Below are positions 1 to 64,000 of a stretch of 64,000 nucleotides of DNA, piece after piece. The stretch spans positions 127,243 to 191,242 of the forward strand of contig JAZQTD010000030.1 in assembly GCA_045630455.1 (NCBI GenBank), in the 5' to 3' direction. This stretch comes from Candidatus Enterousia sp. GTDB taxonomy: Bacteria > Pseudomonadota > Alphaproteobacteria > Rs-D84. A model generated the notes under the pieces. The model was not told where the DNA came from and searched no databases. It saw only the letters and a program-made list of their open reading frames with translations. The first letter of the stretch is position 1; every line of letters begins with the position of its first letter. A program made the position numbers and the translations under genes.

Positions 1-232
1 GGATACAACACGCTGACAATCGCCTGCGTTGATTTCAGGGCCGTCAACATATACCACCTGGGGCATACGCTGGTTATATGGTCCGTTTGGATTCCAAAGT
101 GGATTTGATGAATAGTTTTGTACGTTTTGAATTTGACCATATTGTGAAAAGGGTGTGGATGTTACACCATGTGCCAAACTGCTAATAAATACGGCGCAAA
201 ATGCGAAAAATAATTTGTTGTACATTCTCATT
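1..232 (-). CDS. Partial secreted hypothetical protein; the start is in the window and the C-terminus runs off the left edge.
   Basis: Minus-strand translation from ATG at 232..230 gives MRMYNKLFFAFCAVFISSLAHG..., a signal-peptide-like N-terminus, and stays open to position 1. It is not in the ORF track because no stop lies in the window. Confidence 0.3.
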
Positions 233-254
233 TTTTTAGGTCCCTATGACTTCA

Positions 255-725
255 TTATAACAAAAACGTATTTGCAAGCAAAGCCAAAATTCCACCAATT
301 ATAAAGAATGGGCCAAATGGAATGTATTTTTGTTTTTTCTTGCGTGCCCATACTATTCCGCCAATACAGGCAATAATTAATGCTAGCCCCAGTCCGTTTG
401 CGCCCAGCCACAGTCCGCCGACACTTATCAGTTTTATGTCCCCCAGACCGATTGGTGCGGTGGCGTTTGGATTTTTTTTGCGAATGTGCCAATCAAATAC
501 AAAACCCACAAATGCTGACATTAAATATCCAAAAGTCGCGCCAATCGCGGCATTAGCAATTGATACAGGCCAATCAAAAAACGCAATTAGTAATAAGCCA
601 GTAAGTATTAATGGAAACAGGTATGCGTCTGGGATAATTCTGCGACGAAAATCTGCTATGGAAATAAAGATGGCGCAAATAGATGCCCATACTAATAAAC
701 CAATAAAAAAGATATTAAAAAACAT
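255..725 (-). CDS. Prepilin (type IV / Flp) leader peptidase, A24 family (CpaA/TadV-like).
   Basis: 156-aa polytopic membrane protein with an aspartate-containing motif (ISIADFRRRIIPD) and a hydrophobic profile typical of A24 prepilin peptidases. Confidence 0.55.
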   Translation of the reverse strand: MFFNIFFIGLLVWASICAIFISIADFRRRIIPDAYLFPLILTGLLLIAFFDWPVSIANAAIGATFGYLMSAFVGFVFDWHIRKKNPNATAPIGLGDIKLISVGGLWLGANGLGLALIIACIGGIVWARKKKQKYIPFGPFFIIGGILALLANTFLL

Positions 726-796
726 ATTTTTCCCCCTTGCCTTTCGAATCGGATTGGTGCTATACTTATTCTATAATATAACAAGGGTTTTGTAAA

Positions 797-1393
797 ATGA
801 GCAAGGGTTGGGATAATTCAATGCTGAAAAAATTAAAGGCATTGACTGGTAAAGGCTTGTCAACGTCTGAAATTGGTAAGCGTTTAGGGTTTAGTAAAAA
901 CGCCATTGTGGGTAAGTTGAACCGTCTGGGTTGGAATGCTAAGGCGGGTGGTGCTGCGACTGTTGAGGTTAAAGTAAAAGATTCTAAAAAGACGGCGGAT
1001 GCGGCAAAAACGGCGACTAAAAAGCCGGTATCGCCAAAAAAAACAGCGGCTACAAAGACTGTTGCAAAAAAGGTGCCTGCAAAAAAAGAAGTAACAACTA
1101 AAAAAGTTTCAACAAAGGCTACTGTCAAAAAAGAAAGTGCTAAGAAGTCGGATGTTGTAAAAACAGAAAAAAACTCAGCGACTGCAAACGCAAAAACATT
1201 GGCAATGCATCAGCGTATTGTTCAGCATGCGTTGGAAATGGCAAACTTGAAACCAAACCAATGTCGTTGGCCAATTGGTGACCCAGATTCTGAGCATTTC
1301 CATTTTTGTGGTGAAACTGTATTCGTTGGAAAGCCTTATTGCTATGAACACTGTAAGCAGGCATATCAATTTACGCCGCCAAAGAAAAAATAA
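797..1393 (+). CDS. gcrA: Cell-cycle transcriptional regulator GcrA.
   Basis: N-terminal motif LSTSEIGKRLGFSKNAIVGKLNRLGW, a Lys/Ala-rich linker, and the conserved C-terminal box CRWPIGDPDSEHFHFCG...YCYEHC typical of alphaproteobacterial GcrA. Confidence 0.8.
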   Translation: MSKGWDNSMLKKLKALTGKGLSTSEIGKRLGFSKNAIVGKLNRLGWNAKAGGAATVEVKVKDSKKTADAAKTATKKPVSPKKTAATKTVAKKVPAKKEVTTKKVSTKATVKKESAKKSDVVKTEKNSATANAKTLAMHQRIVQHALEMANLKPNQCRWPIGDPDSEHFHFCGETVFVGKPYCYEHCKQAYQFTPPKKK

Positions 1394-1415
1394 GTGCAAC
1401 GAGGGATAGAGCGAG

Positions 1416-3509
1416 ATGTCAAACGAGAGAGAGTCTTATTCAGTCTTGAATGCTAGCGATTATAACATCGCAGGGAATCTGTTGCGAGTGTTTAGCGATT
1501 CAGATGGTAGTGTTGTATTCGTACTTGATTTGATGGTTAATGAAACTAAGCCGAATGTTTTATTGATAATTAATCCAGATGATGATCGTAAGTGGGATGA
1601 TATTCTGGAAAATGATTATGGGATTGATTTAGAAACTATACGACCAAAAAAGGACAATAAATATCAAAAACTGGATATTGAATATAGTGGGTTGACCGTC
1701 TATCAAGATTTAATTAATGCGTACGTTGCAGGGGAAGATACAGCGGATAAATTGGCTTTGTTGAATGCATTTCGCAAAATAGCTGTTCGTCGTGCTGCAT
1801 CAGAACGTCTGGTTGTAGCTGAAACAGTCTCAGATAATGCGCGTGAAACAATTGATAGAGCGAACGATTCTATTGCCGAATTAAACAATCGTGTGCGTCA
1901 GTTGCGCGCTAAATTAACGGATTTGCGTAAAAATATTGGCAAAGAACCAACAAAACAATCTGCAGCCAAGATTTTGCGTACTGAATCCCAGATTGATGCA
2001 GTAAACGAAAAAATACGTCGCGCAAAAAAGCGTTTGGAAAATGCTCAAAAGCGTTTAGTTGTTGCAACCGAAGATGCAGAAAATGCGCGTGATATATTGA
2101 CCAAGATTGGGGAAAATATGGAATTACCTGCGGTAATTCAGGATATGCCACTTGTAACAATGCCAGATAATGAATTGGCAATCGTTCAAGATGCATCTGT
2201 GCCAATGGTGTATCCCAAAGAATCAGATTTAAATTTAACAATAACAAATGAAGCAAAGGCAGAATATATGGCTGACGAAGAAGTAAAACCCTTGTTTGAT
2301 ACAGACCCGGAAATTCTGGATGAAGAAATCGCGTTCAAGCCGATTGATTTCAGTGCGCCAGTGGTTGCATCTGATATGACACCAGTTCCTGTGGCAGAAC
2401 CTCAGTTGTCAGATGTGTACGAAGAAACACCTGTGGTGGCGCCGATATCGTTTACACCGCCGGTTGTCGAAGAGACGTACCAAGAAACAGATGTCCTGCC
2501 AAGTCAGGTTAAATCTGGCACAACGCCGATGCTGGATTCTATCACGTCTGTGGAAACACCAATCGGGATGGATGTTGTCGAACAGCAACAGACGGAGTTT
2601 ATTCCACAGCCGGTTGTGCCATCGTATGCGCCAGTTTTGGAGTCAAACCCAGAACCAGGTATAGTACAAGCATCGACTGATTCTGGATTTAGACCTGTGT
2701 CCCCATTGACGGGTGTTGCGCCAGTTGCGGTGGCTGATGCCCCAAAGCGCAAACAAAGTGTAGTTTATTACATAATGCTGGTTGCGTTGATTGTGATGTC
2801 TATATTTGTGCTATGGTTCTATCAGAAGACGACTGGTGGAAATGCAGTGCCAAATATTGGTGATGCCGTTATGCCAGAAGCGCTTGTGTCTGCAGAACCC
2901 GAAGAAGTCGCAGAACCAGAACCTGTTGTAGAAGAGGTTCTTGTGACAGAAATCGAAGAACCAGAACCTGTTGTAGAAGAGCCCGTGGTGGTTGAGCCTG
3001 TTGTACAGCCAGAGCCAGAACCTGAGCCAATGCCAGAACCCGTTGTGATAGAGGCTGAACCTGTGGTGGTCGAACCAACGGAAATTGTTGTTCCTGTGAC
3101 TGCGCCGGTGATAAATACTGTGCCGACCGTCGTCCCAGAACCAGAAGTTGTACAAGTAGTCGAGACCGAAGAAGAAATCTTGGCAAAAAAGCCTGCGTAT
3201 GGCGTTTCCCAGAAAGAAGCGATGTTTGTGGCGGATGACAAATTTGAAACAGACAGATTGGCGGCTGATACGAAGGTCGATATGTATGATACTCCGATTG
3301 TTCGTGTTCAAGATACGACACCAGTGATACAATATCAAGAGCCAGAAATTATCGAAGAATTTATAGGAGAAGATGTCCCAGCCTGTGAAGGTGGCGCATC
3401 ACCTGATCGATTTGGCTGCTGTCCGGGGGAATCATATACCCAGATTGATAATGGTGGATTTGTGTGCTGCCCAGATGCGGGTGGCGATTGTTTCCCGCCG
3501 TTGTTCTAA
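1416..3509 (+). CDS. Hypothetical bitopic membrane protein: N-terminal coiled-coil, one TM helix, a Pro/Glu/Val-rich repeat linker, and a C-terminal Cys-rich domain.
   Basis: 697-aa ORF. Coiled-coil-like region around aa 130-230. TM helix VVYYIMLVALIVMSIFVLWFY. Repeats of the form EPEPVVEE. C-terminus CEGGASPDRFGCCPGESYTQIDNGGFVCCPDAGGDCFPPLF. Tandem 42-bp DNA repeats around 2914-2984. Confidence 0.6.
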   Translation: MSNERESYSVLNASDYNIAGNLLRVFSDSDGSVVFVLDLMVNETKPNVLLIINPDDDRKWDDILENDYGIDLETIRPKKDNKYQKLDIEYSGLTVYQDLINAYVAGEDTADKLALLNAFRKIAVRRAASERLVVAETVSDNARETIDRANDSIAELNNRVRQLRAKLTDLRKNIGKEPTKQSAAKILRTESQIDAVNEKIRRAKKRLENAQKRLVVATEDAENARDILTKIGENMELPAVIQDMPLVTMPDNELAIVQDASVPMVYPKESDLNLTITNEAKAEYMADEEVKPLFDTDPEILDEEIAFKPIDFSAPVVASDMTPVPVAEPQLSDVYEETPVVAPISFTPPVVEETYQETDVLPSQVKSGTTPMLDSITSVETPIGMDVVEQQQTEFIPQPVVPSYAPVLESNPEPGIVQASTDSGFRPVSPLTGVAPVAVADAPKRKQSVVYYIMLVALIVMSIFVLWFYQKTTGGNAVPNIGDAVMPEALVSAEPEEVAEPEPVVEEVLVTEIEEPEPVVEEPVVVEPVVQPEPEPEPMPEPVVIEAEPVVVEPTEIVVPVTAPVINTVPTVVPEPEVVQVVETEEEILAKKPAYGVSQKEAMFVADDKFETDRLAADTKVDMYDTPIVRVQDTTPVIQYQEPEIIEEFIGEDVPACEGGASPDRFGCCPGESYTQIDNGGFVCCPDAGGDCFPPLF

Positions 3510-3514
3510 AATAA

Positions 3515-3541
3515 AAAGACCGCCAATGGCGGTTTTTTATT
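3515..3541. terminator. Bidirectional intrinsic terminator between the convergent 1416..3509 ORF and adk.
   Basis: GACCGCCAATGGCGGTT hairpin flanked by A/T runs on both sides. Confidence 0.55.
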
Positions 3542-3542
3542 A

Positions 3543-4106
3543 TTAATCCAGAGCTTTTACAATTCGAGCAAAGTTGGCGGATTCTTCTTCGGATGAATCT
3601 ATGTCCGAAAATACAATACCACCTGCCCCGCTAAGCCACCGGATTGCTGGCATGGTTATTTCGTGAAAGTTTTCAATACGATGATGAACTGTCTTGGTGG
3701 TGGCATCATCGGTGCGGGTTGAACCCTCGGCCTTGCGCTTATTAATGCGTTTAACCATTATATCATCCGACACATTTAGATATATGATGTGAATATCGTA
3801 TTTATCTGCATAATTTTTGACCAGCCATTGCGCCTGAATCAACGTGCGTGGAAACCCATCCAGAATTATATTGTTTGGGGTTTGTGCCAATGTATCCGCA
3901 ACCAAATCACAAACCGTATTATCAGGAATTAAGTTGCCATCCGCAATAATTTTGCAGATTTGTGAGCCGTCTGGCTGGGCACGCAGGATTGCGCCAACCT
4001 CGATATGTGTATAGTTCGGGCGCATATCGCGCAGCATACGGGAAAAAGTCCCCTTGCCCGTACCGGGGCCGCCCATCATAACAATCATTTGTTTTTTATC
4101 TGTCAT
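3543..4106 (-). CDS. adk: Adenylate kinase, short form.
   Basis: P-loop GGPGTGKGT, NMP-binding region, and overall adenylate kinase architecture; 187 aa. Confidence 0.8.
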   Translation of the reverse strand: MTDKKQMIVMMGGPGTGKGTFSRMLRDMRPNYTHIEVGAILRAQPDGSQICKIIADGNLIPDNTVCDLVADTLAQTPNNIILDGFPRTLIQAQWLVKNYADKYDIHIIYLNVSDDIMVKRINKRKAEGSTRTDDATTKTVHHRIENFHEITMPAIRWLSGAGGIVFSDIDSSEEESANFARIVKALD

Positions 4107-4174
4107 ACTTGTAATTATACCATAAAAAACACCGCCCGCAAAGCGGACGGTGAAATGATTTGTTGACTAACAAA

Positions 4175-5878
4175 TTATTTTTTGCTGTTTTCAATAGCAG
4201 CGCCCAAGATGTCACCCAAAACAGAGCCAGAATCAGCTTCGTTTGAGAATTCTTTAACCGCTTGCTTTTCCAGTGTTACCTGTAATGCACGAACAGACAA
4301 TTTAACTGTGTTGTCTTCAATCGAAACAACAGATGCTTCGACAGAGTCACCAATGTTAAATTTAGATGTGTCTTGTTCTGACTTTTCGCGTGACAGGTCT
4401 GTACGGCGGATAACACCACGTACATCGCCAGCCAATGTCAGAACCAGTTCGTCTGGTGTTACTTCGGAAACAGTACCGCATACAACTGCGCCTTTCTTTA
4501 AGGATACAGCGTTGTTTTCTGCGCTTTCTGTTAACTGTTTAATACCCAATGTAACACGTTCTTTTTCTGGATTGATGTCCAAGATTTTGGCTGTTACTTC
4601 TTGGCCACGAACGAATTTTTTCAATTCTTCTTCGTCCAATTTGTTCCAAGACAGGTCAGAAATGTGAACCATGCCGTCCAATTCTGGTGTCAAGGCAACG
4701 AACAAACCAAATTCAGTTGTGTTTTTGATTGGACCTGTGACAACGTCACCAACATTGTGGTTTTCTGCGAACTGTTTCCAAGGATTTGGTTGCAGTTGTT
4801 TGTAGCCCAATGAGATGCGGCGTTTGTCTTGGTCGATACCTAAAACTACAACATTGATATCTGCACCATTTTGCAAAACTTTGCTTGGGTGGATATTCTT
4901 GTTTGTCCAAGACAGTTCAGACATATGAACCAAGCCTTCGATATTATTGCCCAGATCAATGAATGCACCGTAATCTGTCAAAGAAGATACTTTACCAGAA
5001 ACTGTGTCGCCAACGTTGAATGCACGTGACGCTGTTTCCCATGGATCTTCTTCCAGTTGTTTCATACCCAATGAAATACGATGTGATTCAGCATCGAATT
5101 GGATAACTTTGACAGTGATTTTTTCACCAACGTGAACCAATTCGCGTGGGTGATTTACGCGTTTCCAAGACAAGTCTGTCACGTGTAACAAACCGTCAAT
5201 GCCACCCAAGTCTACGAATACACCATAGTCTGTGATGTTTTTAACGATACCTTCGACAACTGCGCCCAAAGAAATGTTTTTCATTGCTTCTTTCTGTGCA
5301 GCTGCGATTGTGTCAGACTGAATCGCGCGGCGAGATACGATTGCGTTTGTGCGCAAAGCATCCATTTTCAATACGCGGAATTTATCTTTCAAACCAATCA
5401 AAGATTTCGCATCACGGATAGGTTTATGATCAACCTGAGATGATGGCATAAATGCGAATACGCCATTGATGTCTACTGTGAAACCACCGCGAACAACATC
5501 GATAATTGTACCTTCTGGGTCAACGCCTTCGGCAACTGTCTTTTCCAATTCTTTCCATGCTTTTTCAGCACGTGCCTTGGCATAAGACAAGATTGCTGTA
5601 CCTTCGCGGGATTCATAGCGTTCAACAAAAACGTCAATGATATCTCCAACAGATGGAACAGATGCGCCGAATTCCTTTAATGGAACGCGACCTTCGGATT
5701 TCAGGCCAACGTCAACCATCGCGAAATCACCGCGAATGTCTTTGACTGTACCTTTGGTTGCATAACCCTGCAAAGTTTCTTGTGAGCCATAGTTCGCATC
5801 GAACATCTGGACAAAGTCTTCGCCGGATACTGGATTAAATAAGTCTTTGGATAAATCTTTCATGAAAAATTTAATCAA
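4175..5878 (-). CDS. rpsA: 30S ribosomal protein S1.
   Basis: 567 aa with six S1 repeats carrying recurrent GxV.G.V...GAFV.L motifs. Confidence 0.9.
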   Translation of the reverse strand: MIKFFMKDLSKDLFNPVSGEDFVQMFDANYGSQETLQGYATKGTVKDIRGDFAMVDVGLKSEGRVPLKEFGASVPSVGDIIDVFVERYESREGTAILSYAKARAEKAWKELEKTVAEGVDPEGTIIDVVRGGFTVDINGVFAFMPSSQVDHKPIRDAKSLIGLKDKFRVLKMDALRTNAIVSRRAIQSDTIAAAQKEAMKNISLGAVVEGIVKNITDYGVFVDLGGIDGLLHVTDLSWKRVNHPRELVHVGEKITVKVIQFDAESHRISLGMKQLEEDPWETASRAFNVGDTVSGKVSSLTDYGAFIDLGNNIEGLVHMSELSWTNKNIHPSKVLQNGADINVVVLGIDQDKRRISLGYKQLQPNPWKQFAENHNVGDVVTGPIKNTTEFGLFVALTPELDGMVHISDLSWNKLDEEELKKFVRGQEVTAKILDINPEKERVTLGIKQLTESAENNAVSLKKGAVVCGTVSEVTPDELVLTLAGDVRGVIRRTDLSREKSEQDTSKFNIGDSVEASVVSIEDNTVKLSVRALQVTLEKQAVKEFSNEADSGSVLGDILGAAIENSKK

Positions 5879-6054
5879 AGTTTGCCACCCTTCGCTGAGA
5901 CTTCGGGCGGCAAGCCACCTGAAAAACTCTCTGGGGGTCTTGTGGGGTTAATCGGACTGATTTTGCGCCCACCCGCAAAATCCGACAGATTATACAGGCT
6001 TTTTTGTCAAAATGCAAGTTTTTTCAACAAAATAAATCCCACCATTCGGTGGGC

Positions 6055-6510
6055 TTATTTAATCTTTTGTTGCGCCTTTTGTAACAGTTCTAGTGTACGT
6101 TCTGGATACAGTTTGAATGCGTTAATTGGCGTACCAGATATTGCACTGTTGTGATATACACCCATGATACGAGACTGTTGTAACAAAGCCGTGTTTTTTA
6201 TATTGCCACGAGTGTCAATTATACCGTTAATGTTGTCTGTACGAAAAGACCAGGCCAAATCCATAACTAAACTGTGATTGACGCGATCGTCCAAGTCGTA
6301 CTTTGTGTGAATCTTGTTATATTCTGGCAAGTCATGAAAATTCGTCCCCATGTACGACATATATTCACGTGATGCACCAGAAAAAATATAGTCCTGGGCG
6401 GCCAGTGCAGAACGGTGAATCAGATTTGCGTGTTTTGCAAAAAATGCAGGATTCACAACCGCTAAACATAATTCACGTAGCTTAAAAATTGGTGCCAGTT
6501 CTGTGTTCAT
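6055..6510 (-). CDS. Hypothetical protein.
   Basis: 151-aa ORF lying 15 nt downstream of, and likely co-transcribed with, the methyltransferase-like gene. A hairpin terminator overlaps its stop (CCCACCATTCGGTGGG). Confidence 0.45.
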   Translation of the reverse strand: MNTELAPIFKLRELCLAVVNPAFFAKHANLIHRSALAAQDYIFSGASREYMSYMGTNFHDLPEYNKIHTKYDLDDRVNHSLVMDLAWSFRTDNINGIIDTRGNIKNTALLQQSRIMGVYHNSAISGTPINAFKLYPERTLELLQKAQQKIK

Positions 6511-6525
6511 TGTTTTGTCCTTTTA

Positions 6526-7221
6526 TTATCTTTGCCTTTTTATATGGTCGTTTAATGCTTGTTTAGTTTTAGGGTTCTTCGGTGCCGTCCATTTTTCCCA
6601 ATGGCGTGATTCTGAGTCCAGTGTAGAATCGTGAGTGACCATATGGTGTGGTGGCAGTGTATATGGTAAAGAAAAGCTTTCTTCAATCTTCATATCCAGA
6701 ACTATGAAATTCATTTTGTCACGAACAAAATGTACTGGTGCCAGCAATGCGCCATTAACCCATTTAGGATGCCCCCCAACACGCAATGTGCCTCCAGGTT
6801 TCAAAGCAATCGCCGCACGTCTGTAAAAGTTGACGGCGTGCTGCCAATCAGGTGAATATAATGGCAACGAATATAGTGCCCAAATTTCATCAAATTCGTT
6901 TTCAAATGCTGTGTTAACGAAATCACTGTTTATGACTGTGCGTGCTGAACCAGAATCGTTAATAAATGGGTCAACGTTTGTGACGTCGCAATTAATCTTA
7001 GCAAAATCCAGGCTGCGTTGAATCTGGGAACGACCACCTCCCACCAGTAATAATTTTTTATTGTGCAACAGTTTTTTTATATCTCGATGAGAAATCTGGA
7101 ATATCTTCATGTATGTCAACAGTGAGCGTGCAGTTGTGACACACCCACCCCTGTTAAAGAAGGATGACATTTTATCAAAATCTGTTTTTTGCCAATACAT
7201 AGCGGAGTTATTATAGGACAA
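6526..7221 (-). CDS. Class I SAM-dependent methyltransferase-like protein.
   Basis: Motif I-like LLLVGGGRS, post-I acidic NCDVTNVDP, and motif II-like DEIWALYSLP; 231 aa. Confidence 0.45.
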   Translation of the reverse strand: MSYNNSAMYWQKTDFDKMSSFFNRGGCVTTARSLLTYMKIFQISHRDIKKLLHNKKLLLVGGGRSQIQRSLDFAKINCDVTNVDPFINDSGSARTVINSDFVNTAFENEFDEIWALYSLPLYSPDWQHAVNFYRRAAIALKPGGTLRVGGHPKWVNGALLAPVHFVRDKMNFIVLDMKIEESFSLPYTLPPHHMVTHDSTLDSESRHWEKWTAPKNPKTKQALNDHIKRQR

Positions 7222-7251
7222 AAGTACAGATTGTCAATATTTTTTGTTTTG

Positions 7252-8217
7252 CTATCGGGCGACTGCTCCGGTTAATTTTTCGTGACAGATATAGTCTTTT
7301 AATTTAAAGCCTCCATCCGCTGACCAGTTTAGCATACCGCGCCAATTGTCATCTGGGATTTCAACCGTTGGTAACGGATGTGGCGTGCGCTGTAATTGTT
7401 CGCGCACCTGATCCAGATGATTTGTATAAATATGCGCATCATGTAATTCGCCTTTTAGGATGCCCGGGGTTAGCCCCGTCTCTTTGGCGTACAGCAATAA
7501 TAACAACGCGTAACTGGCAATATTATACGGAATCCCAAGGAACATATCACATGAACGCTGGGTCCAGATAAGGTTTAATTTTCCGTCGCGTGCAATTAAC
7601 TGGTGCATCATATGGCACGGCGGTAATGCCATTTGCGGAAAGTCCACAGGATTCCACGCAGAAACAATAATACGACGGTCATTTGGATTGTTTTTTAATT
7701 TATCAATGGCGTTTGCGACTTGGTCAATACCTGGACGCTCTGGGTTAAAGTTATCTGTTGGGTCTTTTTCAATTCTTGCCTTGTCCCATTGGTATTCGCC
7801 ACCAAAATGTCGCCATTGGAATCCATAGATTGGCCCTAGATCGCATTCAGAATCCGCTACAGAATTACGAACGATTTGTTTTTGTGCGTCTGTCAATGGG
7901 CCACCCTGCTCTAACATTCCGACCTTGATATTATACGCCTGTTCTACCTTGATTGGATTTGCCCATTCGTTCCAGATTTTACATTTTCTGTCCGTTAGCC
8001 ATTTTTTATCAGTTATTCCACGAATAAAAAATTCCAACTCGGTCGCGATATTTTTCAATCCCATTTTTTTAGTGGTGATTAATGGAAAGCCATTTGCCAT
8101 ATCATGTACAAATGTTGCGCCATATCCGATACCAATGTCTGGAATGCCCGTGCGATTTTGACGTACATCTGTACAGTTCTTGTAAATGTCGCCTAATATG
8201 TCTAAGTATGCCTTCAT
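7252..8217 (-). CDS. thyA: Thymidylate synthase ThyA with an internal insertion of about 50 aa.
   Basis: Motifs RTG, GFPL.TTKK, IIVSAWNP and LPPCHMMHQ with the catalytic Cys, plus RSCD and NIASYALL. Start placed at MKAYLDIL, which is preceded by an AAGGAAG Shine-Dalgarno site; the ORF-track start at 8295 is probably too far upstream. Confidence 0.85.
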   Translation of the reverse strand: MKAYLDILGDIYKNCTDVRQNRTGIPDIGIGYGATFVHDMANGFPLITTKKMGLKNIATELEFFIRGITDKKWLTDRKCKIWNEWANPIKVEQAYNIKVGMLEQGGPLTDAQKQIVRNSVADSECDLGPIYGFQWRHFGGEYQWDKARIEKDPTDNFNPERPGIDQVANAIDKLKNNPNDRRIIVSAWNPVDFPQMALPPCHMMHQLIARDGKLNLIWTQRSCDMFLGIPYNIASYALLLLLYAKETGLTPGILKGELHDAHIYTNHLDQVREQLQRTPHPLPTVEIPDDNWRGMLNWSADGGFKLKDYICHEKLTGAVAR

Positions 8218-8235
8218 TATATCTTCCTTTGGTAC

Positions 8236-8263
8236 AAAAAACGCGCCAATTGGCGCGTTTAAT
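8236..8263. terminator. Intrinsic terminator downstream of tig.
   Basis: AACGCGCCAATTGGCGCGTT hairpin plus a T-run. Confidence 0.5.
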
Positions 8264-9571
8264 TTAGCGAACAGATGCTTGTTTGAACAATTCATCTGCT
8301 GGGACTGTTTTTTCTTTGGTCTTGACGTGTGTTAACATTGCATCCAGTGCTTTGCGTTCGAAAATCATACCACGCAACATTGCCAAAGCATTTTGATTCT
8401 TGTTATAGAATTCAAATACCTGTTTTGGGTCTGGATAACGTGCTGCTTCGGCCCAAATTGCTTGTTGCAGGTCTTCGCGTGTGACTTCTACTTTGTTCTG
8501 AGTGCCCCATTCTGCCAAGATTAAGCCCAATTTAACACGACGTTCTGCATCTTTGTGTTCTTGTTTTTCATCCCATTTGTGTTCGCATTTTGCGTCGCCA
8601 CAATGTGAATGCTGGTGATCAAATTCGGATTTTGCCATATTGTATTCTTGTTCGACCAATGTTTCTGGCAAATCTAGTTTGACTTTGTCAGCCAATACGT
8701 CCAGCAATTCGTTGCGCATATCGCGTTTTGCAGCTTCATCATACTGTTCATTGATGATTTTGCGGATGTGTTCACGCAATGCTTCGACAGATTCCTGGCC
8801 AACTTGTTTTGCCAAATCGTCATTTAATTCTGGCAAGATGTGTTTGCGGACTTCGTGTACTTTGACCGCGAAACGTGCATCTTTGCCCGCCAAGTTTTCT
8901 GCATGATAGTTTTCTGGGAATTTAACATTTACATCAAATTCATCGCCAACTTTATGACCGATGATTTGATCTTCGAAGCCTGGGATAAACGAGCCAGATC
9001 CCAAAATCAAATGATGTTTAGATGCTTCGCCACCCTCGAACGCTTCATCACCAATAAAGCCCTTGAAGTCAATAACAGCGGTATCACCATTGGCAGCTTT
9101 GTATTTAGCGTCTTGTTTTTCAGCAGTGCTGCGTGATTTGCGGATGTTTTCCAGCGCAGTTTCGACTTCTTTTTCGTCCAGTTTTGCAACCTTTTTCGTC
9201 ACTGTTATTTTTTCCAAATCAACCGCAGGCAATGTTGGCAGGATATCAAATTCCATTGAATATTCTGCATCTTTGCCGATTGTCCAACCTGCCAAGTCAA
9301 CCTTGGGTGTGCCAGCCAGACGGATCTTTTTATCTGCAACGTATGATTCCAAGTCGCGGTTCATTAATTTATCAATCGCTTCGCCGTATGCAGATGCATT
9401 ATATTTTTGGCGCAGGATGTTTAATGGAACTTTGCCCGTACGGAACCCCGGCATTTTAACCTTTTTGCCGTATTCTAATAAAATTTCATCGGCGACTTTC
9501 TGCAATTCGTCCGCAGAAATCAGACCATTTACGGAATAATGTAAATCTTTGATTTTTTCTTTTTTGAACAT
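8264..9571 (-). CDS. tig: Trigger factor.
   Basis: 435 aa. N-terminal ribosome-binding region containing GFRTGKVP, a central PPIase domain, and a C-terminal arm. Confidence 0.9.
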   Translation of the reverse strand: MFKKEKIKDLHYSVNGLISADELQKVADEILLEYGKKVKMPGFRTGKVPLNILRQKYNASAYGEAIDKLMNRDLESYVADKKIRLAGTPKVDLAGWTIGKDAEYSMEFDILPTLPAVDLEKITVTKKVAKLDEKEVETALENIRKSRSTAEKQDAKYKAANGDTAVIDFKGFIGDEAFEGGEASKHHLILGSGSFIPGFEDQIIGHKVGDEFDVNVKFPENYHAENLAGKDARFAVKVHEVRKHILPELNDDLAKQVGQESVEALREHIRKIINEQYDEAAKRDMRNELLDVLADKVKLDLPETLVEQEYNMAKSEFDHQHSHCGDAKCEHKWDEKQEHKDAERRVKLGLILAEWGTQNKVEVTREDLQQAIWAEAARYPDPKQVFEFYNKNQNALAMLRGMIFERKALDAMLTHVKTKEKTVPADELFKQASVR

Positions 9572-9635
9572 ATGTTTTCCCCTAATTAATTAGAATTGCC
9601 ACGTGATTATACACTGTTTTTATATGAAAGCAATA

Positions 9636-9662
9636 ATAAAAAAATCCCCAAATTGGGGATTT
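9636..9662 (-). terminator. Intrinsic terminator after the histidine kinase gene.
   Basis: ATCCCCAATTTGGGGAT hairpin followed by a T-run, read on the minus strand. Confidence 0.5.
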
Positions 9663-10942
9663 TATATTGGTAACGTAATGCGGACACGCAGACCGCCCAA
9701 ATCACTGTTTTCTAAAAACATTTGACCGCCATGGTTCTCGAACGCTGTTTGGGCAATAGATAGTCCCAGCCCTGTACCACCAGTGTCTGTGCCGCGGGCA
9801 TCGTCCAGACGCACAAATGGTCGCATTGCATCTTTCTTTTTATCATCTGGAATGCCTGGGCCGTCGTCTTCGACAATGACTTCTACGTGATCTTCGAAAT
9901 CTTGCTCAGATATTTTTATGGTCGTTCGGGCATAACGTGCCGCGTTTTCAATAATGTTCGCAAATGCACGTGCCAGTGCCATTGGACGGGCATAGAACTG
10001 TATTGGATTGTCTGGAAAATCTGTAATAATTTTCTTGTCAGGTGCTGCGTCGCGTACGGTGCGTGTTAAAATTGGTGGTAATTCTGTTGCCTGCTCTATT
10101 TCTGGCATTTCGCCCCGCGCGAACGCCAGATAACCGTTTACCATTTCTGTCATACGGTCTATGTCGCGTATCAGGTCGGCATCCGTTGCCCCGCCCGTCT
10201 CTATATTCAGACGCATACGAGTCAGTGGTGCTTTTAGGTCGTGACTGACCGCATTAAGCATATCTGTACGTGTGCGATTGTAACGATTTAGGCGTTCTTT
10301 CATTGTTATCATCGCAGCGGCGGCTTCGCGGATTTCCTTAGATCCAGTTGGTTTGAATCCAGGTGCATCCAGACCGCGACCAAAACGCCCCGCAGCACGT
10401 GCAATGCGCTTGATGCTGCGTGTGTGCATAATAATAAACGGTGCAACCAATATTGATACGATTATCATCGCACCAATCAACCACAATATAAATACTTCGG
10501 TGCTGGTCGAATAAATGCGATACAAAGACGTACCGAATGTTGCAATCTGGTTGTCGCGAGTAGGAATATCAATAAATACCAAGCGTTTGCTTTTGTCCAT
10601 ATATATACTGGCGGGTCGTTTTAGCAGTTTGGATAACTCGAATGCCAGTTGCCCTGTTTCGGTAGCGTTATTGTCATCGCGTTTTGGTCGGTTCAAACTG
10701 GGGTTGATAGAAACATTTATACCTATATCGCGTGCCATTTGCTGGGCAGAATCCATATTGCCACTGTCCATAAAGTTCATCATTGTGGCAACTTCGCCTG
10801 CCAGTGTGCGTGCCAACGTATTGTGGACGCGTGACCAGTGGTTGCCAAAAAATGCGTTAGCAACAATTACCTGGGCAATAACCAAGGGAATTAAAATCAT
10901 TAAAATTGTACGGGCCAAGAAACTGCGTGGTGTTAATCTCAT
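9662..10942 (-). CDS. Sensor histidine kinase (HAMP, HisKA, HATPase domains).
   Basis: Two TM segments. H-box SHDLKAPLTRM. N, G1 and G2 boxes (NIIENAARYA; DDGPGIP; GGTGLGLSI). Overlaps the response-regulator gene by 4 nt. Confidence 0.8.
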   Translation of the reverse strand: MRLTPRSFLARTILMILIPLVIAQVIVANAFFGNHWSRVHNTLARTLAGEVATMMNFMDSGNMDSAQQMARDIGINVSINPSLNRPKRDDNNATETGQLAFELSKLLKRPASIYMDKSKRLVFIDIPTRDNQIATFGTSLYRIYSTSTEVFILWLIGAMIIVSILVAPFIIMHTRSIKRIARAAGRFGRGLDAPGFKPTGSKEIREAAAAMITMKERLNRYNRTRTDMLNAVSHDLKAPLTRMRLNIETGGATDADLIRDIDRMTEMVNGYLAFARGEMPEIEQATELPPILTRTVRDAAPDKKIITDFPDNPIQFYARPMALARAFANIIENAARYARTTIKISEQDFEDHVEVIVEDDGPGIPDDKKKDAMRPFVRLDDARGTDTGGTGLGLSIAQTAFENHGGQMFLENSDLGGLRVRITLPI

Positions 10943-11589
10943 TTTTCGTCTCTGTTGTTGGCGACAGTGTCTATTAGTTTATATCCACGGCCGCGAATTG
11001 TTATAATGTCTATGTTAGATAATACTATATTTAATTTGCCACGCAAGCGTTTTGCAACCATTGGTGCCGCAGGTGCAATATTGCCAATTGGATGTGTTAA
11101 TGTATACAGTAACTTCTTTTCTTCGCCAGATAGCGCAAGTAAAAGTGATGTACCATCATGATTTACAAAAAATTCTTTGTCGGCGTATGCCAGGCCAATG
11201 GGCATAATGGAATTAATGCTGGTGCCGCGATTGCGCATTATGTTGTTCAAACGCAAGATCAATTCGCGCATTTGGAATGGCTTGCCTAGATAATCGTCAG
11301 CACCACTGGACAGACCATCGATTGTATTTTCTGTGCCTGTCATCGCAGTAAGCATCAGTACGGGTGTCGTATCGCCATTTTTACGTAGTTGCTGAAGCAG
11401 TGTCAGACCGTCCATACCCGTCATCATACGGTCCAGAATAATCGCGTCAACCGCCATACGTGACAGCATGTCTGTTGCAACTTCTGCGGACTGGGCGGTT
11501 AAAACGTTGAAGTTTTCGGTGCGTAACCCGCGAGCTAACGCCCCACGCAACACATCATCGTCATCAATAATAAGAATGGTTTTGTTCAT
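10939..11589 (-). CDS. OmpR-family response regulator.
   Basis: Receiver domain with IIDDDD and the phospho-acceptor Asp in ILDRMMTGMDG, plus a winged-helix C-terminus with ITIRGRGYKL. Confidence 0.85.
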   Translation of the reverse strand: MNKTILIIDDDDVLRGALARGLRTENFNVLTAQSAEVATDMLSRMAVDAIILDRMMTGMDGLTLLQQLRKNGDTTPVLMLTAMTGTENTIDGLSSGADDYLGKPFQMRELILRLNNIMRNRGTSINSIMPIGLAYADKEFFVNHDGTSLLLALSGEEKKLLYTLTHPIGNIAPAAPMVAKRLRGKLNIVLSNIDIITIRGRGYKLIDTVANNRDEK

Positions 11590-11646
11590 TTTTATGGTCT
11601 GTGTAAGTGTTTGTGGTACGTGTAAAGCCCCTACACATACCGTGGT

Positions 11647-12570
11647 TTATTTGTCCAATGGCTCAACCGCATATTCGCCTGGCTGAATCATCATATATGG
11701 ACTGTTAGCGCCGTTGTTGCTGTCTTCGCCCAACAAAGATGCGCGGAATTTCATGCCGCTGGTTGTAAACTCTGTTTTGAAAAGCGCGTATCCAGTGCCA
11801 CCACCGGTTGTAGGACCTTGCATTCCCAGTGAATAATATCCACCCAAGATGCCATAGTCCAAGTCGATATAGTCTAGACTGACAATTAAAGATACACTGC
11901 TGATGCCGTCGCTGGTCATATTGCACGCAAATTCACGGTTGGACAATACTGCCTCTGAATTAGCGGGGACCATTAAGTCCATAACAGTTGGTTCGCACAC
12001 ACGGTCGATACCGTTTACCAAGAAATCATATGTCATACCAACGGTTGCTTTGGATAGACCTGTTGAAACGCTGACCTGGGAAATCGTGGCCTTTGGTATT
12101 TTGACCATTGCGTTGGCAATGCCACTGCGAACAGGGAAAGAAATTCCAGACTGTAAGCAATCTCGTGAGAATGGGTCGGCTTCGCATATATAAAGGCGCG
12201 AATGTGCGTTCATCATAAACATATTTGCCAGACTGTTGAACAAGAATGTACGTGTAATACGGTCGTTCAGACGTGTGCAACCAAAATTGCGGCAAATAAC
12301 CATTGGGCGATTTGCAAACATAACACCAGGGTGTGCGGCCTCTTCTGCGGCGCGAGCATCCATAATATTCTGGTCATAGTCCAGGCTGTCTGCGCGATTC
12401 ATAAATTCTGTTTCTGGGATAAAATTAGGGTCGTCTGGGTACGCATAGTACGACTGAACCGGCGTTTCAGTGTAAATCGTTTGAAAATTATCCATTACAA
12501 TATCAGTGTTCGCGTACGCGTTTGGTGCGACTAAACCTAATAAGAAACCAGTTAAAAAGAGTCTTTTCAT
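11647..12570 (-). CDS. Secreted hypothetical protein.
   Basis: Signal peptide MKRLFLTGFLLGLVAPNAYA; 307 aa with several Cys; no recognised domain. Confidence 0.5.
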   Translation of the reverse strand: MKRLFLTGFLLGLVAPNAYANTDIVMDNFQTIYTETPVQSYYAYPDDPNFIPETEFMNRADSLDYDQNIMDARAAEEAAHPGVMFANRPMVICRNFGCTRLNDRITRTFLFNSLANMFMMNAHSRLYICEADPFSRDCLQSGISFPVRSGIANAMVKIPKATISQVSVSTGLSKATVGMTYDFLVNGIDRVCEPTVMDLMVPANSEAVLSNREFACNMTSDGISSVSLIVSLDYIDLDYGILGGYYSLGMQGPTTGGGTGYALFKTEFTTSGMKFRASLLGEDSNNGANSPYMMIQPGEYAVEPLDK

Positions 12571-12712
12571 TTTATTGTGCCTTTTTCTCTTATGACGAAT
12601 TTTAGAACATTTTATATAATTGTGTCAAAACAAAAATATTTTTATTGAAAATTGATGTCTGTTTGTTCTAAGTTTAATGCGAAAAGAACATTTTTACGAA
12701 AGGTGAAATCAA

Positions 12713-13372
12713 ATGGTTGATCTTATTATTGGCGGAGAATCTGGGAAAATACACGCGGTTTATCATAAGTCTGCAACACCGGGCGCGCCGTTGGCAGTGG
12801 TGCTGTCGGGGAATCCACGACAAAAGTATCATATGAATGACCGTGTCACATATGCTATGTTCCGCGCGTTTATGGATATTGGATTTTCAGTTGTGCGATT
12901 TAACTATCGTGGGGTCAATGATTCCGAAGGGGCATTGGGTACGACCGCTGAAAATATGCTGGATATTGCGACGGTGATTGACTGGATTCAAAATCATAAT
13001 GAAGACAGTGATCAAATCTGGCTGGCGGGGCATCAATTGGGGGCGTGGTATGTATTGCAGGCAATGATGCGCCGTCCAGAAGTGTCTGGGTTTGCGTTGG
13101 TGTCTCCGGATTCTGCTGTTTCTGATTTTGCTTTCTTGTCACCACGCCCAAATCGCGGGCTGTTGTTACAGGGGGCAAATGAATCCGAAGATGCGCGCTC
13201 GTTTGCAACTCATCTGACTCAGGTATTGAAAAAGCAAGCACAGATTGATTTGGAAACAATTCGTGTAAAAAATGCGGATGCTCATTACAGTCAGCCTGCT
13301 GACCTGCGCCAGATGTACAATGATTTGAAGGCCTATGTTGGTCGTGAAAGCGCAGAAGATAAGTTGTTATAA
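12713..13372 (+). CDS. Alpha/beta-hydrolase-fold protein with Gln in the nucleophile-elbow position (GHQLG).
   Basis: 219 aa. Resembles short esterase-like hydrolases, but the G-x-S-x-G elbow reads LAGHQLGAW, with codon CAA confirmed in the DNA. Its stop lies 3 nt before the ruvB start. Confidence 0.5.
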
Positions 13373-13374
13373 AT

Positions 13375-14364
13375 ATGATGAATAAAGAACGTTTTTTGGA
13401 TGCCAATGTGCCAGACGAATTTGGGGCGACTATTCGTCCACGAACTTTGTCGGATTTTATTGGACACGAAAGTTTAAAGCAAAATTTGTCGGTGTTTGTT
13501 TCGGGGGCGCGTAATCGTGGTGAAGCAATGGATCATGTTTTGCTGTATGGTCCTCCGGGACTGGGCAAGACAACATTGGCACATATTGTGGCAAATGAAC
13601 TGGGGACTAATTTTCGTGCAACAGCGGCGCCAATGCTGACCAAGCAAGGGGATTTGGCAGCGATTCTGACTGCGTTAGAGCCTATGGATGTGCTGTTTAT
13701 TGATGAAATTCACCGTTTGCCAACTGCAATCGAAGAAGTTCTTTATTCCGCAATGGAAGACTTCAAATTGGATATTATGCTGGGCGAAGGGCCTAGTGCA
13801 AAAAGTGTGCGGATTGACCTGCCTCCGTTTACGTTGGTGGGCGCGACAACCCGTACGGGATTGCTGTCTAATCCATTGCGCGATAGATTTGGTATTGATT
13901 TGCGTTTGACTTTTTATGGTCCAGAAGATTTGGCGAAAATTATTATGCGCAGTGCAAATATCTTAGGTACACCTATTGATAATGATGGGGCGTTGATGTT
14001 GGCACGATCTGCACGTGGTACACCACGTATTGCAAATCGCCTGTTAAAGCGTGCGCGTGACTTTGCGAGTGCGCTGTCCAAGAATCAAATTACCGCAGAC
14101 ATTATTAAAACTACTCTATTCCAGTTGCATATTGATGAATGTGGACTGGATGAAATTGACCGTGAATATATGAATACTGTTATTAAACATTACGCGGGTG
14201 GACCGGTTGGAATTGAAAATCTTTCTGCGGCATTGTCTGAGCCGGCAGATACAATCGAAGATGTTATTGAGCCGTATTTGATGCAACTGGGCTTTGTTCA
14301 GCGTACCCCACGTGGTCGCGTTATTACTGATGCGGGATATAAACATTTGGGACTGGAAAAATAG
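13375..14364 (+). CDS. ruvB: Holliday junction branch-migration ATPase RuvB.
   Basis: Walker [10 protein letters not shown], Walker [10 protein letters not shown], sensor motifs, and a winged-helix C-terminus. Confidence 0.9.
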
Positions 14365-14369
14365 TCGCT

Positions 14370-14744
14370 ATGAAAACGCATATATTCCCTTTTACAATCG
14401 CATATGCCGATACAGATGCCGAAGGTATTGTATATCACGCACGCTATCTGGAAATTGCAGAGCGCGCACGTATGAATTGGTTGCGTGGAAAGCTTAATAT
14501 CGGTAATGATGTTGGCTTTGTTGTTCGCGAATTGAATATCAAGTATCTGTCACCACTGCGGGTTGCAGATGACTTTGTTGTTGAAACGACTATGACAGAT
14601 GTTGGAATGGCGTCTGTGCGTGTGGAACAAAAGTTCGTGAAAGATGGGAATGTTTATGCTATAATAAATCTTAAGGTTGCATATTTGGGTGCTGATCTGC
14701 GTCCAAAAAAAATACCAGACGGATTTATAAAAAATTTAGTCTAA
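14370..14744 (+). CDS. ybgC: Tol-Pal-associated acyl-CoA thioesterase YbgC (4HBT fold).
   Basis: IAYADTDAEGIVYHARYLEIAERAR hotdog-fold signature; sits immediately upstream of tolQ. Confidence 0.75.
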   Translation: MKTHIFPFTIAYADTDAEGIVYHARYLEIAERARMNWLRGKLNIGNDVGFVVRELNIKYLSPLRVADDFVVETTMTDVGMASVRVEQKFVKDGNVYAIINLKVAYLGADLRPKKIPDGFIKNLV

Positions 14745-14771
14745 AAGTTTAGCAAAAAAAGGAAAGGAAAG

Positions 14772-15245
14772 ATGGAAAATAGTTTTTCGTTATTAAGTTT
14801 GTTCACGGGTGACTTGATGACATTGTTTGTGTCGTTGGTGCTGGTGGTGTTTAGTGTTATGTCTTGGGCGATTATTGTTGAAAAGTTTCGTCTGTGGCGT
14901 GGTCAAAAAAGAAATCCTGTTAAAATGAAGCCAAATGAAAATCTGGATGTATTTATTCGTCCGTTTGATAAGAACTTGTGGTTCTTGTCGATGGTGGCGT
15001 ATATTTCCCCGTTCATTGGGTTGTTTGGGACTGTTTGGGGTGTTATGGATTCTTTTGCGTCAATTGGTGTTAACCAGTCGGTCAGCATTGGCGTTATTGC
15101 CCCAGGGTTGGCGGTTGCGTTGGGTACAACTGCGTTGGGGTTAATTGCTGCGATTCCGGCGGCGATTGCACATCAGATTTATTCAAAGAAAGCAGACGAT
15201 TTGTATGAACGTTTGGAATGCGCCTGCAAAGAATTAAACAAATAA
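14772..15245 (+). CDS. tolQ: TolQ/ExbB-family proton channel, a short 157-aa form.
   Basis: MotA/TolQ/ExbB C-terminal TM pair (GLFGTVWGVM...ALGTTALGLIAAIPA); shorter than the canonical roughly 230 aa. Confidence 0.7.
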   Translation: MENSFSLLSLFTGDLMTLFVSLVLVVFSVMSWAIIVEKFRLWRGQKRNPVKMKPNENLDVFIRPFDKNLWFLSMVAYISPFIGLFGTVWGVMDSFASIGVNQSVSIGVIAPGLAVALGTTALGLIAAIPAAIAHQIYSKKADDLYERLECACKELNK

Positions 15246-15256
15246 TGGTGGGTTAA

Positions 15257-15655
15257 ATGTCCAGACTAAGACGCAGAAATAATGACTCTTCGATTCAATT
15301 AACGCCGATGATTGACGTTATGACGGTGTTGTTAGCGGTGTTTATGGTGACAACCCCGATGATGACGACTGGAATTGATTTGAATTTGCCGCGTGCGGGG
15401 GCTTCGGCTATGACGGGGGCAGATCACGCAATTCAAATTAGTGTGGACAAAGGCGGCAATTATTATCTGTCTGAAATGAAATTGTCACGCGATGAAATTG
15501 TAAAGCGTGCCATCGCGATGCGCAGCGAAAATCCTCAGTTGACGATTATGATAAGTGGTGATGCGGCTGCTGATTATGGTGCGGTTATGTCAATGATGGG
15601 TAAATTAAAAGACGCAGGTTTCCAGAAAGTTGGTCTGCGCACACAACCAGAATAA
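15257..15655 (+). CDS. tolR: TolR/ExbD.
   Basis: Single TM segment LTPMIDVMTVLLAVFMV with a biopolymer-transport ExbD/TolR periplasmic domain. Confidence 0.75.
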   Translation: MSRLRRRNNDSSIQLTPMIDVMTVLLAVFMVTTPMMTTGIDLNLPRAGASAMTGADHAIQISVDKGGNYYLSEMKLSRDEIVKRAIAMRSENPQLTIMISGDAAADYGAVMSMMGKLKDAGFQKVGLRTQPE

Positions 15656-16429
15656 TTGAACATTATGAAAGATAAGTATTTTAATCTTGAAAATATTTTA
15701 ATGTCTGTTGGTGGGCATTTGGTTGTGCTGGCAATTTTGGTGACGTCTGCAACAATTATTCTGAACCGTGCACAACTGATTACACCCGACAGGATTGAGA
15801 TAATAGAGATAGATTTAAATAATATCAAAATATCTGGTGATGAAACAAAATTGCAAAACGCAAATGCAGATGTTGCACCCGAAAAAGTCAAAGAAGAAAA
15901 GCCAGAACCTAAACCAAAGCCAGAGCCTGAAAAAGTAGAAGAAAAACCAATAGAAGAACCAACATTGGTTGAAGAGCCAGAACCAGAGCCTGAGCCCGAA
16001 AAGAAAGAGGAAAAAAAGCCAGAACCAGTCGAAGAGAAAAAGGTTGAGCCAGCACCTGCCCCGAAAAAGAAACGCGTTGTTCGTGTTAATCGAGAAGTGA
16101 TGAGCTTAGACAGGACTATGACTGTGTCGGTTGTTGATGCGCTACGTGTCGCGATGACTCGATGCTGGGTAATTGATACAACGCGCAATGATATTAGTGA
16201 TATTCGTGCAGTTGCACATTTGACTATGCGTTCTAATGGTACGGTGCGTGATGTTTGGTTTGAGTCCGAGGCACGCGCGGAAACAGACCCTGCATTTGCG
16301 TATGTATTGGAAACAATTCGTGATGCGATTAACACGTGCCAGCCATTAAATATGCTGCCCAAGAATGAATATAGCAAATGGGAAAAAATTCAATTAACAT
16401 TCTATCCAACCAGTGGTAAGGTTATGTAA
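15656..16429 (+). CDS. tolA: TolA-like protein.
   Basis: N-terminal TM anchor, a Lys/Glu/Pro-rich extended helical region (KPEPKPKPEPEKVEEKP...), and a C-terminal globular domain. Confidence 0.6.
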   Translation: MNIMKDKYFNLENILMSVGGHLVVLAILVTSATIILNRAQLITPDRIEIIEIDLNNIKISGDETKLQNANADVAPEKVKEEKPEPKPKPEPEKVEEKPIEEPTLVEEPEPEPEPEKKEEKKPEPVEEKKVEPAPAPKKKRVVRVNREVMSLDRTMTVSVVDALRVAMTRCWVIDTTRNDISDIRAVAHLTMRSNGTVRDVWFESEARAETDPAFAYVLETIRDAINTCQPLNMLPKNEYSKWEKIQLTFYPTSGKVM

Positions 16430-16469
16430 CACAAAGCCCGCGGGAGAGAGAATAACCAAAGGCAACACA

Positions 16470-17576
16470 ATGAAAAAATATTATTCTGAAAATTGGTATC
16501 AAGCAACTGACAAGTTTGTAAAAAATGCTGCAAATTTTAGTGATGTAAAGTGGTGTGTTGCAGACAATCATCAATTTGATATTCCGTATGTTTTGATTGG
16601 TGACGGACCAAACAAGATTGTTATAAATTCTGGTGTCCATGGGATTGAGGGCTATTTCGGCAGTGCAGCGCAAAATATGTTTTTGGATAAATTTGCGTGC
16701 AACTTATCACCCGAATTTTTGAAAAAGTATACAGTGTGCTTGATTCATATTATCAATGGTTGGGGAATGCAGAATCGTATGCGCGAAGTATTTGATACAA
16801 CACGTGGTGGCTTGGTAGATTTGAACCGTAATTTTGGTGTAGATTTTTCATCGCCAGATAAATTGCCACAAAATCCAAAGTATGAATTGGCGCACGATTT
16901 GTTGTTGTCAAAACCAGATGCGGTTAATAAAAAGAATGCTATAAAAGCATTTCGTGCAGAACATTTACACGATGGCGCGTGGGATGCGATAAGTTTTGGA
17001 CAATATACACACCCGTACGGCTTGTTTTATGGTGGTGCAGCACCAATGATTGAAAATAAAATGACTTTACATATTTATGACGATATTATGCGCGATGCAA
17101 AATCGTTAACTTCAATTGGTTTACATACTGGCTTAGGGCGTTTTGATAGAAAACGTGGGCGTGTAACAAGACAGTTGCTGGTGTCGCATCCGGCATCTCA
17201 TAAAAACACAGATTATTTTGCGGATATGCTGGTTGGAACCGCGGTTGTTTCAGACGAACGCGCTGTTAATGGCCCTGTGTTGTTGGGGGATTTGGTTGAT
17301 TGTTTAGAGGCGCGATATGGCACGAAAGAAATCCCAGTTTATACAGCCGATTTTGAAATCGGTACAGGTGAATTTCCAATTATGTCCCCTATTTACAAGC
17401 GTATGGATATGGGGGATGCACGATATGATTTGTTGAATCGTGGCGCAATTAGTCCACAAACACTGCAAAACTTAACAGAAAGTTGGTATCCGTCTGATCC
17501 AAAATGGCGTGATGCAGCACTGGATGGGGCAAACGTTTTATTTGCAGAGTTGATTAATGGGCATAAGCAACGATAA
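16470..17576 (+). CDS. M14 (zinc carboxypeptidase / succinylglutamate desuccinylase)-like protein in the position usually occupied by tolB.
   Basis: SGVHGIEG motif typical of M14-fold zinc hydrolases; start placed at MKKYYSENWYQ. Confidence 0.4.
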   Translation: MKKYYSENWYQATDKFVKNAANFSDVKWCVADNHQFDIPYVLIGDGPNKIVINSGVHGIEGYFGSAAQNMFLDKFACNLSPEFLKKYTVCLIHIINGWGMQNRMREVFDTTRGGLVDLNRNFGVDFSSPDKLPQNPKYELAHDLLLSKPDAVNKKNAIKAFRAEHLHDGAWDAISFGQYTHPYGLFYGGAAPMIENKMTLHIYDDIMRDAKSLTSIGLHTGLGRFDRKRGRVTRQLLVSHPASHKNTDYFADMLVGTAVVSDERAVNGPVLLGDLVDCLEARYGTKEIPVYTADFEIGTGEFPIMSPIYKRMDMGDARYDLLNRGAISPQTLQNLTESWYPSDPKWRDAALDGANVLFAELINGHKQR

Positions 17577-17580
17577 AAAA

Positions 17581-17600
17581 TCGCGCCCCCGTGGGGACGC
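17581..17600. terminator. Bidirectional terminator shared by the M14-like gene and rnpB.
   Basis: GCGCCCCCGTGGGGACGC hairpin with A/T runs on both sides. Confidence 0.6.
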
Positions 17601-17935
17601 GGTGCAGACACACGATAAGCCGGATTCTGTCCTGCCAAAAACCCAGATTCTTTCGAAACCCAAGTAATGGTAGTGGATATGATTAATCTGCAATTTGTGT
17701 TGCCACAATTGTCAAGCCTTCTACCCGCCCCCGATGTGGGACACATATAGGGGGCCTATTTGAAGTTGCTGCGCACAGAGATTGCCCGTTTCACTCGAAT
17801 TTAATCGTTTACGTCACTGTTGCTCTGATCGTCGGGTCGCCCCGCCCGGTATATTAGCCGGTGTGCTGTCCCAAGCAGTCCGGACTTTCCTCGTTCTGGC
17901 GAATGCCAGGCGCCATACCCTGTGTGTCGTACGTT
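17601..17935 (-). ncRNA. rnpB: RNase P RNA, type A.
   Basis: Minus strand contains the P3 hairpin GCCUGGCAUUCGCCAG, the P4 motif AGGAAAGUCCGGAC, the stretch GGGACAGCACACCGGCUAAUAUACCGGGCGGGGCGACCCGACGAUCAGAGCAACAG (a near match to the bacterial consensus), and the 3' segment GACAGAAUCCGGCUUAUCG. P1 pairs GACACAC with GUGUGUC. Confidence 0.8.
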
Positions 17936-17940
17936 CCCCT

Positions 17941-17968
17941 ATAATATCATGAATTTATAAAATGGCAA
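17941..17968 (-). promoter_or_regulatory. Sigma70-type promoter for rnpB.
   Basis: Minus strand TTGCCA, 16-nt spacer, TATTAT, about 7 nt before the RNA 5' end. Confidence 0.5.
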
Positions 17969-17969
17969 T

Positions 17970-18185
17970 TTATTTCTTGGCCCCTTGGGTGCGGGCAGAT
18001 TTTAATGCGTGATTTAATGCCGCACGGGCGATTTGACGAATTTTTGGGGCAAATGTGCGCATATTCATTGTGTCTGCCACAGTGTTGCCGAAAATGTTCG
18101 CAATGTAGTCCAACTGTGATGGTGCAATTGTGTAAATTTCACTGGTAATATCGTTAATGCTTAAATCTTGTACCGGTTCGCGCAT
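17970..18185 (-). CDS. Small hypothetical protein (71 aa).
   Basis: ORF ending right at the rnpB promoter; no recognised motif. Confidence 0.3.
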   Translation of the reverse strand: MREPVQDLSINDITSEIYTIAPSQLDYIANIFGNTVADTMNMRTFAPKIRQIARAALNHALKSARTQGAKK

Positions 18186-18310
18186 AGTAAAAATCCCTCT
18201 GTTTCACATATAATTTATCATATTTTTATGCCTGTTTCAGTCAATTTTTTCAAAAAAAGTTAAATTTAGTCCTTGCTTATTTCAAAATCCGTCACTATAT
18301 CATAAAGTAA

Positions 18311-18339
18311 CTTGACTGAAAGGTGCGAAATTGCTATAA
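18311..18339 (+). promoter_or_regulatory. Candidate sigma70 promoter for secA.
   Basis: TTGACT, 17-nt spacer, TATAAA. Confidence 0.4.
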
Positions 18340-18366
18340 ATTTCGTGATAAAATAAGGAAAGAAGT

Positions 18367-20979
18367 ATGTTAAAAAATGTAATTGGTAAATTGTTGGGTT
18401 CTGCAAATGACAGAATCATCAAAAACTATGATAAAACTGTATCTTTAATCAATGATTTAGAGCCAAAATATCACGCAATGAGTGATGATGAATTACGCGC
18501 ACAAACGGTTGCGTTGCGTGAACGTCTGGCAAATGGCGAAAAAGAAAAAGATATTTTGCCTGATGCGTTTGCTCTGGTACGAGAAGCATCAATTCGCACA
18601 ATCGGTCTGCGCCACTTTAATGTTCAGATGATTGGCGGTATGGTTTTGACCAATGGGCAAATTGCAGAAATGAAAACTGGCGAAGGTAAAACGCTGGTTG
18701 CAACATTGGCTATGTTCTTGAAAGCCCTGCACGGCAAAGGCGCGCATTTGATTACTGTTAATGACTATCTGGCATCGCGTGACGCTGACTGGATGGGACA
18801 GATTTATCGTTTCTTGGGGCTGTCGGTTGGTACAATCCAGCACGATATGACTGATGAAGAAAGACGTGCTGCGTATAATTGTGATATAACGTATGTGACT
18901 AATTCCGAATTGGGATTTGATTATCTGCGCGATAATATGAAGTTTTCAAAAGCACAACAAGTTTTGCGTCCGTTCTTTTACGCAATTGTTGACGAAGTGG
19001 ACAGTATTTTAATTGACGAAGCACGTACCCCACTGATTATTTCTGGGCCAGCCGAAGATACCAGTGAATTGTATGCGCACGTTGATGATGTTGTTGTTAA
19101 ACTGACAGAATCTGATTTTATCAAAGACGAAAAGGACAGACACGTTACACTGACTGAAAGTGGTGTTGACACTGCAACACGTTTGTTAAAAGAATCTGGA
19201 TTGCTGGTTGGCGATAATTTGTATGCATCTGAAAATGCAGCATTGGTTATGCATATTCAACAGTCTTTGTTGGCGCATCATTTGTATCAGAAAAATGTTA
19301 ACTATGTTGTGCGTGGTGGCGAAATCTTAATCGTTGATGAATTTACAGGTCGTGTTATGACTGGTCGCCGCTTTGGCAAGGGTTTGCATCAAGCAATCGA
19401 AGCCAAAGAACACGTTGCAGTTCAGCCCGAAAATCAAACTGTGTCCAGTATTTCATACCAGAATCTGTTCCGCTTGTATCCAACATTGTCTGGTATGACG
19501 GGTACTGCAATGACCGAAGCCGCAGAATTTGAAGAAATTTATAAGTTGCGCGTGGTTTCTATTCCAACAAATCGTCCAGTCGCACGTGTTGATCATCACG
19601 ATGAAATATATCGTAACAAAGATGAAAAAAATGATGCGATTATCAAACAAATTGAAGACTGTATGAAGCGCAAACAGCCTGTGTTGGTTGGTACTGTTTC
19701 AATTGAAAAGTCCGAAGAATTGGCGCAAATCGTTCGCAAAAAACTGGGGATTGAACCGGCGGTTTTGAATGCTAAACATCACGAATCTGAGGCAAAAATT
19801 GTTGCCCAAGCAGGTGCGCCAGGGGCGGTCACAATCGCAACAAATATGGCGGGTCGTGGTACTGACATTAAACTGGGTGGTAATGCCGAAGAACTGATTG
19901 CGAATTTGGATGCAGATGCCCCAGACTTTGAAGAAAAAAAGAAAGAAATTTATGCTACAATCGAAGCGAACAAGAAACAGGTTTTGGATGCGGGTGGCTT
20001 GTATGTTATCGGTACTGAACGTCACGAGTCGCGCCGTATTGATAACCAGTTGCGCGGTCGTTCAGGCCGTCAAGGCGACCCAGGCGATTCCAAATTCTTT
20101 TTGGCGTTGGATGACGATTTAATGCGTATCTTTGGCGCAGCGCGTTTACAGGGAATGTTAACTACGTTGGGCTTGAAAACAGGCGAAGCAATCACACATC
20201 CGTGGATTACAAAAGCGTTGGAAAAGGCTCAAAAACGCGTAGAAGCACGCTATTTCGAAGCTCGTAAAGAATTGCTGAAATACGATGACGTTGCAAACGA
20301 ACAGCGTACGGTTATTTACAAGCAACGCGACGACTTGATGGTGTCCGAAGACTTGTCGCCTTTGGCACACGAAATGATTGGCGATGTTGTTGAAATGATT
20401 TGCGAAAATAATATCCCAGAAAAAGCACACCAGATGGACTGGAATCTACAAGGGATTCACGATGCAATGTTGCGTGTGTTTGCGTTGGATATTACTGATA
20501 TTGAAAAATGGAAAACGGATGAAAATATTACTGAACGTAAAGCGTATGAAATACTTGTAAATTTGGCTGCGCGCCGTTATGAGCATCAGGCGACAAAGTA
20601 CGGTCCAGAATTAATGCAGATGGCATCACGTCAGATGATGTTGGGTGCATTGGATGCAGTGTGGAAAAAACATTTGCAACAGATGGACTATCTGCAAAGC
20701 GCAATTGGTTTGCGTGGTTATGCCCAGAAAAATCCGCTTTATGAATATAAAAACGAGGCATTGGATTTGTTCAAAAACACTGTGAATAATTTCAAAATCA
20801 TGTCTATATCTTATATCTGTCGTATGGAATTAACACGCGAAGATGTAAATGCCACAGAAAAACAACGCGCCGAACGTGATGCAGCGTTAAATCAGGCAAC
20901 CGGTGACAGTCGCCGTAACGCCCCGTGTCCGTGCGGTTCGGGTAAAAAATACAAGCATTGTTGTGGTAAATTAAACTAA
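18367..20979 (+). CDS. secA: Preprotein translocase ATPase SecA.
   Basis: 870 aa. DEAD-like motor domains, and a C-terminal zinc-binding tail CPCGSGKKYKHCCG. Confidence 0.95.
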   Translation: MLKNVIGKLLGSANDRIIKNYDKTVSLINDLEPKYHAMSDDELRAQTVALRERLANGEKEKDILPDAFALVREASIRTIGLRHFNVQMIGGMVLTNGQIAEMKTGEGKTLVATLAMFLKALHGKGAHLITVNDYLASRDADWMGQIYRFLGLSVGTIQHDMTDEERRAAYNCDITYVTNSELGFDYLRDNMKFSKAQQVLRPFFYAIVDEVDSILIDEARTPLIISGPAEDTSELYAHVDDVVVKLTESDFIKDEKDRHVTLTESGVDTATRLLKESGLLVGDNLYASENAALVMHIQQSLLAHHLYQKNVNYVVRGGEILIVDEFTGRVMTGRRFGKGLHQAIEAKEHVAVQPENQTVSSISYQNLFRLYPTLSGMTGTAMTEAAEFEEIYKLRVVSIPTNRPVARVDHHDEIYRNKDEKNDAIIKQIEDCMKRKQPVLVGTVSIEKSEELAQIVRKKLGIEPAVLNAKHHESEAKIVAQAGAPGAVTIATNMAGRGTDIKLGGNAEELIANLDADAPDFEEKKKEIYATIEANKKQVLDAGGLYVIGTERHESRRIDNQLRGRSGRQGDPGDSKFFLALDDDLMRIFGAARLQGMLTTLGLKTGEAITHPWITKALEKAQKRVEARYFEARKELLKYDDVANEQRTVIYKQRDDLMVSEDLSPLAHEMIGDVVEMICENNIPEKAHQMDWNLQGIHDAMLRVFALDITDIEKWKTDENITERKAYEILVNLAARRYEHQATKYGPELMQMASRQMMLGALDAVWKKHLQQMDYLQSAIGLRGYAQKNPLYEYKNEALDLFKNTVNNFKIMSISYICRMELTREDVNATEKQRAERDAALNQATGDSRRNAPCPCGSGKKYKHCCGKLN

Positions 20980-20984
20980 ATAAA

Positions 20985-21012
20985 ATTCCCCGATTTGGGG
21001 AATTTTTTGTTA
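20985..21012 (+). terminator. Intrinsic terminator after secA.
   Basis: TTCCCCGATTTGGGGAA hairpin plus a T-run. Confidence 0.5.
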
Positions 21013-21082
21013 TGTAAAAAATTTTATATTTTTGGCAAATATATGGTTGCCCCGCCCTGTGATTTTTTGCTATTGTGAGGGC

Positions 21083-24000
21083 ATGGAAAAACAATTCATT
21101 CATCTTAGAAATCATTCGCGGTTTTCTGTTGGGGCCAGCACCCTGAAAATCAAAGATTTTCCTAAACTTTGTGTTGCGGCGGGAATGTCTGCGTGCGCAT
21201 TAACAGATACGAATTTAATGTCAGGATGTGCTGAGTTTTCAGATGTGATGCCTAAGAATAAAGTGCAACCGATTATCGGTATTGAAATATCACTGAATCA
21301 TCACAGTGCAGACCCGAAAATTTTACGTTCAACATCACTGTCAAAAATTGTTTTGTTGGCGCAAAATCACACAGGGTATTTGAATCTGTGCGAATTAAAT
21401 CGAATTATGTATATGCGCGCTGAAAATCATCATCTGGGACCGTATATCTCGATGGATGAACTGCAATCACACAGCGATGGATTGATATGTTTGTCTGGGG
21501 CGCATTTGGGGCCGATTGGTATGGCGGTATTAAATAACCAAGATGCCCAGGCAAAAATATATGCCAAACAACTTTTGGAAATTTTTGGCAATCGGTTCTA
21601 TATGGAAGTCCAGCGACATGGTCTGGAAAATGAAATTAAAACAGAACCGACTTTTTTGAAAATTGCTCACGAATTAAATATCCCAATCGTTGCAACAAAT
21701 GATGTTTGTTTTGCATCTGATACTGATTACGAGCCAGCGGATGCATTGGGTTGTGTATTGGGTCAGACCAAGGTTATTGATCCAGAACGATCGCGCAAAT
21801 CTTCGGAACAGTATTTCAAATCAACAGAACAAATGTGGGAAATCTTTTCCGATTTGCCAGAGGCGTGCGAGAATACATATAAAATCGCACAGCGTTGCGG
21901 GTTTATGGTAAATGTTCATGAAAAGCCGCTGTTGCCACGTTTCGGTGATGACTTGGAAACAGAATGTCAAATGCTGCGTGACAATACGATGAATGGTTTG
22001 AAACGCCGTTTGGAACAGCACGGAATTACAGACACTGCGCCATATTATGAACAGGCTGAATTTGAATTAGGCGTTATTATTGGTATGGGATTCCCTGGCT
22101 ATTTCTTAATCGTTGCGGACTATATTGATTGGTGTAGAAACAATGATGTTTTGACGGGGCCTGGGCGTGGTTCGGGTGCCGGCTCTATTGTGGCGTGGGC
22201 GTTGGGGATTACCAATGTTGACCCGTTAAAATATGGTTTGCTGTTTGAACGTTTCTTGAATCCAGATCGTATTTCAATGCCGGACTTTGACGTTGACTTT
22301 GAGCCAACCGGTATCGAACGTGTGTTGGCGTATGTTTGCGATAAGTATGGGCACGATTCCGTATGTCGTATTATCACGTTTGGTTCGCTTCAGGCACGTG
22401 GTGCAATTCGTGATATTGGTCGTGTGTATGGGTTGCCCTATTCCAAGTCAGACAGACTTTCTAAACTGATACCACAAGATGCAAAAACACTAAAAGACGC
22501 GGTCAGTGTTTCGACTGAGATTCAAGACATATTGAATCAAGACGAAGATATGAACAAGGTTGTGACAGTTGCCGAAGAATTAGAAGGCAGTTTGCGCAAC
22601 TTGGGTCAGCATGCATGCGGTGTTGTTATTGGCGACCGACCAACGACTAAGATTGCGCCGGTTTATCGTGATCCTGCTAACCCGCTGCCATCGTGTCAGT
22701 ATGACGGAAAGTATTTGGAAAAATCTGGGTTGATTAAGTTCGACTTTTTGGGATTGGAAACGCTGGTTGTGTTAAAGTATGCAACGCGTTTAATTCAACA
22801 GACACGTGGCATTAATATCGATTTAGACCAGATTCCAACAGATGATGAAAAAACTATGCGTTTGTGGCAACAGGGTTTAACCGAAGGTATATTCCAATTC
22901 GATGCTCCGTTTGTTCAGCAGACTTTGCGCAAAATGCACCCGACCAGTTTCTTGGAAATATCTGCATTGAATGCGTTGAACCGTCCGGGGCCAATCGCGT
23001 TTATTCCCCAATTTATCGCACGTATGCATGGTGAAGAAAAAATTGAATACGTTCACCCCAAGGCAGAACCAATTCTAAAAGAAACGTATGGTATTATTGT
23101 TTATCAAGAACAGGTTATGCAATTAACGCGTGCGTTGGCGGGCTTTACACGTGGTCAATCTGATAATGTGCGTAAAGCGATGGGTAAAAAACTGATTGAA
23201 ATGCTGAACGAACTGGAAGGCAAGTTCTATGAAGGTTGTGAAAAAGAAGGCACTCTGGATCGTGCAACTGCAAAAGACCTGTGGGAAAAGTTCAAAGAAT
23301 TTGCAAAGTATGCGTTTAATAAATCTCATGCGATTGCCTATTCCATTGTTGCGAACCAGTGCGCGTATTTAAAAGCGAATTATACGCCCGAATTTTTAGC
23401 CGCATCTATGTCCAGTAATTTGAATGATACAGATCAACTGGCAATATTTGTTGATGATGCGAAAACTAATTTCAATATTCAAATTGTGCCACCAGATATT
23501 AATCAAAGTGAATCTTTGTTCACGGTGCGCGATGGTAAAATCGTCTATGGGTTGGCGGCGATTAAGGGTGTTGGAACGGCCGCGACTGATTTAATTGTTG
23601 CGGAACGTAATGCAAATGGGAAGTTCAAGAATCTGACCGATTTTGCAAAGCGTTGCGCACATATTATGAATAAACGAATTTTAGAAGCGTTTGCTAAGGT
23701 TGGCGTTCTGGATTCGCTTGAACCAAATCGCGCGGCAATATTTATGAATGCAGATGCGATATTGTTGTATGCAGCAAAATCTAAAGAAAGCGCAAGTGCG
23801 TTGTCGCTGTTTGCGAATACGGTCGAAGATGACGTTGCAGAAGATAGGTTGCATAAAAATCTGCCAAAAACTACGCCATGGACATTTAATCAGAAACTGG
23901 AAAACGAATTGTCTGCATTAGGATTTTATATCTCTGCCCACCCATTAGATCAGTACAAGGGGCTGATTGCACGATCCGGATTGGCAACCAGCGCAACTTT

Positions 24001-24493
24001 GGAATCTTTGGGGGATCGCAAGGCGGTTCAGATTGCCGCAACGGTTAATTCATTCAGTCGCCGCCGCACCAAGACGGGCAAAGAAATGATAACTATTAAT
24101 GCATCCGACAGTTATGGTAACATTGATGCGGTTTCATTCGGGGATTCTGCAATTGAATTCGCCCAGATTTTAAGCACAGAAACAGTTGTTGTTTTGGTGG
24201 GCAAGACGTCTGCACGTGATGATCGGGTTTCTATATTCGTAGATTCTATTATCCCATTGTCGCAATGGGTGGCGCGTATTGCACGTAAAATAACATTGGA
24301 CATTTGGGATGCGGGTGCATTGGCAGACGTTAAAAAAGCGATTGTTGCGTTGGCACCTGGACATACGCGTGTGGAGCTGAATTTGCACGGTGCAGACAAG
24401 GTCGCAACGATGATGTTGCCGGGGGGTGTGGAATTAGGAGCAACAACGGCGGCGGACATTGCGGCCCTGGGGGTCAAGGTAGAGGTGGAATAA
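21083..24493 (+). CDS. dnaE: DNA polymerase III alpha subunit.
   Basis: PHP domain start FIHLRNHS, polymerase core, and an OB domain. Start set at MEKQ; the ORF track begins 17 codons upstream. Confidence 0.9.
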   Translation: MEKQFIHLRNHSRFSVGASTLKIKDFPKLCVAAGMSACALTDTNLMSGCAEFSDVMPKNKVQPIIGIEISLNHHSADPKILRSTSLSKIVLLAQNHTGYLNLCELNRIMYMRAENHHLGPYISMDELQSHSDGLICLSGAHLGPIGMAVLNNQDAQAKIYAKQLLEIFGNRFYMEVQRHGLENEIKTEPTFLKIAHELNIPIVATNDVCFASDTDYEPADALGCVLGQTKVIDPERSRKSSEQYFKSTEQMWEIFSDLPEACENTYKIAQRCGFMVNVHEKPLLPRFGDDLETECQMLRDNTMNGLKRRLEQHGITDTAPYYEQAEFELGVIIGMGFPGYFLIVADYIDWCRNNDVLTGPGRGSGAGSIVAWALGITNVDPLKYGLLFERFLNPDRISMPDFDVDFEPTGIERVLAYVCDKYGHDSVCRIITFGSLQARGAIRDIGRVYGLPYSKSDRLSKLIPQDAKTLKDAVSVSTEIQDILNQDEDMNKVVTVAEELEGSLRNLGQHACGVVIGDRPTTKIAPVYRDPANPLPSCQYDGKYLEKSGLIKFDFLGLETLVVLKYATRLIQQTRGINIDLDQIPTDDEKTMRLWQQGLTEGIFQFDAPFVQQTLRKMHPTSFLEISALNALNRPGPIAFIPQFIARMHGEEKIEYVHPKAEPILKETYGIIVYQEQVMQLTRALAGFTRGQSDNVRKAMGKKLIEMLNELEGKFYEGCEKEGTLDRATAKDLWEKFKEFAKYAFNKSHAIAYSIVANQCAYLKANYTPEFLAASMSSNLNDTDQLAIFVDDAKTNFNIQIVPPDINQSESLFTVRDGKIVYGLAAIKGVGTAATDLIVAERNANGKFKNLTDFAKRCAHIMNKRILEAFAKVGVLDSLEPNRAAIFMNADAILLYAAKSKESASALSLFANTVEDDVAEDRLHKNLPKTTPWTFNQKLENELSALGFYISAHPLDQYKGLIARSGLATSATLESLGDRKAVQIAATVNSFSRRRTKTGKEMITINASDSYGNIDAVSFGDSAIEFAQILSTETVVVLVGKTSARDDRVSIFVDSIIPLSQWVARIARKITLDIWDAGALADVKKAIVALAPGHTRVELNLHGADKVATMMLPGGVELGATTAADIAALGVKVEVE

Positions 24494-24494
24494 C

Positions 24495-25412
24495 ATGAAA
24501 CATATACCTGTATTATTGAATGCGGTGCTGGATGCCTTGGGGGATATTCGAGGACTGCATATTGTGGACTGCACATTTGGTGCGGGTGGATATACGCGTG
24601 CATTTTTAGAGCGTGGAGCGCGTGTGACTGCGTTTGACCGCGATCCAAATGTCTTGGTTGATGTTGATGCGGTGCGTGCGGAATATGGCGACAGATTTAA
24701 CTTTATACCACGTGCGTTTTCGGCACTGAGGGAATTAGACGAGCGGTTTGATGCGATTGTGTTCGATCTGGGGATTTCGTCTATGCAGATAGACAATGGG
24801 GAACGTGGATTTTCTTTCCGTATGGATGCGCCATTGGATATGCGTATGGATAACAGAGAGAATGAGCAAAGAGCAAATAGCAAAGAGCAAATATTGACGG
24901 CTGCTCAATTGATAGAAAATTTGTCTGTTGTGGAACTGGCAACGATTTTACGCGACTATGGTGATGTGCGTAATGCGATGGGGGTTGCGCGGGCAATAAA
25001 AAATGCAGCACCCAAAACTACGTTTGAATTGCGTGATTTGATACATAATCCAAAGGATGTTGCACCGATATTTCAAGCGCTGCGCATTGCGGTTAATGAT
25101 GAGATGGGTGAAATCGAACTCGCTTTGGCGACTGTACCAGAACACTTAACCGATGGTGGCAAATGTATTTGTGTGACATTCCATTCAATCGAAGACCGAA
25201 TTGTAAAAAATACTTTTCGTGATTGGACAATTGCGCCCGGCGATCCAAGAATGCCAACGGTGGCGGCTGCGCCATTTGTATTAATAAAAACCGCCCTGCC
25301 CGATGAAGCGGAACTGGAAAATAATCCTCGCGCGCGGTCTGCGCATATGCGTGGTGTGATAAAAACAGCCCGAAAAGGGGGAATGGAATATGAAAAAGTC
25401 TGTAACAGATAA
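24495..25412 (+). CDS. rsmH: 16S rRNA m4C1402 methyltransferase RsmH (MraW).
   Basis: HIPVLL start, VDCTFGAGGY SAM-binding motif, FDLGISSMQ. Confidence 0.85.
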   Translation: MKHIPVLLNAVLDALGDIRGLHIVDCTFGAGGYTRAFLERGARVTAFDRDPNVLVDVDAVRAEYGDRFNFIPRAFSALRELDERFDAIVFDLGISSMQIDNGERGFSFRMDAPLDMRMDNRENEQRANSKEQILTAAQLIENLSVVELATILRDYGDVRNAMGVARAIKNAAPKTTFELRDLIHNPKDVAPIFQALRIAVNDEMGEIELALATVPEHLTDGGKCICVTFHSIEDRIVKNTFRDWTIAPGDPRMPTVAAAPFVLIKTALPDEAELENNPRARSAHMRGVIKTARKGGMEYEKVCNR

Positions 25413-25770
25413 AGTTATTCAGGCAGACAATGCCAAAAAGGTTAATCCGCGTGATTTATCAAGTGACCAAGATTTAACGATTGGTTTGATGAATTTGATT
25501 GCGATTGAAAATATTGTCTCAGGCAGTCAAATTGCTGAAATGGTCGCGAAGGTTCGTGAAAAGTTGATGTCACGGGTGGTTCTGGATATTAAGTTGATGA
25601 ACGAATCCTATAAAATGCTGGGGCGTGCGATGGCGTTGATTAATGATGGGATGCGCGCGTTACCAGATACCAGTCTGGCATATAAGCATTTTGATTCTGC
25701 GTACGTAATGTATTCTATGTTTTGGGGACTGAATATGGGATTTGTAAAAATTGAAGATATTTATAAATAA
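25390..25770 (+). CDS. Hypothetical protein (126 aa) overlapping the rsmH 3' end.
   Basis: ATG preceded by an AAGGGGGAA Shine-Dalgarno site; not a membrane protein, so unlikely to be ftsL. Confidence 0.4.
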   Translation: MKKSVTDKVIQADNAKKVNPRDLSSDQDLTIGLMNLIAIENIVSGSQIAEMVAKVREKLMSRVVLDIKLMNESYKMLGRAMALINDGMRALPDTSLAYKHFDSAYVMYSMFWGLNMGFVKIEDIYK

Positions 25771-25837
25771 GGTGTTGATTCAAATGTCAAAAAAATGTTA
25801 AAATATCTTTAAGAGAGAAGTGAAAGTGAAGAGTCCT

Positions 25838-28162
25838 ATGAATAAAATTTTCCGGTTTTCTGCGCTGATTGCGGCTGTTTTTGCCGCAAATTTGGCAAGT
25901 GCGATTGGTCCACAAAATTCACGTGCGACGACGGCGGGCAATGTCGCGCCGGCGCGTGCGGCGGGTCGTGAGGTACAACGTGTCGGAGAAGGCGCAAATG
26001 CACGTTCTATTGCTGCGCGTTCATCTACGGTTTCTCGTGCAGCAGCAACACCTGGCATCGCTTCGCGTGCAGATGTTGCAACCGCAGCACGAAATGCTCG
26101 TAATGCCAATACTATCTCGCGCAGTGCGGTTGCAGCGCGTAGTGCGCGAGTGGCTGCATCTCCTGTTCGTAGTGCAGTGAATACAAAACGTAGTAATGTG
26201 TCGCGTGCAGCACAGTCACGTGCGACAGCAATATTTGAAGACGTTTCTAAGATTGGTGGTGGTTATGCAAAATGTCGTGAAGCGTATGCGACATGTATGG
26301 ATCAATTTTGTGCCAAGGCAAGTGATACGTATCGCCGTTGTTTTTGCAGTGATCGTTTTACAGGTTTTCGTGAAACTGAGGACGCTCTTGATCAAGCGAA
26401 GATTTTGTTGCAACAATTTGAAGATAATAACTTGAATGCGGTTGATAAAACAGCAGCAGAAGTTAGTGCTATGTATTCTGCCACGGTTGGTGAGGCTGCT
26501 ATTAAAAATGATATCAGTGGTGCGGCATCTTTGTTGGCGGAAATTAGCGATTTGATGTCCGGCAAAAAGAAGGCGTTCAGTTCTTCATCATCTACATCGT
26601 TGGGGGTAATGTCATTGGATTTTTCGTCAGATATTGGTGATATTTGGGGTGGTTCTTCGTCTGTATCGTCGATATTCGGCGGAGGCAGTGGTGTAGACGT
26701 GACCAGTCTGGAAGGAGAAGCTTTGTTTAATCAGGTTCATAAACAGTGTTCAGCACTGGTGTCGGAAAACTGTCAAAGCAACGCGGTCGCGAATATGGCA
26801 AAAAGTGCGTACGGTATTATGATTACTCAAGATTGTAATGCTTATGAAAGAAGTATCGACACCAAGCGTCAACAAGTGCAAAATACAGTGCGTCAGGCAG
26901 AAAAAATTCTGCGAGAGGCACGTTTAGAGGAATATCGTGCTCATAATTCCCAAGATGTAAATGACTGTTTAGATAAGGTTCGTACGGCTATGTTGTCGGA
27001 TACTGCGTGTGGTGCGAATTATAAACGTTGTTTGGACTACACTGGTGCGTATATCAATCAGTCTACAGGAGAACCCATATATTCACAGCGTCTGTTTGAG
27101 TTGACTGATTTGATTTTGCTGGATGGTGCTAGTGGCGGTGGGGATGTTTTGACTAAAAACGAAAAGTTTAATCAGTTCCTTGAATCACGTAAAATGTTTG
27201 TGACGAGTGCTTTGGATTCTTGTCGTGATATTTCTGAATTGGTTTGGACGGAATTTAAGCGAGCAGCATTGATTGAAATCGCCCAGGCGCAAGATGAAAA
27301 AATAGAAAGTGTAAAGTCTTCTTGTTTGGAAGTTGTGCGTGAATGCTATGATACGCAGTCCGATGCATTGAAAAGTTTTGATGATACAACAGCAGATGCA
27401 GCTGGTGCGATGAGTGCGTATGTTGCACGTTCTATGTGTCAAGAGAAAGTCGTTGCCTGTGCATCGTTGTATGGTGAGACGGGTGATTGTAAGTTTGATG
27501 GTAATGGCAAATTATTAGATGGCGGTCGTTGTGGATTGTCCGCGTTGTTAGAATACGTAGATGCGGTTGATACTGTGAGAGCCGCAGAGGGATGTGAAGT
27601 TGCTTTAACAAATTATGTTACGGAAATGTGTACACCGACGACCGATTTTGGTGCATATCCACAGCCTTGTGCTACTTTGAGTCAGAAGGACTTGGAAGAA
27701 CAGATAAAAAAACGCGCATCGTTATATTGTATAGATGGTGCGGGTGTTAAATACGATAAGTATGAAGACGGAGCTCAAAATTTTAACGATACCGTTGTAG
27801 AAGATAAGATAACTTCTTTGATAAATCGTTTGATGTCTGATATTTCAAGTTATTTGAAGACGGAATGTGAGGCTGTGGGTGGTTTATGGTATGTAACACA
27901 ACCCGATGGTACGAATATATTAAGTGTTTTCTATCACAGTATTGCTGGGAAGATCGAAGATTTAAAAACTTACGGTGTTTGTGTGGAACAGACAGTCAAA
28001 CTGGCTTGCGAACGTCAAGATGAGTTAACTGGTAATAATGGATATGCAACATATAACTATGCTTTGGATACGTGTGAGCTTTCCGATGAATGGTATCAAT
28101 TCCAATGCACAGATGTGTTGGGTGGAACGTGGAGTAATGATGTATGTTCATGGGTGTATTAG
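25838..28162 (+). CDS. Secreted protein with an Ala/Arg/Ser low-complexity N-region and a large Cys-rich domain; unknown family.
   Basis: Signal peptide MNKIFRFSALIAAVFAANLASA. ARS-rich region around aa 30-140. More than 30 Cys, including CREAYATCMDQFC...CFC. The motif is shared with the ORF at 39123..40364. Confidence 0.6.
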   Translation: MNKIFRFSALIAAVFAANLASAIGPQNSRATTAGNVAPARAAGREVQRVGEGANARSIAARSSTVSRAAATPGIASRADVATAARNARNANTISRSAVAARSARVAASPVRSAVNTKRSNVSRAAQSRATAIFEDVSKIGGGYAKCREAYATCMDQFCAKASDTYRRCFCSDRFTGFRETEDALDQAKILLQQFEDNNLNAVDKTAAEVSAMYSATVGEAAIKNDISGAASLLAEISDLMSGKKKAFSSSSSTSLGVMSLDFSSDIGDIWGGSSSVSSIFGGGSGVDVTSLEGEALFNQVHKQCSALVSENCQSNAVANMAKSAYGIMITQDCNAYERSIDTKRQQVQNTVRQAEKILREARLEEYRAHNSQDVNDCLDKVRTAMLSDTACGANYKRCLDYTGAYINQSTGEPIYSQRLFELTDLILLDGASGGGDVLTKNEKFNQFLESRKMFVTSALDSCRDISELVWTEFKRAALIEIAQAQDEKIESVKSSCLEVVRECYDTQSDALKSFDDTTADAAGAMSAYVARSMCQEKVVACASLYGETGDCKFDGNGKLLDGGRCGLSALLEYVDAVDTVRAAEGCEVALTNYVTEMCTPTTDFGAYPQPCATLSQKDLEEQIKKRASLYCIDGAGVKYDKYEDGAQNFNDTVVEDKITSLINRLMSDISSYLKTECEAVGGLWYVTQPDGTNILSVFYHSIAGKIEDLKTYGVCVEQTVKLACERQDELTGNNGYATYNYALDTCELSDEWYQFQCTDVLGGTWSNDVCSWVY

Positions 28163-28180
28163 GAGAATGGTATTGTATAA

Positions 28181-28218
28181 AACCAAGGGGCACATCATAA
28201 AGTTGTGCCCCTTTTTGT
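28181..28218 (+). terminator. Intrinsic terminator after the Cys-rich protein gene.
   Basis: AAGGGGCACATCATAAAGTTGTGCCCCTTTTTG. Confidence 0.55.
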
Positions 28219-28244
28219 ATTAAAAATTTGATTGTATTTTTCTC

Positions 28245-28272
28245 TTGCGTGTTTTTTTAAATAATATATAAT
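28245..28272 (+). promoter_or_regulatory. Sigma70-type promoter for tRNA-Met.
   Basis: TTGCGT, 16-nt spacer, TATAAT, about 9 nt before the tRNA 5' end. Confidence 0.45.
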
Positions 28273-28281
28273 AGTCGGCGT

Positions 28282-28357
28282 GGGTTAGTAGCTCAGTGGT
28301 TAGAGCGGAGCGCTCATAACGCTTTGGTCGTGGGTCCAAGTCCTACCTAACCCACCA
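28282..28357 (+). tRNA. tRNA-Met (anticodon CAT), elongator type or possibly the lysidine-modified tRNA-Ile2; CCA is encoded.
   Basis: Cloverleaf with acceptor GGGUUAG/CUAACCC, anticodon loop CUCAUAA, and a G1-C72 pair, which rules out an initiator tRNA. Confidence 0.9.
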
Positions 28358-28367
28358 AGTAAATAAA

Positions 28368-28392
28368 AAAACCGGCGAAGCCGGGTTTTTTT
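28368..28392. terminator. Bidirectional terminator serving tRNA-Met and the convergent regulator gene.
   Basis: ACCGGCGAAGCCGGGT hairpin with flanking A/T runs. Confidence 0.6.
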
Positions 28393-28813
28393 ATTCGATT
28401 CCATTCATGGATTTTAATAATTTCAGGACTGCTTCGCGTTTGTTGTCGTCAGATAATTTCCAGTACAGTTTGATAATTTCTAGCGTTTCATTTTTTCCCA
28501 TTGGGTCATCGCTATTTTTGGCGCTAACACGCAGTATGGGCTGGGAACGCGTGGTCTTGTTTTCATCTGGCAAATTGCCGGGTAAACCCATAAAGAAAAA
28601 TGACACAGGGGTATCCATCACACGTCCAATATCAAATAATCTTGATGCAGATACACGGTTGCTCGCAGTTTCATATTTCTGAACCTGTTGAAATGTAACA
28701 CCACATGCATCAGCCAAATCTTTCTGGGACAACCCTAACATATTACGGCGCAATTGAATACGACGACCAATATGTTCATCGACAAATGTTGGTGTGTACG
28801 GTTTTCCAGCCAT
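28391..28813 (-). CDS. XRE-family helix-turn-helix transcriptional regulator.
   Basis: HTH LGLSQKDLADACGVTFQQVQKYE. Start placed at MAGKPY, which is preceded by a perfect AGGAGG Shine-Dalgarno site; the ORF track begins 28 codons upstream. Confidence 0.7.
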   Translation of the reverse strand: MAGKPYTPTFVDEHIGRRIQLRRNMLGLSQKDLADACGVTFQQVQKYETASNRVSASRLFDIGRVMDTPVSFFFMGLPGNLPDENKTTRSQPILRVSAKNSDDPMGKNETLEIIKLYWKLSDDNKREAVLKLLKSMNGIE

Positions 28814-28915
28814 ATTAAATCCTCCTGTGAATCTTATACAATCTGCAATTGTATAAAAATTCTGTTCTTTTGCAATTAAAAAACGTGTATAATACAAACA
28901 AAATATGGAGTTGAT

Positions 28916-30391
28916 ATGAAAAAACCATTAGTTCTATGTATTATGGATGGTGTTGGTATTAATTCAGATGTACATAACAACGCTATCGCAATGGCAAATA
29001 TGCCGTTTTTTAGTAAACTGTTAAATAAATACCCGCATTCGCAATTGAATGCCAGTGGTGTTGCGGTGGGGTTGCCCGATGGAACTATGGGTAATTCAGA
29101 GGTTGGGCACATTACAATCGGGGCTGGGCGTGTAGTTAATCAATTCTTGCGCCGGTTCGAAGTAGAAGACTGGAATAAAAATGTCGCATTAAATACCTTT
29201 GTCGCAGATGTGCGGGCGACGGGTGGAATTGTTCATGTCGCTGGTCTGATGAGTGATGGTCGTGTTCATTCTGATGTTAACGATATTATGGTAATTGCAA
29301 AGCGTGTTTTGGATTCTGGGTTGCGTGTGTGCGTGCATTTTATTGCGGACGGTCGTGATACGTCGCCACAGTCTGCGCAAAAATATATTGATTTGGTCAA
29401 AGATAGATTAGCACCATATTTTGCCGATGGTCGTGCATTTTGGGGAACTTTGACAGGACGTTATTATGCGATGGACCGCAACCATAATCTGGACCGTACA
29501 GAAATGGCATTTGATGCAATTGCAAAAGCACGTGCGGAATATACTGCAAATACTATTGATGACGCATTGCGTGATGCATATGCGCGTGGTGAAACTGATG
29601 AATTTATAAAACCAACGGTTATTGATGGTGATGTTGCAATCGATAAAAAAGACGGCTTTATATTCGGCAACTATCGCAGTGACCGCGCCCGCCAGATTAT
29701 GCGTGAAATTATCAAGACGGGTGTGCGGGTGCTGTGTTTTTCACAATATGGCGAAGGGTTGAATGAATTGTGCCCTGCACTGCTGGATGATGTGGTGGTT
29801 GAAAATACACTTGGGGATGTGTTGGCGGAAAATGGACTGTCGCAACTGCGTATTGCTGAGACTGAAAAGTATAATCACGTGACGTACTTTATGGATGCAG
29901 AACGCAATGTTGATTTCGTGGGCGAAAAAAAGATTCTGATTCCGTCGCCAGATGTCGCAACGTTTGATATGAAGCCCGAAATGTCGGCGGCGGAAATTAC
30001 AGACGCGCTGTTGCCGCTGCTGGGTGAATATGACGTAGTAATTCTAAACTGGGCAAATGGCGATATGGTCGGGCATACTGGCAAAATGGATGCAGCGGTT
30101 CGTGCGATGGAAACACTGGATACCCAGTTGGCACGTTTGGTGCCAGCGGTGCTGAATTTGGATGGCACTGTTTTAATTACCGCAGATCACGGAAACGCAG
30201 AAAAAATGTGGGATGATAAAAATAATTCCCCGTGGACTGCGCATACGACAAATCCAGTAAACTTTATAGTGGTGTCAAATAATCCGCCCGCCAGTGTGCG
30301 TGACGGTGGTTTAAGTGATGTTGCACCAACAATGTTAAATTTATTAGGGATAAAACAGCCCAAAGATATGACAGGTACATCGTTGATATAA
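28916..30391 (+). CDS. gpmI: 2,3-bisphosphoglycerate-independent phosphoglycerate mutase.
   Basis: 491 aa with an iPGM N-terminus (LCIMDGVG...SEVGHITIGAGR) and the metal-binding C-terminal ADHGN. Confidence 0.9.
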   Translation: MKKPLVLCIMDGVGINSDVHNNAIAMANMPFFSKLLNKYPHSQLNASGVAVGLPDGTMGNSEVGHITIGAGRVVNQFLRRFEVEDWNKNVALNTFVADVRATGGIVHVAGLMSDGRVHSDVNDIMVIAKRVLDSGLRVCVHFIADGRDTSPQSAQKYIDLVKDRLAPYFADGRAFWGTLTGRYYAMDRNHNLDRTEMAFDAIAKARAEYTANTIDDALRDAYARGETDEFIKPTVIDGDVAIDKKDGFIFGNYRSDRARQIMREIIKTGVRVLCFSQYGEGLNELCPALLDDVVVENTLGDVLAENGLSQLRIAETEKYNHVTYFMDAERNVDFVGEKKILIPSPDVATFDMKPEMSAAEITDALLPLLGEYDVVILNWANGDMVGHTGKMDAAVRAMETLDTQLARLVPAVLNLDGTVLITADHGNAEKMWDDKNNSPWTAHTTNPVNFIVVSNNPPASVRDGGLSDVAPTMLNLLGIKQPKDMTGTSLI

Positions 30392-30411
30392 AAAATCCGG
30401 CAAGTGCCGGA

Positions 30412-30858
30412 TTATTTGTTGCGACGGACGCGGAAAAATTCACGTAATAATTCGGCAGATTCATCCGCAAATTCTGGTATCTGGTGCACGTTTGGTTTCC
30501 ATAAATGGCGGTCGGTGTCATAAATGCGCGCATTCGAAGTTATTCCCCCGCCCTTTTCGTCCGTGGCGGCAAAATACACATTACGAAGACGGGCAAAAGA
30601 TATTGCTGTAGCGCACATGGCGCACGGCTCAAGCGATACATAAATATCACAATCGTCCAAGAATTTTGTCCCAAGTTTTTTACACGCACGATTTATTGCC
30701 ACAATTTCAGCATGCAATGTTGGGTTCTTTTTCTTTTGCACTTGATTTTCGCCACGAGCGATGATTTTTCCGTCACGCACAATCACCGCCCCGATTGGAA
30801 CGTCTTCGTGATTATAGGCACGGCGTGCTAAATTTAATGCTTGTTTCATAAATTTCAT
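30412..30858 (-). CDS. tadA: tRNA-specific adenosine deaminase TadA.
   Basis: HAE...PCAMC zinc deaminase motifs. Start placed at MKFMKQAL; 30885 is an alternative start. Confidence 0.75.
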   Translation of the reverse strand: MKFMKQALNLARRAYNHEDVPIGAVIVRDGKIIARGENQVQKKKNPTLHAEIVAINRACKKLGTKFLDDCDIYVSLEPCAMCATAISFARLRNVYFAATDEKGGGITSNARIYDTDRHLWKPNVHQIPEFADESAELLREFFRVRRNK

Positions 30859-30875
30859 AGGATATACTTTATCGT

Positions 30876-31436
30876 ATGAATTCAAATTTGCAAATTATTT
30901 CCGGACAATTTCGTGGGCGCAAGTTGCGCCTGCCGCCGGATGCGCGTCCGACCCAGAATCGCGCACGAATTGCGCTGTTTAATATGCTGGAATCTGGGAT
31001 TGTTGATGCAAATGCAAATATGAATGTGTGGGATGTTTTTGCGGGTTCGGGTGCTTTTGGTCTGGAATGTGTGTCGCGATATCCCAATACCAAGGTTACG
31101 TTTACAGATGTTGCCCCGACATCAATAAAAACAGTGCGTGATAATTTAAGCCTTTTAGGTGTAGGTGCGCGTGCATCTGTATTCCAAAATGATGCAATTG
31201 CAGCAGTTGGTAGATTTGGTGCAGAAGCAGATGTTGTTTTTGTAGATGCACCATATGACAATCCAGAACTGGGGCGAGTATTTGTAAAAAAAATTGGCGG
31301 AGTCGCAAAAAGTGGCACAATTTTAATCTGGGAACAAGAATCTGTGAACTTTATTGTAGCAGATGAAGCACAATGGGAGATGTTGCGCGACAAAACGTAT
31401 GGACGCGCCCGTTTCTTGATTTTAGAAAAAAAGTAA
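30876..31436 (+). CDS. rsmD: 16S rRNA m2G966 methyltransferase RsmD.
   Basis: RPTQNRARIALFN, DVFAGSGAFGLE, and the VFVDAPY signature. Confidence 0.8.
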   Translation: MNSNLQIISGQFRGRKLRLPPDARPTQNRARIALFNMLESGIVDANANMNVWDVFAGSGAFGLECVSRYPNTKVTFTDVAPTSIKTVRDNLSLLGVGARASVFQNDAIAAVGRFGAEADVVFVDAPYDNPELGRVFVKKIGGVAKSGTILIWEQESVNFIVADEAQWEMLRDKTYGRARFLILEKK

Positions 31437-31608
31437 AATCCTTGCTTATTTTGTCCTTGTAGCATTTTTCTGATTTTTCTATACTTATATTAGTGATATC
31501 CTGGGAAAGGATGTTAACGTATTGTTTGAACGGCATTTTTTGTATTCAGTCTAGTGTGCAAGTTACTGGACTGTTTTTGGAATGCTCTTTTGGGCATGTG
31601 GGAGGAAT

Positions 31609-31806
31609 ATGAGGCGTATAGTGCTGATTATTTGTATATTGTCTACTGGAAACGCGTTCGCGGATCTGGCGTCGACCACATATGTTCAAAGTGTTTCAGA
31701 AACAAAAGTCGATGTTACAGCAAATGCGAATCAAATAATGCAGGGAACATACCATGTTAGTGGGGTGATGACGGTAGAAACGCCGCCATTACCACCAATG
31801 CCATAA
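31609..31806 (+). CDS. Small secreted protein (65 aa) upstream of the giant repeat protein.
   Basis: GGGAGGAA Shine-Dalgarno site, then MRRIVLIICILSTGNAFA signal peptide; ends 16 nt before the next gene. Confidence 0.45.
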   Translation: MRRIVLIICILSTGNAFADLASTTYVQSVSETKVDVTANANQIMQGTYHVSGVMTVETPPLPPMP

Positions 31807-31821
31807 TCCAAACGGCATAAA

Positions 31822-34683
31822 ATGAAACGCGTATTGTGTTTTTTGTTTAGTGTTTTTCTTGGCTGGACCGCGTATGCAGCCCAGGCTGTTAATGTTGAAT
31901 ATATTCATGATTTAATACTGCAAAAATGGAATATTTCTGTGCCATATAATTCCGCACTAAATAATATGCAGGCTGTGGCTAACATGAAATATTTATTAAC
32001 ATCAGTTGATGTAGCGAATGCTATGTTAAATGGGGGCGCGATTACAGATTGGGGAAACAGCACATATGCAACAAACCAAGTGGCAGATACCGTTGCCGCT
32101 AACCAGGTGATTGCAAATCTGATTAAATTGCCGGTTGGCGAATATCCGTTTGAAATAAAAACGACCAAGGATACCATATACTTCAGTTTTAGTATGTCGG
32201 CAAAAGGAAGCTTTGTTGTAAACTGGGGGGATGGCAATATAGAAGTAATAACCAACCCAGATACCAGTACTGTTACATATGATCATACGTATAATGTTGC
32301 AAAAAATTATACTATTGGCATAAAGGGAACTGCGACCGCATACAGTAATGGTTCTTCTATACCGGTGATTAGTTTTGATGGAAATGAAAACATTTCGATG
32401 ATATTTGGTTCTGTTGGCCAAGTCTTTCCAACATTAGCAAATGGTACGAATCCAAAATTTTATTACACATTTGCAAATTTGCCCAATATATCTGGTGGAA
32501 TTCCAAGTACATTGTTTAGCGGTATAACGGGTGTACCCGCAAAAAATATGTTTTATGGAACTTTTTATGGTTCTGCTGGATTAACCGGTGGCATTCCCGG
32601 GACATTGTTTTCAGGACTGGATGGCGCGCCAACCGAAGGAATATTTTATCGTACGTTCGAAAAATGTACGGGCTTAAGTGGTCCTATCCCATCCGATTTA
32701 TTCGCTGGGATTCATGGTACACCGGCACGTGATATGTTTCACAGCACGTTTTCTGGGTGCAAGGGACTGACAGCGATACCAGATGGACTGTTTGCCGGTA
32801 TAAATGGCGCGCCCGCACAACGTATGTATAATGCTACTTTTTATGAATGTTCGGGCATAACAAGTAATATCCCAGACAAGCTATTTGGTACATTTAATGG
32901 TGCTCCTCAAGAATTGATGTTTGGTAACACGTTTCATGGGTGTACTAACCTAACGGGGAAAATCCCTGTTGATTTGTTTGCTGGGATAACTGGGGCGCCA
33001 ATACAGCGTATGTTTGAAGGCACGTTCAGTATGTGTTCTGGATTAACGGGGCAAATACCGGCGAATTTATTTTCAAGCATGGGGGGGACGCCAGCCGCCA
33101 GTATGTTTTATAATACATTTACAGGATGTTCTGGGTTGACCGGCACTGTGCCAGCGGGACTGTTTGCAACATTTAGTGGTGCGCCAGCACAGCGTATGTT
33201 TAATAAAACGTTTTATAACTGTAATCAGCTGACAGGAATTGATAGTGGCGTGTTTGGTGAGTTGTCCGGTGATGCTCAAGCTGGAATGTTTGAAGAAATG
33301 TTTAATCGTGCAACCGCTTTGCGTGGTCCTTCTGCTAAGATTGGGAGTAAGTATTTGTATGAAATATGGCCCGATGCGACCAGCGCCCAGGTTGGAAAAA
33401 TGTATTCTGAGGCAACAGGTTTGTCAGATTATGAATATATACCAATTGTATGGGGGGGGCTGGGACAGCAACGACCAGATTATAAACTGTATTTAGATCA
33501 TTATTATCAGCGGGTGGGAAGCAATGGAGATGTCCGTGATTCTGATTATTTGCTAATGATTTCAGCAGCCGGTAAGTACAACATTGATTGGGGAGATGGA
33601 ACAGAAGAAGTTATTGAAAAAAATACAGTTGGAGAGCAATGGTTTGGACATGATTATGCTAATGATGGCGAATATCTTGTTCGTATTGGAGGACGGGCCA
33701 CAGAGTATGCCAGTGATCCTGATTTATCAACTGTAATATTAGGTAGCAGTATAGCGTGCATAGATGAGTGGAATCGTCCGGGTGGAAAATGTCCCCTTGC
33801 ATTAACACATATTGATGGATGTTTAGGGTGCGTTTTCCCAACATTGGAAAATGGCTCGCAACCACGATTTATTGACACATTTGCAGATGCAATGGATTTT
33901 TATAACATACCAGCCGGACTGTTTTCGGATATTAATGGTGCACCCGTGAAAAATATGTTTCAACGAACTTTTTCCTTTACATCTTTGTCAACGGTGCCGG
34001 CGGGTTTATTCGCAGGAATCCAGGGGGCGCCAGCGGAATATATGTTTAGCAGCACTTTTGCTGGTACCTATTTAGAATCAATACCAGAAGGATTGTTTGC
34101 GGGGATTAAAGGACCTCCGGCAAAAGGGATGTTTAAAGGAACGTTTACTGAAGCCGCAATAGAATCAATACCAGAAGGATTGTTTGCAGGAATCAAAGGA
34201 CCTCCGGCCGAGGATATGTTTAATGCTACATTTTCGGCTAACTGGGGACTAGAATCAATCCCCGAAGATTTATTTGCGGGCATTCAAGGTCCACCTGCCG
34301 CAGGTATGTTCGCCGGTACTTTTAGATTTGCACCAATAACATCCCTACCGTCGGGCTTATTCGCCGGGATTCAGGGACCGCCGGCCGAGGATATGTTTAA
34401 TAGTACATTTGCGAATAATTGGGGACTGGAATCAATACCTGAAAACTTATTTGCGGGGATTGATACCACCGCGCCATCTGCACGGTATATGTTTGCAGAA
34501 ACATTTAGGGACTGCTTTAACTTGACTGGACCGTCCGCACGTATTAATGGACGATACCTGTATAATATTTGGCCCGATGGATACGATATGTATTCAGGAT
34601 GCGAAGGGCTGACTGATTATAATTGTATCCCAAGTGCATGGGGCGGTGGTGGCCATAATTGCCTATGGACCGATCCTACATGA
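31822..34683 (+). CDS. Giant secreted modular repeat protein built from two modules, each a PKD-like domain followed by 7-8 novel 29-31-aa repeats (LRR-like) and a conserved C-cap.
   Basis: Signal peptide MKRVLCFLFSVFLGWTAYA. PKD-like segments VNWGDGNIEV...YDHTY and IDWGDGTEEV...GHDY. Repeat consensus LFAGIxGAPAxxMFxxTFxxCxGLTGxIPxx. Caps YLYEIWPD...GLSDYEYIPIVWGG and YLYNIWPD...GLTDYNCIPSAWGG. Confidence 0.7.
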   Translation: MKRVLCFLFSVFLGWTAYAAQAVNVEYIHDLILQKWNISVPYNSALNNMQAVANMKYLLTSVDVANAMLNGGAITDWGNSTYATNQVADTVAANQVIANLIKLPVGEYPFEIKTTKDTIYFSFSMSAKGSFVVNWGDGNIEVITNPDTSTVTYDHTYNVAKNYTIGIKGTATAYSNGSSIPVISFDGNENISMIFGSVGQVFPTLANGTNPKFYYTFANLPNISGGIPSTLFSGITGVPAKNMFYGTFYGSAGLTGGIPGTLFSGLDGAPTEGIFYRTFEKCTGLSGPIPSDLFAGIHGTPARDMFHSTFSGCKGLTAIPDGLFAGINGAPAQRMYNATFYECSGITSNIPDKLFGTFNGAPQELMFGNTFHGCTNLTGKIPVDLFAGITGAPIQRMFEGTFSMCSGLTGQIPANLFSSMGGTPAASMFYNTFTGCSGLTGTVPAGLFATFSGAPAQRMFNKTFYNCNQLTGIDSGVFGELSGDAQAGMFEEMFNRATALRGPSAKIGSKYLYEIWPDATSAQVGKMYSEATGLSDYEYIPIVWGGLGQQRPDYKLYLDHYYQRVGSNGDVRDSDYLLMISAAGKYNIDWGDGTEEVIEKNTVGEQWFGHDYANDGEYLVRIGGRATEYASDPDLSTVILGSSIACIDEWNRPGGKCPLALTHIDGCLGCVFPTLENGSQPRFIDTFADAMDFYNIPAGLFSDINGAPVKNMFQRTFSFTSLSTVPAGLFAGIQGAPAEYMFSSTFAGTYLESIPEGLFAGIKGPPAKGMFKGTFTEAAIESIPEGLFAGIKGPPAEDMFNATFSANWGLESIPEDLFAGIQGPPAAGMFAGTFRFAPITSLPSGLFAGIQGPPAEDMFNSTFANNWGLESIPENLFAGIDTTAPSARYMFAETFRDCFNLTGPSARINGRYLYNIWPDGYDMYSGCEGLTDYNCIPSAWGGGGHNCLWTDPT
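34081..34470 (+). repeat. Tandem 87-bp coding repeats (about 4.5 copies, high DNA identity) inside the repeat-protein gene.
   Basis: ATACCAGAAGGATTGTTTGC(G/A)GG...GGACCTCCGGC... recurs with an 87-bp period at about 34081, 34168, 34255, 34342 and 34429. Confidence 0.6.
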
Positions 34684-34684
34684 T

Positions 34685-35041
34685 ATGTTTCATGGTACGT
34701 TTTACGGTTGTTCAAAACTGCGTAGCAATATTCCAACGGGGCTGTTTGCCGGTATAAGTGGCGCGCCCGCCCAGGGTATGTTTAGCCAAACATTTTATCA
34801 GTGCACAAAAATAACCGGTATTGATGCCAATGTTTTTGGTGATTTAACAGGTGCCGCACAAACAGATATGTTTAAGCAAACGTTTTATGGCAATAATAAA
34901 ATGTATGGATATTCACCACAAATAAATGGGCAATATTTGTATGAGATATGGCCAAATGCGATCCAGGCTCAGGTTGGGGGTGCTTTCTATAAATGTCAAA
35001 AGCTGTCTGACTATCGTTCTATCCCCAGTGCATGGCGATAA
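34685..35041 (+). CDS. Mini-paralog or possibly frameshifted extension of the repeat protein, with two repeats plus a C-cap.
   Basis: MFHGTFYGCSKLRSNIPTGLFAGISGAPAQGMF...YLYEIWPNA...LSDYRSIPSAWR. The ATG lies 1 nt after the upstream stop. No Shine-Dalgarno site. Reads in a different frame from the 953-aa ORF. Confidence 0.35.
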   Translation: MFHGTFYGCSKLRSNIPTGLFAGISGAPAQGMFSQTFYQCTKITGIDANVFGDLTGAAQTDMFKQTFYGNNKMYGYSPQINGQYLYEIWPNAIQAQVGGAFYKCQKLSDYRSIPSAWR

Positions 35042-35142
35042 AAAACACTTGATTTTATGTTGTTTTTAGGTAATAATGTAGCCCGCGCAGCACCCTTGGA
35101 GGCTGGGCAAAGTTAAACTAATGCTATAAAAAGGATATAAAA

Positions 35143-35760
35143 ATGGCAATTAATATTAATGCAGAAATTCGCAATGTTGCTGGCAAGGGGGCCGCACGTA
35201 GCATCCGCAATAACAAAAATATTCCGGCTGTTATCTATGGTGAAAAGAAAGCCCCAGTTGCAATTGAACTGAACGGTCGTGAATTTGAAATGCTGGTAAA
35301 AGTTCCAGGTTTGCGGACAAAATTGTTCCAAATCGCAACTGCAAACGGCACAGAAGATGCAATGTTGATGGATATTCAATATCATCCAGTCTCTGATGCG
35401 GTTATTCACGCAGATTTCAAACGTATTGACGTTAAAAAACCAGTTAACGTGGTTGTGCCGGTTGAAGTTATCAATGCTGAAACTTCTAAGGGCTTGAAAT
35501 TGGGCGGCACATTGAACTTTGCAGTGCGTAAGGTTGCATTGCGTGGTTTGGTTGACGTTATCCCAGAAAAAATCATTATTGATTTAGCAAACTTGACAAT
35601 CGGTGACGTAGTTCATGGTTCTGACTTGGCGTTGCCAGCGGGTGTTGAATTGGGCCTGCACCAGGCAGAATTGGCGTTCGCGACAATCGGCGGTAAAATG
35701 CCAATGGAAGAAGATGAAAAGGCTAAAGCCGCTGCAATGGCCGCCTCTAAGAAAAAATAA
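35143..35760 (+). CDS. rplY: 50S ribosomal protein L25 / general stress protein Ctc.
   Basis: 205 aa with N-terminus MAININAEIRNVAGKGAARSIRNNKNIPAVIYG. Confidence 0.85.
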   Translation: MAININAEIRNVAGKGAARSIRNNKNIPAVIYGEKKAPVAIELNGREFEMLVKVPGLRTKLFQIATANGTEDAMLMDIQYHPVSDAVIHADFKRIDVKKPVNVVVPVEVINAETSKGLKLGGTLNFAVRKVALRGLVDVIPEKIIIDLANLTIGDVVHGSDLALPAGVELGLHQAELAFATIGGKMPMEEDEKAKAAAMAASKKK

Positions 35761-35774
35761 ACCTTTGAATTTAT

Positions 35775-35804
35775 TTACCGCCCGCTCGGGCGGTTTTTTT
35801 TATA
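35775..35804 (+). terminator. Intrinsic terminator after rplY.
   Basis: ACCGCCCGCTCGGGCGGT followed by T8. Confidence 0.6.
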
Positions 35805-35896
35805 TGTTTTTTTAAGAAAAAGTGTCTATTGCCTCTTGAAATGCTTTTATGATTAACTATATGGTGGTTAAGCGAAAAATTTAAGGAGTGAATAAA

Positions 35897-37789
35897 ATGG
35901 GAAAAGTAATTGGTATCGACTTGGGTACAACTAATTCCGCCATGGCTTTTATGGACGGGTCAGATCCAAAAATTATCGAAAATTCTGAGGGTCAGCGAAC
36001 AACTCCATCGGTTGTTGCATTGACTTCGAACGGTGAACAGTTGGTTGGTATTACCGCCAAGAATCAGGCTGTCACAAATCCTGAAAATACAATCTATGAA
36101 ATCAAACGTTTGATGGGCTTGCGTTTTGACAGCCCTGCGGTGCGTGAAATTGCAGCACGTGTGCCATATAAAATCGTGGCGGGCGACAATGGTGACGCAT
36201 GGGTTGAAATGGATGGTAAAAAATATGCTCCATCCCAGATTTCTGCAATGATTTTGGCTAAATTGAAAAAAGATGCAGAATCCTATTTGGGCGAAACTGT
36301 GACCGATGCAGTTATCACCGTTCCTGCATACTTTAATGATTCACAACGTCAGGCAACAAAAGATGCGGGTCGTATCGCAGGTTTGAACGTTTTGCGTATT
36401 GTTAATGAACCAACTGCCGCTGCATTGGCGTACGGTCTGGACAAAGGCAAAGACGGTGTTATCGCGGTTTATGACTTGGGCGGTGGTACGTTTGACGTTT
36501 CTATTCTGGAAATCGTAGACGGTGTATTCGAAGTAAAATCAACCAACGGTGATACTGCGTTGGGTGGTTCGGACTTTGACGCACGTATCTTGGAACATTT
36601 AATTGCGGAATTTAAATCTCAGACGGGTATTGATTTGTCAGGCGATAAATTGGCGTTGCAACGCTTGAAAGAAGCCGCAGAAAAGGCAAAAATTGAATTG
36701 TCGTCCAAGACAACAACTGATATCAACCTGCCTTTCTTGACAGCAGACGCATCAGGCCCAAAGCACTTTAACACAACATTAACACGTGCAAAATTGGAAT
36801 CTTTGGTTGCGGACTTAATCGAACGCACAATCGAACCATGCAAAAAAGCATTAAAAGATGCGGGCTTGGAAAAATCTCAGATTAACGAAGTTATCTTGGT
36901 CGGCGGTCAGACACGTATGCCAAAGGTCGCAGAGACAGTTAAAGAATTCTTTGGTCGTGAACCACACAAGGGTGTTAATCCAGACGAAGTTGTTGGTATG
37001 GGTGCTGCAATTCAGGGAGGTGTTCTGAAAGGCGATGTCAAAGACGTTCTGTTGCTGGACGTGACACCATTATCATTGGGTATTGAAACATTGGGTGGTG
37101 TGTTCACACGTTTAATCGATCGCAATACTACAATTCCAACTAAAAAATCACAGGTGTTTAGTACCGCAGAAGATAATCAATCAGCTGTGACAATTCGCGT
37201 ATTCCAAGGCGAACGTGATATGGCGGCAGATAACAAATTACTGGGCCAGTTTAATCTGGAAGGTATTGCCCCTGCCCCACGTGGTATGCCACAAATTGAA
37301 GTGTCTTTTGATATTGATGCGAACGGTATCGTTCACGTGTCTGCAAAAGATAAAGGTACCGGCAAAGAACAAGCGATTTCTATTAAATCAGACGGTGGTT
37401 TAAGCGAAGACGAAATCAAACGTATGGTTGATGAAGCTGCAGCCAACGCCGAAGCGGATAAAAAGAAACGTGAATTAGCCGAAGCGAAAAATACCGCCGA
37501 GACTGCTATATTCAGTATTGAAAAATCACTGAAAGAACATGGCGATAAAATCAGCGAAGAAGAAAAGAAAACAATCGAAGAAGCAAAGAAAGAATTGGCC
37601 GATGAGTTAACTAAGGCAGAAGCCACCGCAGAATCATTAAAAGCCAAGACAGATGCATTGTCTGAAAAGGCTATGAAACTGGGCGAAGCGGTCTATAAAG
37701 CCGCCCAGGCAGAACAAGCCGCACAGGGTGCCGAAGAAAAGAAAAATGATGACGGCACGGTCGATGCAGACTTTTCTGAAAAGAAATAG
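35897..37789 (+). CDS. dnaK: Chaperone DnaK (Hsp70).
   Basis: [16 protein letters not shown], and a substrate-binding domain plus lid with an EEKK tail. AAGGAG Shine-Dalgarno site 8 nt upstream of MGKVIG. No dnaJ follows. Confidence 0.85.
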
Positions 37790-37802
37790 TTAGAAAAAAG
37801 AA

Positions 37803-37832
37803 AAATCCCCCAGACGGGGGATTTTTTTTTTG
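37803..37832 (+). terminator. Intrinsic terminator after dnaK; one member of a recurring AATCCCCCAGACGGGGGATTTTTT element.
   Basis: ATCCCCCAGACGGGGGAT hairpin followed by T10. Confidence 0.65.
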
Positions 37833-37870
37833 CACAGTACGGAAGCTTGTAATGCGCGAAATATGGTTGG

Positions 37871-39052
37871 TTAGACATCAAAATTGTAGTTCTTGACCGA
37901 TTTTACAATTGCAGCAACCAATTTGTCTTGGTGTGATGATGTTTTAAGTAGTTTTTCTTCGGCAGCATTGGACAAGTGTCCCAATTCCAACAATGCCCCA
38001 GGAACAGTTGAGCGCAACACCGCAAATGGTGCGTGACGTACGTCTGGACCGGGTTGTTGAGCAATTGAATTTTTCTTGAACGCACGAGCGGCTCCGTTGG
38101 CGTATTCTTCACTCATCTCTGCAACAGCGTGTTGTTGCAATGAAGACAACGCAATACGAATATTTTCTTCGAATTCTGTAAAACCTTCTACCCCGATTTT
38201 GTCGGCAGCATTTTCAGCCTCGGCCAGTTTTTTAGCCTCTTCGTCTGAAGCCTTTTCGGAAAGTGTGTAAACCGAAAAACCCTTCATCGCGCGACTGGGG
38301 TTTGCGTTCGCGTGCAAGGATATAAATAAATCAGCCTTTTTCCGTTCTGCAATCGCGGCACGTTCTGCCAATTTTAAATACGTGTCACCGCCGCGCGTCA
38401 AATAGGTCTGAAATCCATTGGCATCCAGTTGAGTCTTTAATTTTTTCGCAACTGATAAAACTACGTCTTTTTCGCGTGTTCCACCCTTACCAATACATCC
38501 AGGATCTTTGCCACCGTGTCCTGCGTCAACAACAACAATGTATTTTTTTGTGGGTGTGGTTGACTTTTTATTTGTCATGGTGGTGGTCGCCGCAGTACCA
38601 GCAGACTGAGATGCCGCACCTGTGCCGGCTACAAAATCCAAGACCAGGCGATAATCATTATCACCATTTGGTTCCAGGATCATAATTTGTGACTTTTGAA
38701 TTTGGGCGATTGATTGATTTAGATTAACAATAATTTGTAGTGTATCCCCAGATTGAGCCTGAACTAGGGATTTTACCAACGTTCCCGATGCTAGTTTCGG
38801 ATTTAAACCTGTATTGGCTGCTGTGTTCGACAATGTCACAACTAATTGGTTTGCTGGATATGACAAAGTATAAGAGGGGCGCGTTGAGGTTTCGATTACC
38901 AAACGCGTTTTTCCACCGGGTTGCATACCGGTGCGCAAAGAACGCAATGAATTACGTGCTGCGAACGCCATACGTGGCAATGCTGTTAGCACCAAGACAC
39001 CCAACCCTGTTGTTTTCAAAACACTGCGACGAGATATTTTCATAAGGAACAT
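37871..39052 (-). CDS. amiC: N-acetylmuramoyl-L-alanine amidase (Amidase_3, AmiC-like), Tat-exported.
   Basis: Twin-arginine signal MKISRRSVLKTTGLGVLVLTALP. Amidase_3 core VVDAGHGGKDPG...ISLHAN. The internal start avoids overlap with the neighbouring gene; the ORF track extends to 39280. Confidence 0.75.
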   Translation of the reverse strand: MFLMKISRRSVLKTTGLGVLVLTALPRMAFAARNSLRSLRTGMQPGGKTRLVIETSTRPSYTLSYPANQLVVTLSNTAANTGLNPKLASGTLVKSLVQAQSGDTLQIIVNLNQSIAQIQKSQIMILEPNGDNDYRLVLDFVAGTGAASQSAGTAATTTMTNKKSTTPTKKYIVVVDAGHGGKDPGCIGKGGTREKDVVLSVAKKLKTQLDANGFQTYLTRGGDTYLKLAERAAIAERKKADLFISLHANANPSRAMKGFSVYTLSEKASDEEAKKLAEAENAADKIGVEGFTEFEENIRIALSSLQQHAVAEMSEEYANGAARAFKKNSIAQQPGPDVRHAPFAVLRSTVPGALLELGHLSNAAEEKLLKTSSHQDKLVAAIVKSVKNYNFDV

Positions 39053-39122
39053 TATATCAAAAAAACACCTGTTATTCAAGCGTATTGATGGGAATAAAAA
39101 TCCCGCACGTGGCGGGCTTCGT

Positions 39123-40364
39123 TTATTTGCTGATGCAGCTGGCGAACGTTTGTGCCAAAAGAGATGTTTCAGACTGAGATAATTGTGCCACAGGAATAGT
39201 ATAGCATCGTGCACTGTCGCGGATAACAAAAACCTTGGTGCCACGTTTGTATGCAGTTTGCATATTATCCATTTGAGCACTTGTTAAAAATGCGTTTTGG
39301 GTCAGTGCGTTATTCGTCAAGCCTGCCTGAACTACTTGGTACGCAGTTGCATAGTCCCATAATTCAGAACGCGATTCGATTTCCATAAAAACAGACTGTG
39401 TTTCATATGGATTTTCAAGCTTTACATTAGTTGTTGGAAAAGCTGTCCCAATCGCCAGTGCAGCGACAGTTTGCAGAGCTGTAGGCTCGTTTGAAGAAGC
39501 AACTGTGCCAGTTGTGTTGATTTGCAAATTATCGCCACATGCTAAATTCATGCGATTTGTATAGCCTGCCAAAACAGCATCAACAGCCGCTTGCCAATCT
39601 GCACCTTTTTCATTCAGATTCAGGCTTACGATTTTTTCAGCCCAGCCCCAAATATTTGCACCTACGTTGCCAGCACTAGCGAAACGCGATACCATTTCAG
39701 CACTGCCCCCAGGAACGCCCGAGCCACAGTAATCTGTCAAATAAGAATTAAGTTTACTAGATGTTTCGTTGCTATATGCAAGTGCAACCGAATGGCATGC
39801 CATTGCTGCTTCTAATTCTTGGCGACGTTGGATACATAAATCAGAATTAGACTTAGATAACAGGGTTGCCATATTTGCCATAGATAAGTAGGACATTAGT
39901 TCCTGTTGCACATAGGATGGGCACAGACGTGCGGCCGTATTCATGCCACCTGGACTGGTGCGAGTGTTCGTGTTATATTGGGGCAATAATACTGAATTGT
40001 CTTTCTGTAGACACAATAATGTATAGTTGTACAATTCGGATTCCGTAGCATATTGACACTTAGATGTGCGCTGACCTGGGACGGTTGTTATATCCCCGCA
40101 ATATTCGGATAAACACGCATAAATCTTTTCGCGACACGCCGTATCAACATCTGGCTGGGTTACCATATAGTATGTATTACGCTGGTTAGCCTTGTACGCG
40201 TTGGCCAACCCTTGGTTGCCACGTGCGCCGTCTGTGCTGGGCGTATACATAGAAACACTGCGCGAATTAGATGCGGAATTTGCAGCATTTACAGTTCCCA
40301 TAGTTGCAGCATTGGCACCAAAACACAGGCTAAACAAGCCAAAATATATTAGAACTTTATTCAT
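39123..40364 (-). CDS. Secreted Cys-rich protein, paralogous to the 25838..28162 product.
   Basis: Signal peptide MNKVLIYFGLFSLCFGANA. Low-complexity N-region. Shared motif DTACREKIYACLSEYC, compare AKCREAYATCMDQFC. Confidence 0.6.
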   Translation of the reverse strand: MNKVLIYFGLFSLCFGANAATMGTVNAANSASNSRSVSMYTPSTDGARGNQGLANAYKANQRNTYYMVTQPDVDTACREKIYACLSEYCGDITTVPGQRTSKCQYATESELYNYTLLCLQKDNSVLLPQYNTNTRTSPGGMNTAARLCPSYVQQELMSYLSMANMATLLSKSNSDLCIQRRQELEAAMACHSVALAYSNETSSKLNSYLTDYCGSGVPGGSAEMVSRFASAGNVGANIWGWAEKIVSLNLNEKGADWQAAVDAVLAGYTNRMNLACGDNLQINTTGTVASSNEPTALQTVAALAIGTAFPTTNVKLENPYETQSVFMEIESRSELWDYATAYQVVQAGLTNNALTQNAFLTSAQMDNMQTAYKRGTKVFVIRDSARCYTIPVAQLSQSETSLLAQTFASCISK

Positions 40365-40481
40365 TAGAATCCCTCTCGATGTTCTGATTGTATCATATTA
40401 TGCAAAAAAACGCAAACATTGTTTTGGATAAAAATCCAAATTTTAATTGATTCAAATAAAATCCGTGCTAGAATCACTACT

Positions 40482-41553
40482 ATGATGATGGTTAACGAAG
40501 TTTTATCGCAAATTTCCGACGACATTTCTGCCGTCAGGGGGTTTCTTTGACCCTGACAAATTACAATCCCAAATAGACGAATTAAACATTCAAGTAAACA
40601 CCCCAAATTTATGGAATAAGCCGGATGTGGCACGTGCAATTTTGCAGAAAAAGTCTAGCTTAGAAAAATCACTGGGGGAATTAAATCATTTGGAATCTGA
40701 ATACAAAAATCTAAGCGAACTGTATCAGATTGCGCCAGATGACGCGGATGTTATCGCGGGCATTGAGTCTTTGGCAGATGCCGCGCATCGCGCAAAATTT
40801 ATTACCCTATTCCGCGAACCAGCCGACAACAATGGTGCGTTTCTTTTTATCCAGGCTGGTGCGGGTGGGACCGAGGCACAAGATTGGGCGCAAATGCTGT
40901 CGCGCATGTATGCGCGCTGGGCGGAACGTCACGGTTTTTCAATAGAAGTCATTGAAGAACACGAAGGTGATACCGCAGGTATAAAGAATGTTACATATCG
41001 TATTTCGGGCGACCGTGCGTATGGATGGCTAAAAAATGAAATCGGCGTTCATCGACTGGTTCGCATTTCACCGTTTAATGCTAATGGCAAACGTCAGACT
41101 AGCTTTGCATCTGTTGACGTATGGCCAGACGTTGATGACGCAATTGAAATTGAAATTAATGACAAAGATTTGCGTATTGATACGTATCGCTCGTCTGGCG
41201 CGGGTGGTCAGCATGTCAATAAAACGGATAGCGCGGTTCGTATTACCCATATTCCGACAAACACTGTTGTAACATGCCAGAATGAACGCAGTCAGATTCA
41301 AAATCGTGAGATGGCGATGAAAATGTTGCGTAGCAAACTGTACGAACTGGAAATGCAAAAGCGCGCCGAAGAAGAAAATGCCGCACTGGCACAACAAAAG
41401 AAAATCGAATGGGGCAGTCAGATAAGAAATTATGTCTTGTATCCGTATCAATTGGTCAAAGATGTGCGTACAGGGGTTGAAAAGACGGATTCTGACGCGG
41501 TTCTGGATGGGGATTTGGACGATTTTATGTTAAGCCTATTGCAGCGTTCATAA
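40482..41553 (+). CDS. prfB: Peptide chain release factor 2, requiring a programmed +1 ribosomal frameshift.
   Basis: Frame 0 reads MMMVNEVLSQISDDISAVRGFL then TGA at 40548. The internal Shine-Dalgarno AGGGGG and CTT TGA C slippery site match the canonical prfB recoding signal. The +1 frame continues DPDKLQ... through SPF and GGQHVNKTDSAVR motifs. Confidence 0.9.
40533..40551 (+). other. prfB +1 programmed frameshift site.
   Basis: gtcAGGGGGtttCTTTGAC; the in-frame UGA sits at 40548-40550. Confidence 0.85.
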
Positions 41554-41606
41554 CCGCTTGACATAGCGAACAATCGGTCTAGAATATACTTCTCAAGGCA
41601 ATCAAT

Positions 41607-42410
41607 ATGGACGCTGATAGTAACTCTAATTTCTTTCATACAGCAATCAAAAGTGGTTTCCCGCATGCGGCGAATATTCGTACACCACGGGGGTGTTTGC
41701 CGCATAAGCCTATTTTTTTAGTAGATACTCGCAAGCGCGGTCCAATAATTTGCAAATTTGTCGATTCTCGTATCGCAGTACGTGACAAGCATCTGTCAGA
41801 AAGACTGGTCGCAAACGGTATGCCTGTGCCAAAAATTCATCTTGGCGGATACTTGGCGCAATTGTACGAAGTATATAACTATAACCCTAAGCATACTTTG
41901 GCAGAACATATAAAAAATCACTTGGATGACGACAAAATTTTTGAAACCTATAAGCAGGTCTTGGATATTCAGGCAAAGCTGGCCGAATCCAGCTTGGACG
42001 ATATTTATCCTTCAACAGGAAAATATTTTCATGAGGTTTATAAGATTTCACAAACAACCGCGCGTCCCAAAGTGCTGTTTGACGCTATTATAAAAGTTAT
42101 ATCATTGTATCGCAATGTGCGCTTGGTGCATTGTGATTTACATCCAGAAAATATTATTTGCAACGATGATGGTAGTTTGAATCAGATAATCGATATTGCT
42201 GGAATCGCGTTGGCATCCGAAGAGTTTGCAATGCTGTCATTGCTTGACAACTTTCCTTTGCCGGATTTATCAGAAGAACTGATGGATTATTATGATAAAA
42301 TCACACATCGTAAATTAGATCGTGAATTTATACGTGCAGGTTTGAAGTTTAGAAGACTGCAAAAAAGAGTACGTAACCATAAAGCGTTTATGACGAATAA
42401 AACTAAATAG
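41607..42410 (+). CDS. Protein-kinase-like fold phosphotransferase (APH / choline-kinase / Kdo-kinase-like).
   Basis: Catalytic loop VHCDLHPENIIC and downstream IIDIAG, a Brenner-type HxDxxxxN...D motif; 267 aa. Confidence 0.45.
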   Translation: MDADSNSNFFHTAIKSGFPHAANIRTPRGCLPHKPIFLVDTRKRGPIICKFVDSRIAVRDKHLSERLVANGMPVPKIHLGGYLAQLYEVYNYNPKHTLAEHIKNHLDDDKIFETYKQVLDIQAKLAESSLDDIYPSTGKYFHEVYKISQTTARPKVLFDAIIKVISLYRNVRLVHCDLHPENIICNDDGSLNQIIDIAGIALASEEFAMLSLLDNFPLPDLSEELMDYYDKITHRKLDREFIRAGLKFRRLQKRVRNHKAFMTNKTK

Positions 42411-42423
42411 CATTTGTGTGGAC

Positions 42424-42452
42424 TTGCAATTTTTTATAAAAATATTTATAAT
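42424..42452 (+). promoter_or_regulatory. Sigma70-type promoter for tRNA-Arg.
   Basis: TTGCAA, 17-nt spacer, TATAAT, about 10 nt before the tRNA 5' end. Confidence 0.5.
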
Positions 42453-42462
42453 GTTGCTTGCT

Positions 42463-42539
42463 GTGCCCATTGCATAATTGGATAATGCGCCACCCTCCGA
42501 AGGTGGAGATTGTGGGTTCGACTCCCGCTGGGCACGCCA
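42463..42539 (+). tRNA. tRNA-Arg (anticodon CCG); CCA is encoded.
   Basis: Acceptor GUGCCCA/UGGGCAC, anticodon loop CUCCGAA, T-arm GUGGGUUCGACUCCCGC. Confidence 0.9.
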
Positions 42540-42544
42540 GATAT

Positions 42545-42576
42545 AGCAAAAACCGCCATTGGCGGTTTTTATAGAA
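42545..42576 (+). terminator. Intrinsic terminator after tRNA-Arg.
   Basis: AAAAACCGCCATTGGCGGTTTTTAT; a near-identical palindrome (CCGCCAATGGCGG) also serves as terminator at 3518. Confidence 0.55.
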
Positions 42577-42635
42577 TTTGAATACTGGAAAATAGTAAAT
42601 TGACATTATGTAGTGTGGGCGGTAAAATGTGTGTT

Positions 42636-42995
42636 ATGAAAAAAATTGTCGCTTTTTTAGTGTTGTTTTGTGCCCTGCCCGATGTGGCGTGCGCATATAT
42701 TGATCGTGATGTCGCCAATGTGCGCGTTATGAACAAGGCAGCTGGCAAGGTTTATGATTTAAATATTTCTGTTGGAAATTCTGCACAGTTTGAAAAACTG
42801 GATATCACTGTACGTGCATGTAAACAAAGCGACCCGTTTGATGCAGAGGATTTCTTTGCATTTTTGGAAATTTCAACAGCAACAGACGGTTTGGTGTTTA
42901 GTAACTGGATGTCACGGAACGAGCCTGGGGTGCGCCCGCTGCAAAATGCAGACTATGATTTATGGTTGGTTAGTTGTGAAAGCGAAGAGAGGTAA
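42636..42995 (+). CDS. Small secreted protein.
   Basis: Signal peptide MKKIVAFLVLFCALPDVACA; start chosen at the internal Met of the 131-aa ORF. Confidence 0.45.
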   Translation: MKKIVAFLVLFCALPDVACAYIDRDVANVRVMNKAAGKVYDLNISVGNSAQFEKLDITVRACKQSDPFDAEDFFAFLEISTATDGLVFSNWMSRNEPGVRPLQNADYDLWLVSCESEER

Positions 42996-42998
42996 TTT

Positions 42999-43397
42999 AT
43001 GAAAATTAGTCAATTAACCGGTTTTATGCTAGGGACTTCAAAGCGCAGAGCAAAAAAAGGCGAAGCGTGGTTACCATTTGATGTAGAAGTTTATGTTTGT
43101 GCCGATATGCCGACTGCTATGAAAATACTTGCAAATTCTCATAGTGGCACAATAGAGCCGAATCCAGTTTGGACAACAATATATCGTGTTAAGGCTGATA
43201 ATATTGATTGTACCAAGATTGAGGGCGCTTTGATATGGACTAATCAGCCCACAAGGCTGATTGTTGATGCACCTGTTTATTATGCTGCATCAAAAGAATT
43301 ATCTGAATCACAGTTATTAAAAAATGCAAAAAAAATTTTGCCACGCATATCGACACTAATGAATAACGCTTTTTATCAAAAGGAGAATGTAAAATGA
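42999..43397 (+). CDS. Hypothetical protein (132 aa).
   Basis: ORF tightly packed with its neighbours and in the same orientation. Confidence 0.4.
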   Translation: MKISQLTGFMLGTSKRRAKKGEAWLPFDVEVYVCADMPTAMKILANSHSGTIEPNPVWTTIYRVKADNIDCTKIEGALIWTNQPTRLIVDAPVYYAASKELSESQLLKNAKKILPRISTLMNNAFYQKENVK

Positions 43398-43699
43398 ATT
43401 TTATGAAAAAATATTTCAAGATTTTTATTGGTGCAGGTGTTTTGGTGCTGGCGTTATTTGTGTTTACAATGTCTTTGCGGTCCAAAGACTTAAGCACGGG
43501 GACGTTAAAGGGCTGGCTGTCTGCAAATAATGACGAGCGCGTGTCCACCGTTCAGACGTTAGTTGGTGGCGATAAAAATATTGATATCATTGTTGCGTGT
43601 GTTGGCAAAATTGCAACATTGCCAGATTCTGGAGAAATGACAATCGCAGATGCGGCACGTTTGTGTAATTTGGGGATGCAATTAAAAGAAAGCCTGTAA
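43394..43699 (+). CDS. Membrane-anchored small protein (101 aa).
   Basis: N-terminal TM IFIGAGVLVLALFVFTM; overlaps the upstream ORF by 4 nt. Confidence 0.4.
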   Translation: MNFMKKYFKIFIGAGVLVLALFVFTMSLRSKDLSTGTLKGWLSANNDERVSTVQTLVGGDKNIDIIVACVGKIATLPDSGEMTIADAARLCNLGMQLKESL

Positions 43700-43705
43700 T
43701 CTAAA

Positions 43706-44392
43706 ATGAAGTGGTTAGTCGCATTGTTTTTACTGACTGGGTGTGTGGGTGTACCAGGAATCCCATCGGGCGAGAACTATCTGGGGGCAAAATATATTCG
43801 AGACCCGTTGGGCGAAGAAAAAGCACCTGACAAAGACCCCTTGATTCGCACAGATGCGTTTGATTGCACTACGTTCGTTGAAACCGTTATGGCGGGTGGC
43901 GATGTAAGTAACCTGAACCAAATTCGATATAAAGATGGCGAAATCGACTTTATGAACCGTAATCATTTTATTGAAACAGACTGGCTAAAAAACAATTCAA
44001 ATCGCGTTGAAAATGTTAGCGCACAATACGGAAAAACCAAAACGCGCAGACTGACAATTGACAAAGCAAAATGGCTAAAAAAAGTCCATAAAATCGATAC
44101 AGATATTGCGCCAGAATTTGTGACACTGGAATATGTGCCATATAAAAATTTAAGTCTGCCAAACAATACAGAAACTATGATTGTTTTGTTCATTAGTGCA
44201 AATTCAAACAGCGCTGATACAATTGGCACGGAACTGGCGGTCACGCATATGGGGTTATTGTTGCCGGGGGGCGAAACATTACGCCACGCGTCTTCGGCGG
44301 CGGGTCATGTGGTTGATGCAGACTTTATGAAATATTCTTCGCGCCGTCGCCAGATGGGCGAAATGGGGGTTGCTTTTATCGCAATAAAATAA
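43706..44392 (+). CDS. Lipoprotein with conserved Cys/His residues, possibly a thiol-hydrolase fold (speculative).
   Basis: Lipobox LLTGC. FDCTTFVE Cys motif and downstream His residues (VTHMG, AGHVVD). Stop lies 2 nt before the tsaD start. Confidence 0.45.
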   Translation: MKWLVALFLLTGCVGVPGIPSGENYLGAKYIRDPLGEEKAPDKDPLIRTDAFDCTTFVETVMAGGDVSNLNQIRYKDGEIDFMNRNHFIETDWLKNNSNRVENVSAQYGKTKTRRLTIDKAKWLKKVHKIDTDIAPEFVTLEYVPYKNLSLPNNTETMIVLFISANSNSADTIGTELAVTHMGLLLPGGETLRHASSAAGHVVDADFMKYSSRRRQMGEMGVAFIAIK

Positions 44393-44393
44393 A

Positions 44394-45518
44394 ATGAGTA
44401 ACGAAAAAATGATTCATATGGATATGGGAACGTTAAAGGGTGATGACAAAACAGATGTGTGCCCCACCCTGTGTCTGGGGATTGAGTCGTCCTGCGACGA
44501 AACGTCTGCGGCGATTGTGGATTCAAATCACAATATCTTGGCGCATATAGTTTACTCTCAAATCCCAGAGCATCAAAAGTATGGTGGCGTTGTGCCAGAA
44601 CTGGCAGCGCGTGCGCATATTTTGGCAATTGATGACGTTATTAGTCAGACTTTGAGCAAAGCCGGCAAAACAATTGATGATATTGATGTTATTGCGGCAA
44701 CGGCGGGTCCGGGGCTGATTGGTGGGGTTTTGGTTGGATGGATGGCGGCGACTGGTATTGCCCAAGCGACAGGCAAACCACTGGTTGCAGTGAATCATTT
44801 GGAGGGGCACGCACTGGTTCCACGTCTGTGTGCAACCACCGCCAACGGTAATAATGGTGCAAGTTCTGTAGAGTTTCCGTATTTATTGATGCTGGCATCG
44901 GGTGGACACTGTCAGATTTTATTGGTACGCGGTGTTGGGCAATATGAATTAATTGGTCAGACCTTGGACGACAGTGCTGGCGAAGCCTTTGACAAGGTTG
45001 CGAAAATGCTGGGGCTGGGGTATCCAGGTGGTCCGGTTGTGGACACACGTGCAAAAAGCGGCGATGCAAAAGCCTTTAAGTTTCCGCGTCCATTGTGCGA
45101 CAAGCCTGGGTGTGACTTTTCGTTCAGTGGCATAAAAACTGCTGCACGAACATTTTTAGACAAGAATCCTGCGCCACACAGTGATGAATTTATAAATGAT
45201 TTTTGCGCATCATTCCAAGCATCTGTGGTGGACTGTATTGTAAACCGTCTGGGCAATGCAATGAATGATGAGCGTGTTATGGTGACGGCACCAAAAACAT
45301 TGGTTGTGGCGGGCGGCGTTGCGAAAAACAGTGCAATTCGTATGGCGTTGGAAAACCTGGCGGCAAAAAACGATATGATTTTTGCTGCACCACCGATGAA
45401 TCTGTGTACAGATAATGGCGCAATGATTGCGTGGGCAGGGATTGAAAATTATCGTGTGGGCAAATTTGTTAAATCACCTATTGCGCCACGTCCACGCTGG
45501 CCATTGACCGAGTTGTAA
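44394..45518 (+). CDS. tsaD: tRNA N6-adenosine threonylcarbamoyltransferase TsaD (Kae1/YgjD family).
   Basis: LGIESSCDETSAAIV start of the conserved core, H..GH metal-binding motifs, 374 aa with a roughly 20-aa N-terminal extension. Confidence 0.85.
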   Translation: MSNEKMIHMDMGTLKGDDKTDVCPTLCLGIESSCDETSAAIVDSNHNILAHIVYSQIPEHQKYGGVVPELAARAHILAIDDVISQTLSKAGKTIDDIDVIAATAGPGLIGGVLVGWMAATGIAQATGKPLVAVNHLEGHALVPRLCATTANGNNGASSVEFPYLLMLASGGHCQILLVRGVGQYELIGQTLDDSAGEAFDKVAKMLGLGYPGGPVVDTRAKSGDAKAFKFPRPLCDKPGCDFSFSGIKTAARTFLDKNPAPHSDEFINDFCASFQASVVDCIVNRLGNAMNDERVMVTAPKTLVVAGGVAKNSAIRMALENLAAKNDMIFAAPPMNLCTDNGAMIAWAGIENYRVGKFVKSPIAPRPRWPLTEL

Positions 45519-45540
45519 AAAAATGGCATAATACCGAAGT

Positions 45541-46002
45541 ATGGGCAATAAACTAAAATCTTATGACAAAGCGACCGAAAACCTGATGCGCCAGGCGATG
45601 AACTTGGACGTCCAGACAGATGGTCGTTTTTCGTTGCCGGAAATGGTTTTTTTGTTGCGAAATGCGTTCAAGCAACATCTTACATATCGCCGTGTTTTTG
45701 CCGAAGATCCAATTGGGGTTAAACGTGGCGACCCATCCGAAGGCTTTTGCCTGGTCAGTAGTTATTATATATACGAGCATACCGGCGGCGACCAAGTGTG
45801 GCGTCTTATGAAATCTCCATTGCATTGGTGGTTGGAACATAAACAGACCGGTGCTGTGTTTGATATTACATATACACAATTTAACGAACCGTTCCCGTAT
45901 TCTGTGGGTACAATTGAACAAAGAATCAAAAAAGACCCTCAGTTCGCAGATGTGTTGCACGCAAAATCTGCAATATTGGGGCGATATGCAGGTATGGAAT
46001 AG
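45541..46002 (+). CDS. Hypothetical protein (153 aa).
   Basis: ORF between tsaD and xseA; no recognised motif. Confidence 0.4.
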   Translation: MGNKLKSYDKATENLMRQAMNLDVQTDGRFSLPEMVFLLRNAFKQHLTYRRVFAEDPIGVKRGDPSEGFCLVSSYYIYEHTGGDQVWRLMKSPLHWWLEHKQTGAVFDITYTQFNEPFPYSVGTIEQRIKKDPQFADVLHAKSAILGRYAGME

Positions 46003-46005
46003 AAT

Positions 46006-47241
46006 ATGCAAAAGCCAGAACCATTTGTAAAACCAGATACAGTGTTTAGCGTAACAGATGCAGCAACACTGTTAAAGGGTGTTGTAGAAACCGCATTTCC
46101 ACGCATTAAAATCCGTGGCGAATTGTCACAGATTACGCGTGCCTCATCTGGGCATATCTATATGACGGTCAAAGATGCCGGTGCGGCAATTTCTGCGATT
46201 ATTTGGCGTGGTACACCCATTGCGTTTAAGCTTGAAGAAGGGATGGAGGTGGTCGTCACTGGTCGCTTTACCACGTATCCGGCACGCAGCAATTATCAAA
46301 TTATTATCAATGAAATTGAAATGGCGGGCGTTGGTGCAATCCTGAAAATGCTAGAAGAGCGCAAACAGAAATTAGCCACCGAGGGACTATTTGACCAGTC
46401 GCGTAAAAAGCCACTGCCCGCGTTGCCGACACGCATTGGTGTAGTCACCAGTCCAACTGGTGCAGCATTCCAAGACATTCAAAACCGTCTGCGTGAACGT
46501 TTCCCTGTTCAAGTTTTACTGTATCCTGCGACTGTCCAAGGCGCAACTGCCGCAGCCGAGGTTGCGGCCGGCATCGAATACTTTAACACAATGAATAATG
46601 TTGATGTGATTATTGTAGCGCGTGGCGGTGGAAGCCTGGAAGATTTACTGCCTTTTTCCGAAGAGATTGTTGTGCGTGCAGCCGCAGCCAGTCGCATTCC
46701 ATTAATTTCGGGGGTTGGACATGAACCGGACTGGATGTTGATTGACTTTGCAGCCGACGTTCGTGCCCCAACACCAACAGGCGCTGCAGAAATGGTTGTG
46801 CCAACAAAATTGGCACTGTTTCAAGAACTGGATAATATGTGGGTGCGATTATCTACTACGTTTATGACACGGTTGACGAATGCAAAACAGCGCATTGAAT
46901 CCATTAATATCAAAAGCCCAAAACAGGTTGTTATGGAACACACCCAGCGACTGGATGACATTGGGCGCACAATGAATATTGTTATTACAAATAAATTAAA
47001 TCTGGCGCACCAGCGTATGGATGTTGTGGCGGGGTTGCCGATGGTTTTGAAAAATCGTATGAATACATTAAACCAAAGTATCGCGCACCTGGGGCAAATG
47101 TTGCAATCGCTGTCGTATAAAAGCGTACTTAGTCGTGGTTATGCAATTGTACGTGATGCGGATAATAAAATTATTAGTCGCACCGATGTGGGTAAGCCTG
47201 CAACCATTGAATTTGCAGATGGAATTGTTTCGCTGACTTGA
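46006..47241 (+). CDS. xseA: Exodeoxyribonuclease VII large subunit.
   Basis: N-terminal OB fold (VKGELSQITRASSGHIYMTVKD) and the catalytic domain with GGGSLEDL motif. Confidence 0.85.
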   Translation: MQKPEPFVKPDTVFSVTDAATLLKGVVETAFPRIKIRGELSQITRASSGHIYMTVKDAGAAISAIIWRGTPIAFKLEEGMEVVVTGRFTTYPARSNYQIIINEIEMAGVGAILKMLEERKQKLATEGLFDQSRKKPLPALPTRIGVVTSPTGAAFQDIQNRLRERFPVQVLLYPATVQGATAAAEVAAGIEYFNTMNNVDVIIVARGGGSLEDLLPFSEEIVVRAAAASRIPLISGVGHEPDWMLIDFAADVRAPTPTGAAEMVVPTKLALFQELDNMWVRLSTTFMTRLTNAKQRIESINIKSPKQVVMEHTQRLDDIGRTMNIVITNKLNLAHQRMDVVAGLPMVLKNRMNTLNQSIAHLGQMLQSLSYKSVLSRGYAIVRDADNKIISRTDVGKPATIEFADGIVSLT

Positions 47242-47266
47242 CATTATAGTGTTTTCGTACTATAAT
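47238..47266 (+). promoter_or_regulatory. Perfect-consensus sigma70 promoter (TTGACA, 17 nt, TATAAT) for the 47294 gene.
   Basis: TTGACAttatagtgttttcgtacTATAAT, overlapping the xseA stop codon. Confidence 0.55.
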
Positions 47267-47293
47267 AATAGTAACAACAAAAAGGATAAATAA

Positions 47294-47683
47294 ATGGAAA
47301 ATAAAAAATTGAACCCTATGATTGCGGCTCAGTTGAAAGTCGTACTGAAGCGCAATGATATTCGTATCAACTTAAAGCGCGAACCAGGCGTAGACACATG
47401 GACGGTGGAAGACCCAGAAGGCAAACAATTGATTACTTATGTAAACGGTTGGGATTATGGGCTTTATTCCCTGTCTGCCTTTGGTCGCACTGTTGCTTCG
47501 ATGGAGTGGCGCGAAAGTGCTAACAAAACAACTCCTGAACAGGCGGCTGTTTTTGAAATCGGCGACTTGATATTTAAAAAATACGAAGAACAATCACGAA
47601 TGGAACGTGCGATGGCTAGTATGTCCGAAGAAGATAGACTTACATTAGAAATGTTGCAAGCTGCCGCAAAAAAAGAAAAATAA
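47294..47683 (+). CDS. Hypothetical small protein (129 aa), apparently strongly expressed.
   Basis: Consensus promoter upstream and a strong intrinsic terminator downstream (CGCCCCAAACGGGGCG followed by T7). Confidence 0.5.
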   Translation: MENKKLNPMIAAQLKVVLKRNDIRINLKREPGVDTWTVEDPEGKQLITYVNGWDYGLYSLSAFGRTVASMEWRESANKTTPEQAAVFEIGDLIFKKYEEQSRMERAMASMSEEDRLTLEMLQAAAKKEK

Positions 47684-47689
47684 ATAAAA

Positions 47690-47715
47690 ATCGCCCCAAA
47701 CGGGGCGTTTTTTTA
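47690..47715. terminator. Bidirectional terminator between the 47294 gene and recN.
   Basis: CGCCCCAAACGGGGCG hairpin with flanking A/T runs. Confidence 0.6.
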
Positions 47716-49368
47716 AGAATCTTTTAAAAGTGTTTTTGCCATTGTGATGGATTCTGGGGTGATTTCAGCACCGCTGATTATGCGGGCGATTTCATTGATG
47801 CGGTCTGAGCCCCCTATTTCATTAACAGAAGTAATAGTCTTGTCATCAGTCACAGACTTAGAAATCTTGAAATGACGGTCTGCGAATCCAGCAACCTGGG
47901 CCGAGTGCGTAATAACCAATGCCTGAGATTCGGCTGCTAATCGGCTCAAGCGATTACCAACCGCCGATGCAGTTGCGCCCGATATACCAGTATCAATTTC
48001 ATCAAACACAAACGTTTGTGTGTTTTCGTTACCCGCCAACACCACACGCAGTGCCAGCATCAATCGCGCCAATTCGCCGCCCGATGCTGCACGATGCAAT
48101 GGTGCAAATGGCGAGCCTGGGTTTGTTTTTATCATAAATGTTATTTCATCCATACCGGCACCGGTTGACTGACATTCAGAACACTCAACCGCAAAATCAG
48201 CCGACCCCAATTTCAAATCAGGCAATTCGACCAATATAGATTCACGCATTTTTTTCGCCGCTGTATGGCGTGCATCCGATAGCCGCCGCGCCATATCACA
48301 GAATTTGGCATATGCACTATCACGCAAGGTCTTTGTGCGCTTTAATTCGGCATCTGAATTATCAATTGCCGTCAACTGTTCGGACATTTCCGTCAATTTA
48401 GCAGGCAATTCATCCGCAGACACGCGATGTTTACGCGCAGCGGCACGGATTGCGAACAAGCGTTCTTCGATAGCGTCCATGTCATCCATATCGGTAGATT
48501 CTGGTTCCAACGCATCCATAACCTGAGAAACGATTTCCGCCGCATTGTACAATTTGTCAATTTGGTCGGAATATGGATTTGGCTCGGTCTTGATGCGCTG
48601 TAAAATATGTGCTGCATTAAATATTTGCGCATCCAGCGAATTGCCACGACCGTTCAAGGTATCCATAGCCTCTGTCAAAATAGCAGCGTTTTTTTCGGCA
48701 TTCATCATGGTCGCACGCTTGGTGGATAATTCTTCTTCTTCGCCGGGTTGAGGGTTCAGTTTTTGCAATTCCGCAACATTATGCGCCAAGAATTCACGTT
48801 CGCTTTCTGCACGGGATAATAAATCAGTTAATTCAGCCAATCGTTTATCCGCCAAATAGTATTCAGTATACGCCGCGCGTGTCGCATTTAATAATTCACC
48901 AAAGTTGCTTATATTTTTATCTGCAAACGAATCCAGTGTTGGGCGGTGTGCAGACTGATTCAAAAGCGTATGATTTGCAAACTGACCATGAATTTCAACC
49001 AATGCGTCACCGACCGCCTTTAATGTTTTAACAGACACAGGTGTATCATTTATCCATGCACGACTTTTACCATCAACCGATAGCGTGCGGCGCAGAATTA
49101 CACCATCGGAACAATCTATGTCAAATTCACGCAATATGTCACGCACTGTATCGTTTACATAGTCAAATTCCGCCGTCACAGATGCCATATCACAACCGTG
49201 GCGTATTAACCCAACGTCAGAACGTGCCCCCAGTGCCAGTGACAGCGCATCCATTAAAATGCTTTTACCTGCTCCCGTTTCTCCCGTCAGCACGTTTAGT
49301 CCACGTCCAAATTCCAGATTCAGGCGCTCAATCAATACAATATTTGAAATGTTTAATCCAACTAACAT
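47713..49368 (-). CDS. recN: DNA repair protein RecN.
   Basis: SMC-like ATPase with N-terminal Walker A GETGAGKS, coiled-coil, and C-terminal signature/Walker B (LSGGELARLMLAL...FDEIDTG). Confidence 0.9.
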   Translation of the reverse strand: MLVGLNISNIVLIERLNLEFGRGLNVLTGETGAGKSILMDALSLALGARSDVGLIRHGCDMASVTAEFDYVNDTVRDILREFDIDCSDGVILRRTLSVDGKSRAWINDTPVSVKTLKAVGDALVEIHGQFANHTLLNQSAHRPTLDSFADKNISNFGELLNATRAAYTEYYLADKRLAELTDLLSRAESEREFLAHNVAELQKLNPQPGEEEELSTKRATMMNAEKNAAILTEAMDTLNGRGNSLDAQIFNAAHILQRIKTEPNPYSDQIDKLYNAAEIVSQVMDALEPESTDMDDMDAIEERLFAIRAAARKHRVSADELPAKLTEMSEQLTAIDNSDAELKRTKTLRDSAYAKFCDMARRLSDARHTAAKKMRESILVELPDLKLGSADFAVECSECQSTGAGMDEITFMIKTNPGSPFAPLHRAASGGELARLMLALRVVLAGNENTQTFVFDEIDTGISGATASAVGNRLSRLAAESQALVITHSAQVAGFADRHFKISKSVTDDKTITSVNEIGGSDRINEIARIISGAEITPESITMAKTLLKDS

Positions 49369-49409
49369 ACCTGAATTATAGCGACTTAGAGCGCCCTATT
49401 TCAAGCCTT

Positions 49410-49853
49410 TTATATGCTTTCTAGCGACCAGTTATGCGTCCACAGAATAAAACAACATATTTTATATTCTGGATAAATTTGGCGCAACAATGCTGCATAT
49501 TCATGCAACTGGGCTATATAGTGTTCCCGAAAGTTATCTGGGGTCGTATCTGTTTTATAGTCCAAGACATAAACAGTTTTGGCTTTATCATCAACTAACA
49601 ATCTGTCTATGCGGCGACTGGCAAAGCGACCATTGATATTGCCGGCAATTGGCACTTCGACCATAGAGTCGGCGGAAAACAATTCAGCCAGTTTTGGCAC
49701 AGATTTTATCTTGGCTATTAAATCTGGGTCGCCGCGCTCTGCATCATAAGAAATTACAATATGTCCCAGACGGTTATGCATATCTATTCCAACGTCTGTG
49801 GCGAATTTAACTGCATCGTGTGCGCATAAGATTTCTTTGATATTATTTGGCAT
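49410..49853 (-). CDS. RecB-family (PD-(D/E)xK) nuclease domain, the C-terminal part of AddA encoded as a separate ORF.
   Basis: Motifs RIDRLLVDD, VYVLDYKTD and HYIAQLHEYAALL. The ATG overlaps the stop of the upstream helicase ORF by 11 nt. Confidence 0.6.
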   Translation of the reverse strand: MPNNIKEILCAHDAVKFATDVGIDMHNRLGHIVISYDAERGDPDLIAKIKSVPKLAELFSADSMVEVPIAGNINGRFASRRIDRLLVDDKAKTVYVLDYKTDTTPDNFREHYIAQLHEYAALLRQIYPEYKICCFILWTHNWSLESI

Positions 49854-52467
49854 CTGTTATCCTGATTGTGTCTGAATTCCCGTCTTGCGCTGCACTAAAC
49901 ACCCGCCACAGTTGGTTATGCCACGAGATATCGGGTGCAGACGAATTGTTTGTAAAGCCGTAAATATAAAGATTATCACGGGCACGTGTCATCGCAACAT
50001 ACAGTAAACGATAATACTCTGCGATACGAGTGTTTTTGAGTTCATCCACAGCCACACGACAGCGCGCCGAGTTATTGCTACGTGGAACCCACAGCCAGAC
50101 CGGCATATTAATATCATCTACGGTCGGAACTGGTAATATCTTTTCTGCGTTTGGCGTACCTACAGTGTCGATTAAGAATACAGCGGGTGCTTCCAATCCT
50201 TTGCTTCCATGAACTGTCACAACGCGAACACCACTGGACGCATCCATATCGCGCTTAATCTGACTATTGCCGGCAATAAAGTATCTTAAAAAATCTTTTA
50301 GCGTACCAGGCATTGTGCGTTCATATGCCAAGCATATTGTCATAAATTCTTCGATTGGATCTATGACCTGGGCACCTAGTGCAGAAATCATCTGGGCGCG
50401 CATACCATTATTATTCAAAAACGCATCAAAAAATGAATATGGCGCCATTGTTTTTGACCACTCCAGAACGGTATTCAGATCGTTATAAATGCCTGGGTGC
50501 GCTGACTGTAAAACCTCAAAAACAGTCGTTGGCGTAAAGTCTGGAATTTGCAATTTGCGCGATTTATTTTCATTATTTTTAATTTCGCACAAATTAAAAA
50601 TATCGCGTTCTTTCAAACGATAAAACGGACTTTTTAATACGCAGCACAAACTGTAGTCGTCTGCCGGATTCAGACAAAACCGAACCAGGTTTAACAAGTC
50701 ACGAATTGCTGGAAAGTTCGGCAAAACAATACGATCACTGCCAGCAACATCAACCGACAGGCGCTTTAATTCGCGAACTAATTTTGGCGCAAGCGGATGA
50801 CGATTTTGAACTAGCACCATTATGTCGCTGGGCTTGAATTTACCAGAATCTATTAACGTTTTTATATTTGCCGCAATATCTTTTACATATTCATCAACCG
50901 TTGATTCGTCTTGTTTTTTGGAAACCAGTTTATGTAATTCAACCAAACCATCTGCATTTTGGCGGAAACATTTATGTGAATTGTTTACAAAACCGCTTAT
51001 TTCGTGCACTGTTTCGTCTGCAAAAAAGCAGTCCACTGCGTGTAAAATCTGGGGTGAAGAACGAAAACTTTGTTCCAGCGGAATTTCGCGTATGTCGCGC
51101 AAATTCTGCTTTATTTGTTGAGCGATTGCGTCGCGGCTGAATGTAAAAGCACGCGGATCTGCGCCCTGAAAGCCGTAGATAGACTGCTTGCTATCGCCTA
51201 CCACAAACAAAGAGTGCGGATTTTGCGTTGTGTCGCCATCTACAAAAAACTCACCCGACAACATACGCAAAATATCCCACTGGGCGGGTGATGTGTCTTG
51301 GGCTTCGTCCACCAAGATATGTGACAGCGACAAATCCAACTGAGACAATACCCATCCCATTGTTTCAGGATTTGAAAACAGTTTACGCGTATACAAAATC
51401 ATATCTTCAAAATCAAGAACGTTTAGCGCGGTTTTAGATTCACGATAAATCTGGGTAAATGCAGCCGCCAAATCAAACATTGCGACCGTATCATCGAATA
51501 TCAACTTATTTATAGCATACTGGTTAAGTGCATTTATACGCGCCAGCTCTTCGGAAACAAAATCCAGTTTAGCAACATTCACAATTGGCGTCTCTTTGTC
51601 TGTTAGATATGCTGTTTTGTATTTTTCAAAATCTATCGTTTTATCAATATATTGTTTCGTTAAATTAATAATTTTATTTAGATATTCTGCCGGCTTTTTT
51701 CGACTTTTTTGCGCTTCTTCTGCCAAATCGATAATTTTTTGCAGCTTTTTAGCATCAAAATCACATTCGACCGGATTATTAAGTTCTAAAAATTTATACG
51801 TTGTATCAATAAAGTATTCGCGATACTTAACAAGATTTTCAATGCCAAAAAAGTGCTTATACTGGTTGCTTAATTCCGCCAATAAGTCCGGCATAGAGTA
51901 TTCAGATATGCGATTAACAATATGCGCGAATGCCGCCCCAACCCGCCCATCATTAGACGGCGAATTTATCAATTTATCGAATGTGTCTTGCAATAAAATA
52001 CGCTGGGCATCATCGGATATTAACGACCATGCCGGCGACAGGGTGGCCTCGGTCGGAAAACGATGTAAAATCTCTTCACAGAATCCGTGAATGGTTTTTA
52101 TTTTCAAAATATCTGGATTATCGATATAGCGAAAGAATATTTCTCGTGCACGCAAAACATCATCAGTGGTCGCAGGCTTGTTTTCCGAAACGCCATCCAG
52201 CAATTCAACCAAATCTGCATCGGACGAACCCGCCCATTCACGCAGCGCCGCCAAAATACGGTTGCGCATTTCGCCCGCCCCCGCATTGGTATAGGTTAAG
52301 CACAAAATACCATCACCCACCGTATCCGATGTACGAAACAAAATACGCAGCAAACGCTGGACCAGAACACTGGTTTTACCGGTGCCTGCATTGGCCTGAA
52401 CCCAGACGTTTTCACGTGGGTTTGCCGCCATATCTTGCTCGTGTGATAAAGTGCGTTTTTTTACCAT
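49843..52467 (-). CDS. addA: UvrD/AddA-like helicase, the helicase part of an AddA-type helicase-nuclease.
   Basis: Walker A ANAGTGKTSVL, UvrD motifs (LCLTYTNAGAGEM, VDEAQDTSP, VGDSKQSIYGF, VTVHGSKGLE), 874 aa. No addB adjacent. Confidence 0.75.
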   Translation of the reverse strand: MVKKRTLSHEQDMAANPRENVWVQANAGTGKTSVLVQRLLRILFRTSDTVGDGILCLTYTNAGAGEMRNRILAALREWAGSSDADLVELLDGVSENKPATTDDVLRAREIFFRYIDNPDILKIKTIHGFCEEILHRFPTEATLSPAWSLISDDAQRILLQDTFDKLINSPSNDGRVGAAFAHIVNRISEYSMPDLLAELSNQYKHFFGIENLVKYREYFIDTTYKFLELNNPVECDFDAKKLQKIIDLAEEAQKSRKKPAEYLNKIINLTKQYIDKTIDFEKYKTAYLTDKETPIVNVAKLDFVSEELARINALNQYAINKLIFDDTVAMFDLAAAFTQIYRESKTALNVLDFEDMILYTRKLFSNPETMGWVLSQLDLSLSHILVDEAQDTSPAQWDILRMLSGEFFVDGDTTQNPHSLFVVGDSKQSIYGFQGADPRAFTFSRDAIAQQIKQNLRDIREIPLEQSFRSSPQILHAVDCFFADETVHEISGFVNNSHKCFRQNADGLVELHKLVSKKQDESTVDEYVKDIAANIKTLIDSGKFKPSDIMVLVQNRHPLAPKLVRELKRLSVDVAGSDRIVLPNFPAIRDLLNLVRFCLNPADDYSLCCVLKSPFYRLKERDIFNLCEIKNNENKSRKLQIPDFTPTTVFEVLQSAHPGIYNDLNTVLEWSKTMAPYSFFDAFLNNNGMRAQMISALGAQVIDPIEEFMTICLAYERTMPGTLKDFLRYFIAGNSQIKRDMDASSGVRVVTVHGSKGLEAPAVFLIDTVGTPNAEKILPVPTVDDINMPVWLWVPRSNNSARCRVAVDELKNTRIAEYYRLLYVAMTRARDNLYIYGFTNNSSAPDISWHNQLWRVFSAAQDGNSDTIRITDAK

Positions 52468-52557
52468 TTATGCCCTTGCTTTATTGTTTAGATTCTAGTA
52501 TAAATCCAAAAGAACTGCAAGGTTATAAAATTTGCATTTGTACTAGGGAGAAAAGGA

Positions 52558-54483
52558 ATGGAATTCAATCAATTGGTTATGTGGGGCGGCGCAATATTGG
52601 GCGGACTATTGTTTATCACACTAATGGTGCTGTTTTTTGTATCGCGCAAATCACAAAAAGTGATGCAGTCGCTGCTGGACATTATGCTGCAACCAGAGCG
52701 CGCTAAAATTACCGATGCAACACGCGTATTAAGCACAATTCTAAAAGACGAAATCAGCAAGATTGAATCCAGCTTTGTCACAATGCGTAATACACTAAAC
52801 GCACAAATCGCGTCTGCAAAAGAGCTGCAACACATACTAGATGAACAGAATGAAAAATTAATATCACTGGCCGATGAGGCAACCAAAAAAATATCAAATA
52901 TGTCGGGCAGATTAGACAATACTGTACACGGATTAAACGATGTGGTAGAGTCTGAAAAGTGGCACGATGTAGAAATCGCAACTGACAAATTTAGCAATAC
53001 TGTCAATCAGTTATTGAATGAAATTAACAACACAACTGAAGAAACCGCAAACCGCACCGCCCAGATACAATCACAAATTGTTTCATGGGTTGCGACCAGT
53101 GAAAGTTTATCGGAACACTTGGGGGCCGAATTCAATAAAAACACCGAACAGATGAAAAATCTGACTGGCGAATCTGAAACTATGATAGGCAAGATTTCAG
53201 AACTGGCACAGTCAACCGCAGATGGTTTCAGCAACGTTAAAAGTTCTGCAGTTAACTATGAAGAAATAATGATACGCAATGACAGACTGTTGGACGGATA
53301 TCTGGACAAGATGGATACATTTAGCAAGCAGTCCAAGAAACAATTAACTAGCCAGATGAATACACTGACCAATACAGCCAATGTTGTTGGGGGTCAGGTG
53401 CGCCTGGCTGAATCATCAATAGATAAACAAATCAAAAAATTAACCGATGCGGTTGAAAAGCTGATGGCATCCGCTACAGAAACCGAAGGGGCAGTACGTG
53501 GCATATCAGGCGAAATCGCGACACTGACCAAGCATTTTGATGGTGAAATCAAAGAATTTGCAACTGGTGTTGTATCAGAACTGAAAACCGTTTCTGGGGT
53601 TGCTAATATCACACTGGAAAACACACGTGGTGCGGCGAATGCGTTTTCAGACTCGGTCAAAGCAATGGCGACTGGCGTGCGCGAAACACTTATCGAAATG
53701 AATACAGCGCATACACAACTGTCTGGACAGTCTGAAAACCTGATTAAAATGTCAGCCGAGACAACCGCCCAGTTGCAACCGCTGTCAGAACTTATTGAAA
53801 AATATTATGCTGCCCTGCCCGATTTGAGTAAAGACTCGGTCGAGACAAGTGAAAAGCTGGAAAAGATTGTCGCAAGCCTGACAGAAAAAGTTAACCAGAT
53901 GAAGGCGGCCGTCAACGAATCTACGAATGCAGTATCTGAATCCGCTATTAAACTGGAAGATTTGGCCGGCACGTCACGCCAGCAAATGATTGATTTGATG
54001 TCTGATTATGCTAAAGCCGTGAATACAATGCAGACGCTGAACAAGCAAATGATGGTGGCACGCGCAACCGCACCAATGGATGCAATCAAGGCCGCACCTG
54101 CGGAATCTTTTGGCAAAATTAGCTCTGCTGACTTTTTAGCGCAAGCAGAAAAGATGTTTGAAAAGTTGCACGAACAGTCACAAGACCTGACCCGGGCGAC
54201 CGGTGCTGATATACCAGACGTAGTGCTGAATAAATATCATGCAGGCGACAAAACTATATTCTCTAAGTGGCTGGCTAAAATGATGAATGCAGCAGACAAA
54301 AAACAAATCCGCAGTATGATTAAGTCTGATGCAGTTTTCCGTTCCCAGGCAACACAATTCATGCGCAGTTTCGACAAAATTATGAATGGCGCACGCGAAG
54401 CGGATAATTCGGATAAACTGATGACGACACTGCTTAAAACTGATTTGGGACAGATATACACAGCACTTAAAAACAATATGTAA
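52558..54483 (+). CDS. Membrane-anchored, long alpha-helical/coiled-coil protein.
   Basis: N-terminal TM GGAILGGLLFITLMVLFFV, then about 600 aa that are Gln/Glu/Thr/Ala-rich with heptad-like periodicity; no enzymatic motif. Confidence 0.55.
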   Translation: MEFNQLVMWGGAILGGLLFITLMVLFFVSRKSQKVMQSLLDIMLQPERAKITDATRVLSTILKDEISKIESSFVTMRNTLNAQIASAKELQHILDEQNEKLISLADEATKKISNMSGRLDNTVHGLNDVVESEKWHDVEIATDKFSNTVNQLLNEINNTTEETANRTAQIQSQIVSWVATSESLSEHLGAEFNKNTEQMKNLTGESETMIGKISELAQSTADGFSNVKSSAVNYEEIMIRNDRLLDGYLDKMDTFSKQSKKQLTSQMNTLTNTANVVGGQVRLAESSIDKQIKKLTDAVEKLMASATETEGAVRGISGEIATLTKHFDGEIKEFATGVVSELKTVSGVANITLENTRGAANAFSDSVKAMATGVRETLIEMNTAHTQLSGQSENLIKMSAETTAQLQPLSELIEKYYAALPDLSKDSVETSEKLEKIVASLTEKVNQMKAAVNESTNAVSESAIKLEDLAGTSRQQMIDLMSDYAKAVNTMQTLNKQMMVARATAPMDAIKAAPAESFGKISSADFLAQAEKMFEKLHEQSQDLTRATGADIPDVVLNKYHAGDKTIFSKWLAKMMNAADKKQIRSMIKSDAVFRSQATQFMRSFDKIMNGAREADNSDKLMTTLLKTDLGQIYTALKNNM

Positions 54484-54510
54484 GAATCCCCCAAACGGGG
54501 GATTTTTTAG
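54484..54510 (+). terminator. Intrinsic terminator; a copy of the AATCCCCCA(A/G)ACGGGGGATTTTTT element.
   Basis: ATCCCCCAAACGGGGGAT followed by T6. Confidence 0.6.
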
Positions 54511-54531
54511 TGGTGGGTGTAAGTATTTATA

Positions 54532-54560
54532 TTGATTTTTGGGGTGATTTGTGATATAAT
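54532..54560 (+). promoter_or_regulatory. Strong sigma70-type promoter (TTGATT, 17 nt, TATAAT).
   Basis: Sequence-based call; a terminator follows within about 55 nt. Confidence 0.45.
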
Positions 54561-54567
54561 ACTTTCT

Positions 54568-54621
54568 ATTGACGGGGCAGTAGTGCACCGTTTTTTTAAT
54601 CCTGCACACGCAGGATTTTTT
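54568..54621 (+). ncRNA. Short promoter-to-terminator transcript of about 54 nt, a possible leader/attenuator or small RNA.
   Basis: Predicted transcription start about 7 nt after the TATAAT box. CCUGCACACGCAGG hairpin followed by U7 ends it before the gene at 54669. Confidence 0.3.
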
Positions 54622-54623
54622 TA

Positions 54624-54647
54624 TTCAAACAACTGGGGCGACATAAT
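54624..54647 (+). repeat. Copy A of the direct repeat TTCAAACAACTGGGG(C/T)GAC(A/T)TA, at the left boundary of the glycan island.
   Basis: About 20 of 24 positions identical to copy B at 57560; the core AACAACTGGGG is shared with the intergenic hairpin at 55327. Confidence 0.6.
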
Positions 54648-54668
54648 AAAAAACAAAAGGAAAAAATT

Positions 54669-55328
54669 ATGTCTTTACCAAAATCAGAAATATCAGAAAT
54701 TCTAAGCGTGTTTAGCAATGTGCTGACCCGTTTGATTGACTGCGTTGAAAATGATGCACTCTTTCAACCACACGAACGCCGCGCCCTTCTGAACACGATG
54801 TATGAAAAAATGTGTGGTGTACAAATGGATAAAATACTGAATCAGGCGAACGCAAACCACAAACTGCAATTAAAGCGCGGTAATGCAAGCGCAAACGACG
54901 CCTATGTGGGACTGAGTGGTGAAATAACAATAGATACAGATGCAAATACATTGCGCGTACACGACGGCGAAAATGCTGGCGGCGTGGCACTGGCGCGTAC
55001 ATCAGACACAATTGGCGACTGGGTCGTTGAAAGCCAGTTACCAACCGCTGAAAACAATTATACATGGTACAGAAAATATAAATCTGGCTGGGTTGAGCAA
55101 GGCGGCATATTCGATACCCCAGGCAAAGGTTATCAAAGTATAATATTGCCAGTCGAAATGGCGGACACGGGTTTTTCCGCCCAGGTAACACGCGCCGCCG
55201 GCACATCAACCAGCGCAATTGATTGCTGGATACAATCGCCAGGCGCTTCCCTGTCAACAACGACATTGGTGTATTATGTCGCCACACAAACTGGGTTATC
55301 TTGGTTTGTTTGCGGAATAGCTAAATAA
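54669..55328 (+). CDS. Hypothetical protein with a phage-tail-fibre-like segment.
   Basis: Segment KLQLKRGNASANDAYVGLSGEITIDTDANTLRVHDGENAGG resembles the Gly-rich beta-repeats of phage fibre/spike proteins; 219 aa, normal GC content. Confidence 0.4.
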   Translation: MSLPKSEISEILSVFSNVLTRLIDCVENDALFQPHERRALLNTMYEKMCGVQMDKILNQANANHKLQLKRGNASANDAYVGLSGEITIDTDANTLRVHDGENAGGVALARTSDTIGDWVVESQLPTAENNYTWYRKYKSGWVEQGGIFDTPGKGYQSIILPVEMADTGFSAQVTRAAGTSTSAIDCWIQSPGASLSTTTLVYYVATQTGLSWFVCGIAK

Positions 55329-55353
55329 TAACTGGGGCATTGTCCCAGTTGTT
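55327..55353. other. Intergenic inverted-repeat hairpin built from the AACTGGGG core motif; likely a bidirectional terminator or protein-binding site.
   Basis: AACTGGGGCATTGTCCCAGTT; the reverse complement of the right arm reads AACAACTGGGAC. Confidence 0.5.
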
Positions 55354-56539
55354 ATTTAGAAATAATTTCATACAAGTGCTTGCAAATATCTGAACGTTCC
55401 CAAAATATATTATTATTGATTTCTTTGTTTTTGTGTTCCAATTCAAAATTGTTTTTTATATAGAATTCGATTTTATCAATGACATCATCTTTGTTATAGA
55501 AACAATTATACAACTGATTGTCTTTCGCTTTAGCAGAAAGTGCATTCTGATTGTCTCGTTCGTCCGGATATATCACATGACTATCAAATCGATAGAACAC
55601 AACTGGTATATCAAGATACATAAAATCAAATATTATGCTTGAATAGTCTGTTACGCACAAATCTGATTCTTTGATAGCTTGTGATATTTTGCTTGTAGAT
55701 ATTATATTAACATTTGTAGGCACTTGTATTTTTGCATGATTGCGCAACATCGCATGATGCATAGCAATATTAAGCTTTACATTGTTTTCTGACAGTAATT
55801 TGTTTAATTTCTCATCACACAAAAAATCGAAAATTTTATCTAAATATACACTTTGAGATTCTGGATACTTTTCTATACTCATACGCCATGTAAAGAAAAC
55901 AAATATACTTTTAGCATCATGAGGTTTTTTATACAACAAATCCCAACGAGGCAAACCACATTTAATTTGTTTGTCACCCTGCCACACCCCACGAGTATCG
56001 TATAATTCCGACTCTTTCTTTGTAGCAGATATTATATAATTATAGATATTTTCGTTATACAATTCTATAACTGATTCTTTCAAGAAAATACTGCCATGCT
56101 GTGCAAAAATGTATTTGATGTCTGGATTGTTAGCTAACATGGTACTAAATTTTTTATTTAATCCAAAGCTACCCATTACAACTTTTGCCCGGCTAATATA
56201 TTTTCGACACTTAGTAAACAATTGTTCCATACGTGTTACAACAATAATATTTTGCAAAGCATTAGAACTTTTCAACTCTTTATATAGTTTATTATGTCGT
56301 AGCAACACGTATTTAGAAGGAATGTTATTACGTTGTAGATACAAGAAGAAAGAAAACATGTCTATAGCTTCTGCCGTAGCAGAATTTAAACAGTCATAAC
56401 ATATGATTAAATCTCTTGCCCCTGTGTTATGCATAAAGAAAGGCATACTCCACCAAAACACCCTAATACCAAACAAATAATATTGCACTTGCAACTTTGA
56501 TTGATTTTTTATTTCATAACTTCGTACAAAAGGTTTCAT
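55352..56539 (-). CDS. CDP-glycerol glycerophosphotransferase family protein (TagB/TagF-like).
   Basis: C-terminal motif TDYSSIIFDFMYLDIPVVFYRFD typical of Glyphos_transf. Very AT-rich gene. Confidence 0.6.
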   Translation of the reverse strand: MKPFVRSYEIKNQSKLQVQYYLFGIRVFWWSMPFFMHNTGARDLIICYDCLNSATAEAIDMFSFFLYLQRNNIPSKYVLLRHNKLYKELKSSNALQNIIVVTRMEQLFTKCRKYISRAKVVMGSFGLNKKFSTMLANNPDIKYIFAQHGSIFLKESVIELYNENIYNYIISATKKESELYDTRGVWQGDKQIKCGLPRWDLLYKKPHDAKSIFVFFTWRMSIEKYPESQSVYLDKIFDFLCDEKLNKLLSENNVKLNIAMHHAMLRNHAKIQVPTNVNIISTSKISQAIKESDLCVTDYSSIIFDFMYLDIPVVFYRFDSHVIYPDERDNQNALSAKAKDNQLYNCFYNKDDVIDKIEFYIKNNFELEHKNKEINNNIFWERSDICKHLYEIISK

Positions 56540-56547
56540 GTTTATGC

Positions 56548-57528
56548 CTATAATTCCATCGTTGATTTTTCTGGGAACAACTTTTCTAAGATTTTATGGT
56601 TATTTTGTCTAATGTCAGCGGTACTATTTTCTGTATCATTAACACAAAACAGCGACGGCTTAACCGACATAATGTTGGATTTGGCTAAATCAGTACAGTA
56701 AACAGGAGAGTCTGAAAAAAACTTTCTATAAACTAAGTTATACAACCAACGGTTTGGGGACTTTTTATTACGTACACGCTTTAAGATATTTTTACCATGA
56801 ATATTATCATACAAATTAAATACCCAACGCTGCGCATCTTGCTCAGTTCTAAATCTTGTGTAAACAGTTTTCTCTATGTAATCTTTTAATTCCGGATGAG
56901 ATTTCGCCGCATTCATAGAAGATTTTACATACGCATCTATGTTGTGGGATGGAAAACAATGAGTATAATCGCGCCCAAACACCCGCAATATCTTTTGTGT
57001 CGCCAAGACTAGGGTTTTCATATATGCGCTTAGCAGTCGTCTGGCAATAGAGTATCTTCTTTTTTTCCCATACCATACAATTGCGCGCCCCTGTGAATCA
57101 AAAAAGAAACTTGGTTCCAGGGGTCTGAAAAAGAAACAATCATCATTAGCCAATAAAAAATACTCGGATAAGCCAGGTATGTTTGATACGCACATTTCAA
57201 TCGCATTTGAATTAAATGTCGGCAACGCATCGGCAGGAAAAATAGCTTCGTGTGGAACAATAGTAACCTTGGGATGATTGGTATTTAACCATTTGGGCAC
57301 CTGGTTAAAGCCTGTGACAATATAAATATGATTAATCCACGGAACGTTCTTTTCGGCACTGCGCAAGGAATATCTTAACTCATTATTATCGCGCCAACGA
57401 TTGTCGCCAGATATTTCTGCATTTGTCTTGGTTTCGTGTCCCGCCAATGCCAGGTAATGCTTTTTTATTTTTTGCCATTCTGGATCGTTGCCATCAACCC
57501 ACAGATAAACCAAATCTATTTTGCGCAT
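56548..57528 (-). CDS. Stealth-family hexose-1-phosphoryltransferase (capsule/glycan phosphotransferase; CR1-CR4 conserved regions present).
   Basis: CR1 DLVYLWVDGNDPEW, CR2 LRYSLRS...IYIVTGFNQVPKWL, CR3 IFPADALPTFNSNAIE, CR4 LANDDCFF. Start placed at MRKIDL; AT-rich gene. Confidence 0.7.
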   Translation of the reverse strand: MRKIDLVYLWVDGNDPEWQKIKKHYLALAGHETKTNAEISGDNRWRDNNELRYSLRSAEKNVPWINHIYIVTGFNQVPKWLNTNHPKVTIVPHEAIFPADALPTFNSNAIEMCVSNIPGLSEYFLLANDDCFFFRPLEPSFFFDSQGRAIVWYGKKRRYSIARRLLSAYMKTLVLATQKILRVFGRDYTHCFPSHNIDAYVKSSMNAAKSHPELKDYIEKTVYTRFRTEQDAQRWVFNLYDNIHGKNILKRVRNKKSPNRWLYNLVYRKFFSDSPVYCTDLAKSNIMSVKPSLFCVNDTENSTADIRQNNHKILEKLFPEKSTMEL

Positions 57529-57559
57529 ATCGCCCCCATAGCAATTTTGTTGGGTGGGG

Positions 57560-57583
57560 TTCAAACAACTGGGGTGACTTATA
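57560..57583 (+). repeat. Copy B of the direct repeat TTCAAACAACTGGGGTGACTTATA, at the right boundary of the glycan island, about 30 nt upstream of the Stealth gene start.
   Basis: See copy A. Confidence 0.6.
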
Positions 57584-57689
57584 TGAGTTATAAGATTCCA
57601 ATTATGGCGGTCTTGCGATGCGCCACACCCACCCACGATTTTGTAGGAACTTAACACGGAAAATTGGAATAAAAAAAGCCACAATAAAA

Positions 57690-57790
57690 GTGACCGGGAA
57701 GTTAAGAAAAGCTATCTACGAGTCGCCCCCGACGGTCTTTGGTGGAAACCTATTGTATAACCGGCGGCTTCCCGGTCCAAAGTACCAAGA
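57690..57790. other. Candidate structured RNA or regulatory element in a 460-nt divergent intergenic region.
   Basis: A 10-bp long-range stem GACCGGGAAG/CUUCCCGGUC encloses about 75 nt containing GUCG-CCCC-CGAC and GGU-GGAA-ACC hairpins; a further stem GGCGCAAGU/ACUUGCGCC lies downstream. Confidence 0.2.
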
Positions 57791-57987
57791 AAGGCGCAAG
57801 TGTGTCGCAACCTTTTATGGATAACAACGCAACTTGCGCCGCGTAGATTGGGCTTTCTTATGGCCCTGAACCCAATTCCCATTAAGTTCAATGTGAATCA
57901 TACAGGATAGAAATCCTTTTAGCAAGTATTTTTTAACTTGTTTTATCCACTGTGGCATTTTAGAATCAAAACAAAAGGATCTAGAAT

Positions 57988-58452
57988 ATGTTTCGTAATG
58001 TTTTTATCGGAATAATGCTGGTTGGGCTGACGGCCTGTAACCACGTGCATATAAAACCCGGAACGTTGGATAAAAATGATGTTTTCTATGTCGATTCTGG
58101 TGGCGGCTTGATGCAACTTGGGACAAAACAACTTATGGAAGAACGTGGATATAACCTAACTGTTGGGCACAAACGCGCAAGCATTTCAAGCACGTACATT
58201 ACAGCTGAAGGCGCAGATTCCAGGACATCTGCATCCGAAGTCGGCAAAGCAAAATATATCGTTTTTGTTTCTGAATCTGCAAGTAAGTTTAGACCGATTT
58301 GGTGCTCACTGAATGGTTTTTGGTGGCTGCGCTTTAATATATCTATTGCAGATAATGCCACCGGACAAGAATTATTACACTGGACGGGTCGTGGGTGCGC
58401 AAATAGTTCTGTACGTAAATTAGACAGAATTTTAGATAAGCTTGAAAAATAA
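57988..58452 (+). CDS. Lipoprotein, hypothetical.
   Basis: Lipobox LTAC after MFRNVFIGIMLVG; 154 aa. Confidence 0.5.
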   Translation: MFRNVFIGIMLVGLTACNHVHIKPGTLDKNDVFYVDSGGGLMQLGTKQLMEERGYNLTVGHKRASISSTYITAEGADSRTSASEVGKAKYIVFVSESASKFRPIWCSLNGFWWLRFNISIADNATGQELLHWTGRGCANSSVRKLDRILDKLEK

Positions 58453-58481
58453 AAATCCCGCAAGCGCGGGATTTTTTTAGT

Positions 58482-59105
58482 TTAGTCTTCGATGATACTG
58501 TATTCACAGAAACCTTCGTTCGTGTCACAGCGAGATGTTGTACCTTCGCTGATGAAATAGCCTTGTTCGTGCAGGCATGCTGGGCAAACTTTTGGCGCCT
58601 CTGTTCCAATGTGCCACATACCGCAATTTGTGCAACGCCACATAACAATATTATCCTGTTTGAATAATGTGCCGTCTTCAATTGCTTCGGCCAGCGCACG
58701 GAAACGAGATTCGTGATAGCGTTCTGCCAAGCCGATATTTTTCAAGATTTCTGCAATTGCTGGGAAACCTTCTTGGGCTGCAATTTGTGCAAACTTTGGA
58801 TACATTTCTGTGTTTTCTTCGTGTTCGCCGTATGCAGCAGCCTGTAAATTTTCCAGCGTTGTGCCGATTTTGCCTGCTGGGAAAGAAGCTGTGATTTCCA
58901 AATCGCCCCCTTCTAAGAATTTGAACAAACGTGATGCGTGTTCTTTTTCTTGTTCGGCTGTTTCTAAAAAGATTTTAGAAATTGCCTGATAGCCTTCTTT
59001 CTTAGCTGCACTTGCAAAAAATGTGTAACGATTACGTGCCTGGGATTCACCAGCAAATGCAATTAACAGATTCTTTTCTGTCTGTGTACCTTTTAATGAT
59101 ACCAT
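58482..59105 (-). CDS. Rubrerythrin with a C-terminal rubredoxin-like domain.
   Basis: Diiron ferritin-like motifs E..ARNRY and EQEKEH, E..E..H, and a C-terminal CTNCG...CPAC. AAGGAG Shine-Dalgarno site. Confidence 0.8.
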   Translation of the reverse strand: MVSLKGTQTEKNLLIAFAGESQARNRYTFFASAAKKEGYQAISKIFLETAEQEKEHASRLFKFLEGGDLEITASFPAGKIGTTLENLQAAAYGEHEENTEMYPKFAQIAAQEGFPAIAEILKNIGLAERYHESRFRALAEAIEDGTLFKQDNIVMWRCTNCGMWHIGTEAPKVCPACLHEQGYFISEGTTSRCDTNEGFCEYSIIED

Positions 59106-59180
59106 TTTGTACTTCTCCTTATGTTTTTTGTTTTGTTCGCAGGAAAAATTCTAGCAGAGAAAGTACTAAAAATCAAAAAA

Positions 59181-60666
<1,486 letters not shown>

Positions 60667-60699
60667 TTATCCTCTTGAAACTTATTATAATCTAAAAAC

Positions 60700-60728
60700 T
60701 TGCAATTTCCAGTCTAAAAGACTATAAT
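60700..60728 (+). promoter_or_regulatory. Sigma70-type promoter for ssrA.
   Basis: TTGCAA, 17-nt spacer, TATAAT. Confidence 0.5.
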
Positions 60729-60734
60729 CTTAGG

Positions 60735-61075
60735 GTCGTGAAAACGATGATGATTCTGAATCCGTTGTGAAATAGTCATTTTGGACTGGGGGGCGGTACC
60801 CCACAGCTCCACCATTACTTAATATGATTTTCGGTCATATTTGGTTATGGGGCTGACATAGATTCGACAGGTGATGAAAGACAAACTGGGTGAATCCGAC
60901 GTGGTGTCGTTAAAAGCCAACTAAAAACTGAATGGCGATAGAATCGCTGCGAACGACAATGTTCGCCTTGCAATGGCTGCCTAATGTGGCGCTGAATATG
61001 GTTGGCGATTGTTGACCGTATTCGTTTAAGCAATTGCGGTGTCCGCCGGGTACATGGCACCAGAAACCCGGCATT
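60735..61075 (+). ncRNA. ssrA: tmRNA (ssrA), a permuted two-piece gene: the acceptor piece ending in CCA at 60814 comes first, then the coding piece starting GGGGCUGA at 60849.
   Basis: Acceptor 3' strand CAGCUCC-ACCA at 60804-60814 is complementary to the 5' GGGGCUG at 60849. The coding piece has the UUCGAC D-analogue and a tag reading frame GCU GCG AAC GAC AAU GUU CGC CUU GCA AUG GCU GCC UAA, encoding (A)ANDNVRLAMAA. A terminator-like hairpin lies near 61040-61070. Confidence 0.65.
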
Positions 61076-61110
61076 AATTTATTATAAAAAACGGAACATA
61101 AGGACAAAAA

Positions 61111-61347
61111 ATGTTTGGAAAAGTAAAAAAAGTATTCTTTACCGGCGTATTCGGTGTTTTATACATTTCTTTTGTTGCCCAGTTGGTTTACGTATTGGGT
61201 TGGATGAACGGTATTGAAAATAAATTATTCGGCTTGGCCGCACTGTCTTTGGAATGGTTGGTTTTGATTGCTGCACGCTATTTATCAAAACGTTCCAGCA
61301 ACAGTGCTCAGCACGGTGGATTCGGCGGACACAACCGTCGTCGTTAA
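61111..61347 (+). CDS. Small membrane protein (78 aa).
   Basis: Two hydrophobic helices; weak AAGGA Shine-Dalgarno site; strong terminator immediately downstream. Confidence 0.35.
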   Translation: MFGKVKKVFFTGVFGVLYISFVAQLVYVLGWMNGIENKLFGLAALSLEWLVLIAARYLSKRSSNSAQHGGFGGHNRRR

Positions 61348-61352
61348 TAGAA

Positions 61353-61378
61353 ATCCCCCAGACGGGGGATTTTTTTCG
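61353..61378 (+). terminator. Intrinsic terminator; the third copy of the AATCCCCCAGACGGGGGATTTTTTT element.
   Basis: ATCCCCCAGACGGGGGAT followed by T7. Confidence 0.6.
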
Positions 61379-61438
61379 TTTTCATATGCTTTCATATTTC
61401 TTGAAAAGTTATTAAAATGTATTATATTTAAGTCTGCT

Positions 61439-63196
61439 ATGAAAGAATATATTTTACCTTTTCGGGATTTTGTGGTGCATCCGGGGCTAACTGTACCGGT
61501 GTATATTGATAATAAAACTTCTATTACATGTATTGAATCTGCGGGCAAAACGGGGCAAAAACTGGTCTTGGTGGCACAGCGCACGTGGAACTATCCAAAC
61601 ACCCCAAATGATATTTATAGTGTTGGGACAATTGGCGATATTGTTCAAATCTTGCGTATGCCAGACGGTGCATTGCACGCAATTGTACGCACAACCGATG
61701 CGGTAAAAATTAGTAACATTGTTATCGAAGACGGCATCTTTGTCGGGGATGTAGAACCAATCGCAATCCAAGACGACACAAACCATGAACAAACAATTGC
61801 GCTGCGCGATAAAATCGCAGACAATATGCAGTTCTTGGCGGGGATTAAAAAGTTTAAGCTAGAAAAGTTGCGCAATGTTGCAACAAACTATCCATTGCCT
61901 GCGTTTATTGACTATGTTGTCCAGACGATTGAAATGGATGTAGAGCCGGCGTTGAAAATATTGTCTGCGACATCGTGGCGAGAAAAGTTGATTATTTTAT
62001 TAGAACAGGTGAATCTGGTCGCGGAAACAGCAAAAATAGAAGAGTCTATTAACAAGCGTATTCATCAGCAAATGGAAAAGGGTCGGCGCGAAGCAATCTT
62101 ACAGGAAAAAATGCGTGCGATTCAGCGTGAGATGGGTGACGATGATTTAGAGATGGATACTGAAAACATTCGCAAGCGGATTGAAAAATCAGCCCTGCCC
62201 CGTGATGCAAAAGAAAAGGCAATGAACGAGTGGAAACGCATGAAGTCTATGTCACCAATGTCAAACGAAGGCGGATTGTTAAAGACTTATCTGGATGAAT
62301 TGCTGGCGATGCCGTGGGGCAAATCTGACAAATCACAAATTGATTTGAAGGTGGCACGTGATGTTTTGGATTCTGAACATTCTGGTATGCGTGGGGTCAA
62401 GGAACGTATTCTGGAACATATTGCAGTTATGAAAAAAACCAAATCCAATCAGGGGTCAATTTTGTGCTTTGTTGGCGCGCCGGGGGTTGGCAAGACTTCG
62501 TTGGGCAAATCTATAGCAACAGCGTTGGGTCGTAAATATCAGCGCATATCGCTGGGTGGCGTATCGGATGAGTCTCATTTCCGGGGTCATCGCAAAACAT
62601 ATATTGGCGCACAGACGGGACGTATTATGGATGCGCTGAAACGCTGTAAATCAAACAACCCTGTTATTGTATTGGATGAAATCGATAAGATGGGGCGTGA
62701 TTGGCGTGGAGATCCAGAATCCGCGTTGCTGGAAATCTTGGACCCAGAACAAAACAAGTCCTTCCGTGATCATTATCTGGAAGTTGACTTTGATTTATCC
62801 AATGTCTTGTTTATCGCAACTGCAAACAGTTTGAATATGTCAAGTGCGCTAAAAGACCGTATGGAAATTATCGAAATCCCGGGCTATGCAATCGATGACA
62901 AAGTACAGATTGCACGCGAACACCTAATCAAACGTGCGGCACATGATACGGGCTGGGATATTGAAAATGTTATTTTGGAAGATGATGCGATAAAGCATAT
63001 CATTCAAAACTATACTTCTGAACAGGGTGTACGCCAATTACAGCGTGAAATAACTGCAATTCTGCGGCGTGCATTATTGGAAAACAACTGCGCGGATATC
63101 AAGACAGAATTTACGTGCGACAAAATTGATGAACTGTTGGCGATGCGTAAGATATTAAACAGCAGCAAAAAAATCGGATTTGGGGTACGGGTATGA
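61439..63196 (+). CDS. lon: Lon-like protein with the LON N-terminal domain and AAA+ ATPase but no S16 peptidase domain.
   Basis: N-domain ILPFRDFVVHPGLTVPVYI. Walker A GAPGVGKTS, Walker B VIVLDEIDKM, and sensor/lid through YTSEQGVRQLQREI. The ORF stops at about the AAA/protease boundary. None of the three frames continues, and no GPSAG or catalytic Ser-Lys motif appears downstream. Confidence 0.75.
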   Translation: MKEYILPFRDFVVHPGLTVPVYIDNKTSITCIESAGKTGQKLVLVAQRTWNYPNTPNDIYSVGTIGDIVQILRMPDGALHAIVRTTDAVKISNIVIEDGIFVGDVEPIAIQDDTNHEQTIALRDKIADNMQFLAGIKKFKLEKLRNVATNYPLPAFIDYVVQTIEMDVEPALKILSATSWREKLIILLEQVNLVAETAKIEESINKRIHQQMEKGRREAILQEKMRAIQREMGDDDLEMDTENIRKRIEKSALPRDAKEKAMNEWKRMKSMSPMSNEGGLLKTYLDELLAMPWGKSDKSQIDLKVARDVLDSEHSGMRGVKERILEHIAVMKKTKSNQGSILCFVGAPGVGKTSLGKSIATALGRKYQRISLGGVSDESHFRGHRKTYIGAQTGRIMDALKRCKSNNPVIVLDEIDKMGRDWRGDPESALLEILDPEQNKSFRDHYLEVDFDLSNVLFIATANSLNMSSALKDRMEIIEIPGYAIDDKVQIAREHLIKRAAHDTGWDIENVILEDDAIKHIIQNYTSEQGVRQLQREITAILRRALLENNCADIKTEFTCDKIDELLAMRKILNSSKKIGFGVRV

Positions 63197-63561
63197 AAAC
63201 ACAAACAGTAATGCTTAACGGCAAACCAATCGAAGCCGTCGTGTTTGGCGACGGCCAACAACAGATTGATTTATTTAATGCGGTTGCCGAATATGCGCAG
63301 AATCATAAATTGGAATTCAAAACAGCCCAATTAACACCTATGATAAAAGGCATGCAGAAAACAATGATTGTGGGAAAAGACAATAGGTACGATGTGCGCG
63401 TCACAGAAACAAAAATCCCAGGAATCGAACCACCTTTTCATTGTCCAAGTTATACATCGTTTGTGATTGATAAGGGAACTGGCAAAACATCTATGCATTA
63501 TGGTACGATTTCACATTGTTTTTGGGATTTGCTGCACGAATTAAAGGGAAAACAAAAATGA
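63193..63561 (+). CDS. Hypothetical protein (122 aa), overlapping the lon-like stop (ATGA).
   Basis: No similarity to the Lon peptidase domain; translationally coupled to its neighbours. Confidence 0.4.
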   Translation: MKTQTVMLNGKPIEAVVFGDGQQQIDLFNAVAEYAQNHKLEFKTAQLTPMIKGMQKTMIVGKDNRYDVRVTETKIPGIEPPFHCPSYTSFVIDKGTGKTSMHYGTISHCFWDLLHELKGKQK

Positions 63562-64000
63562 TTCTGATAATCAATACATCGGGGCAAAATTTAGAATTTG
63601 TATTGGATGATAAATACAAGTCTGTTGTGGTGGAAAAGCAATCAGTTGCCCTGCCTGTGGAATGTGAAAATTTTATATCTGAATGTGGCGCAAAATGGTC
63701 AGACTTAACCGCCATCGGTATTATTGTTGGACCGGGCAGTTTTACTGGGATTCGCCTTGGCATCGCGTACGCCAAAGGACTTGCAATGGGGTTAAACATT
63801 CCAGTTGTCGGGATTAGTTTGTTTGACTTGTATCTGGCGGCGACACCAGATGCATTTGTTGCAATTGATTCATATCGTGGGGACTTCTTTGTTGCGGCAA
63901 ATGGATTAGAACCCCAGACAATGAAAATAGAAGAATTAGAGACAAAGCAAATGGCGTGGCCACGGACAGTCGGTCACAAGCCTTTTGATTTGAGGCTGGG
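63558..64000 (+). CDS. tsaB: tRNA threonylcarbamoyladenosine biosynthesis protein TsaB (YeaZ), partial; runs off the right edge.
   Basis: MILIINTSG...LTAIGIIVGPGSFTGIRLGIAYAKGLA is characteristic of TsaB. Not in the ORF track because no stop lies in the window. Confidence 0.7.
   Translation, partial: MILIINTSGQNLEFVLDDKYKSVVVEKQSVALPVECENFISECGAKWSDLTAIGIIVGPGSFTGIRLGIAYAKGLAMGLNIPVVGISLFDLYLAATPDAFVAIDSYRGDFFVAANGLEPQTMKIEELETKQMAWPRTVGHKPFDLRL

What the first reader, a model, noticed from the sequence alone, without database searches (positions are those of the whole stretch)
1416..3509. Bitopic membrane protein next to gcrA with tandem Pro/Glu repeats and a Cys-rich C-terminal module
A 697-aa protein with a cytoplasmic N-terminal globular plus coiled-coil region, a single TM helix, a periplasmic Pro/Glu/Val-rich extended region like TonB/TolA (encoded by tandem 42-bp repeats near 2914-2984, EPEPVVEE), and a C-terminal 6-Cys motif CEGG...GCCPGE...VCCPDAGGDC. 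It sits immediately downstream of the cell-cycle regulator gcrA, separated by 22 nt, and is convergent with adk. Not recognisable as any known family. The architecture suggests an envelope-spanning signalling or tethering protein.
Basis: seen in the sequence. Interest (0 to 1): 0.55.

Follow-up and report, generated by a model that had tools for sequence, protein, structure and literature searches.

The report
Orphan envelope-spanning protein co-transcribed with gcrA
This gene encodes a membrane protein of no known family, found only in one order of small-genome gut alphaproteobacteria, that always sits in an operon with the cell-cycle regulator gcrA and probably acts as a scaffold linking the cytoplasm to the outer cell envelope; its function has not been tested.

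Summary
One detail is wrong: the repeat is two 34-nt copies 45 nt apart, not a 42-bp tandem array.

The organism is a Candidatus Enterousia / order Rs-D84 gut alphaproteobacterium. The protein belongs to a closed family: about 240 representatives among 1.84 billion proteins, with no Pfam, NCBIfam, PHROG, PDB or Foldseek relative.

AlphaFold2 predicts these parts in order:
- a confident cytoplasmic alpha/beta head with no structural match, plus a fixed-length basic helical hairpin with an invariant tip
- a ~210-aa acidic disordered tether carrying conserved short motifs
- one TM helix with a conserved face
- an acidic Pro/Val/Glu periplasmic spacer
- a confidently folded 6-Cys cap

The cap is exchangeable and is replaced by other tails in distant members.

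The order A24 peptidase(-) / gcrA(+) / target(+) occurs in 84 of 84 loci, with a median gcrA-target gap of about 21 nt, while the downstream linkage varies. The gcrA promoter is conserved. In 83 of 84 loci it carries CGAWTCG about 25 nt upstream of the predicted start, matching the Caulobacter GcrA/CcrM consensus YGAKTCK.

Best reading: an order-specific trans-envelope scaffold or tether expressed with GcrA. The function is inferred. Interest is moderate.

The parts
1416..3509 (+). Whole ORF, 697 aa: an order-specific orphan bitopic membrane protein
   Evidence: The ORF is listed. Full-length homologues number 786+ clusters, all annotated 'hypothetical'. The family is closed in the profile search.
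1443..1730 (+). Cytoplasmic N-terminal alpha/beta head domain (aa ~10-105). Conserved block: KPNVLL..RKWDDIL.NDYGVDLETVRPKKDNKYQKLDIEYSGL
   Evidence: AF2 pLDDT is about 90-96. Invariant residues are listed. No Foldseek hit reached E<=1e-3 in PDB or BFVD.
1743..2114 (+). Basic antiparallel two-helix hairpin (H110-172 and H179-233) of fixed length (125-127 aa across the family)
   Evidence: From AF2. Length constancy and net charge +9 are. Only sub-threshold coiled-coil Pfam hits were found.
1932..1979 (+). Hairpin tip motif IGKEPTKQSAAKILR (aa 173-188), nearly invariant
   Evidence: Column frequencies: G175 0.98, K180 0.98, S182 0.97, A183 1.00, I186 0.97, L187 1.00.
2121..2750 (+). Acidic disordered cytoplasmic tether (aa 236-445) carrying conserved short linear motifs
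   Evidence: AF2 pLDDT is below 50 over most of it. Its sub-regions (aa 236-425) sum to a net charge of -31, and linker length and sequence vary.
2256..2351 (+). Most conserved linear motif, aa 281-312: K-x-E-x-MADEEVKPLFDxDPEILDEEIAFKPIxF
   Evidence: Mean identity to the reference is 70%, the highest of any region. P292, P298, A306, F307 and P309 are invariant in 61 sequences. AF2 shows a small pLDDT bump to ~58.
2691..2714 (+). Membrane-proximal cytoplasmic motif RPVSPxTG (aa 426-433)
   Evidence: Column frequencies: R426 0.89, P427 0.98, P430 0.90.
2757..2825 (+). Single transmembrane helix (aa 448-470), YYxxLxxLIxLSxFTLWLYQ, with one conserved helical face
   Evidence: Kyte-Doolittle peak and AF2 helix 448-471. 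L455, L458 and L466 are invariant. The conservation helical moment at 100 degrees was reached by 0.3% of shuffles.
2826..3173 (+). Periplasmic acidic Pro/Val/Glu-rich spacer (aa 471-586), variable in length (72-209 aa) and sequence
   Evidence: Composition and length range are. AF2 predicts it as disordered.
2903..2981 (+). Two 34-nt direct repeats (2903-2936 and 2948-2981, 45 nt apart) encoding E(V/I)(A/E)EPEPVVEE
   Evidence: Reported by the repeat finder, 94% identity. Tandem Repeats Finder does not call it.
3189..3233 (+). Conserved periplasmic linear motif KPAYxVSQxExMFVA (aa 592-606). Recognisable relatives of it appear in several tails that lack the Cys cap.
   Evidence: The motif is visible in the tails of members without the module (P0238, P0240, P0216, P0225).
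3384..3506 (+). C-terminal 6-Cys cap (aa 657-697): C-x9-10-GCCxGE-x11-16-CC-x4-9-C-[FY]-x-P-[LMI]
   Evidence: AF2 pLDDT is ~90 with a beta-hairpin at 672-676 and 682-686. Invariant Cys are shown. It is present in 39 of 61 aligned members. No PDB profile hit at E<=10. Pfam Granulin matched only 2 of 27 members, best E=0.08.
797..1393 (+). gcrA, the first gene of the predicted two-gene operon
   Evidence: PF07750 at 97 bits against a cutoff of 26.9. It lies directly upstream of the target in 84 of 84 loci. The median gap is 21.5 nt.
737..766 (+). Conserved sigma-70-type promoter of gcrA: -35 TTGCCT (737-742), CGAATCG (745-751, GANTC at 746-750), extended -10 TGcTATACT (758-766)
   Evidence: The promoter scan found it and the sequence is. 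GANTC sits at the same position in 83 of 84 loci. The 7-mer is always CGAWTCG, with the centre base flipping (35 T, 33 A). It matches the YGAKTCK consensus of PMC4647560.
3514..3538 (.). Bidirectional intrinsic-terminator-like hairpin shared by the target and adk
   Evidence: Terminator scan: an 11-bp stem plus a T-run on the + strand, with a mirror site on the - strand.
255..725 (-). Divergently transcribed A24 (prepilin-peptidase-type) aspartyl protease gene, part of the conserved gene trio
   Evidence: PF01478, E=2.9e-13. It is present and divergent from gcrA in 84 of 84 loci. Read directly from the sequence: it contains the ADF...IPD and GLGD motifs.

Best explanation
The ORF encodes a lineage-restricted bitopic inner-membrane protein of order Rs-D84 / Candidatus Enterousia. 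It most likely works as a trans-envelope scaffold or tether whose production is coupled to the GcrA cell-cycle circuit.

Shown here:
- (1) The protein has one TM helix at aa 448-470.
- (2) The N-terminal 235 aa fold confidently into an alpha/beta head with no structural match, plus a fixed-length basic helical hairpin with an invariant tip.
- (3) About 210 aa of acidic disorder join the head to the membrane and carry strongly conserved short motifs.
- (4) The TM helix has a conserved face.
- (5) The C-terminal side is an acidic Pro/Val/Glu spacer with one conserved motif and an exchangeable cap, a small 6-Cys fold in this genome.
- (6) The gene lies 9-29 nt downstream of gcrA in nearly all relatives. 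No promoter or terminator was predicted in between.
- (7) The gcrA promoter carries a conserved CGAWTCG site.

Inferred:
- The topology is N-in, C-out.
- gcrA and the target are co-transcribed, and transcription responds to GcrA and GANTC methylation.
- The TM face docks to a specific membrane partner.
- The spacer spans the periplasm, so the KPxYNVS motif and the cap can contact peptidoglycan or an outer-membrane partner.
- The head, hairpin tip and acidic motifs recruit cytoplasmic partners.

In function it would resemble landmark or tether proteins such as PodJ, RodZ, MapZ or TolA, without being related to any of them.
For: - Architecture.
- Conserved TM face: (0.3% of shuffles reach the observed moment).
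- Fixed hairpin length against variable linkers.
- Closed family with no catalytic or transport domain.
- No structural relative.
- Exchangeable cap with a retained core.
- The A24 / gcrA / target order holds in 84 of 84 loci, including termite-gut members at ~37% identity, while the adk/rpsA side is variable or absent.
- Median gcrA-target gap of 21.5 nt.
- No terminator in the gap, and a terminator after the target.
- Promoter with CGAWTCG in 83 of 84 loci. This matches the Caulobacter GcrA consensus. In Caulobacter, GcrA-regulated promoters have one class of methylation sites centred near -20 (PMC4647560).
- The lineage has ~0.75-1.0 Mb genomes (PMC12306168). Retention in 274 GTDB species genomes therefore argues for an important role.
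Against: - No experiment, expression data or interaction data exist.
- No partner has been identified.
- Topology rests on the positive-inside rule, the absence of an N-terminal signal peptide and the CC-pair cysteines. It has not been measured.
- Synteny within one order of compact genomes can persist without any functional link.
- This genome is full of orphan ORFs, so being an orphan is not special here.
- GANTC methylation and a ccrM gene were not demonstrated for this lineage. No ccrM lies in the 64-kb window, and GANTC is not depleted in it (213 observed, 172 expected).
- AlphaFold DB was not searchable, so a structural relative among cellular proteins cannot be excluded.
Confidence: 0.4

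Rival explanations
1. The protein is a membrane-anchored modulator of GcrA, working like an anti-sigma factor. Its cytoplasmic head, hairpin or acidic tether would bind GcrA, or the GcrA-sigma70 interface, and hold it at the membrane. The periplasmic part would sense envelope status. Release would adjust GcrA-dependent transcription.
For: - It lies immediately downstream of its putative partner in the same predicted operon in 84 of 84 loci. This is the arrangement typical of sigma/anti-sigma pairs such as rpoE-rseA (established knowledge).
- It has the N-in bitopic topology.
- GcrA in this lineage has a Lys/Ala-rich, histone-H1-like linker (Pfam HC2 E=1.8e-4, NCBIfam H1-like E=8.8e-5). The target's tether sub-regions (aa 236-425) sum to a net charge of -31, which gives charge complementarity.
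- The operon promoter has a GcrA-type site, consistent with an autoregulatory loop.
Against: - No anti-sigma domain was detected.
- No test of binding was possible.
- At 697 aa with about 450 cytoplasmic residues, it is far larger than needed for sequestration.
- GcrA homologues work without such a partner in all other alphaproteobacteria, since the family is absent outside this order.
Confidence: 0.15
2. The linkage to gcrA is incidental. The protein would be a general envelope structural or spacer protein of this lineage, for example one that sets periplasmic width or anchors the outer membrane, with no cell-cycle role. Synteny would persist only because these compact genomes rearrange little at this spot.
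For: - All relatives come from one order.
- The genomes are small and densely coding, with 81-94% of sequence coding (PMC12306168).
- The periplasmic Pro/Glu/Val rod and variable cap fit a structural spacer.
Against: - The downstream side of the same gene has been rearranged repeatedly, with adk 0.03-5 kb away or absent. The upstream junction stays at 9-29 nt in 77 of 84 loci.
- The largest and best-conserved parts are cytoplasmic (head, hairpin tip, acidic motif). A periplasmic spacer would not need them.
Confidence: 0.2
3. The protein is a TonB/TolA-type energy transducer. A TM helix coupled to a proton-motive-force-driven motor would transmit force through a rigid Pro-rich periplasmic rod to an outer-membrane partner.
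For: - It has an acidic Pro/Glu/Val-rich periplasmic spacer of ~116 aa.
- The TM helix has a conserved face, suggesting a specific membrane partner.
- A conserved periplasmic linear motif (KPxYNVS..MFV) could pair by beta-strand addition. That pairing mode is an inference.
Against: - No TonB_C or TolA domain was detected.
- The TM is at aa 448, not at the N-terminus.
- About 450 cytoplasmic residues have no counterpart in TonB or TolA.
- The TM lacks the SHLS-type His of TonB and TolA (sequence; the comparison rests on established knowledge).
- No exbBD or tolQR genes lie nearby in the window or flanks.
Confidence: 0.05
4. The protein is a component of a cell-cell interaction or attachment apparatus of a partner-dependent bacterium. 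The fast-evolving outer part and exchangeable cap would engage a host or partner-derived structure.
For: - Rs-D84 bacteria are predicted to be obligate symbionts or parasites, with many unexplained membrane proteins proposed to mediate interactions (PMC12306168).
- The cap is modular and lineage-variable.
- The spacer and linkers evolve quickly.
Against: - The protein is anchored in the inner membrane of a diderm. lpxA- and lpxB-type genes lie nearby in relatives.
- It has no feature for crossing the outer membrane.
- The most constrained parts are cytoplasmic.
Confidence: 0.1

Closest known systems
PodJ (Caulobacter polar organelle development protein)
   Same: Both are N-in bitopic proteins with a cytoplasmic coiled-coil region followed by a disordered stretch, one TM and a periplasmic part. 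podJ is listed among GcrA targets in Caulobacter (PMC4647560). The remaining PodJ features are from established knowledge.
   Different: No sequence relationship: the profile search found nothing outside the family. No Sel1/TPR or peptidoglycan-binding domain was detected in the periplasmic part. The head domain has no structural match. The target is co-transcribed with gcrA rather than being a distant regulon member.
TonB / TolA periplasm-spanning proteins
   Same: Both have a Pro/Glu-rich extended periplasmic segment long enough to span the periplasm, and a TM helix that probably docks to a membrane partner.
   Different: In the target the TM is not N-terminal and a large cytoplasmic domain is present. 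It has no TonB_C or TolA_C domain and no adjacent exbBD or tolQR genes.
RseA-type membrane anti-sigma factors
   Same: In both cases the gene lies directly downstream of a transcription-factor gene in one operon. Both have N-in single-pass topology, with a cytoplasmic binding region and a periplasmic sensing region.
   Different: No anti-sigma domain was detected. The upstream gene encodes a sigma-70 cofactor, not a sigma factor. The target is three to four times larger.
RodZ / MapZ-type bitopic morphogenetic landmarks
   Same: Both have a cytoplasmic N-terminal folded domain, a single TM, a Pro-rich or disordered extracytoplasmic linker and a small C-terminal folded domain (established knowledge for RodZ and MapZ; for the target).
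   Different: No HTH (RodZ) or MapZ domains were detected. The helical hairpin and the ~210-aa acidic tether have no counterpart.
Granulin-type CC-ladder mini-domains
   Same: Both have paired cysteines (CC...CC) around a beta-hairpin. AF2 predicts a confident hairpin fold.
   Different: The target has 6 Cys rather than 12. Pfam Granulin matched only 2 of 27 members at E>=0.08, and there was no PDB profile hit. This is a resemblance only.

Membership tests
TonB | C-terminal TonB_C domain (PF03544) | tested here: not met
   Pfam and NCBIfam scans at E<=1 returned only sub-threshold coiled-coil hits in aa 82-248.
TonB | N-terminal signal-anchor TM with a short cytoplasmic N-terminus | tested here: not met
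   The only hydrophobic segment is at aa 448-470.
TonB | Pro-rich periplasmic spacer | tested here: met
   aa 471-586 are 19% Pro, 25% Glu+Asp and 27% Val, and are predicted to be disordered.
TonB | ExbB/ExbD motor partner | not tested
   The window ORFs scanned against Pfam and the flank genes with precomputed Pfam gave no such hit. The whole genome was not available.
TolA | N-terminal TM, long helical periplasmic domain II and a TolA C-terminal domain | tested here: not met
   The helical hairpin lies on the N-terminal (cytoplasmic) side of the TM. No TolA domain hit was found.
PodJ | Sequence homology to PodJ | tested here: not met
   A profile of aa 1-245 against 1.84e9 representatives returned 240 hits at E<=1e-3, of which 235 were at E<=1e-10. 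All of the 150 listed match across essentially the whole profile. No PodJ sequence was compared directly.
PodJ | Periplasmic Sel1/TPR repeats and a peptidoglycan-binding domain | tested here: not met
   No Pfam hit was found in aa 471-697.
PodJ | N-in bitopic topology with a cytoplasmic coiled coil and a disordered region | tested here: met
   AF2 and hydropathy support it. This is an architectural resemblance only.
RseA-type anti-sigma factor | Recognisable anti-sigma domain (RseA_N or zf-HC2) | tested here: not met
   No such hit appeared in the Pfam or NCBIfam scans of the protein, or in the Pfam scan of 24 family members.
RseA-type anti-sigma factor | Encoded directly downstream of its partner regulator in one operon | tested here: met
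   gcrA lies upstream in 84 of 84 loci, with a median gap of 21.5 nt.
RseA-type anti-sigma factor | Physical binding to the partner regulator | not testable with these tools
   No multimer prediction or interaction data were available.
RodZ | N-terminal cytoplasmic HTH domain and C-terminal DUF4115 | tested here: not met
   Neither was hit. The AF2 head is an alpha/beta domain, not an HTH.
Granulin | 12-Cys granulin module matching PF00396 | tested here: not met
   The module has 6 Cys. PF00396 matched 2 of 27 members, best E=0.08, and there was no PDB profile hit.
GcrA/CcrM-controlled promoters (as defined in Caulobacter) | GANTC with YGAKTCK flanks, close to the -35/-10 region of a sigma-70 promoter | tested here: met
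   CGAATCG lies at 745-751, between TTGCCT (737-742) and TGcTATACT (758-766). It sits at the same position in 83 of 84 loci. The consensus and site positions come from PMC4647560.
GcrA/CcrM-controlled promoters (as defined in Caulobacter) | The site is N6-adenine methylated by CcrM, and transcription depends on GcrA | not testable with these tools
   No ccrM lies in the 64-kb window. No methylome or expression data were available.

The most novel reading that the evidence does not exclude
The strictly conserved trio (A24 aspartyl protease, GcrA, tether) is one regulatory module. The tether would hold GcrA, or another cytoplasmic factor, at the membrane. The neighbouring A24-type intramembrane protease has no pilin substrate in sight, and no type IV pilus genes were reported for this lineage. 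It would cleave the tether to release the cytoplasmic head. That would couple envelope or partner-contact signals to the methylation-dependent GcrA cell-cycle programme, and would be a new use of a prepilin-peptidase-family enzyme in regulated intramembrane proteolysis.
Probability: 0.05. Interest if true: 0.8.

Novelty: new variant of a known kind. Interest (0 to 1): 0.4.

Why it matters
GcrA/CcrM cell-cycle control has been studied mainly in free-living model alphaproteobacteria.

This locus shows three things about an uncultured gut lineage with ~0.9-Mb genomes:
- It keeps gcrA.
- It drives gcrA from a promoter with a consensus methylation site.
- It has welded gcrA to a large membrane protein found nowhere else.

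If the protein is a cell-cycle-coupled envelope scaffold or a GcrA modulator, it would show how a minimal alphaproteobacterial cell cycle connects to envelope growth or partner contact. It would also add a new folded domain and a new small disulfide module to the catalogue.

If the linkage is only positional, this is one more lineage-specific envelope protein of unknown function.

Tried and rejected
- Pfam, NCBIfam and PHROG scans of the protein gave only sub-threshold coiled-coil-type matches over the hairpin region (HrpB7, ATG16, Snapin, SMC/Rad50, tape-measure). I treated these as compositional. A Pfam scan of 24 members one by one gave the same result.
- PDB sequence-profile searches found nothing meaningful, either with the full-length alignment or with the Cys module.
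- Foldseek found no hit at E<=1e-3 with the N-terminal model against PDB or BFVD, or with the full-length model against PDB. The best matches were generic helical hairpins: colicin E3/E9 receptor-binding domain, AhlC, PI3K p85 iSH2, SMC arms and YscO. The p85 nSH2+iSH2 matches had TM ~0.35 and rmsd ~18 Å, so I rejected them.
- The idea of a granulin relationship for the Cys module was not supported.
- I looked for distant relatives outside the order with a profile search of 1.84e9 representatives and with a second search seeded from the most divergent member. None were found.
- I searched all six frames of the window and 85 loci for the Cys module in other ORFs. It occurs only in this gene.
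- I searched for prepilin-like (class III signal) small ORFs near the A24 peptidase and found none. By inspection, the target's pre-TM region lacks the G/xxxxE prepilin cleavage motif.
- No repeat-number polymorphism was seen in the one 99%-identical relative.
- A mirror-tree co-evolution test of GcrA against the target was considered and not run. All three syntenic genes share one phylogeny, so the result would not discriminate.
- GANTC depletion, as a proxy for CcrM activity, is not seen in the window. This is uninformative.
Full report
**Observation**

The ORF 1416..3509(+) encodes 697 aa. The gene upstream, 797..1393(+), is GcrA (PF07750, 97 bits against a cutoff of 26.9), and its stop codon is 22 nt from the target ATG. 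adk (3543..4106, -) converges on the target, and the two share a terminator-like inverted repeat at 3514-3538 that was called on both strands. Upstream of gcrA and divergent from it lies an A24 prepilin-peptidase-type gene (255..725, -).

One hydrophobic segment exists, at aa 448-470. The segment after it is 19% Pro, 25% Glu+Asp and 27% Val. Six cysteines lie in the last 41 residues.

The reported '42-bp tandem repeat' is really two 34-nt copies (2903-2936 and 2948-2981, 94% identical) spaced 45 nt apart, plus degenerate copies. Tandem Repeats Finder does not call it. A 99%-identical relative has the same length.

**Who has it**

The window carries an alpha-type tmRNA. Homologues are all unnamed proteins from gut metagenome-assembled genomes labelled Alphaproteobacteria or Candidatus Enterousia. 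GTDB places Enterousia in order Rs-D84, whose genomes are about 0.75-1.0 Mb and are predicted to be partner-dependent (PMC12306168).

- 274 GTDB species genomes encode a relative.
- A profile of aa 1-245, read against 1.84 billion representative proteins, returned only 240 hits at E<=1e-3. Of these, 235 were at E<=1e-10.
- A second search seeded from the most divergent member found only 142 proteins, and the 120 listed are of similar length.

The family is therefore closed, with no detectable relatives elsewhere.

**Anatomy**

A 61-sequence alignment and two AlphaFold2 runs give a consistent picture.

| Region (aa) | Feature | Evidence |
|---|---|---|
| 10-105 | alpha/beta head, pLDDT above 90 | |
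| 110-233 | Two ~55-60-residue helices forming an antiparallel hairpin. Length is fixed at 125-127 aa across the family and net charge is +9. The tip IGKEPTKQSAAKILR is nearly invariant. | |
| 236-445 | Predicted disordered; its sub-regions (aa 236-425) sum to a net charge of -31. It carries the most conserved stretch of the protein, MADEEVKPLFDxDPEILDEEIAFKPIxF (70% mean identity), and the motif RPVSPxTG. | |
| 448-470 | TM helix, YYxxLxxLIxLSxFTLWLYQ. Conservation is concentrated on one helical face; 0.3% of shuffles reach the observed moment. | |
| 471-586 | Acidic Pro/Val/Glu spacer, variable in length (72-209 aa) | |
| 592-606 | Conserved motif KPAYxVSQxExMFVA | |
| 657-697 | 6-Cys cap, pLDDT ~90, predicted as a beta-hairpin | |

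The cap is not universal. It is present in 39 of 61 aligned members. The others end in HDGGQYSxxYxETxY, EEAAYQAGDDGYDEY or acidic/Tyr-rich tails. The invariant core is therefore the cytoplasmic head, the hairpin tip, the acidic motif and the TM. The outer end is modular.

**Comparison with known families**

- Pfam, NCBIfam and PHROG scans give only sub-threshold coiled-coil-type matches over the hairpin.
- PDB sequence profiles give nothing.
- Foldseek against PDB and BFVD gives no hit at E<=1e-3. It returns only generic helical hairpins: colicin E3/E9 receptor-binding domain, AhlC, p85 iSH2, SMC arms and YscO.
- The Cys cap draws a faint Granulin signal in 2 of 27 members, best E=0.08. I do not accept this as membership.
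- The protein fails the defining features of TonB, TolA, PodJ, RodZ and RseA-type anti-sigma factors. It shares only general architecture with them.

**Linkage to gcrA**

In all 80 GTDB loci, and in four further loci from divergent termite-gut relatives, the order is A24 peptidase(-), gcrA(+), target(+). The gcrA-target gap is 9-29 nt in 77 of 84 loci, with a median of 21.5 nt.

On the other side, adk and rpsA lie anywhere from 33 nt to more than 5 kb away or are absent from the flank, and other genes take their place. This gives an internal control: the region does rearrange, but the gcrA-target junction does not. No promoter-like or terminator-like site falls in the gap.

**The promoter**

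The 71-nt A24-gcrA intergenic region contains a sigma-70-type promoter: TTGCCT (737-742), then a 15-nt stretch that contains CGAATCG (745-751), then TGcTATACT (758-766). This block is conserved across the whole family.

- A GANTC sits at the same place in 83 of 84 loci. The exception has a 5-nt deletion there.
- The 7-mer is always CGAWTCG. The central base flips between A and T about equally (33 and 35), so one strand or the other always reads CGATTCG.
- This fits the Caulobacter GcrA recognition consensus YGAKTCK (best form TGATTCG).
- If the -10 hexamer occupies -12 to -7, the site is centred near -25. This is close to the class of methylation sites 'centred around -20' in GcrA-regulated promoters (PMC4647560).

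I infer that the gcrA-target operon is itself under GcrA and methylation control. Methylation and a ccrM gene were not shown, and no ccrM lies in this 64-kb window.

**Mechanism**

The best-supported reading (confidence 0.4) is a trans-envelope scaffold or tether made together with GcrA.

- The conserved TM face implies a specific membrane partner.
- The acidic Pro/Val/Glu segment is long enough to cross the periplasm. It would present the KPxYNVS motif and the cap to peptidoglycan or to an outer-membrane partner.
- On the cytoplasmic side, a rigid basic hairpin with an invariant tip and several conserved linear motifs look like docking sites for soluble partners.
- No catalytic or transport domain is present.

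Rival readings:

| Rival | Confidence |
|---|---|
| Anti-sigma-like membrane modulator of GcrA | 0.15 |
| Structural envelope protein whose gcrA linkage is incidental | 0.20 |
| Cell-contact apparatus component | 0.10 |
| TonB/TolA-type transducer | 0.05 |

The most novel reading not excluded (about 0.05) treats the conserved trio as a regulated-proteolysis module. In it, the A24 aspartyl protease would cleave the tether. No pilin substrate is evident nearby, and no pilus genes were reported for Rs-D84.

**Verdict**

The gene belongs to an order-specific orphan family whose head fold and Cys cap have no match in the libraries searched. It is tightly and non-trivially linked to gcrA and to a conserved methylation-site promoter.

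It is a new, unrelated example of a familiar kind of protein, the bitopic envelope-spanning scaffold. Its function is unknown and only inferred. Many other ORFs in this genome are also orphans, which tempers the surprise. Interest is moderate, at 0.4.

Noticed in passing
window 737-766 (and the same position in L001-L084): The gcrA promoter is almost invariant across the family (CCCCCTTGCCTTTCGAWTCGgaacTaTGCTAcAaT). It carries a GANTC site that matches the Caulobacter GcrA consensus YGAKTCK. The central base flips between A and T about 50:50, so the motif is kept in either orientation.
   Followed up: yes
window 255-725 (-): An A24 prepilin-peptidase-type gene (156 aa) is divergent from gcrA in 84 of 84 loci. 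Both Asp motifs (ADF..IPD and GLGD) are visible. No prepilin-like ORF lies nearby, and a published survey of three reduced-genome gut lineages reports type IV pili only for UBA9783, not for Rs-D84. Its substrate is unexplained.
   Followed up: partly
window 797-1393 (+), aa ~50-140: GcrA in this lineage has a Lys/Ala/Thr-rich, histone-H1-like linker (Pfam HC2 E=1.8e-4; NCBIfam H1-like E=8.8e-5) between the DNA-binding and sigma-binding domains.
   Followed up: no
window 24495-28162 (+): rsmH/mraW (24495-25412) is followed by a 126-aa ORF and then a 780-aa ORF with no Pfam hit. The 780-aa ORF has a signal-anchor-like N-terminus and 28 Cys. It sits where ftsL and ftsI would be expected in a dcw cluster.
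   Followed up: partly
window 31822-34683 (+); 52558-54483 (+); 6055-7221 (-); 11647-12570 (-); 15574-16377 (-): Several further ORFs (953, 641, 151, 231, 307 and 267 aa) have no Pfam family at E<=0.01, or only sub-threshold matches. The genome is rich in lineage-specific proteins.
   Followed up: partly
window 54669-55328 (+): A 219-aa protein has an Mtd_N (major tropism determinant N-terminal) domain (PF18454, E=1.3e-7) and a PHROG tail-protein hit (E=5e-7). It could be a phage-derived or diversity-generating-retroelement-type target protein.
   Followed up: no
window 9662-11589 (-): A HisKA/HATPase histidine kinase and a receiver-domain response regulator form a pair about 6 kb from the gcrA operon. 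Their identity (for example CtrA/CckA-type or other) was not determined.
   Followed up: no
window 16413-17576 (+); L081/L082 149-1258: A DUF2817 protein lies about 13 kb from the target here. One also lies about 5 kb upstream of the target homologue in termite-gut loci.
   Followed up: no
L085 12399-22082: In one relative (the contig carrying P0010), the gene after the target encodes a protein of 4073 aa that runs over the end of the locus and has no Pfam hit on record.
   Followed up: no
P0087; L056; P0246: Some public records carrying this protein are labelled 'Microviridae sp.', 'Bacteroides fragilis' or 'Bacteroidia bacterium'. The contigs reach tens to hundreds of kb and carry gcrA, so these labels are probably binning or annotation errors.
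   Followed up: partly
window 2250-3500: GC content rises to 0.47-0.50 in the 3' half of the gene, against 0.38-0.43 for the neighbouring DNA. Pro, Glu, Val and Ala codon usage in the disordered regions probably accounts for it, rather than foreign origin.
   Followed up: partly

Follow-up and report, generated by a model that had tools for sequence, protein, structure and literature searches.

In silico analysis of the 64,000-nucleotide stretch of Candidatus Enterousia DNA considered here (the window) revealed a forward-strand gene, referred to as gene A, at positions 25838..28162 with the stop codon included. It was identified from the ORF listing, the translation and homologs, and encodes an exported cysteine-rich protein of 774 aa. 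An earlier sequence-only reading had given the same ORF and strand and had described the product as a large exported cysteine-rich protein devoid of any recognisable domain; both statements hold, no characterised family having been matched. Gene A is a real gene under strong purifying selection. Judging by its homologs, which begin MKSPMNKIF, its true start may be the alternative GTG at 25826 rather than 25838. The 67-bp gap in front of the gene contains a promoter-like element found by a consensus scan (TTGATT-18-TAAAAT with TG upstream; 25775..25804, forward strand); the total count of such sites over the region is not above that of shuffles, and the evidence for this one is therefore weak. 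Starting 25 nt past the stop codon, a hairpin resembling an intrinsic terminator was read from the sequence (GGGGCAC, an 11-nt loop and GTGCCCC, then TTTTTGT; 28187..28218, forward strand). It was missed by the hairpin scanner, whose loop limit is 8 nt. Three of the six frames are open over the part of gene A that encodes its low-complexity tail, and the ORF listing includes an antisense open frame of 103 codons over this GC-rich tract (25798..26109, reverse strand). Of 84 related loci, 75 have comparable antisense frames over the Arg/Ala/Ser tract, as composition predicts, and the frame most likely reflects base composition rather than a gene, which agrees with its earlier designation as spurious.

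Protein A is built successively of (i) a signal peptide, (ii) a polycationic tail, (iii) a helical core with 16 universal cysteines and (iv) a variable cysteine-rich C-terminal region. The signal peptide (residues 1-22; 25838..25903, forward strand) was recognised by reading the N-terminus, MNKIFRFSALIAAVFAANLASA, which possesses a basic n-region, a hydrophobic core of 13-14 residues and an A-S-A cleavage motif. The pattern, with its small-x-small site, is kept in the alignment of homologs. The signal peptide contains no lipobox and is the sole hydrophobic segment of the protein. Located directly behind it is a disordered tail of 105 aa (residues 23-127; 25904..26218, forward strand), delimited by composition and GC content and carrying a loose [VAS]-[AS]-R-[SA]-A motif; a counted low-complexity stretch of 121 aa holds 32 Ala, 17 Arg and 15 Ser, and the GC content of the tract is 55%, against 41.5% in the remainder of the gene. 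The net charge of the tail is about +15, and the pLDDT of the AF2 model is about 30 in this part. Family-wide the tail measures 90-148 aa with a net charge of +9 to +17, arginine being far more frequent than lysine (median ratio 15:1). No tandem repeat was found in the DNA of the tail-coding tract. The signal peptide and an Ala/Arg/Ser-rich region of about 110 aa had both been proposed previously; the former agrees with the N-terminal character and the conserved cleavage site, and the latter corresponds to residues 23-127.

The body that follows the tail (647 aa) is acidic, with a median net charge of -36 in the family, and mostly helical. Its universal core (residues 128-545; 26219..27472, forward strand) was defined with a cysteine matrix over 149 cluster representatives, and consists of acidic, long helices with 16 cysteines present in every full-length family member represented. 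These cysteines, the first 16 of the body, are kept even in relatives of 900-1176 aa, and the majority-residue frequency of the core is 0.79-0.86. Four C-x6-C helices are found in it, at residues 146, 391, 496 and 534, and the leading motif (CREAYATCMDQFC, given as C-R-E-A-Y-A-T-C-M-D-Q-F-C in the sequence-only reading, which placed it at the opening of the domain) was located at residue 146. The core helices reach a pLDDT of about 93 in the AF2 model; the pTM of the whole protein is a modest 0.46, which makes the arrangement of the helices uncertain. Internal duplication was considered and rejected, as hhalign of sub-alignments gave no significant repeat (best P = 0.047).

The C-terminal region (residues 546-774; 27473..28159, forward strand), delimited by the conservation profile and the cysteine matrix, adds 12 further cysteines, with a small alpha/beta domain (residues 682-771) at its end. 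Conservation is 0.73 over residues 546-600 and falls to 0.46-0.53 from residue 601, with many indels. The 12 cysteines are invariant inside the Enterousia group and are missing or replaced in distant members, which carry other cysteine-rich C-terminal regions, some with short cysteine-rich repeats.

At least 938 homologs of gene A were found. The family comprises 814 clusters at 50% identity and is present in no fewer than 582 species-level genomes. All its named members are assigned to the order Rs-D84 (Ca. Enterousia), reduced-genome gut Alphaproteobacteria, and the sequence searches confine the family to this one lineage, with no detectable homolog outside it. The order is uncultured and widespread in the guts of humans, ruminants, horses and birds. 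The best Pfam match of protein A is DUF6514 (E = 0.18; 12.4 bits against a cut-off of 23.9), NCBIfam gave no match, and PHROGs returned one weak match of unknown function over 80 residues of long helix (E = 5e-4). A Pfam scan of nine distant members (1022-1176 aa) revealed no domain, sequence-profile searches of the PDB with A and with protein B (described below) gave nothing, and no solved structure or known fold in the PDB and viral fold libraries matched protein A. A clear match to a characterised family is thus absent from Pfam, NCBIfam, PHROGs and the PDB, and no description of the family was found in the literature on Enterousia, Rs-D84 and cysteine-rich periplasmic proteins.

The cysteines number 28 in total. 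The sequence-only reading had counted more than 30 in a domain of about 600 aa; this number was too high, while the cysteine richness itself is confirmed (3.6%, against 1.0% pooled over the 45 other genes of the window; binomial P ~2e-8). All 28 are invariant in alignments of 30 and then 112 homologs with 52-71% identity, and the mature protein has 28 cysteines in 106 of the 112 family members. Far from being lost, the cysteine pattern is kept perfectly among related genomes. In the matrix of 149 representatives, C551 and C565 are lost jointly, together with the intervening loop. An even, conserved mature count with paired loss is what disulfide-bonded exported proteins show, and we infer that the cysteines of protein A form disulfides. 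Were they instead metal or cofactor ligands or redox-active thiols, protein A would be a periplasmic metal-binding or redox-buffer protein of an anaerobe. The very high cysteine density would suit this function, as would an anaerobic fermenter host for which no respiratory chain is reported and in which oxidative folding is not a given. Such a role is nevertheless most improbable: CxxC, CxxCH, CxxCxxC and Fe-S-type spacings are absent from protein A, its cysteines lie 7 residues apart on long helices, and histidine, the usual co-ligand, is nearly absent (3 of 774 residues). The even invariant counts, the joint loss of C551 and C565, and a twin C-x6-C hairpin, in which C496/C503 and C534/C541 are mirror-symmetric about the reversal between helices 463-514 and 516-545, fit pairing.

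A further exported protein of 413 aa, protein B (39123..40364, reverse strand), is encoded directly upstream of amiC (37871..39043, reverse strand), whose product was assigned by Pfam as a Tat-exported AmiC-type N-acetylmuramoyl-L-alanine amidase (AMIN and Amidase_3). The B-AmiC tandem is conserved; in L086 the AmiC ortholog directly after B is 77% identical. Protein B has 12 invariant mature cysteines, the count being 12 in all 31 members, and the motif CREKIYACLSEYC at residue 77. On the strength of this motif, B had been taken for a paralog of A. The motif is indeed present, but paralogy is not supported, no significant similarity having been found beyond the signal peptide: BLASTP of A against B gave E = 0.12-0.29, hhalign of the two family profiles aligned the signal peptides alone (4.6% probability), hhalign of the trimmed N-terminal modules gave P = 0.017, and hmmsearch of the window with the A profile found A alone. 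Against A, the B motif gives equally weak alignments at residues 146, 391 and 534, three of the C-x6-C helices, and what the two proteins have in common is this short C-x6-C helix unit, present in four copies in A. By sequence comparison B is not a demonstrable paralog of A; it is a separate family, paired with AmiC. Scans of B against Pfam, NCBIfam and PHROGs gave nothing informative.

The genes preceding A on the forward strand are rsmH (24495..25412), encoding the 16S rRNA m4C1402 methyltransferase (Pfam Methyltransf_5 on the ortholog; synteny table), and ORF126 (25390..25770; ORF listing and homologs), the short version of a protein of about 200 aa whose family is highly conserved and specific to the lineage. 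ORF126 overlaps the rsmH stop by 23 nt and is separated from gene A by 67 nt; the succession of rsmH, a 126-aa ORF and gene A had been described before and is borne out by the ORF listing. The gene order dnaE-rsmH-ORF126-A is a fixed one throughout the lineage; the dnaE-rsmH arrangement seen here has no mraZ. Of 84 related loci, 82 have rsmH upstream of A, and 66 have the ORF126 family directly upstream. Uniform synteny is usual in reduced genomes. The contiguity of the three genes and the order kept in 82 of the 84 loci would be expected if A, possibly with ORF126, were a lineage-specific division or peptidoglycan-remodelling factor occupying the ftsL-ftsI-mur slot after rsmH. The disordered linker followed by a periplasmic domain also loosely recalls FtsN-type division proteins, in which a long disordered linker precedes a periplasmic domain. 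We consider this role very unlikely, however. The neighbouring dnaE, HTH and gpmI genes are syntenic to the same degree as rsmH, which makes the linkage non-specific, distant family members sit in other genomic contexts, and gene A possibly has its own promoter. Pfam and NCBIfam scans of A and ORF126 revealed no Fts, FtsL, PBP, transpeptidase or SPOR domain, and no fts or mur genes were found anywhere in the 64-kb window or up to 10 kb away from the ortholog. The signal peptide of A appears cleavable, unlike a membrane anchor, and ORF126 shows no membrane segment by eye; the AF2 model of its family is a predicted soluble four-helix bundle, for which a fold search (ORF126/204 family) returned a generic bundle with no specific or informative match. 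With no division or cell-wall domain detected in A, the earlier wording that the gene stands in the place of the dcw genes describes its position only, and any functional meaning read into it is not supported.

In 41 of the 84 loci the gene A operon contains an inserted gene for a membrane protein with an invariant CPVC motif, which is missing from the locus described here. In most relatives a second cysteine-rich secreted protein (515-aa family) is encoded immediately downstream of A. Fusion of this neighbour into the long C-termini of distant members was rejected, there being no matches between them. Cysteine-rich repeats similar to those of protist VSP or furin-like proteins were considered for the C-terminus of one distant member and for the 515-aa neighbour; Pfam was unsupportive, and they are kept as a lead only. 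Scans of ORF126 and of the neighbours seen in relatives against Pfam, NCBIfam and PHROGs gave nothing informative.

The lineage is diderm, as indicated by the TolQ gene in the window, the AMIN-containing AmiC and the Pom-type porin; the gene for the latter, a Protochlamydia-type (Pom) outer-membrane protein, adjoins a distant A paralog together with those for PBP1C and an alpha-2-macroglobulin. The window also encodes TagF-like and Stealth phosphotransferases, which could make an anionic glycan. Rs-D84 genomes measure about 0.75-1.0 Mb; dependence on partners is predicted for them, and a role in cell interactions has been proposed for their many hypothetical membrane proteins (PMC12306168). 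In the published account the lineage is an anaerobic fermenter, no respiratory chain is reported and flagella are described as lacking; type IV pili are mentioned there for another lineage only.

On this basis we tentatively favour, at somewhat less than even chance, the interpretation of protein A as a lineage-specific, disulfide-stapled envelope protein, held by its cationic tail and having a structural or adhesive role. Protein A would be exported by Sec and cut by signal peptidase I after A-S-A. In the periplasm its acidic body of about 650 aa would then fold into long helices, fastened by intramolecular disulfides that putatively number 14, with 8 of them inside the family-wide core. The disordered 105-aa arginine tail may hold this rigid body in the envelope by electrostatic binding. 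The tail might conceivably bind an anionic polymer of the envelope, be it peptidoglycan, LPS or a glycan that contains phosphate, or, alternatively, the acidic bodies of neighbouring copies. Once in the envelope, protein A would act as a structural or adhesive component, with the variable cysteine-rich C-terminal region as its diversifying part. A DsbB-quinone route to periplasmic disulfides is doubtful, since no respiratory chain has been reported for the lineage. The gut is a reducing environment, which counts against stable surface disulfides.

The same variable region may be seen differently, with protein A as an adhesin or effector displayed on the surface or released, the core delivering or anchoring it and the C-terminus binding a ligand on a partner cell (a microbe, a gut protist or the animal host). 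A conserved N-terminal and a variable C-terminal part with swapped cysteine-rich C-termini are typical of diversifying surface proteins, and a second cysteine-rich secreted protein follows directly in most relatives. Moreover, an obligately symbiotic or parasitic life, with metabolites drawn from other cells, is predicted for the lineage. This possibility is appreciable, though on the unlikely side. Protein A has a Sec signal alone, and the analysis revealed neither an autotransporter barrel nor a C-terminal sorting signal, nor any secretion-system gene nearby; in a diderm lineage with a genome below 1 Mb and a reported lack of flagella, it is not evident how the protein would cross the outer membrane. 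The 12 C-terminal cysteines, invariant in the Enterousia group, argue for a constrained rather than hypervariable region.

The interpretation as a stapled envelope protein may be extended further: an envelope layer or attachment organelle stabilised by disulfides would consist mainly of protein A, as an independently evolved, helical and non-homologous counterpart of the chlamydial cysteine-rich outer membrane complex (COMC), with oxidative folding carried out by the CPVC membrane protein as a new, quinone-independent oxidoreductase. We regard this extension as rather doubtful. The presence of the family in at least 582 species-level genomes with 28 frozen cysteines makes it very likely that protein A is central to the envelope or to contact with partners. 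Disulfides, should the cysteines form them, would raise the question of how periplasmic proteins are oxidised in an anaerobe for which no respiratory chain is reported. The 16-cysteine core provides a clean sequence marker for the lineage, and protein A, having no known fold relatives, is a candidate for structure determination.

Several known systems share single features with protein A. The dcw proteins FtsL and FtsI/PBP3 are comparable by position alone, being likewise encoded downstream of rsmH on the same strand, whereas A and ORF126 lack a transpeptidase, PBP-dimer or FtsL domain and a membrane anchor. The mitochondrial twin-Cx9C and twin-Cx3C (CHCH) proteins form an antiparallel hairpin with two staples, and in the model of A C496/C503 would similarly face C534/C541. 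However, the spacing in A is x6 instead of x9 or x3, the unit is embedded in about 650 aa, and A is a bacterial, predicted periplasmic protein with no sequence relationship to them. Helicobacter Hcp and Legionella EnhC are exported helical proteins of host-associated proteobacteria with regular helix disulfides. These Sel1-like-repeat proteins have the exported, helical, cysteine-rich design of A, but A has no Sel1, SLR or TPR match in Pfam and no internal repeat; they carry one disulfide per 36-aa repeat, in contrast to the C-x6-C pattern on very long helices.

Among the proteins compared, OmcB is a beta-rich repeat protein whose basic N-terminal region binds anionic glycans. OmcB and OmcA of the chlamydial COMC are, as A is predicted to be, exported cysteine-rich envelope proteins of host-dependent, reduced-genome bacteria, and a further link is the Protochlamydia Pom-family gene adjoining the distant A paralog. 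In the COMC, disulfide bonding gives the envelope its rigidity (PMC6752827). There are, however, differences between the two: A is non-homologous, with no Chlam_OMP6 or DUF11 match in Pfam at E <= 1, it is predicted to be alpha-helical and its host is an alphaproteobacterium, not a chlamydia. Disulfide cross-linking between molecules into an envelope complex characterises the COMC; in A the observations that bear on this are the cysteine invariance and the even counts, and the bonds proposed for A are intramolecular. We tentatively suggest that protein A resembles the chlamydial cysteine-rich envelope proteins in function, as a non-homologous counterpart.

Gene A occupies positions 25838..28162 (+) of the window, where ORF listing and translation confirmed the frame proposed from the sequence, and encodes an exported, cysteine-rich protein of 774 aa (protein A). 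Translation may instead begin 12 nt further upstream, at the in-frame GTG at 25826, which would give the N-terminus MKSPMNKIF found in close homologs. The N-terminus is a typical Sec signal composed of MNKIFR, FSALIAAVFAANL and then ASA. This pattern (basic, hydrophobic, small-x-small) is kept across the aligned homologs, and no lipobox was found in the signal peptide. The low-complexity Ala/Arg/Ser tract described in the sequence-only reading covers residues 23-127. Its GC content is 55%, compared with 41.5% in the remainder of the gene, and because of this composition three of the six frames are open over it, including an antisense ORF at 25798..26109. Equivalent antisense frames are found wherever the tract occurs (75/84 related loci), and the ORF, suspected to be spurious in the sequence-only reading, is therefore most likely a by-product.

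Cysteine makes up 3.6% of protein A and 1.0% of the pooled products of the 45 other genes in the window (binomial P ~ 2e-8). The number of cysteines is 28, where more than 30 had first been estimated; the leading motif CREAYATCMDQFC is present at residue 146 as reported. A search of a 5.8-billion-protein collection revealed at least 938 homologs, every one of them unnamed or “hypothetical” and none with a Pfam domain. All 28 cysteines are invariant, first in 30 and then in 112 homologs of 52-71% identity, and the mature protein contains exactly 28 in 106 of the 112 sequences. In an exhaustive profile search over 1.84 billion cluster representatives, 814 clusters were obtained at E <= 1e-3 and 387 at E <= 1e-30. 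Such conservation marks a real gene under strong selection. The earlier impression of no known domain holds across Pfam (best match sub-threshold, E = 0.18), NCBIfam (no match), a profile search of PDB sequences (0 matches at E <= 1) and Foldseek comparison of the structural model with the PDB (best E = 1.0) and with viral structures (best E = 0.23). PHROGs gave a single weak match to a family of unknown function, and no description of the protein family was found in the literature. Neither a characterised family nor a breakdown of the cysteine pattern among relatives has emerged to refute the sequence-only observation.

Among the genes of the window are those for an alphaproteobacterial tmRNA and for GcrA. 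Family members were found in at least 582 species-level genomes; they derive from the gut of sheep, deer, yak, buffalo, horse, chicken and humans and bear the labels Candidatus Enterousia or uncultured Alphaproteobacteria/Rickettsiales. Of ten distant members checked, four have a source name, in each case a “Rickettsiales”, “Proteobacteria” or “Pseudomonadota bacterium” MAG. Enterousia belongs to the order Rs-D84, has a genome of about 0.75-1.0 Mb without TCA cycle or respiratory chain, possesses MreB, RodA and MrdA, is predicted to live as an obligate symbiont or parasite, and encodes numerous hypothetical membrane proteins with a suggested role in cell-cell interaction (PMC12306168). The A family is genuine, uncharacterised and order-specific; its striking cysteine framework is perfectly conserved, and no relatives outside it were detected.

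The AlphaFold2 model of protein A, built on a 112-sequence alignment (mean pLDDT 70, pTM 0.46), comprises disordered regions at residues 15-139 and 249-284 (pLDDT about 30-40), long helices at residues 315-369, 463-514, 516-545 and 563-598 (pLDDT up to about 93) and a small alpha/beta domain at the C-terminal end (residues 682-771). Across the family the tail is 90-148 aa long, with a net charge of +9 to +17; its basic residues are almost all arginine (median 15 R to 1 K), hydrophobic residues are virtually absent, and a loose [VAS]-[AS]-R-[SA]-A motif is present, behind which no DNA tandem repeat was found. The body is strongly acidic (median net charge -36). Conservation is maximal at residues 128-248 (0.86) and 291-545 (0.79), and beyond residue 600 it is 0.46-0.53 with many indels. 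When 149 cluster representatives were aligned to the family profile, no full-length member, relatives of 900-1176 aa included, lacked any of the first 16 cysteines (C146 to C541); the last 12 occur only in the Enterousia type. Distant members follow the same plan: (i) a signal peptide; (ii) a cationic S/T/A/R tail of 100-210 aa; (iii) a core starting with C-R-x-x-Y-x-x-C-M-D-[EQ]-F-C. Their C-terminal regions are different, still richer in cysteine (43-70 in total), and without Pfam domains. Family sequences are already in databases as “hypothetical protein”; newly defined here are the three-part architecture with its universal 16-cysteine core and the restriction to a single lineage, together with the rejection of the paralog and dcw-replacement ideas.

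Four helix-borne C-x6-C motifs have been identified in protein A, at residues 146, 391, 496 and 534. The pairs C496/C503 and C534/C541 are mirror-symmetric around residue 518, the point of reversal between helices 463-514 and 516-545 in the model; this is the geometry of a predicted doubly stapled helical hairpin. In the family alignment, C551 and C565 vanish together with the intervening loop. A metal or redox role is very improbable, as protein A contains no CxxC, CxxCH or Fe-S-type spacings and histidine is nearly absent (3/774 residues). Structural disulfides are favoured because of the missing metal/redox spacings, the even and invariant cysteine counts, the hairpin symmetry, the paired loss and the scarce histidine. 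With no respiratory chain reported for the lineage (PMC12306168), oxidation by the usual DsbB-quinone route is doubtful. Between rsmH and the ORF126 family, 41/84 related loci contain an inserted gene (8777..9313 of the related locus L001) for a polytopic membrane protein of 178 aa in which the motifs CPVC and NGGHA are invariant. This protein has no Pfam match and is absent from the window's own A locus; it might serve the adjoining Cys-rich exported proteins as a membrane thiol-disulfide oxidoreductase.

The 413-aa ORF at 39123..40364 (-), proposed as a paralog of A, is a real exported protein (protein B), very well conserved, with 958 matches, the motif CREKIYACLSEYC at residue 77 and 12/12 invariant cysteines in its mature part. 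Kinship with A could not be demonstrated and the candidate was rejected: BLASTP gave E = 0.12-0.29, profile-profile comparison aligned the signal peptides alone (4.6% probability), the trimmed N-terminal modules gave P = 0.017, and the B motif aligned with similarly low significance (P = 0.02-0.09) to three separate C-x6-C helices of A. The A profile matched no window ORF other than A itself. The short unit C-x6-C-[LMAY]-[DS], with four copies in A and one in B, is a recurrent building block and does not speak for a common descent of the two proteins. Gene B directly precedes the gene for an AmiC amidase that has an AMIN domain and is exported by Tat; the pair (37871..40364, -), with prfB divergent upstream, is conserved in another genome (B 76% and AmiC 77% identical), and B may act as a partner of the amidase or regulate it.

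The genes around A are arranged in the order dnaE, rsmH directly after it (24495..25412), ORF126 (a 126-aa ORF at 25390..25770, +), A, a hairpin with T-run (28187..28218) and a tRNA (28282..28354). The start of ORF126 and the end of rsmH overlap by 23 nt, and A begins 67 nt after ORF126; this gap contains a promoter-like site, of a kind no more frequent in the region than in shuffled sequence. Over 84 loci, the neighbours of A include rsmH upstream (82), dnaE (81), a 515-aa Cys-rich secreted protein downstream (69; absent in the window), the ORF126 family (66), a divergent HTH gene (54) and gpmI (53). The placement after rsmH is thus ancient. Its neighbours are all conserved to the same degree, as commonly seen in reduced genomes, so the rsmH linkage says little on function. 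No Fts or PBP domain was found in A or ORF126 with Pfam and NCBIfam, and fts and mur genes are absent from the whole 64-kb window and, in L001, from the 10 kb to either side of the A ortholog. Hence the statement that A stands in the place of the dcw (division and cell-wall) genes holds for position only; replacement was rejected on the unspecific linkage, the missing domains and a distant paralog located elsewhere, and a role of A in division or peptidoglycan metabolism is very improbable on the same linkage and domain results.

The ORF126 family is lineage-specific, extremely abundant, about 200 aa long (at least 7998 matches, 72-80% identical across the lineage) and predicted to form a soluble four-helix bundle with generic fold matches only. 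Its long form (e.g. L001 9329..9943) ends in an invariant VNCCIE resembling a CaaX box; ORF126 is a short form missing an internal segment as well as this C-terminus. The 515-aa protein, directly downstream of A in most relatives (L001 12449..13996), has about 22 cysteines, of which 14 fall in columns with >= 90% conservation, and no Pfam match; it is related neither to A nor to the C-terminal parts of distant family members. The distant paralog P0369 (1176 aa; 10001..13531 of the related contig L084) sits outside the rsmH context, beside divergent genes (5288..9703, -) for a 540-aa Protochlamydia outer-membrane (Pom) family protein (PF17251, E = 3.4e-9) and three proteins of unknown function, adjoined by a PBP1C and alpha-2-macroglobulin pair. 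In two loci the ortholog is followed, after 1.5 kb and on the other strand, by a second, divergent member that matches the core only (profile positions about 66-578; L073 14004..16676 and L081 14036..16786, both -).

Elsewhere in the window, a 953-aa ORF at 31822..34683 (+) without Pfam domain matches phrog_9915 (E = 6.5e-46), a functionally uncharacterised phage family whose profile has 1813 positions. Since the corresponding position in L001 holds just a 177-aa gene, the ORF looks like an insertion of phage-related origin. A 219-aa protein (54669..55328, +) carries Mtd_N, the N-domain of a major tropism determinant of phages, and also matches a tail protein in PHROGs; it is adjoined by genes for a TagF-like CDP-glycerol glycerophosphotransferase (55352..56539, -) and a Stealth phosphotransferase (56548..57684, -), suggestive of a phosphate-containing surface glycan. 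Two large ORFs of 697 aa (1416..3509, +) and 641 aa (52558..54483, +), with sub-threshold coiled-coil-type Pfam matches only, enlarge the lineage's set of unannotated large proteins.

For the function of protein A, we tentatively infer retention in the envelope, the best-supported of the readings. Protein A would be exported by Sec and its signal cleaved; oxidative folding would then give a rigid helical body, acidic and stapled by disulfides, and the arginine tail would retain the protein by binding to an anionic polymer of the envelope or to the acidic bodies of adjoining copies. TolQ and AmiC encoded in the window imply an outer membrane and peptidoglycan, and the TagF-like and Stealth phosphotransferases could provide a phosphate-rich glycan. 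The main rival, a surface-exposed or released adhesin or effector, is favoured by the conserved-core, variable-head architecture and the partner-dependent lifestyle of the lineage, but no route across the outer membrane is evident, which makes it less likely.

The closest functional analogues of an envelope-retained protein A are the chlamydial OmcA/OmcB, cysteine-rich envelope proteins of the disulfide-cross-linked outer membrane complex (PMC6752827). Like them, protein A is exported, Cys-rich, presumably sited in the envelope, and encoded by a reduced-genome, host-dependent bacterium. It is not a member of their family, as it contains no Chlam_OMP6 or DUF11 domain and is predicted to be helical, not beta-rich. 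Protein A belongs neither to the Sel1-repeat Cys-rich proteins nor to the CHCH twin-Cx9C proteins, and would have in common with both groups only the principle of helices stapled by disulfides.

Follow-up and report, generated by a model that had tools for sequence, protein, structure and literature searches.

Predicted leucine-rich repeat modules common to phage tail proteins in a putative attachment protein family of Candidatus Enterousia

Genes and modules at the locus

The present study analyzes a locus in a 64-kb window, meaning the whole stretch of DNA examined, from Candidatus Enterousia of the order Rs-D84. Genomes in this order are smaller than 1 Mb and lack standard transporters, dependence on a partner has been proposed, and the bacteria are common across animal guts and have never been cultured (PMC12306168). 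The locus consists of a small gene, a large gene and a trailing 118-aa ORF (Table 1); its neighbours are the housekeeping genes for iPGM, TadA, RsmD, L25, DnaK and AmiC, and its synteny is kept in three relatives, L001, L003 and L004. The window also holds an alpha-type two-piece tmRNA.

Table 1. Positions in the window of the features of the locus
Feature	Position	Strand	Basis
High-identity recombination tract: 3' rsmD, intergenic region, partner gene, module 1	31040..33455	+	
Shine-Dalgarno-like GGGAGGA before small gene	31600..31606	+	read from sequence
Small partner gene, 65 aa; predicted signal peptide about aa 1-18 (AFA, then D)	31609..31806	+	ORF
Large gene, 953 aa including signal peptide; stop 34681-34683	31822..34683	+	ORF
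Predicted Sec signal peptide, aa 1-19 (...TAYA, then AQ)	31822..31878	+	sequence pattern
N-terminal domain, aa 21-107	31882..32142	+	
Beta-sandwich 1, aa 108-200; PKD-like motif WGDG...HTY...YTIGIKG	32143..32421	+	seven strands
LRR-type solenoid 1 (predicted), aa 201-505: leading unit and 9 repeats	32422..33336	+	
Cap 1, aa 506-548, ...YLYEIWPD...GLSDYEYIPIVWGG	33337..33465	+	families D7, D11, D12; AF2 model
Inter-module linker, aa 549-575	33466..33546	+	conserved in L003 two-module ortholog
Beta-sandwich 2, aa 576-670, NIDWGDG...HDY...YLVRIGG	33547..33831	+	module and L003 alignments
LRR-type solenoid 2 (predicted), aa 671-906: leading unit and 7 repeats	33832..34539	+	
Cap 2 and C-terminal tail, aa 907-953, ...YLYNIWPD...GLTDYNCIPSAWGGGGHNCLWTDPT	34540..34680	+	
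Deletion junction, 9-bp microhomology GATATGTTT	34682..34690	+	L001 comparison
Remnant of second family gene, 118-aa ORF	34685..35041	+	

A preliminary description of this DNA had proposed a secreted, internally duplicated 953-aa protein, and the duplication was confirmed. The ORF is present, modules 1 and 2 are 35% identical (E 9e-61), and, counted from the anchor [MI][FY]xx[TM]F, there are nine tandem repeats of 30–31 aa in the first module and seven of 29–32 aa in the second, each set with one degenerate leading unit. The cap pattern YLYEIWPD...GL(S/T)DY..IP..W, also described earlier, was found three times (families D7, D11 and D12). The label of a giant protein does not hold, many homologs being 1200–1660 aa long. 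No record with exactly this sequence was found. The predicted signal peptide shows an n-region MKR, a hydrophobic core and AxA on reading of the sequence, and in the AF2 model the same region is a helix at residues 2–14 with low confidence thereafter. Behind it, the N-terminal domain is made of three units, each a beta-bridge followed by a helix (VNVEYIHDLI, ANMKYLLTSVD and ADTVAANQVI).

The large gene is under purifying selection, with omega of 0.13–0.29 against close relatives. That it is decaying or non-functional is scarcely credible; a remnant ORF does lie at the locus and related contigs carry differing deletions, but the 953-aa ORF is unbroken and its omega low, the two-module architecture is kept at 48% identity in the distant ortholog of L003, and the AF2 model of residues 1–557 is confident (pLDDT 92.3, pTM 0.80).

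The small upstream gene likewise agrees with its first description as a 65-aa ORF with a signal-peptide-like start and a Shine-Dalgarno site, which reads GGGAGGA; its stop lies 15 nt before the ATG of the large ORF. The predicted mature peptide is about 47 aa long and ends in ...VETPPLPPMP. The partner family is conserved and unannotated. A search of 1.84 billion proteins yielded 89 clusters (50% identity), almost all of which are 51–216 aa long and match at their C-terminus. Of 66 related loci, about 33 carry a member immediately before the large gene (alignment A4); since it is absent from about half of the loci, the partner cannot be indispensable to every member of the large-protein family. 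Its omega is about 0.3, a value of little weight with only 1–2 substitutions per class. Searches with the partner gave no Pfam, PHROG or phage match. Its motif A(S/T)xxYV...Q.M.G.Y.V.G resembles tail-fibre motifs, but a reading of the partner as a phage tail-fibre-like peptide was dropped as unsupported: the PHROG matches were all borderline, the strongest (E 0.003) coming from a single long variant, and tblastn gave no match in 50,697 phage records. Matches of the partner profile to two large proteins, P0229 and P0239, were spurious, these being Ig-like and LVIVD repeat proteins.

Fold and family of the repeat modules

The repeat had been thought to lie outside known families, and this was not sustained. 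In the AF2 model each repeat makes one turn of a curved solenoid, as in the LRR superfamily, and the protein matches the profile of phrog_9915 (PHROGs, unknown function) over three stretches (E 6.5e-46, 157 bits); going by the predicted structure, this is a divergent form of leucine-rich repeat and not a new fold. Against an LRR definition of 20–30 residues with LxxLxLxx(N/C)xL, the units here measure 29–32 aa and their core MFxxTFxxCxGL is one residue longer than the LRR segment; the ladder Cys is found in most repeats of module 1 and missing from most of those of module 2, which are of the type ...LESIPEGLFAGIxGPPA....

Direct assignment to a curated family was not obtained. Pfam gave nothing usable for the three ORFs, including no LRR_5 match (gathering threshold 27.7 bits) to the 953-aa protein at E ≤ 1, and NCBIfam gave sub-threshold matches only, among them TIGR02167 (PARCEL) at 13.4 and 16.3 bits against a cutoff of 30 (E 0.05 and 0.006), covering only the first 12–13 profile positions. 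A phmmer search of PDB sequences returned a ferredoxin-reductase as its sole match, which was spurious. The apparent link to Pfam LRR_5 (BspA type) and DUF285 is transitive and runs through phage tail proteins. Klebsiella phage ST16-OXA48phi5.4 gp35, which matches the Enterousia protein in BLASTP at E 1e-20, combines Tail_P2_I and Big_2 with LRR_5 (41.3 bits, cutoff 27.7) and DUF285 (32.3 bits, cutoff 25), a Synechococcus phage protein combines PKD, DUF285 and LRR_5, and the phage intermediates pass PF03382 with 32.3 and 26.7 bits against 25.

Comparison with these families shows both likeness and difference. The core motif F..C..L..IP is common to the Enterousia repeat and to LRR_5 (PF13306), of which we take Bacteroides ovatus BACOVA_04585 (PDB 4fs7) to be a member, but the LRR_5 repeat is about 23–25 aa long and lacks the extra segment G(I/L)xG(A/P)Pxxx found here between repeat cores. 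With PARCEL/DUF285 (PF03382, TIGR02167) of Mollicutes surface lipoproteins the repeat has in common sequence-variable tandem units with a core MF..(x)F..C/a..(L/F). Both families are multigene in minimal-genome, host-dependent bacteria, located in variable regions and subject to horizontal exchange (PMC2996958, PMC2824730). The canonical PARCEL unit, however, has 25 residues (25–26 in DUF285/PARCEL) and a W/N-rich second half, and the Mollicutes proteins are lipoproteins, whereas no lipobox was seen in the Enterousia protein. The plant-specific extracellular LRR (LxxLxLxxNxLSGxIPxxLGxL; FLS2, GSO1, BRL2, PGIP) has a period of 24 aa and Asn as its ladder residue, where the Enterousia repeat has Cys or none, and nothing points to a shared ancestry closer than membership of the LRR superfamily.

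The PKD-like domain was confirmed in part: homologs exceed the Pfam PKD threshold (PF00801/PF18911) at the same position (P0002, residues 110–179, 33 bits; P0038, residues 130–171, 25 bits), but the 953-aa protein itself has no Pfam match at E ≤ 1. The family profile also matches the PKD domain of 4xed (E 0.008), and there is a weak NCBIfam PamR match to residues 132–171 of beta-sandwich 1.

The N-terminal domain weakly resembles SLH domains. An SLH trimer measures about 165 aa (B. anthracis Sap, PDB 6bt4) and this domain about 87 aa, and a reading of its three units shows no evident TRAE-like motif. A link at sequence level was rejected, as Pfam found no PF00395 match in 22 members; a profile of the domain gave no SLH match among PDB sequences at E ≤ 10, and Foldseek gave no PDB match below E 0.01. 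It is conceivable that the protein is a structural envelope or coat component of S-layer kind, with an SLH-like domain tying many paralogs to a cell-wall polymer and solenoids that chiefly form a coat, protective or variable in its antigens, instead of acting as a specific adhesin. Many paralogs per genome, exchange of tracts between lineages as in surface antigens, and a TagF/TarF-like glycerophosphotransferase gene in the window (55352–56539), which hints at a wall-polymer pathway, are consistent with such a coat, but given the missing SLH signal in sequence and in Foldseek, and a module common to phage tail proteins, which points to binding and not to a lattice, we regard it as unlikely.

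Variation between relatives

The family is variable between relatives, as had been suspected: both one-module and two-module alleles occur, the former in related contigs, and the window gene differs by one repeat from its L003 ortholog, in which synteny is conserved. The route first suggested, through four near-identical 87-bp repeats, was not borne out. TRF detected no array, the units starting at 34000–34351 are 48–77% identical pairwise, and the longest exact direct repeat in the large gene is 28 nt, at 34073 and 34160 (87 nt apart). A phase-variable contingency gene that changes by slippage in such repeats could draw on this 28-nt pair and on the L003 module 2, which is 60% identical and has exactly one repeat fewer, but it is very unlikely given that near-identical head-to-tail repeats are not present and that differences between close relatives consist of module-scale recombination and microhomology deletions.

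Variation at the locus instead takes the form of module gain or loss by recombination between caps, deletions at microhomology and import of whole tracts from related lineages. A tract of 2.3 kb is 97–99% identical to L001 and L004, against 70–82% in its left flank; mismatch density falls from about 19–23% to about 2.2–2.6% at about 31015–31055 in the comparison with L001 and at about 31155 in that with L004. The right edge of the tract lies in cap 1, which is also the crossover site yielding the one-module allele.

The 118-aa ORF had been described as a mini-paralog. It exists and begins 1 nt past the stop in another frame, but it is what remains, at the 3' end, of a second full-length gene after deletion at a 9-bp microhomology. 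The ORF equals the last 118 codons of a full second gene in L001, begins mid-repeat without a signal peptide or Shine-Dalgarno site, and still matches phrog_9915 (E 6.3e-13); the window joins L001 position 2881 to 4238, with GATATGTTT at both L001 sites. A different, shorter remnant of 86 aa is retained in L004.

Phage relatives and a putative role in attachment

At least 448 homologs of the large protein were found. A genome scan recovered 370 relatives, a single MAG holding at least 16 of the loci, and the closest genome was a Candidatus Enterousia MAG. The family has hundreds of unnamed members and is expanded and lineage-specific to Candidatus Enterousia and other Rs-D84-like gut Alphaproteobacteria. 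A literature search combining Rs-D84 with "leucine-rich repeat" found no paper, and none was found describing the Enterousia family.

Relatives of the module also occur in phages. By tblastn, 49–51 phage records matched, including gp35, annotated "tail protein I", Phapecoctavirus "tail protein" genes beside tail-fibre genes, Bacillus phage G gp353 and a Synechococcus phage putative tail protein. In IMG/VR, 30 loci match, at residues of about 108–544 only; one is a 416-aa ORF that follows tail-fibre-like ORFs, and another is 545 aa long and has 30-aa repeats. Phage tail proteins of phrog_9915 and relatives (gp35, YP_009882546.1; the putative tail protein of Synechococcus phage S-CBWM1, ATW62777.1; the IMG/VR ORFs L088:4839-6089 and L087:4722-6359) have the same three-part module, namely a beta-sandwich with (W/Y)GDG...Y...YTI, repeats of F..TF..C..L(T/S)..IP..LF and a cap ...(L/M)(S/D)DY...(I/V/L)P..W. 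The repeat period of the IMG/VR examples is 29–31 aa as in Enterousia, and that of gp35 about 24–25 aa as against 29–32. In place of the signal peptide and three-helix domain, phage versions carry N-terminal virion-attachment parts (Tail_P2_I, Big_2, RCC1-like), and the small partner family was not found in phages. Annotation of the phage relatives reads "tail protein" only, and a receptor-binding role is plausible for them.

Given that the module is homologous to phage tail proteins and phrog_9915, the locus might simply be a receptor-binding protein gene of a prophage or tailocin in the chromosome. This is highly improbable, because the neighbours are housekeeping genes with synteny in L001, L003 and L004, and the signal peptide and N-terminal domain are absent from all viral matches. 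In addition, Pfam or NCBIfam scans of 28 ORFs of the window, covering about half of those of at least 150 aa, gave housekeeping genes or ORFs without a family match and no match to a phage structural family.

Both proteins have signal-peptide-like N-termini, in support of the earlier proposal that the repeat proteins form an exported family and have a small partner encoded beside them. The large protein shows no known outer-membrane anchor, no lipobox or autotransporter domain and no dedicated secretion signal, and NCBIfam scans of window ORFs without a Pfam match revealed no relevant secretion or anchoring family. Because no known anchor or dedicated secretion signal is seen, the protein could stay in the periplasm, exported by Sec and retained there to bind peptidoglycan or another periplasmic ligand, and only the Sec-type signal peptide, with no outer-membrane targeting feature, is in keeping with this. 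We consider it distinctly improbable, as the phage relatives act outside the cell, BspA/DUF285-type repeat proteins are typically found at the surface (PMC2996958), and strain-level turnover with exchange between lineages is typical of exposed proteins.

The reading we prefer, with a probability of roughly 0.6, is that the locus encodes a Sec-exported attachment protein whose binding modules are common to phages, belonging to a family expanded in Enterousia. Each module comprises a PKD-like beta-sandwich, a predicted solenoid of long-period (29–32 aa) leucine-rich repeats of BspA/DUF285 kind and, at its C-terminus, a cap; this unit is also the distal part of phage tail proteins that plausibly bind receptors. 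The cellular version begins with two further parts, a predicted signal peptide and the three-helix domain, which may hold the protein on the cell envelope and may act with the small secreted partner. The ligand of the solenoids would then be some structure on the surface of partner cells or of the animal host, to which the bacterium would attach. A bolder extension, to which we give only a minor chance, is that a battery of phage-receptor-binding-type modules is displayed by an undescribed envelope device made of the pseudo-threefold three-helix domain and the ...VPTPPLP partner, with cassettes traded between species like phage tail-fibre modules. If that were true, Enterousia would attach to other cells by phage-type modules exchanged in the manner of tail fibres.

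From this analysis, hundreds of "hypothetical proteins", and phrog_9915 with them, gain a predicted fold and a place among LRR families of BspA/DUF285 type. Family models could also be built for two elements defined here that are not yet curated, namely the three-helix domain at the N-terminus and the small partner. Because the family is expanded, apparently exported, under purifying selection, exchanged between lineages and built on a phage-tail module, it is a concrete candidate for the attachment machinery of Rs-D84/Enterousia and a target for binding assays.

Repeat architecture and gene layout

The feature is real and worth annotating, and it is neither a new repeat class nor a new kind of system. 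The large protein is intact, constrained and carries a signal peptide. All three open reading frames claimed in the preliminary description are present as described (coordinates confirmed; see table), as is the internal duplication of the large protein, in which residues 102-557 and 558-953 align with 35% identity (E 9e-61). Counted with the anchor [MI][FY]xx[TM]F, module 1 has nine repeats (30-31 aa) and module 2 seven (29-32 aa), with a degenerate leading unit additionally present in both modules, and the cap sequence does occur three times, the third time inside the 118-aa ORF. The four near-identical 87-bp DNA repeats that had been proposed as a substrate for copy-number variation were not recovered: TRF shows no such array, units between 34000 and 34446 are only 48-77% identical, and the longest exact repeat within the large gene is 28 nt.

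A Pfam scan of the 953-aa protein gave no match and an NCBIfam scan gave sub-threshold matches only, to PamR at the WGDG region and to PARCEL at the repeat core. The AlphaFold2 model of residues 1-557 (37 homologs) had a pLDDT of 92.3 and a pTM of 0.80, fold comparison named PGIP, TpLRR and internalin among others, and by sequence the family profile matched the PKD domain 4xed (E 0.008) as well as the ectodomain of FLS2 (E 5.6e-4). Because of this model, these structural likenesses and the two profile matches, the repeat is identified as a leucine-rich repeat with an unusually long period, and no new fold is involved.

In the gap separating rsmD from the small partner gene, only about 25 nt ahead of the partner's Shine-Dalgarno site, there is a terminator-like hairpin that may stop transcription of rsmD or form a 5' leader structure; the count of terminator-like hairpins in the scan was not above chance expectation.

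Positions of features in the window
Feature	Position	Strand	Remarks
Terminator-like hairpin	31547-31573	+	10-pair stem, then TTTTTGG
Shine-Dalgarno site of small ORF	31600-31606	+	GGGAGGA
Small ORF	31609-31806	+	65 aa; stop 15 nt ahead of large ORF's ATG
Large ORF	31822-34683	+	953 aa; stop TGA
Third ORF	34685-35041	+	118 aa; starts 1 nt past large ORF's TGA, different frame
Class A RNase P RNA	17600-17932	-	
Two-piece (permuted) alphaproteobacterial tmRNA	60696-61075	+	
TagF/TarF-like CDP-glycerol glycerophosphotransferase gene	55352-56539	-	Pfam Glyphos_transf, E 8e-18
ORF without family match	1416-3509	+	weak coiled-coil matches only
ORF without family match	25820-28162	+	
ORF without family match	52558-54483	+	
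ORF without family match	39123-40364	-	
ORF without family match	56548-57684	-	

Phage tail homologs and the small partner

The two leucine-rich-repeat-type modules are homologous to distal parts of phage tail proteins. The repeat had been thought to lie outside established families, but there is a confident profile match to phrog_9915 in PHROGs (function not assigned, E 6.5e-46), and LRR_5 and DUF285 are matched indirectly. By tblastn the repeat region was matched in 49-51 phage records, the clearest case being gp35, "tail protein I" of the P2-like Klebsiella phage ST16-OXA48phi5.4, whose gene lies between a baseplate gene and a tail-collar-fibre gene and which module 1 matches by BLASTP at E 1e-20. 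Its order is Tail_P2_I, Big_2, a beta-sandwich (motif DYGDG...KEYTITVKNTETA), repeats, each some 24-25 aa long, scoring above the Pfam thresholds for LRR_5 (41 bits) and DUF285 (32 bits), and a cap (...GLDDYDDLPGNW). A putative tail protein of Synechococcus phage S-CBWM1 combines PKD, DUF285 and LRR_5, and 30 viral loci in IMG/VR were matched over residues ~108-544 only. One of the viral ORFs (L088:4839-6089) sits after tail-fibre-like ORFs and has a WGDG sandwich, 29-31-aa repeats and a cap (...MSDYASVPSTWR), while another (L087:4722-6359) has about 11 repeats of this class, nearly identical and 30 aa long, IPTDLFRYNTQVSTxGFxxTFxGCxNLTGS, and is, as the window gene is not, a genuine candidate for slippage in repeat number. 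Phage tail proteins thus share the complete sandwich-solenoid-cap unit, long period included, and by way of them it is tied to BspA-type leucine-rich repeats and to DUF285/PARCEL. Residues 21-107 are missing from all viral matches and could, hypothetically, be an SLH-like envelope anchor.

In about 33 of 66 related loci a homolog of the small partner directly precedes the large gene, and where two large genes are in tandem there is one small partner per gene. The family alignment shows, after the signal peptide, the motif (I/L)A(S/T)xxYV, then an insert that varies and, at the extreme C-terminus, KVDxxxxxxQxMxGxYxVxGxxxVPTPPLP. Exhaustive profile search with the partner gave 89 clusters, nearly all of 51-216 aa and matched at the C-terminus; Pfam, PHROG and phage searches all gave no match. 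The partner is a putative accessory or anchoring subunit. Directly 3' of the phage tail protein I gene lies gp36, a 70-aa hypothetical ORF (7908-8120 of the phage locus, L083), with no similarity to the small partner by tblastn.

Remodelling and probable exchange at the locus

In the related contig L001 the order is RsmD, small A, a one-module 557-aa gene, small B, a second full gene and L25. The 118-aa ORF, which the preliminary description called a mini-paralog, is instead a deletion remnant, since it is identical to the final 118 codons of the second full gene, intact in L001; the deletion junction is at 34682-34690, with GATATGTTT at both L001 breakpoints. It is without a signal peptide and a Shine-Dalgarno site, and it starts within a repeat. 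Another remnant, of 86 aa, is present in L004, a locus from a Candidatus Enterousia MAG that is the closest GTDB genome to the window. The one-module alleles of L001 and L004 have a cap whose 5' part is that of window cap 1 and whose 3' part is that of cap 2, which indicates that module 2 was lost or gained by recombination between caps. The syntenic ortholog in L003 is more distant; it has both modules, the second shorter by exactly one repeat. Between L25 and DnaK, L004 also has a 305-aa ORF (6780-7697), missing at window 35761-35887, that by its sequence looks like a glycosyltransferase.

From ~31040/31160 to 33455 the window is 97-99% identical to L001 and L004, whereas the left flank (iPGM, TadA and 5' rsmD) is 70-82% identical; the jump in nucleotide identity is sharp and lies inside rsmD, and the high-identity stretch ends at cap 1. 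Substitution rates agree with this pattern, dS being ~0.05 for module 1 (omega 0.13-0.29), 0.24-0.27 for RsmD (omega 0.13-0.25) and 0.43-0.58 for L25 (omega ~0.07). Given the identity jump and the dS contrast, the best explanation for the tract is a recent homologous exchange, between diverged lineages, of a partner-plus-module-1 cassette; the sequences compared were all metagenome assemblies, at least three independent ones showing the same pattern.

Genomic setting and possible role

The family is expanded in a reduced-genome lineage and undergoes strain-level remodelling. There were at least 448 homologs of the large protein, almost none with a name beyond "hypothetical protein [Alphaproteobacteria bacterium]"; when one genome per species was scanned there were 370 relatives, every one in a gut-type alphaproteobacterial MAG, and a single MAG (JAAVBP...) holds at least 16 family loci. 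Candidatus Enterousia belongs to the uncultured order Rs-D84, with genomes mostly below 1 Mb; respiration, standard transporters and several steps of glycolysis are absent from them, and the lifestyle is proposed to be partner-dependent (PMC12306168). The window genes are mostly housekeeping (S1, trigger factor, SecA, DnaE, RsmH, iPGM, TadA, RsmD and L25, and further DnaK, AmiC, RF, TsaD, XseA, RecN, UvrD and Lon); the tmRNA and the RNase P RNA helped in its taxonomic placement. Five window ORFs (378-780 aa) had no significant Pfam or NCBIfam match and are possible envelope or interaction proteins specific to the lineage. The TagF/TarF-like gene is unusual for an alphaproteobacterium and hints at a polymer of teichoic-acid-like or capsule type, a potential target for an SLH-like anchor. 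Adjoining AmiC in L003 is a gene (14845-22742, minus strand) whose product exceeds 2838 aa and matches Flg_new (Listeria-Bacteroides repeat) and Ephrin_rec_like; Flg_new also occurs in some of the family's homologs (P0084, P0086 and P0097), a sign of domain shuffling between large surface proteins of this lineage.

The closest biological analogy is to the DUF285/PARCEL lipoproteins of Mollicutes, minimal-genome bacteria in which these surface proteins form multigene families, vary and are exchanged horizontally (PMC2996958, PMC2824730); the present family is likewise multigene, variable and exchanged. The large protein would be displayed on the cell, held on the envelope by its N-terminal domain, possibly together with the small partner, and would bind some structure of a partner cell or of the host's cells.
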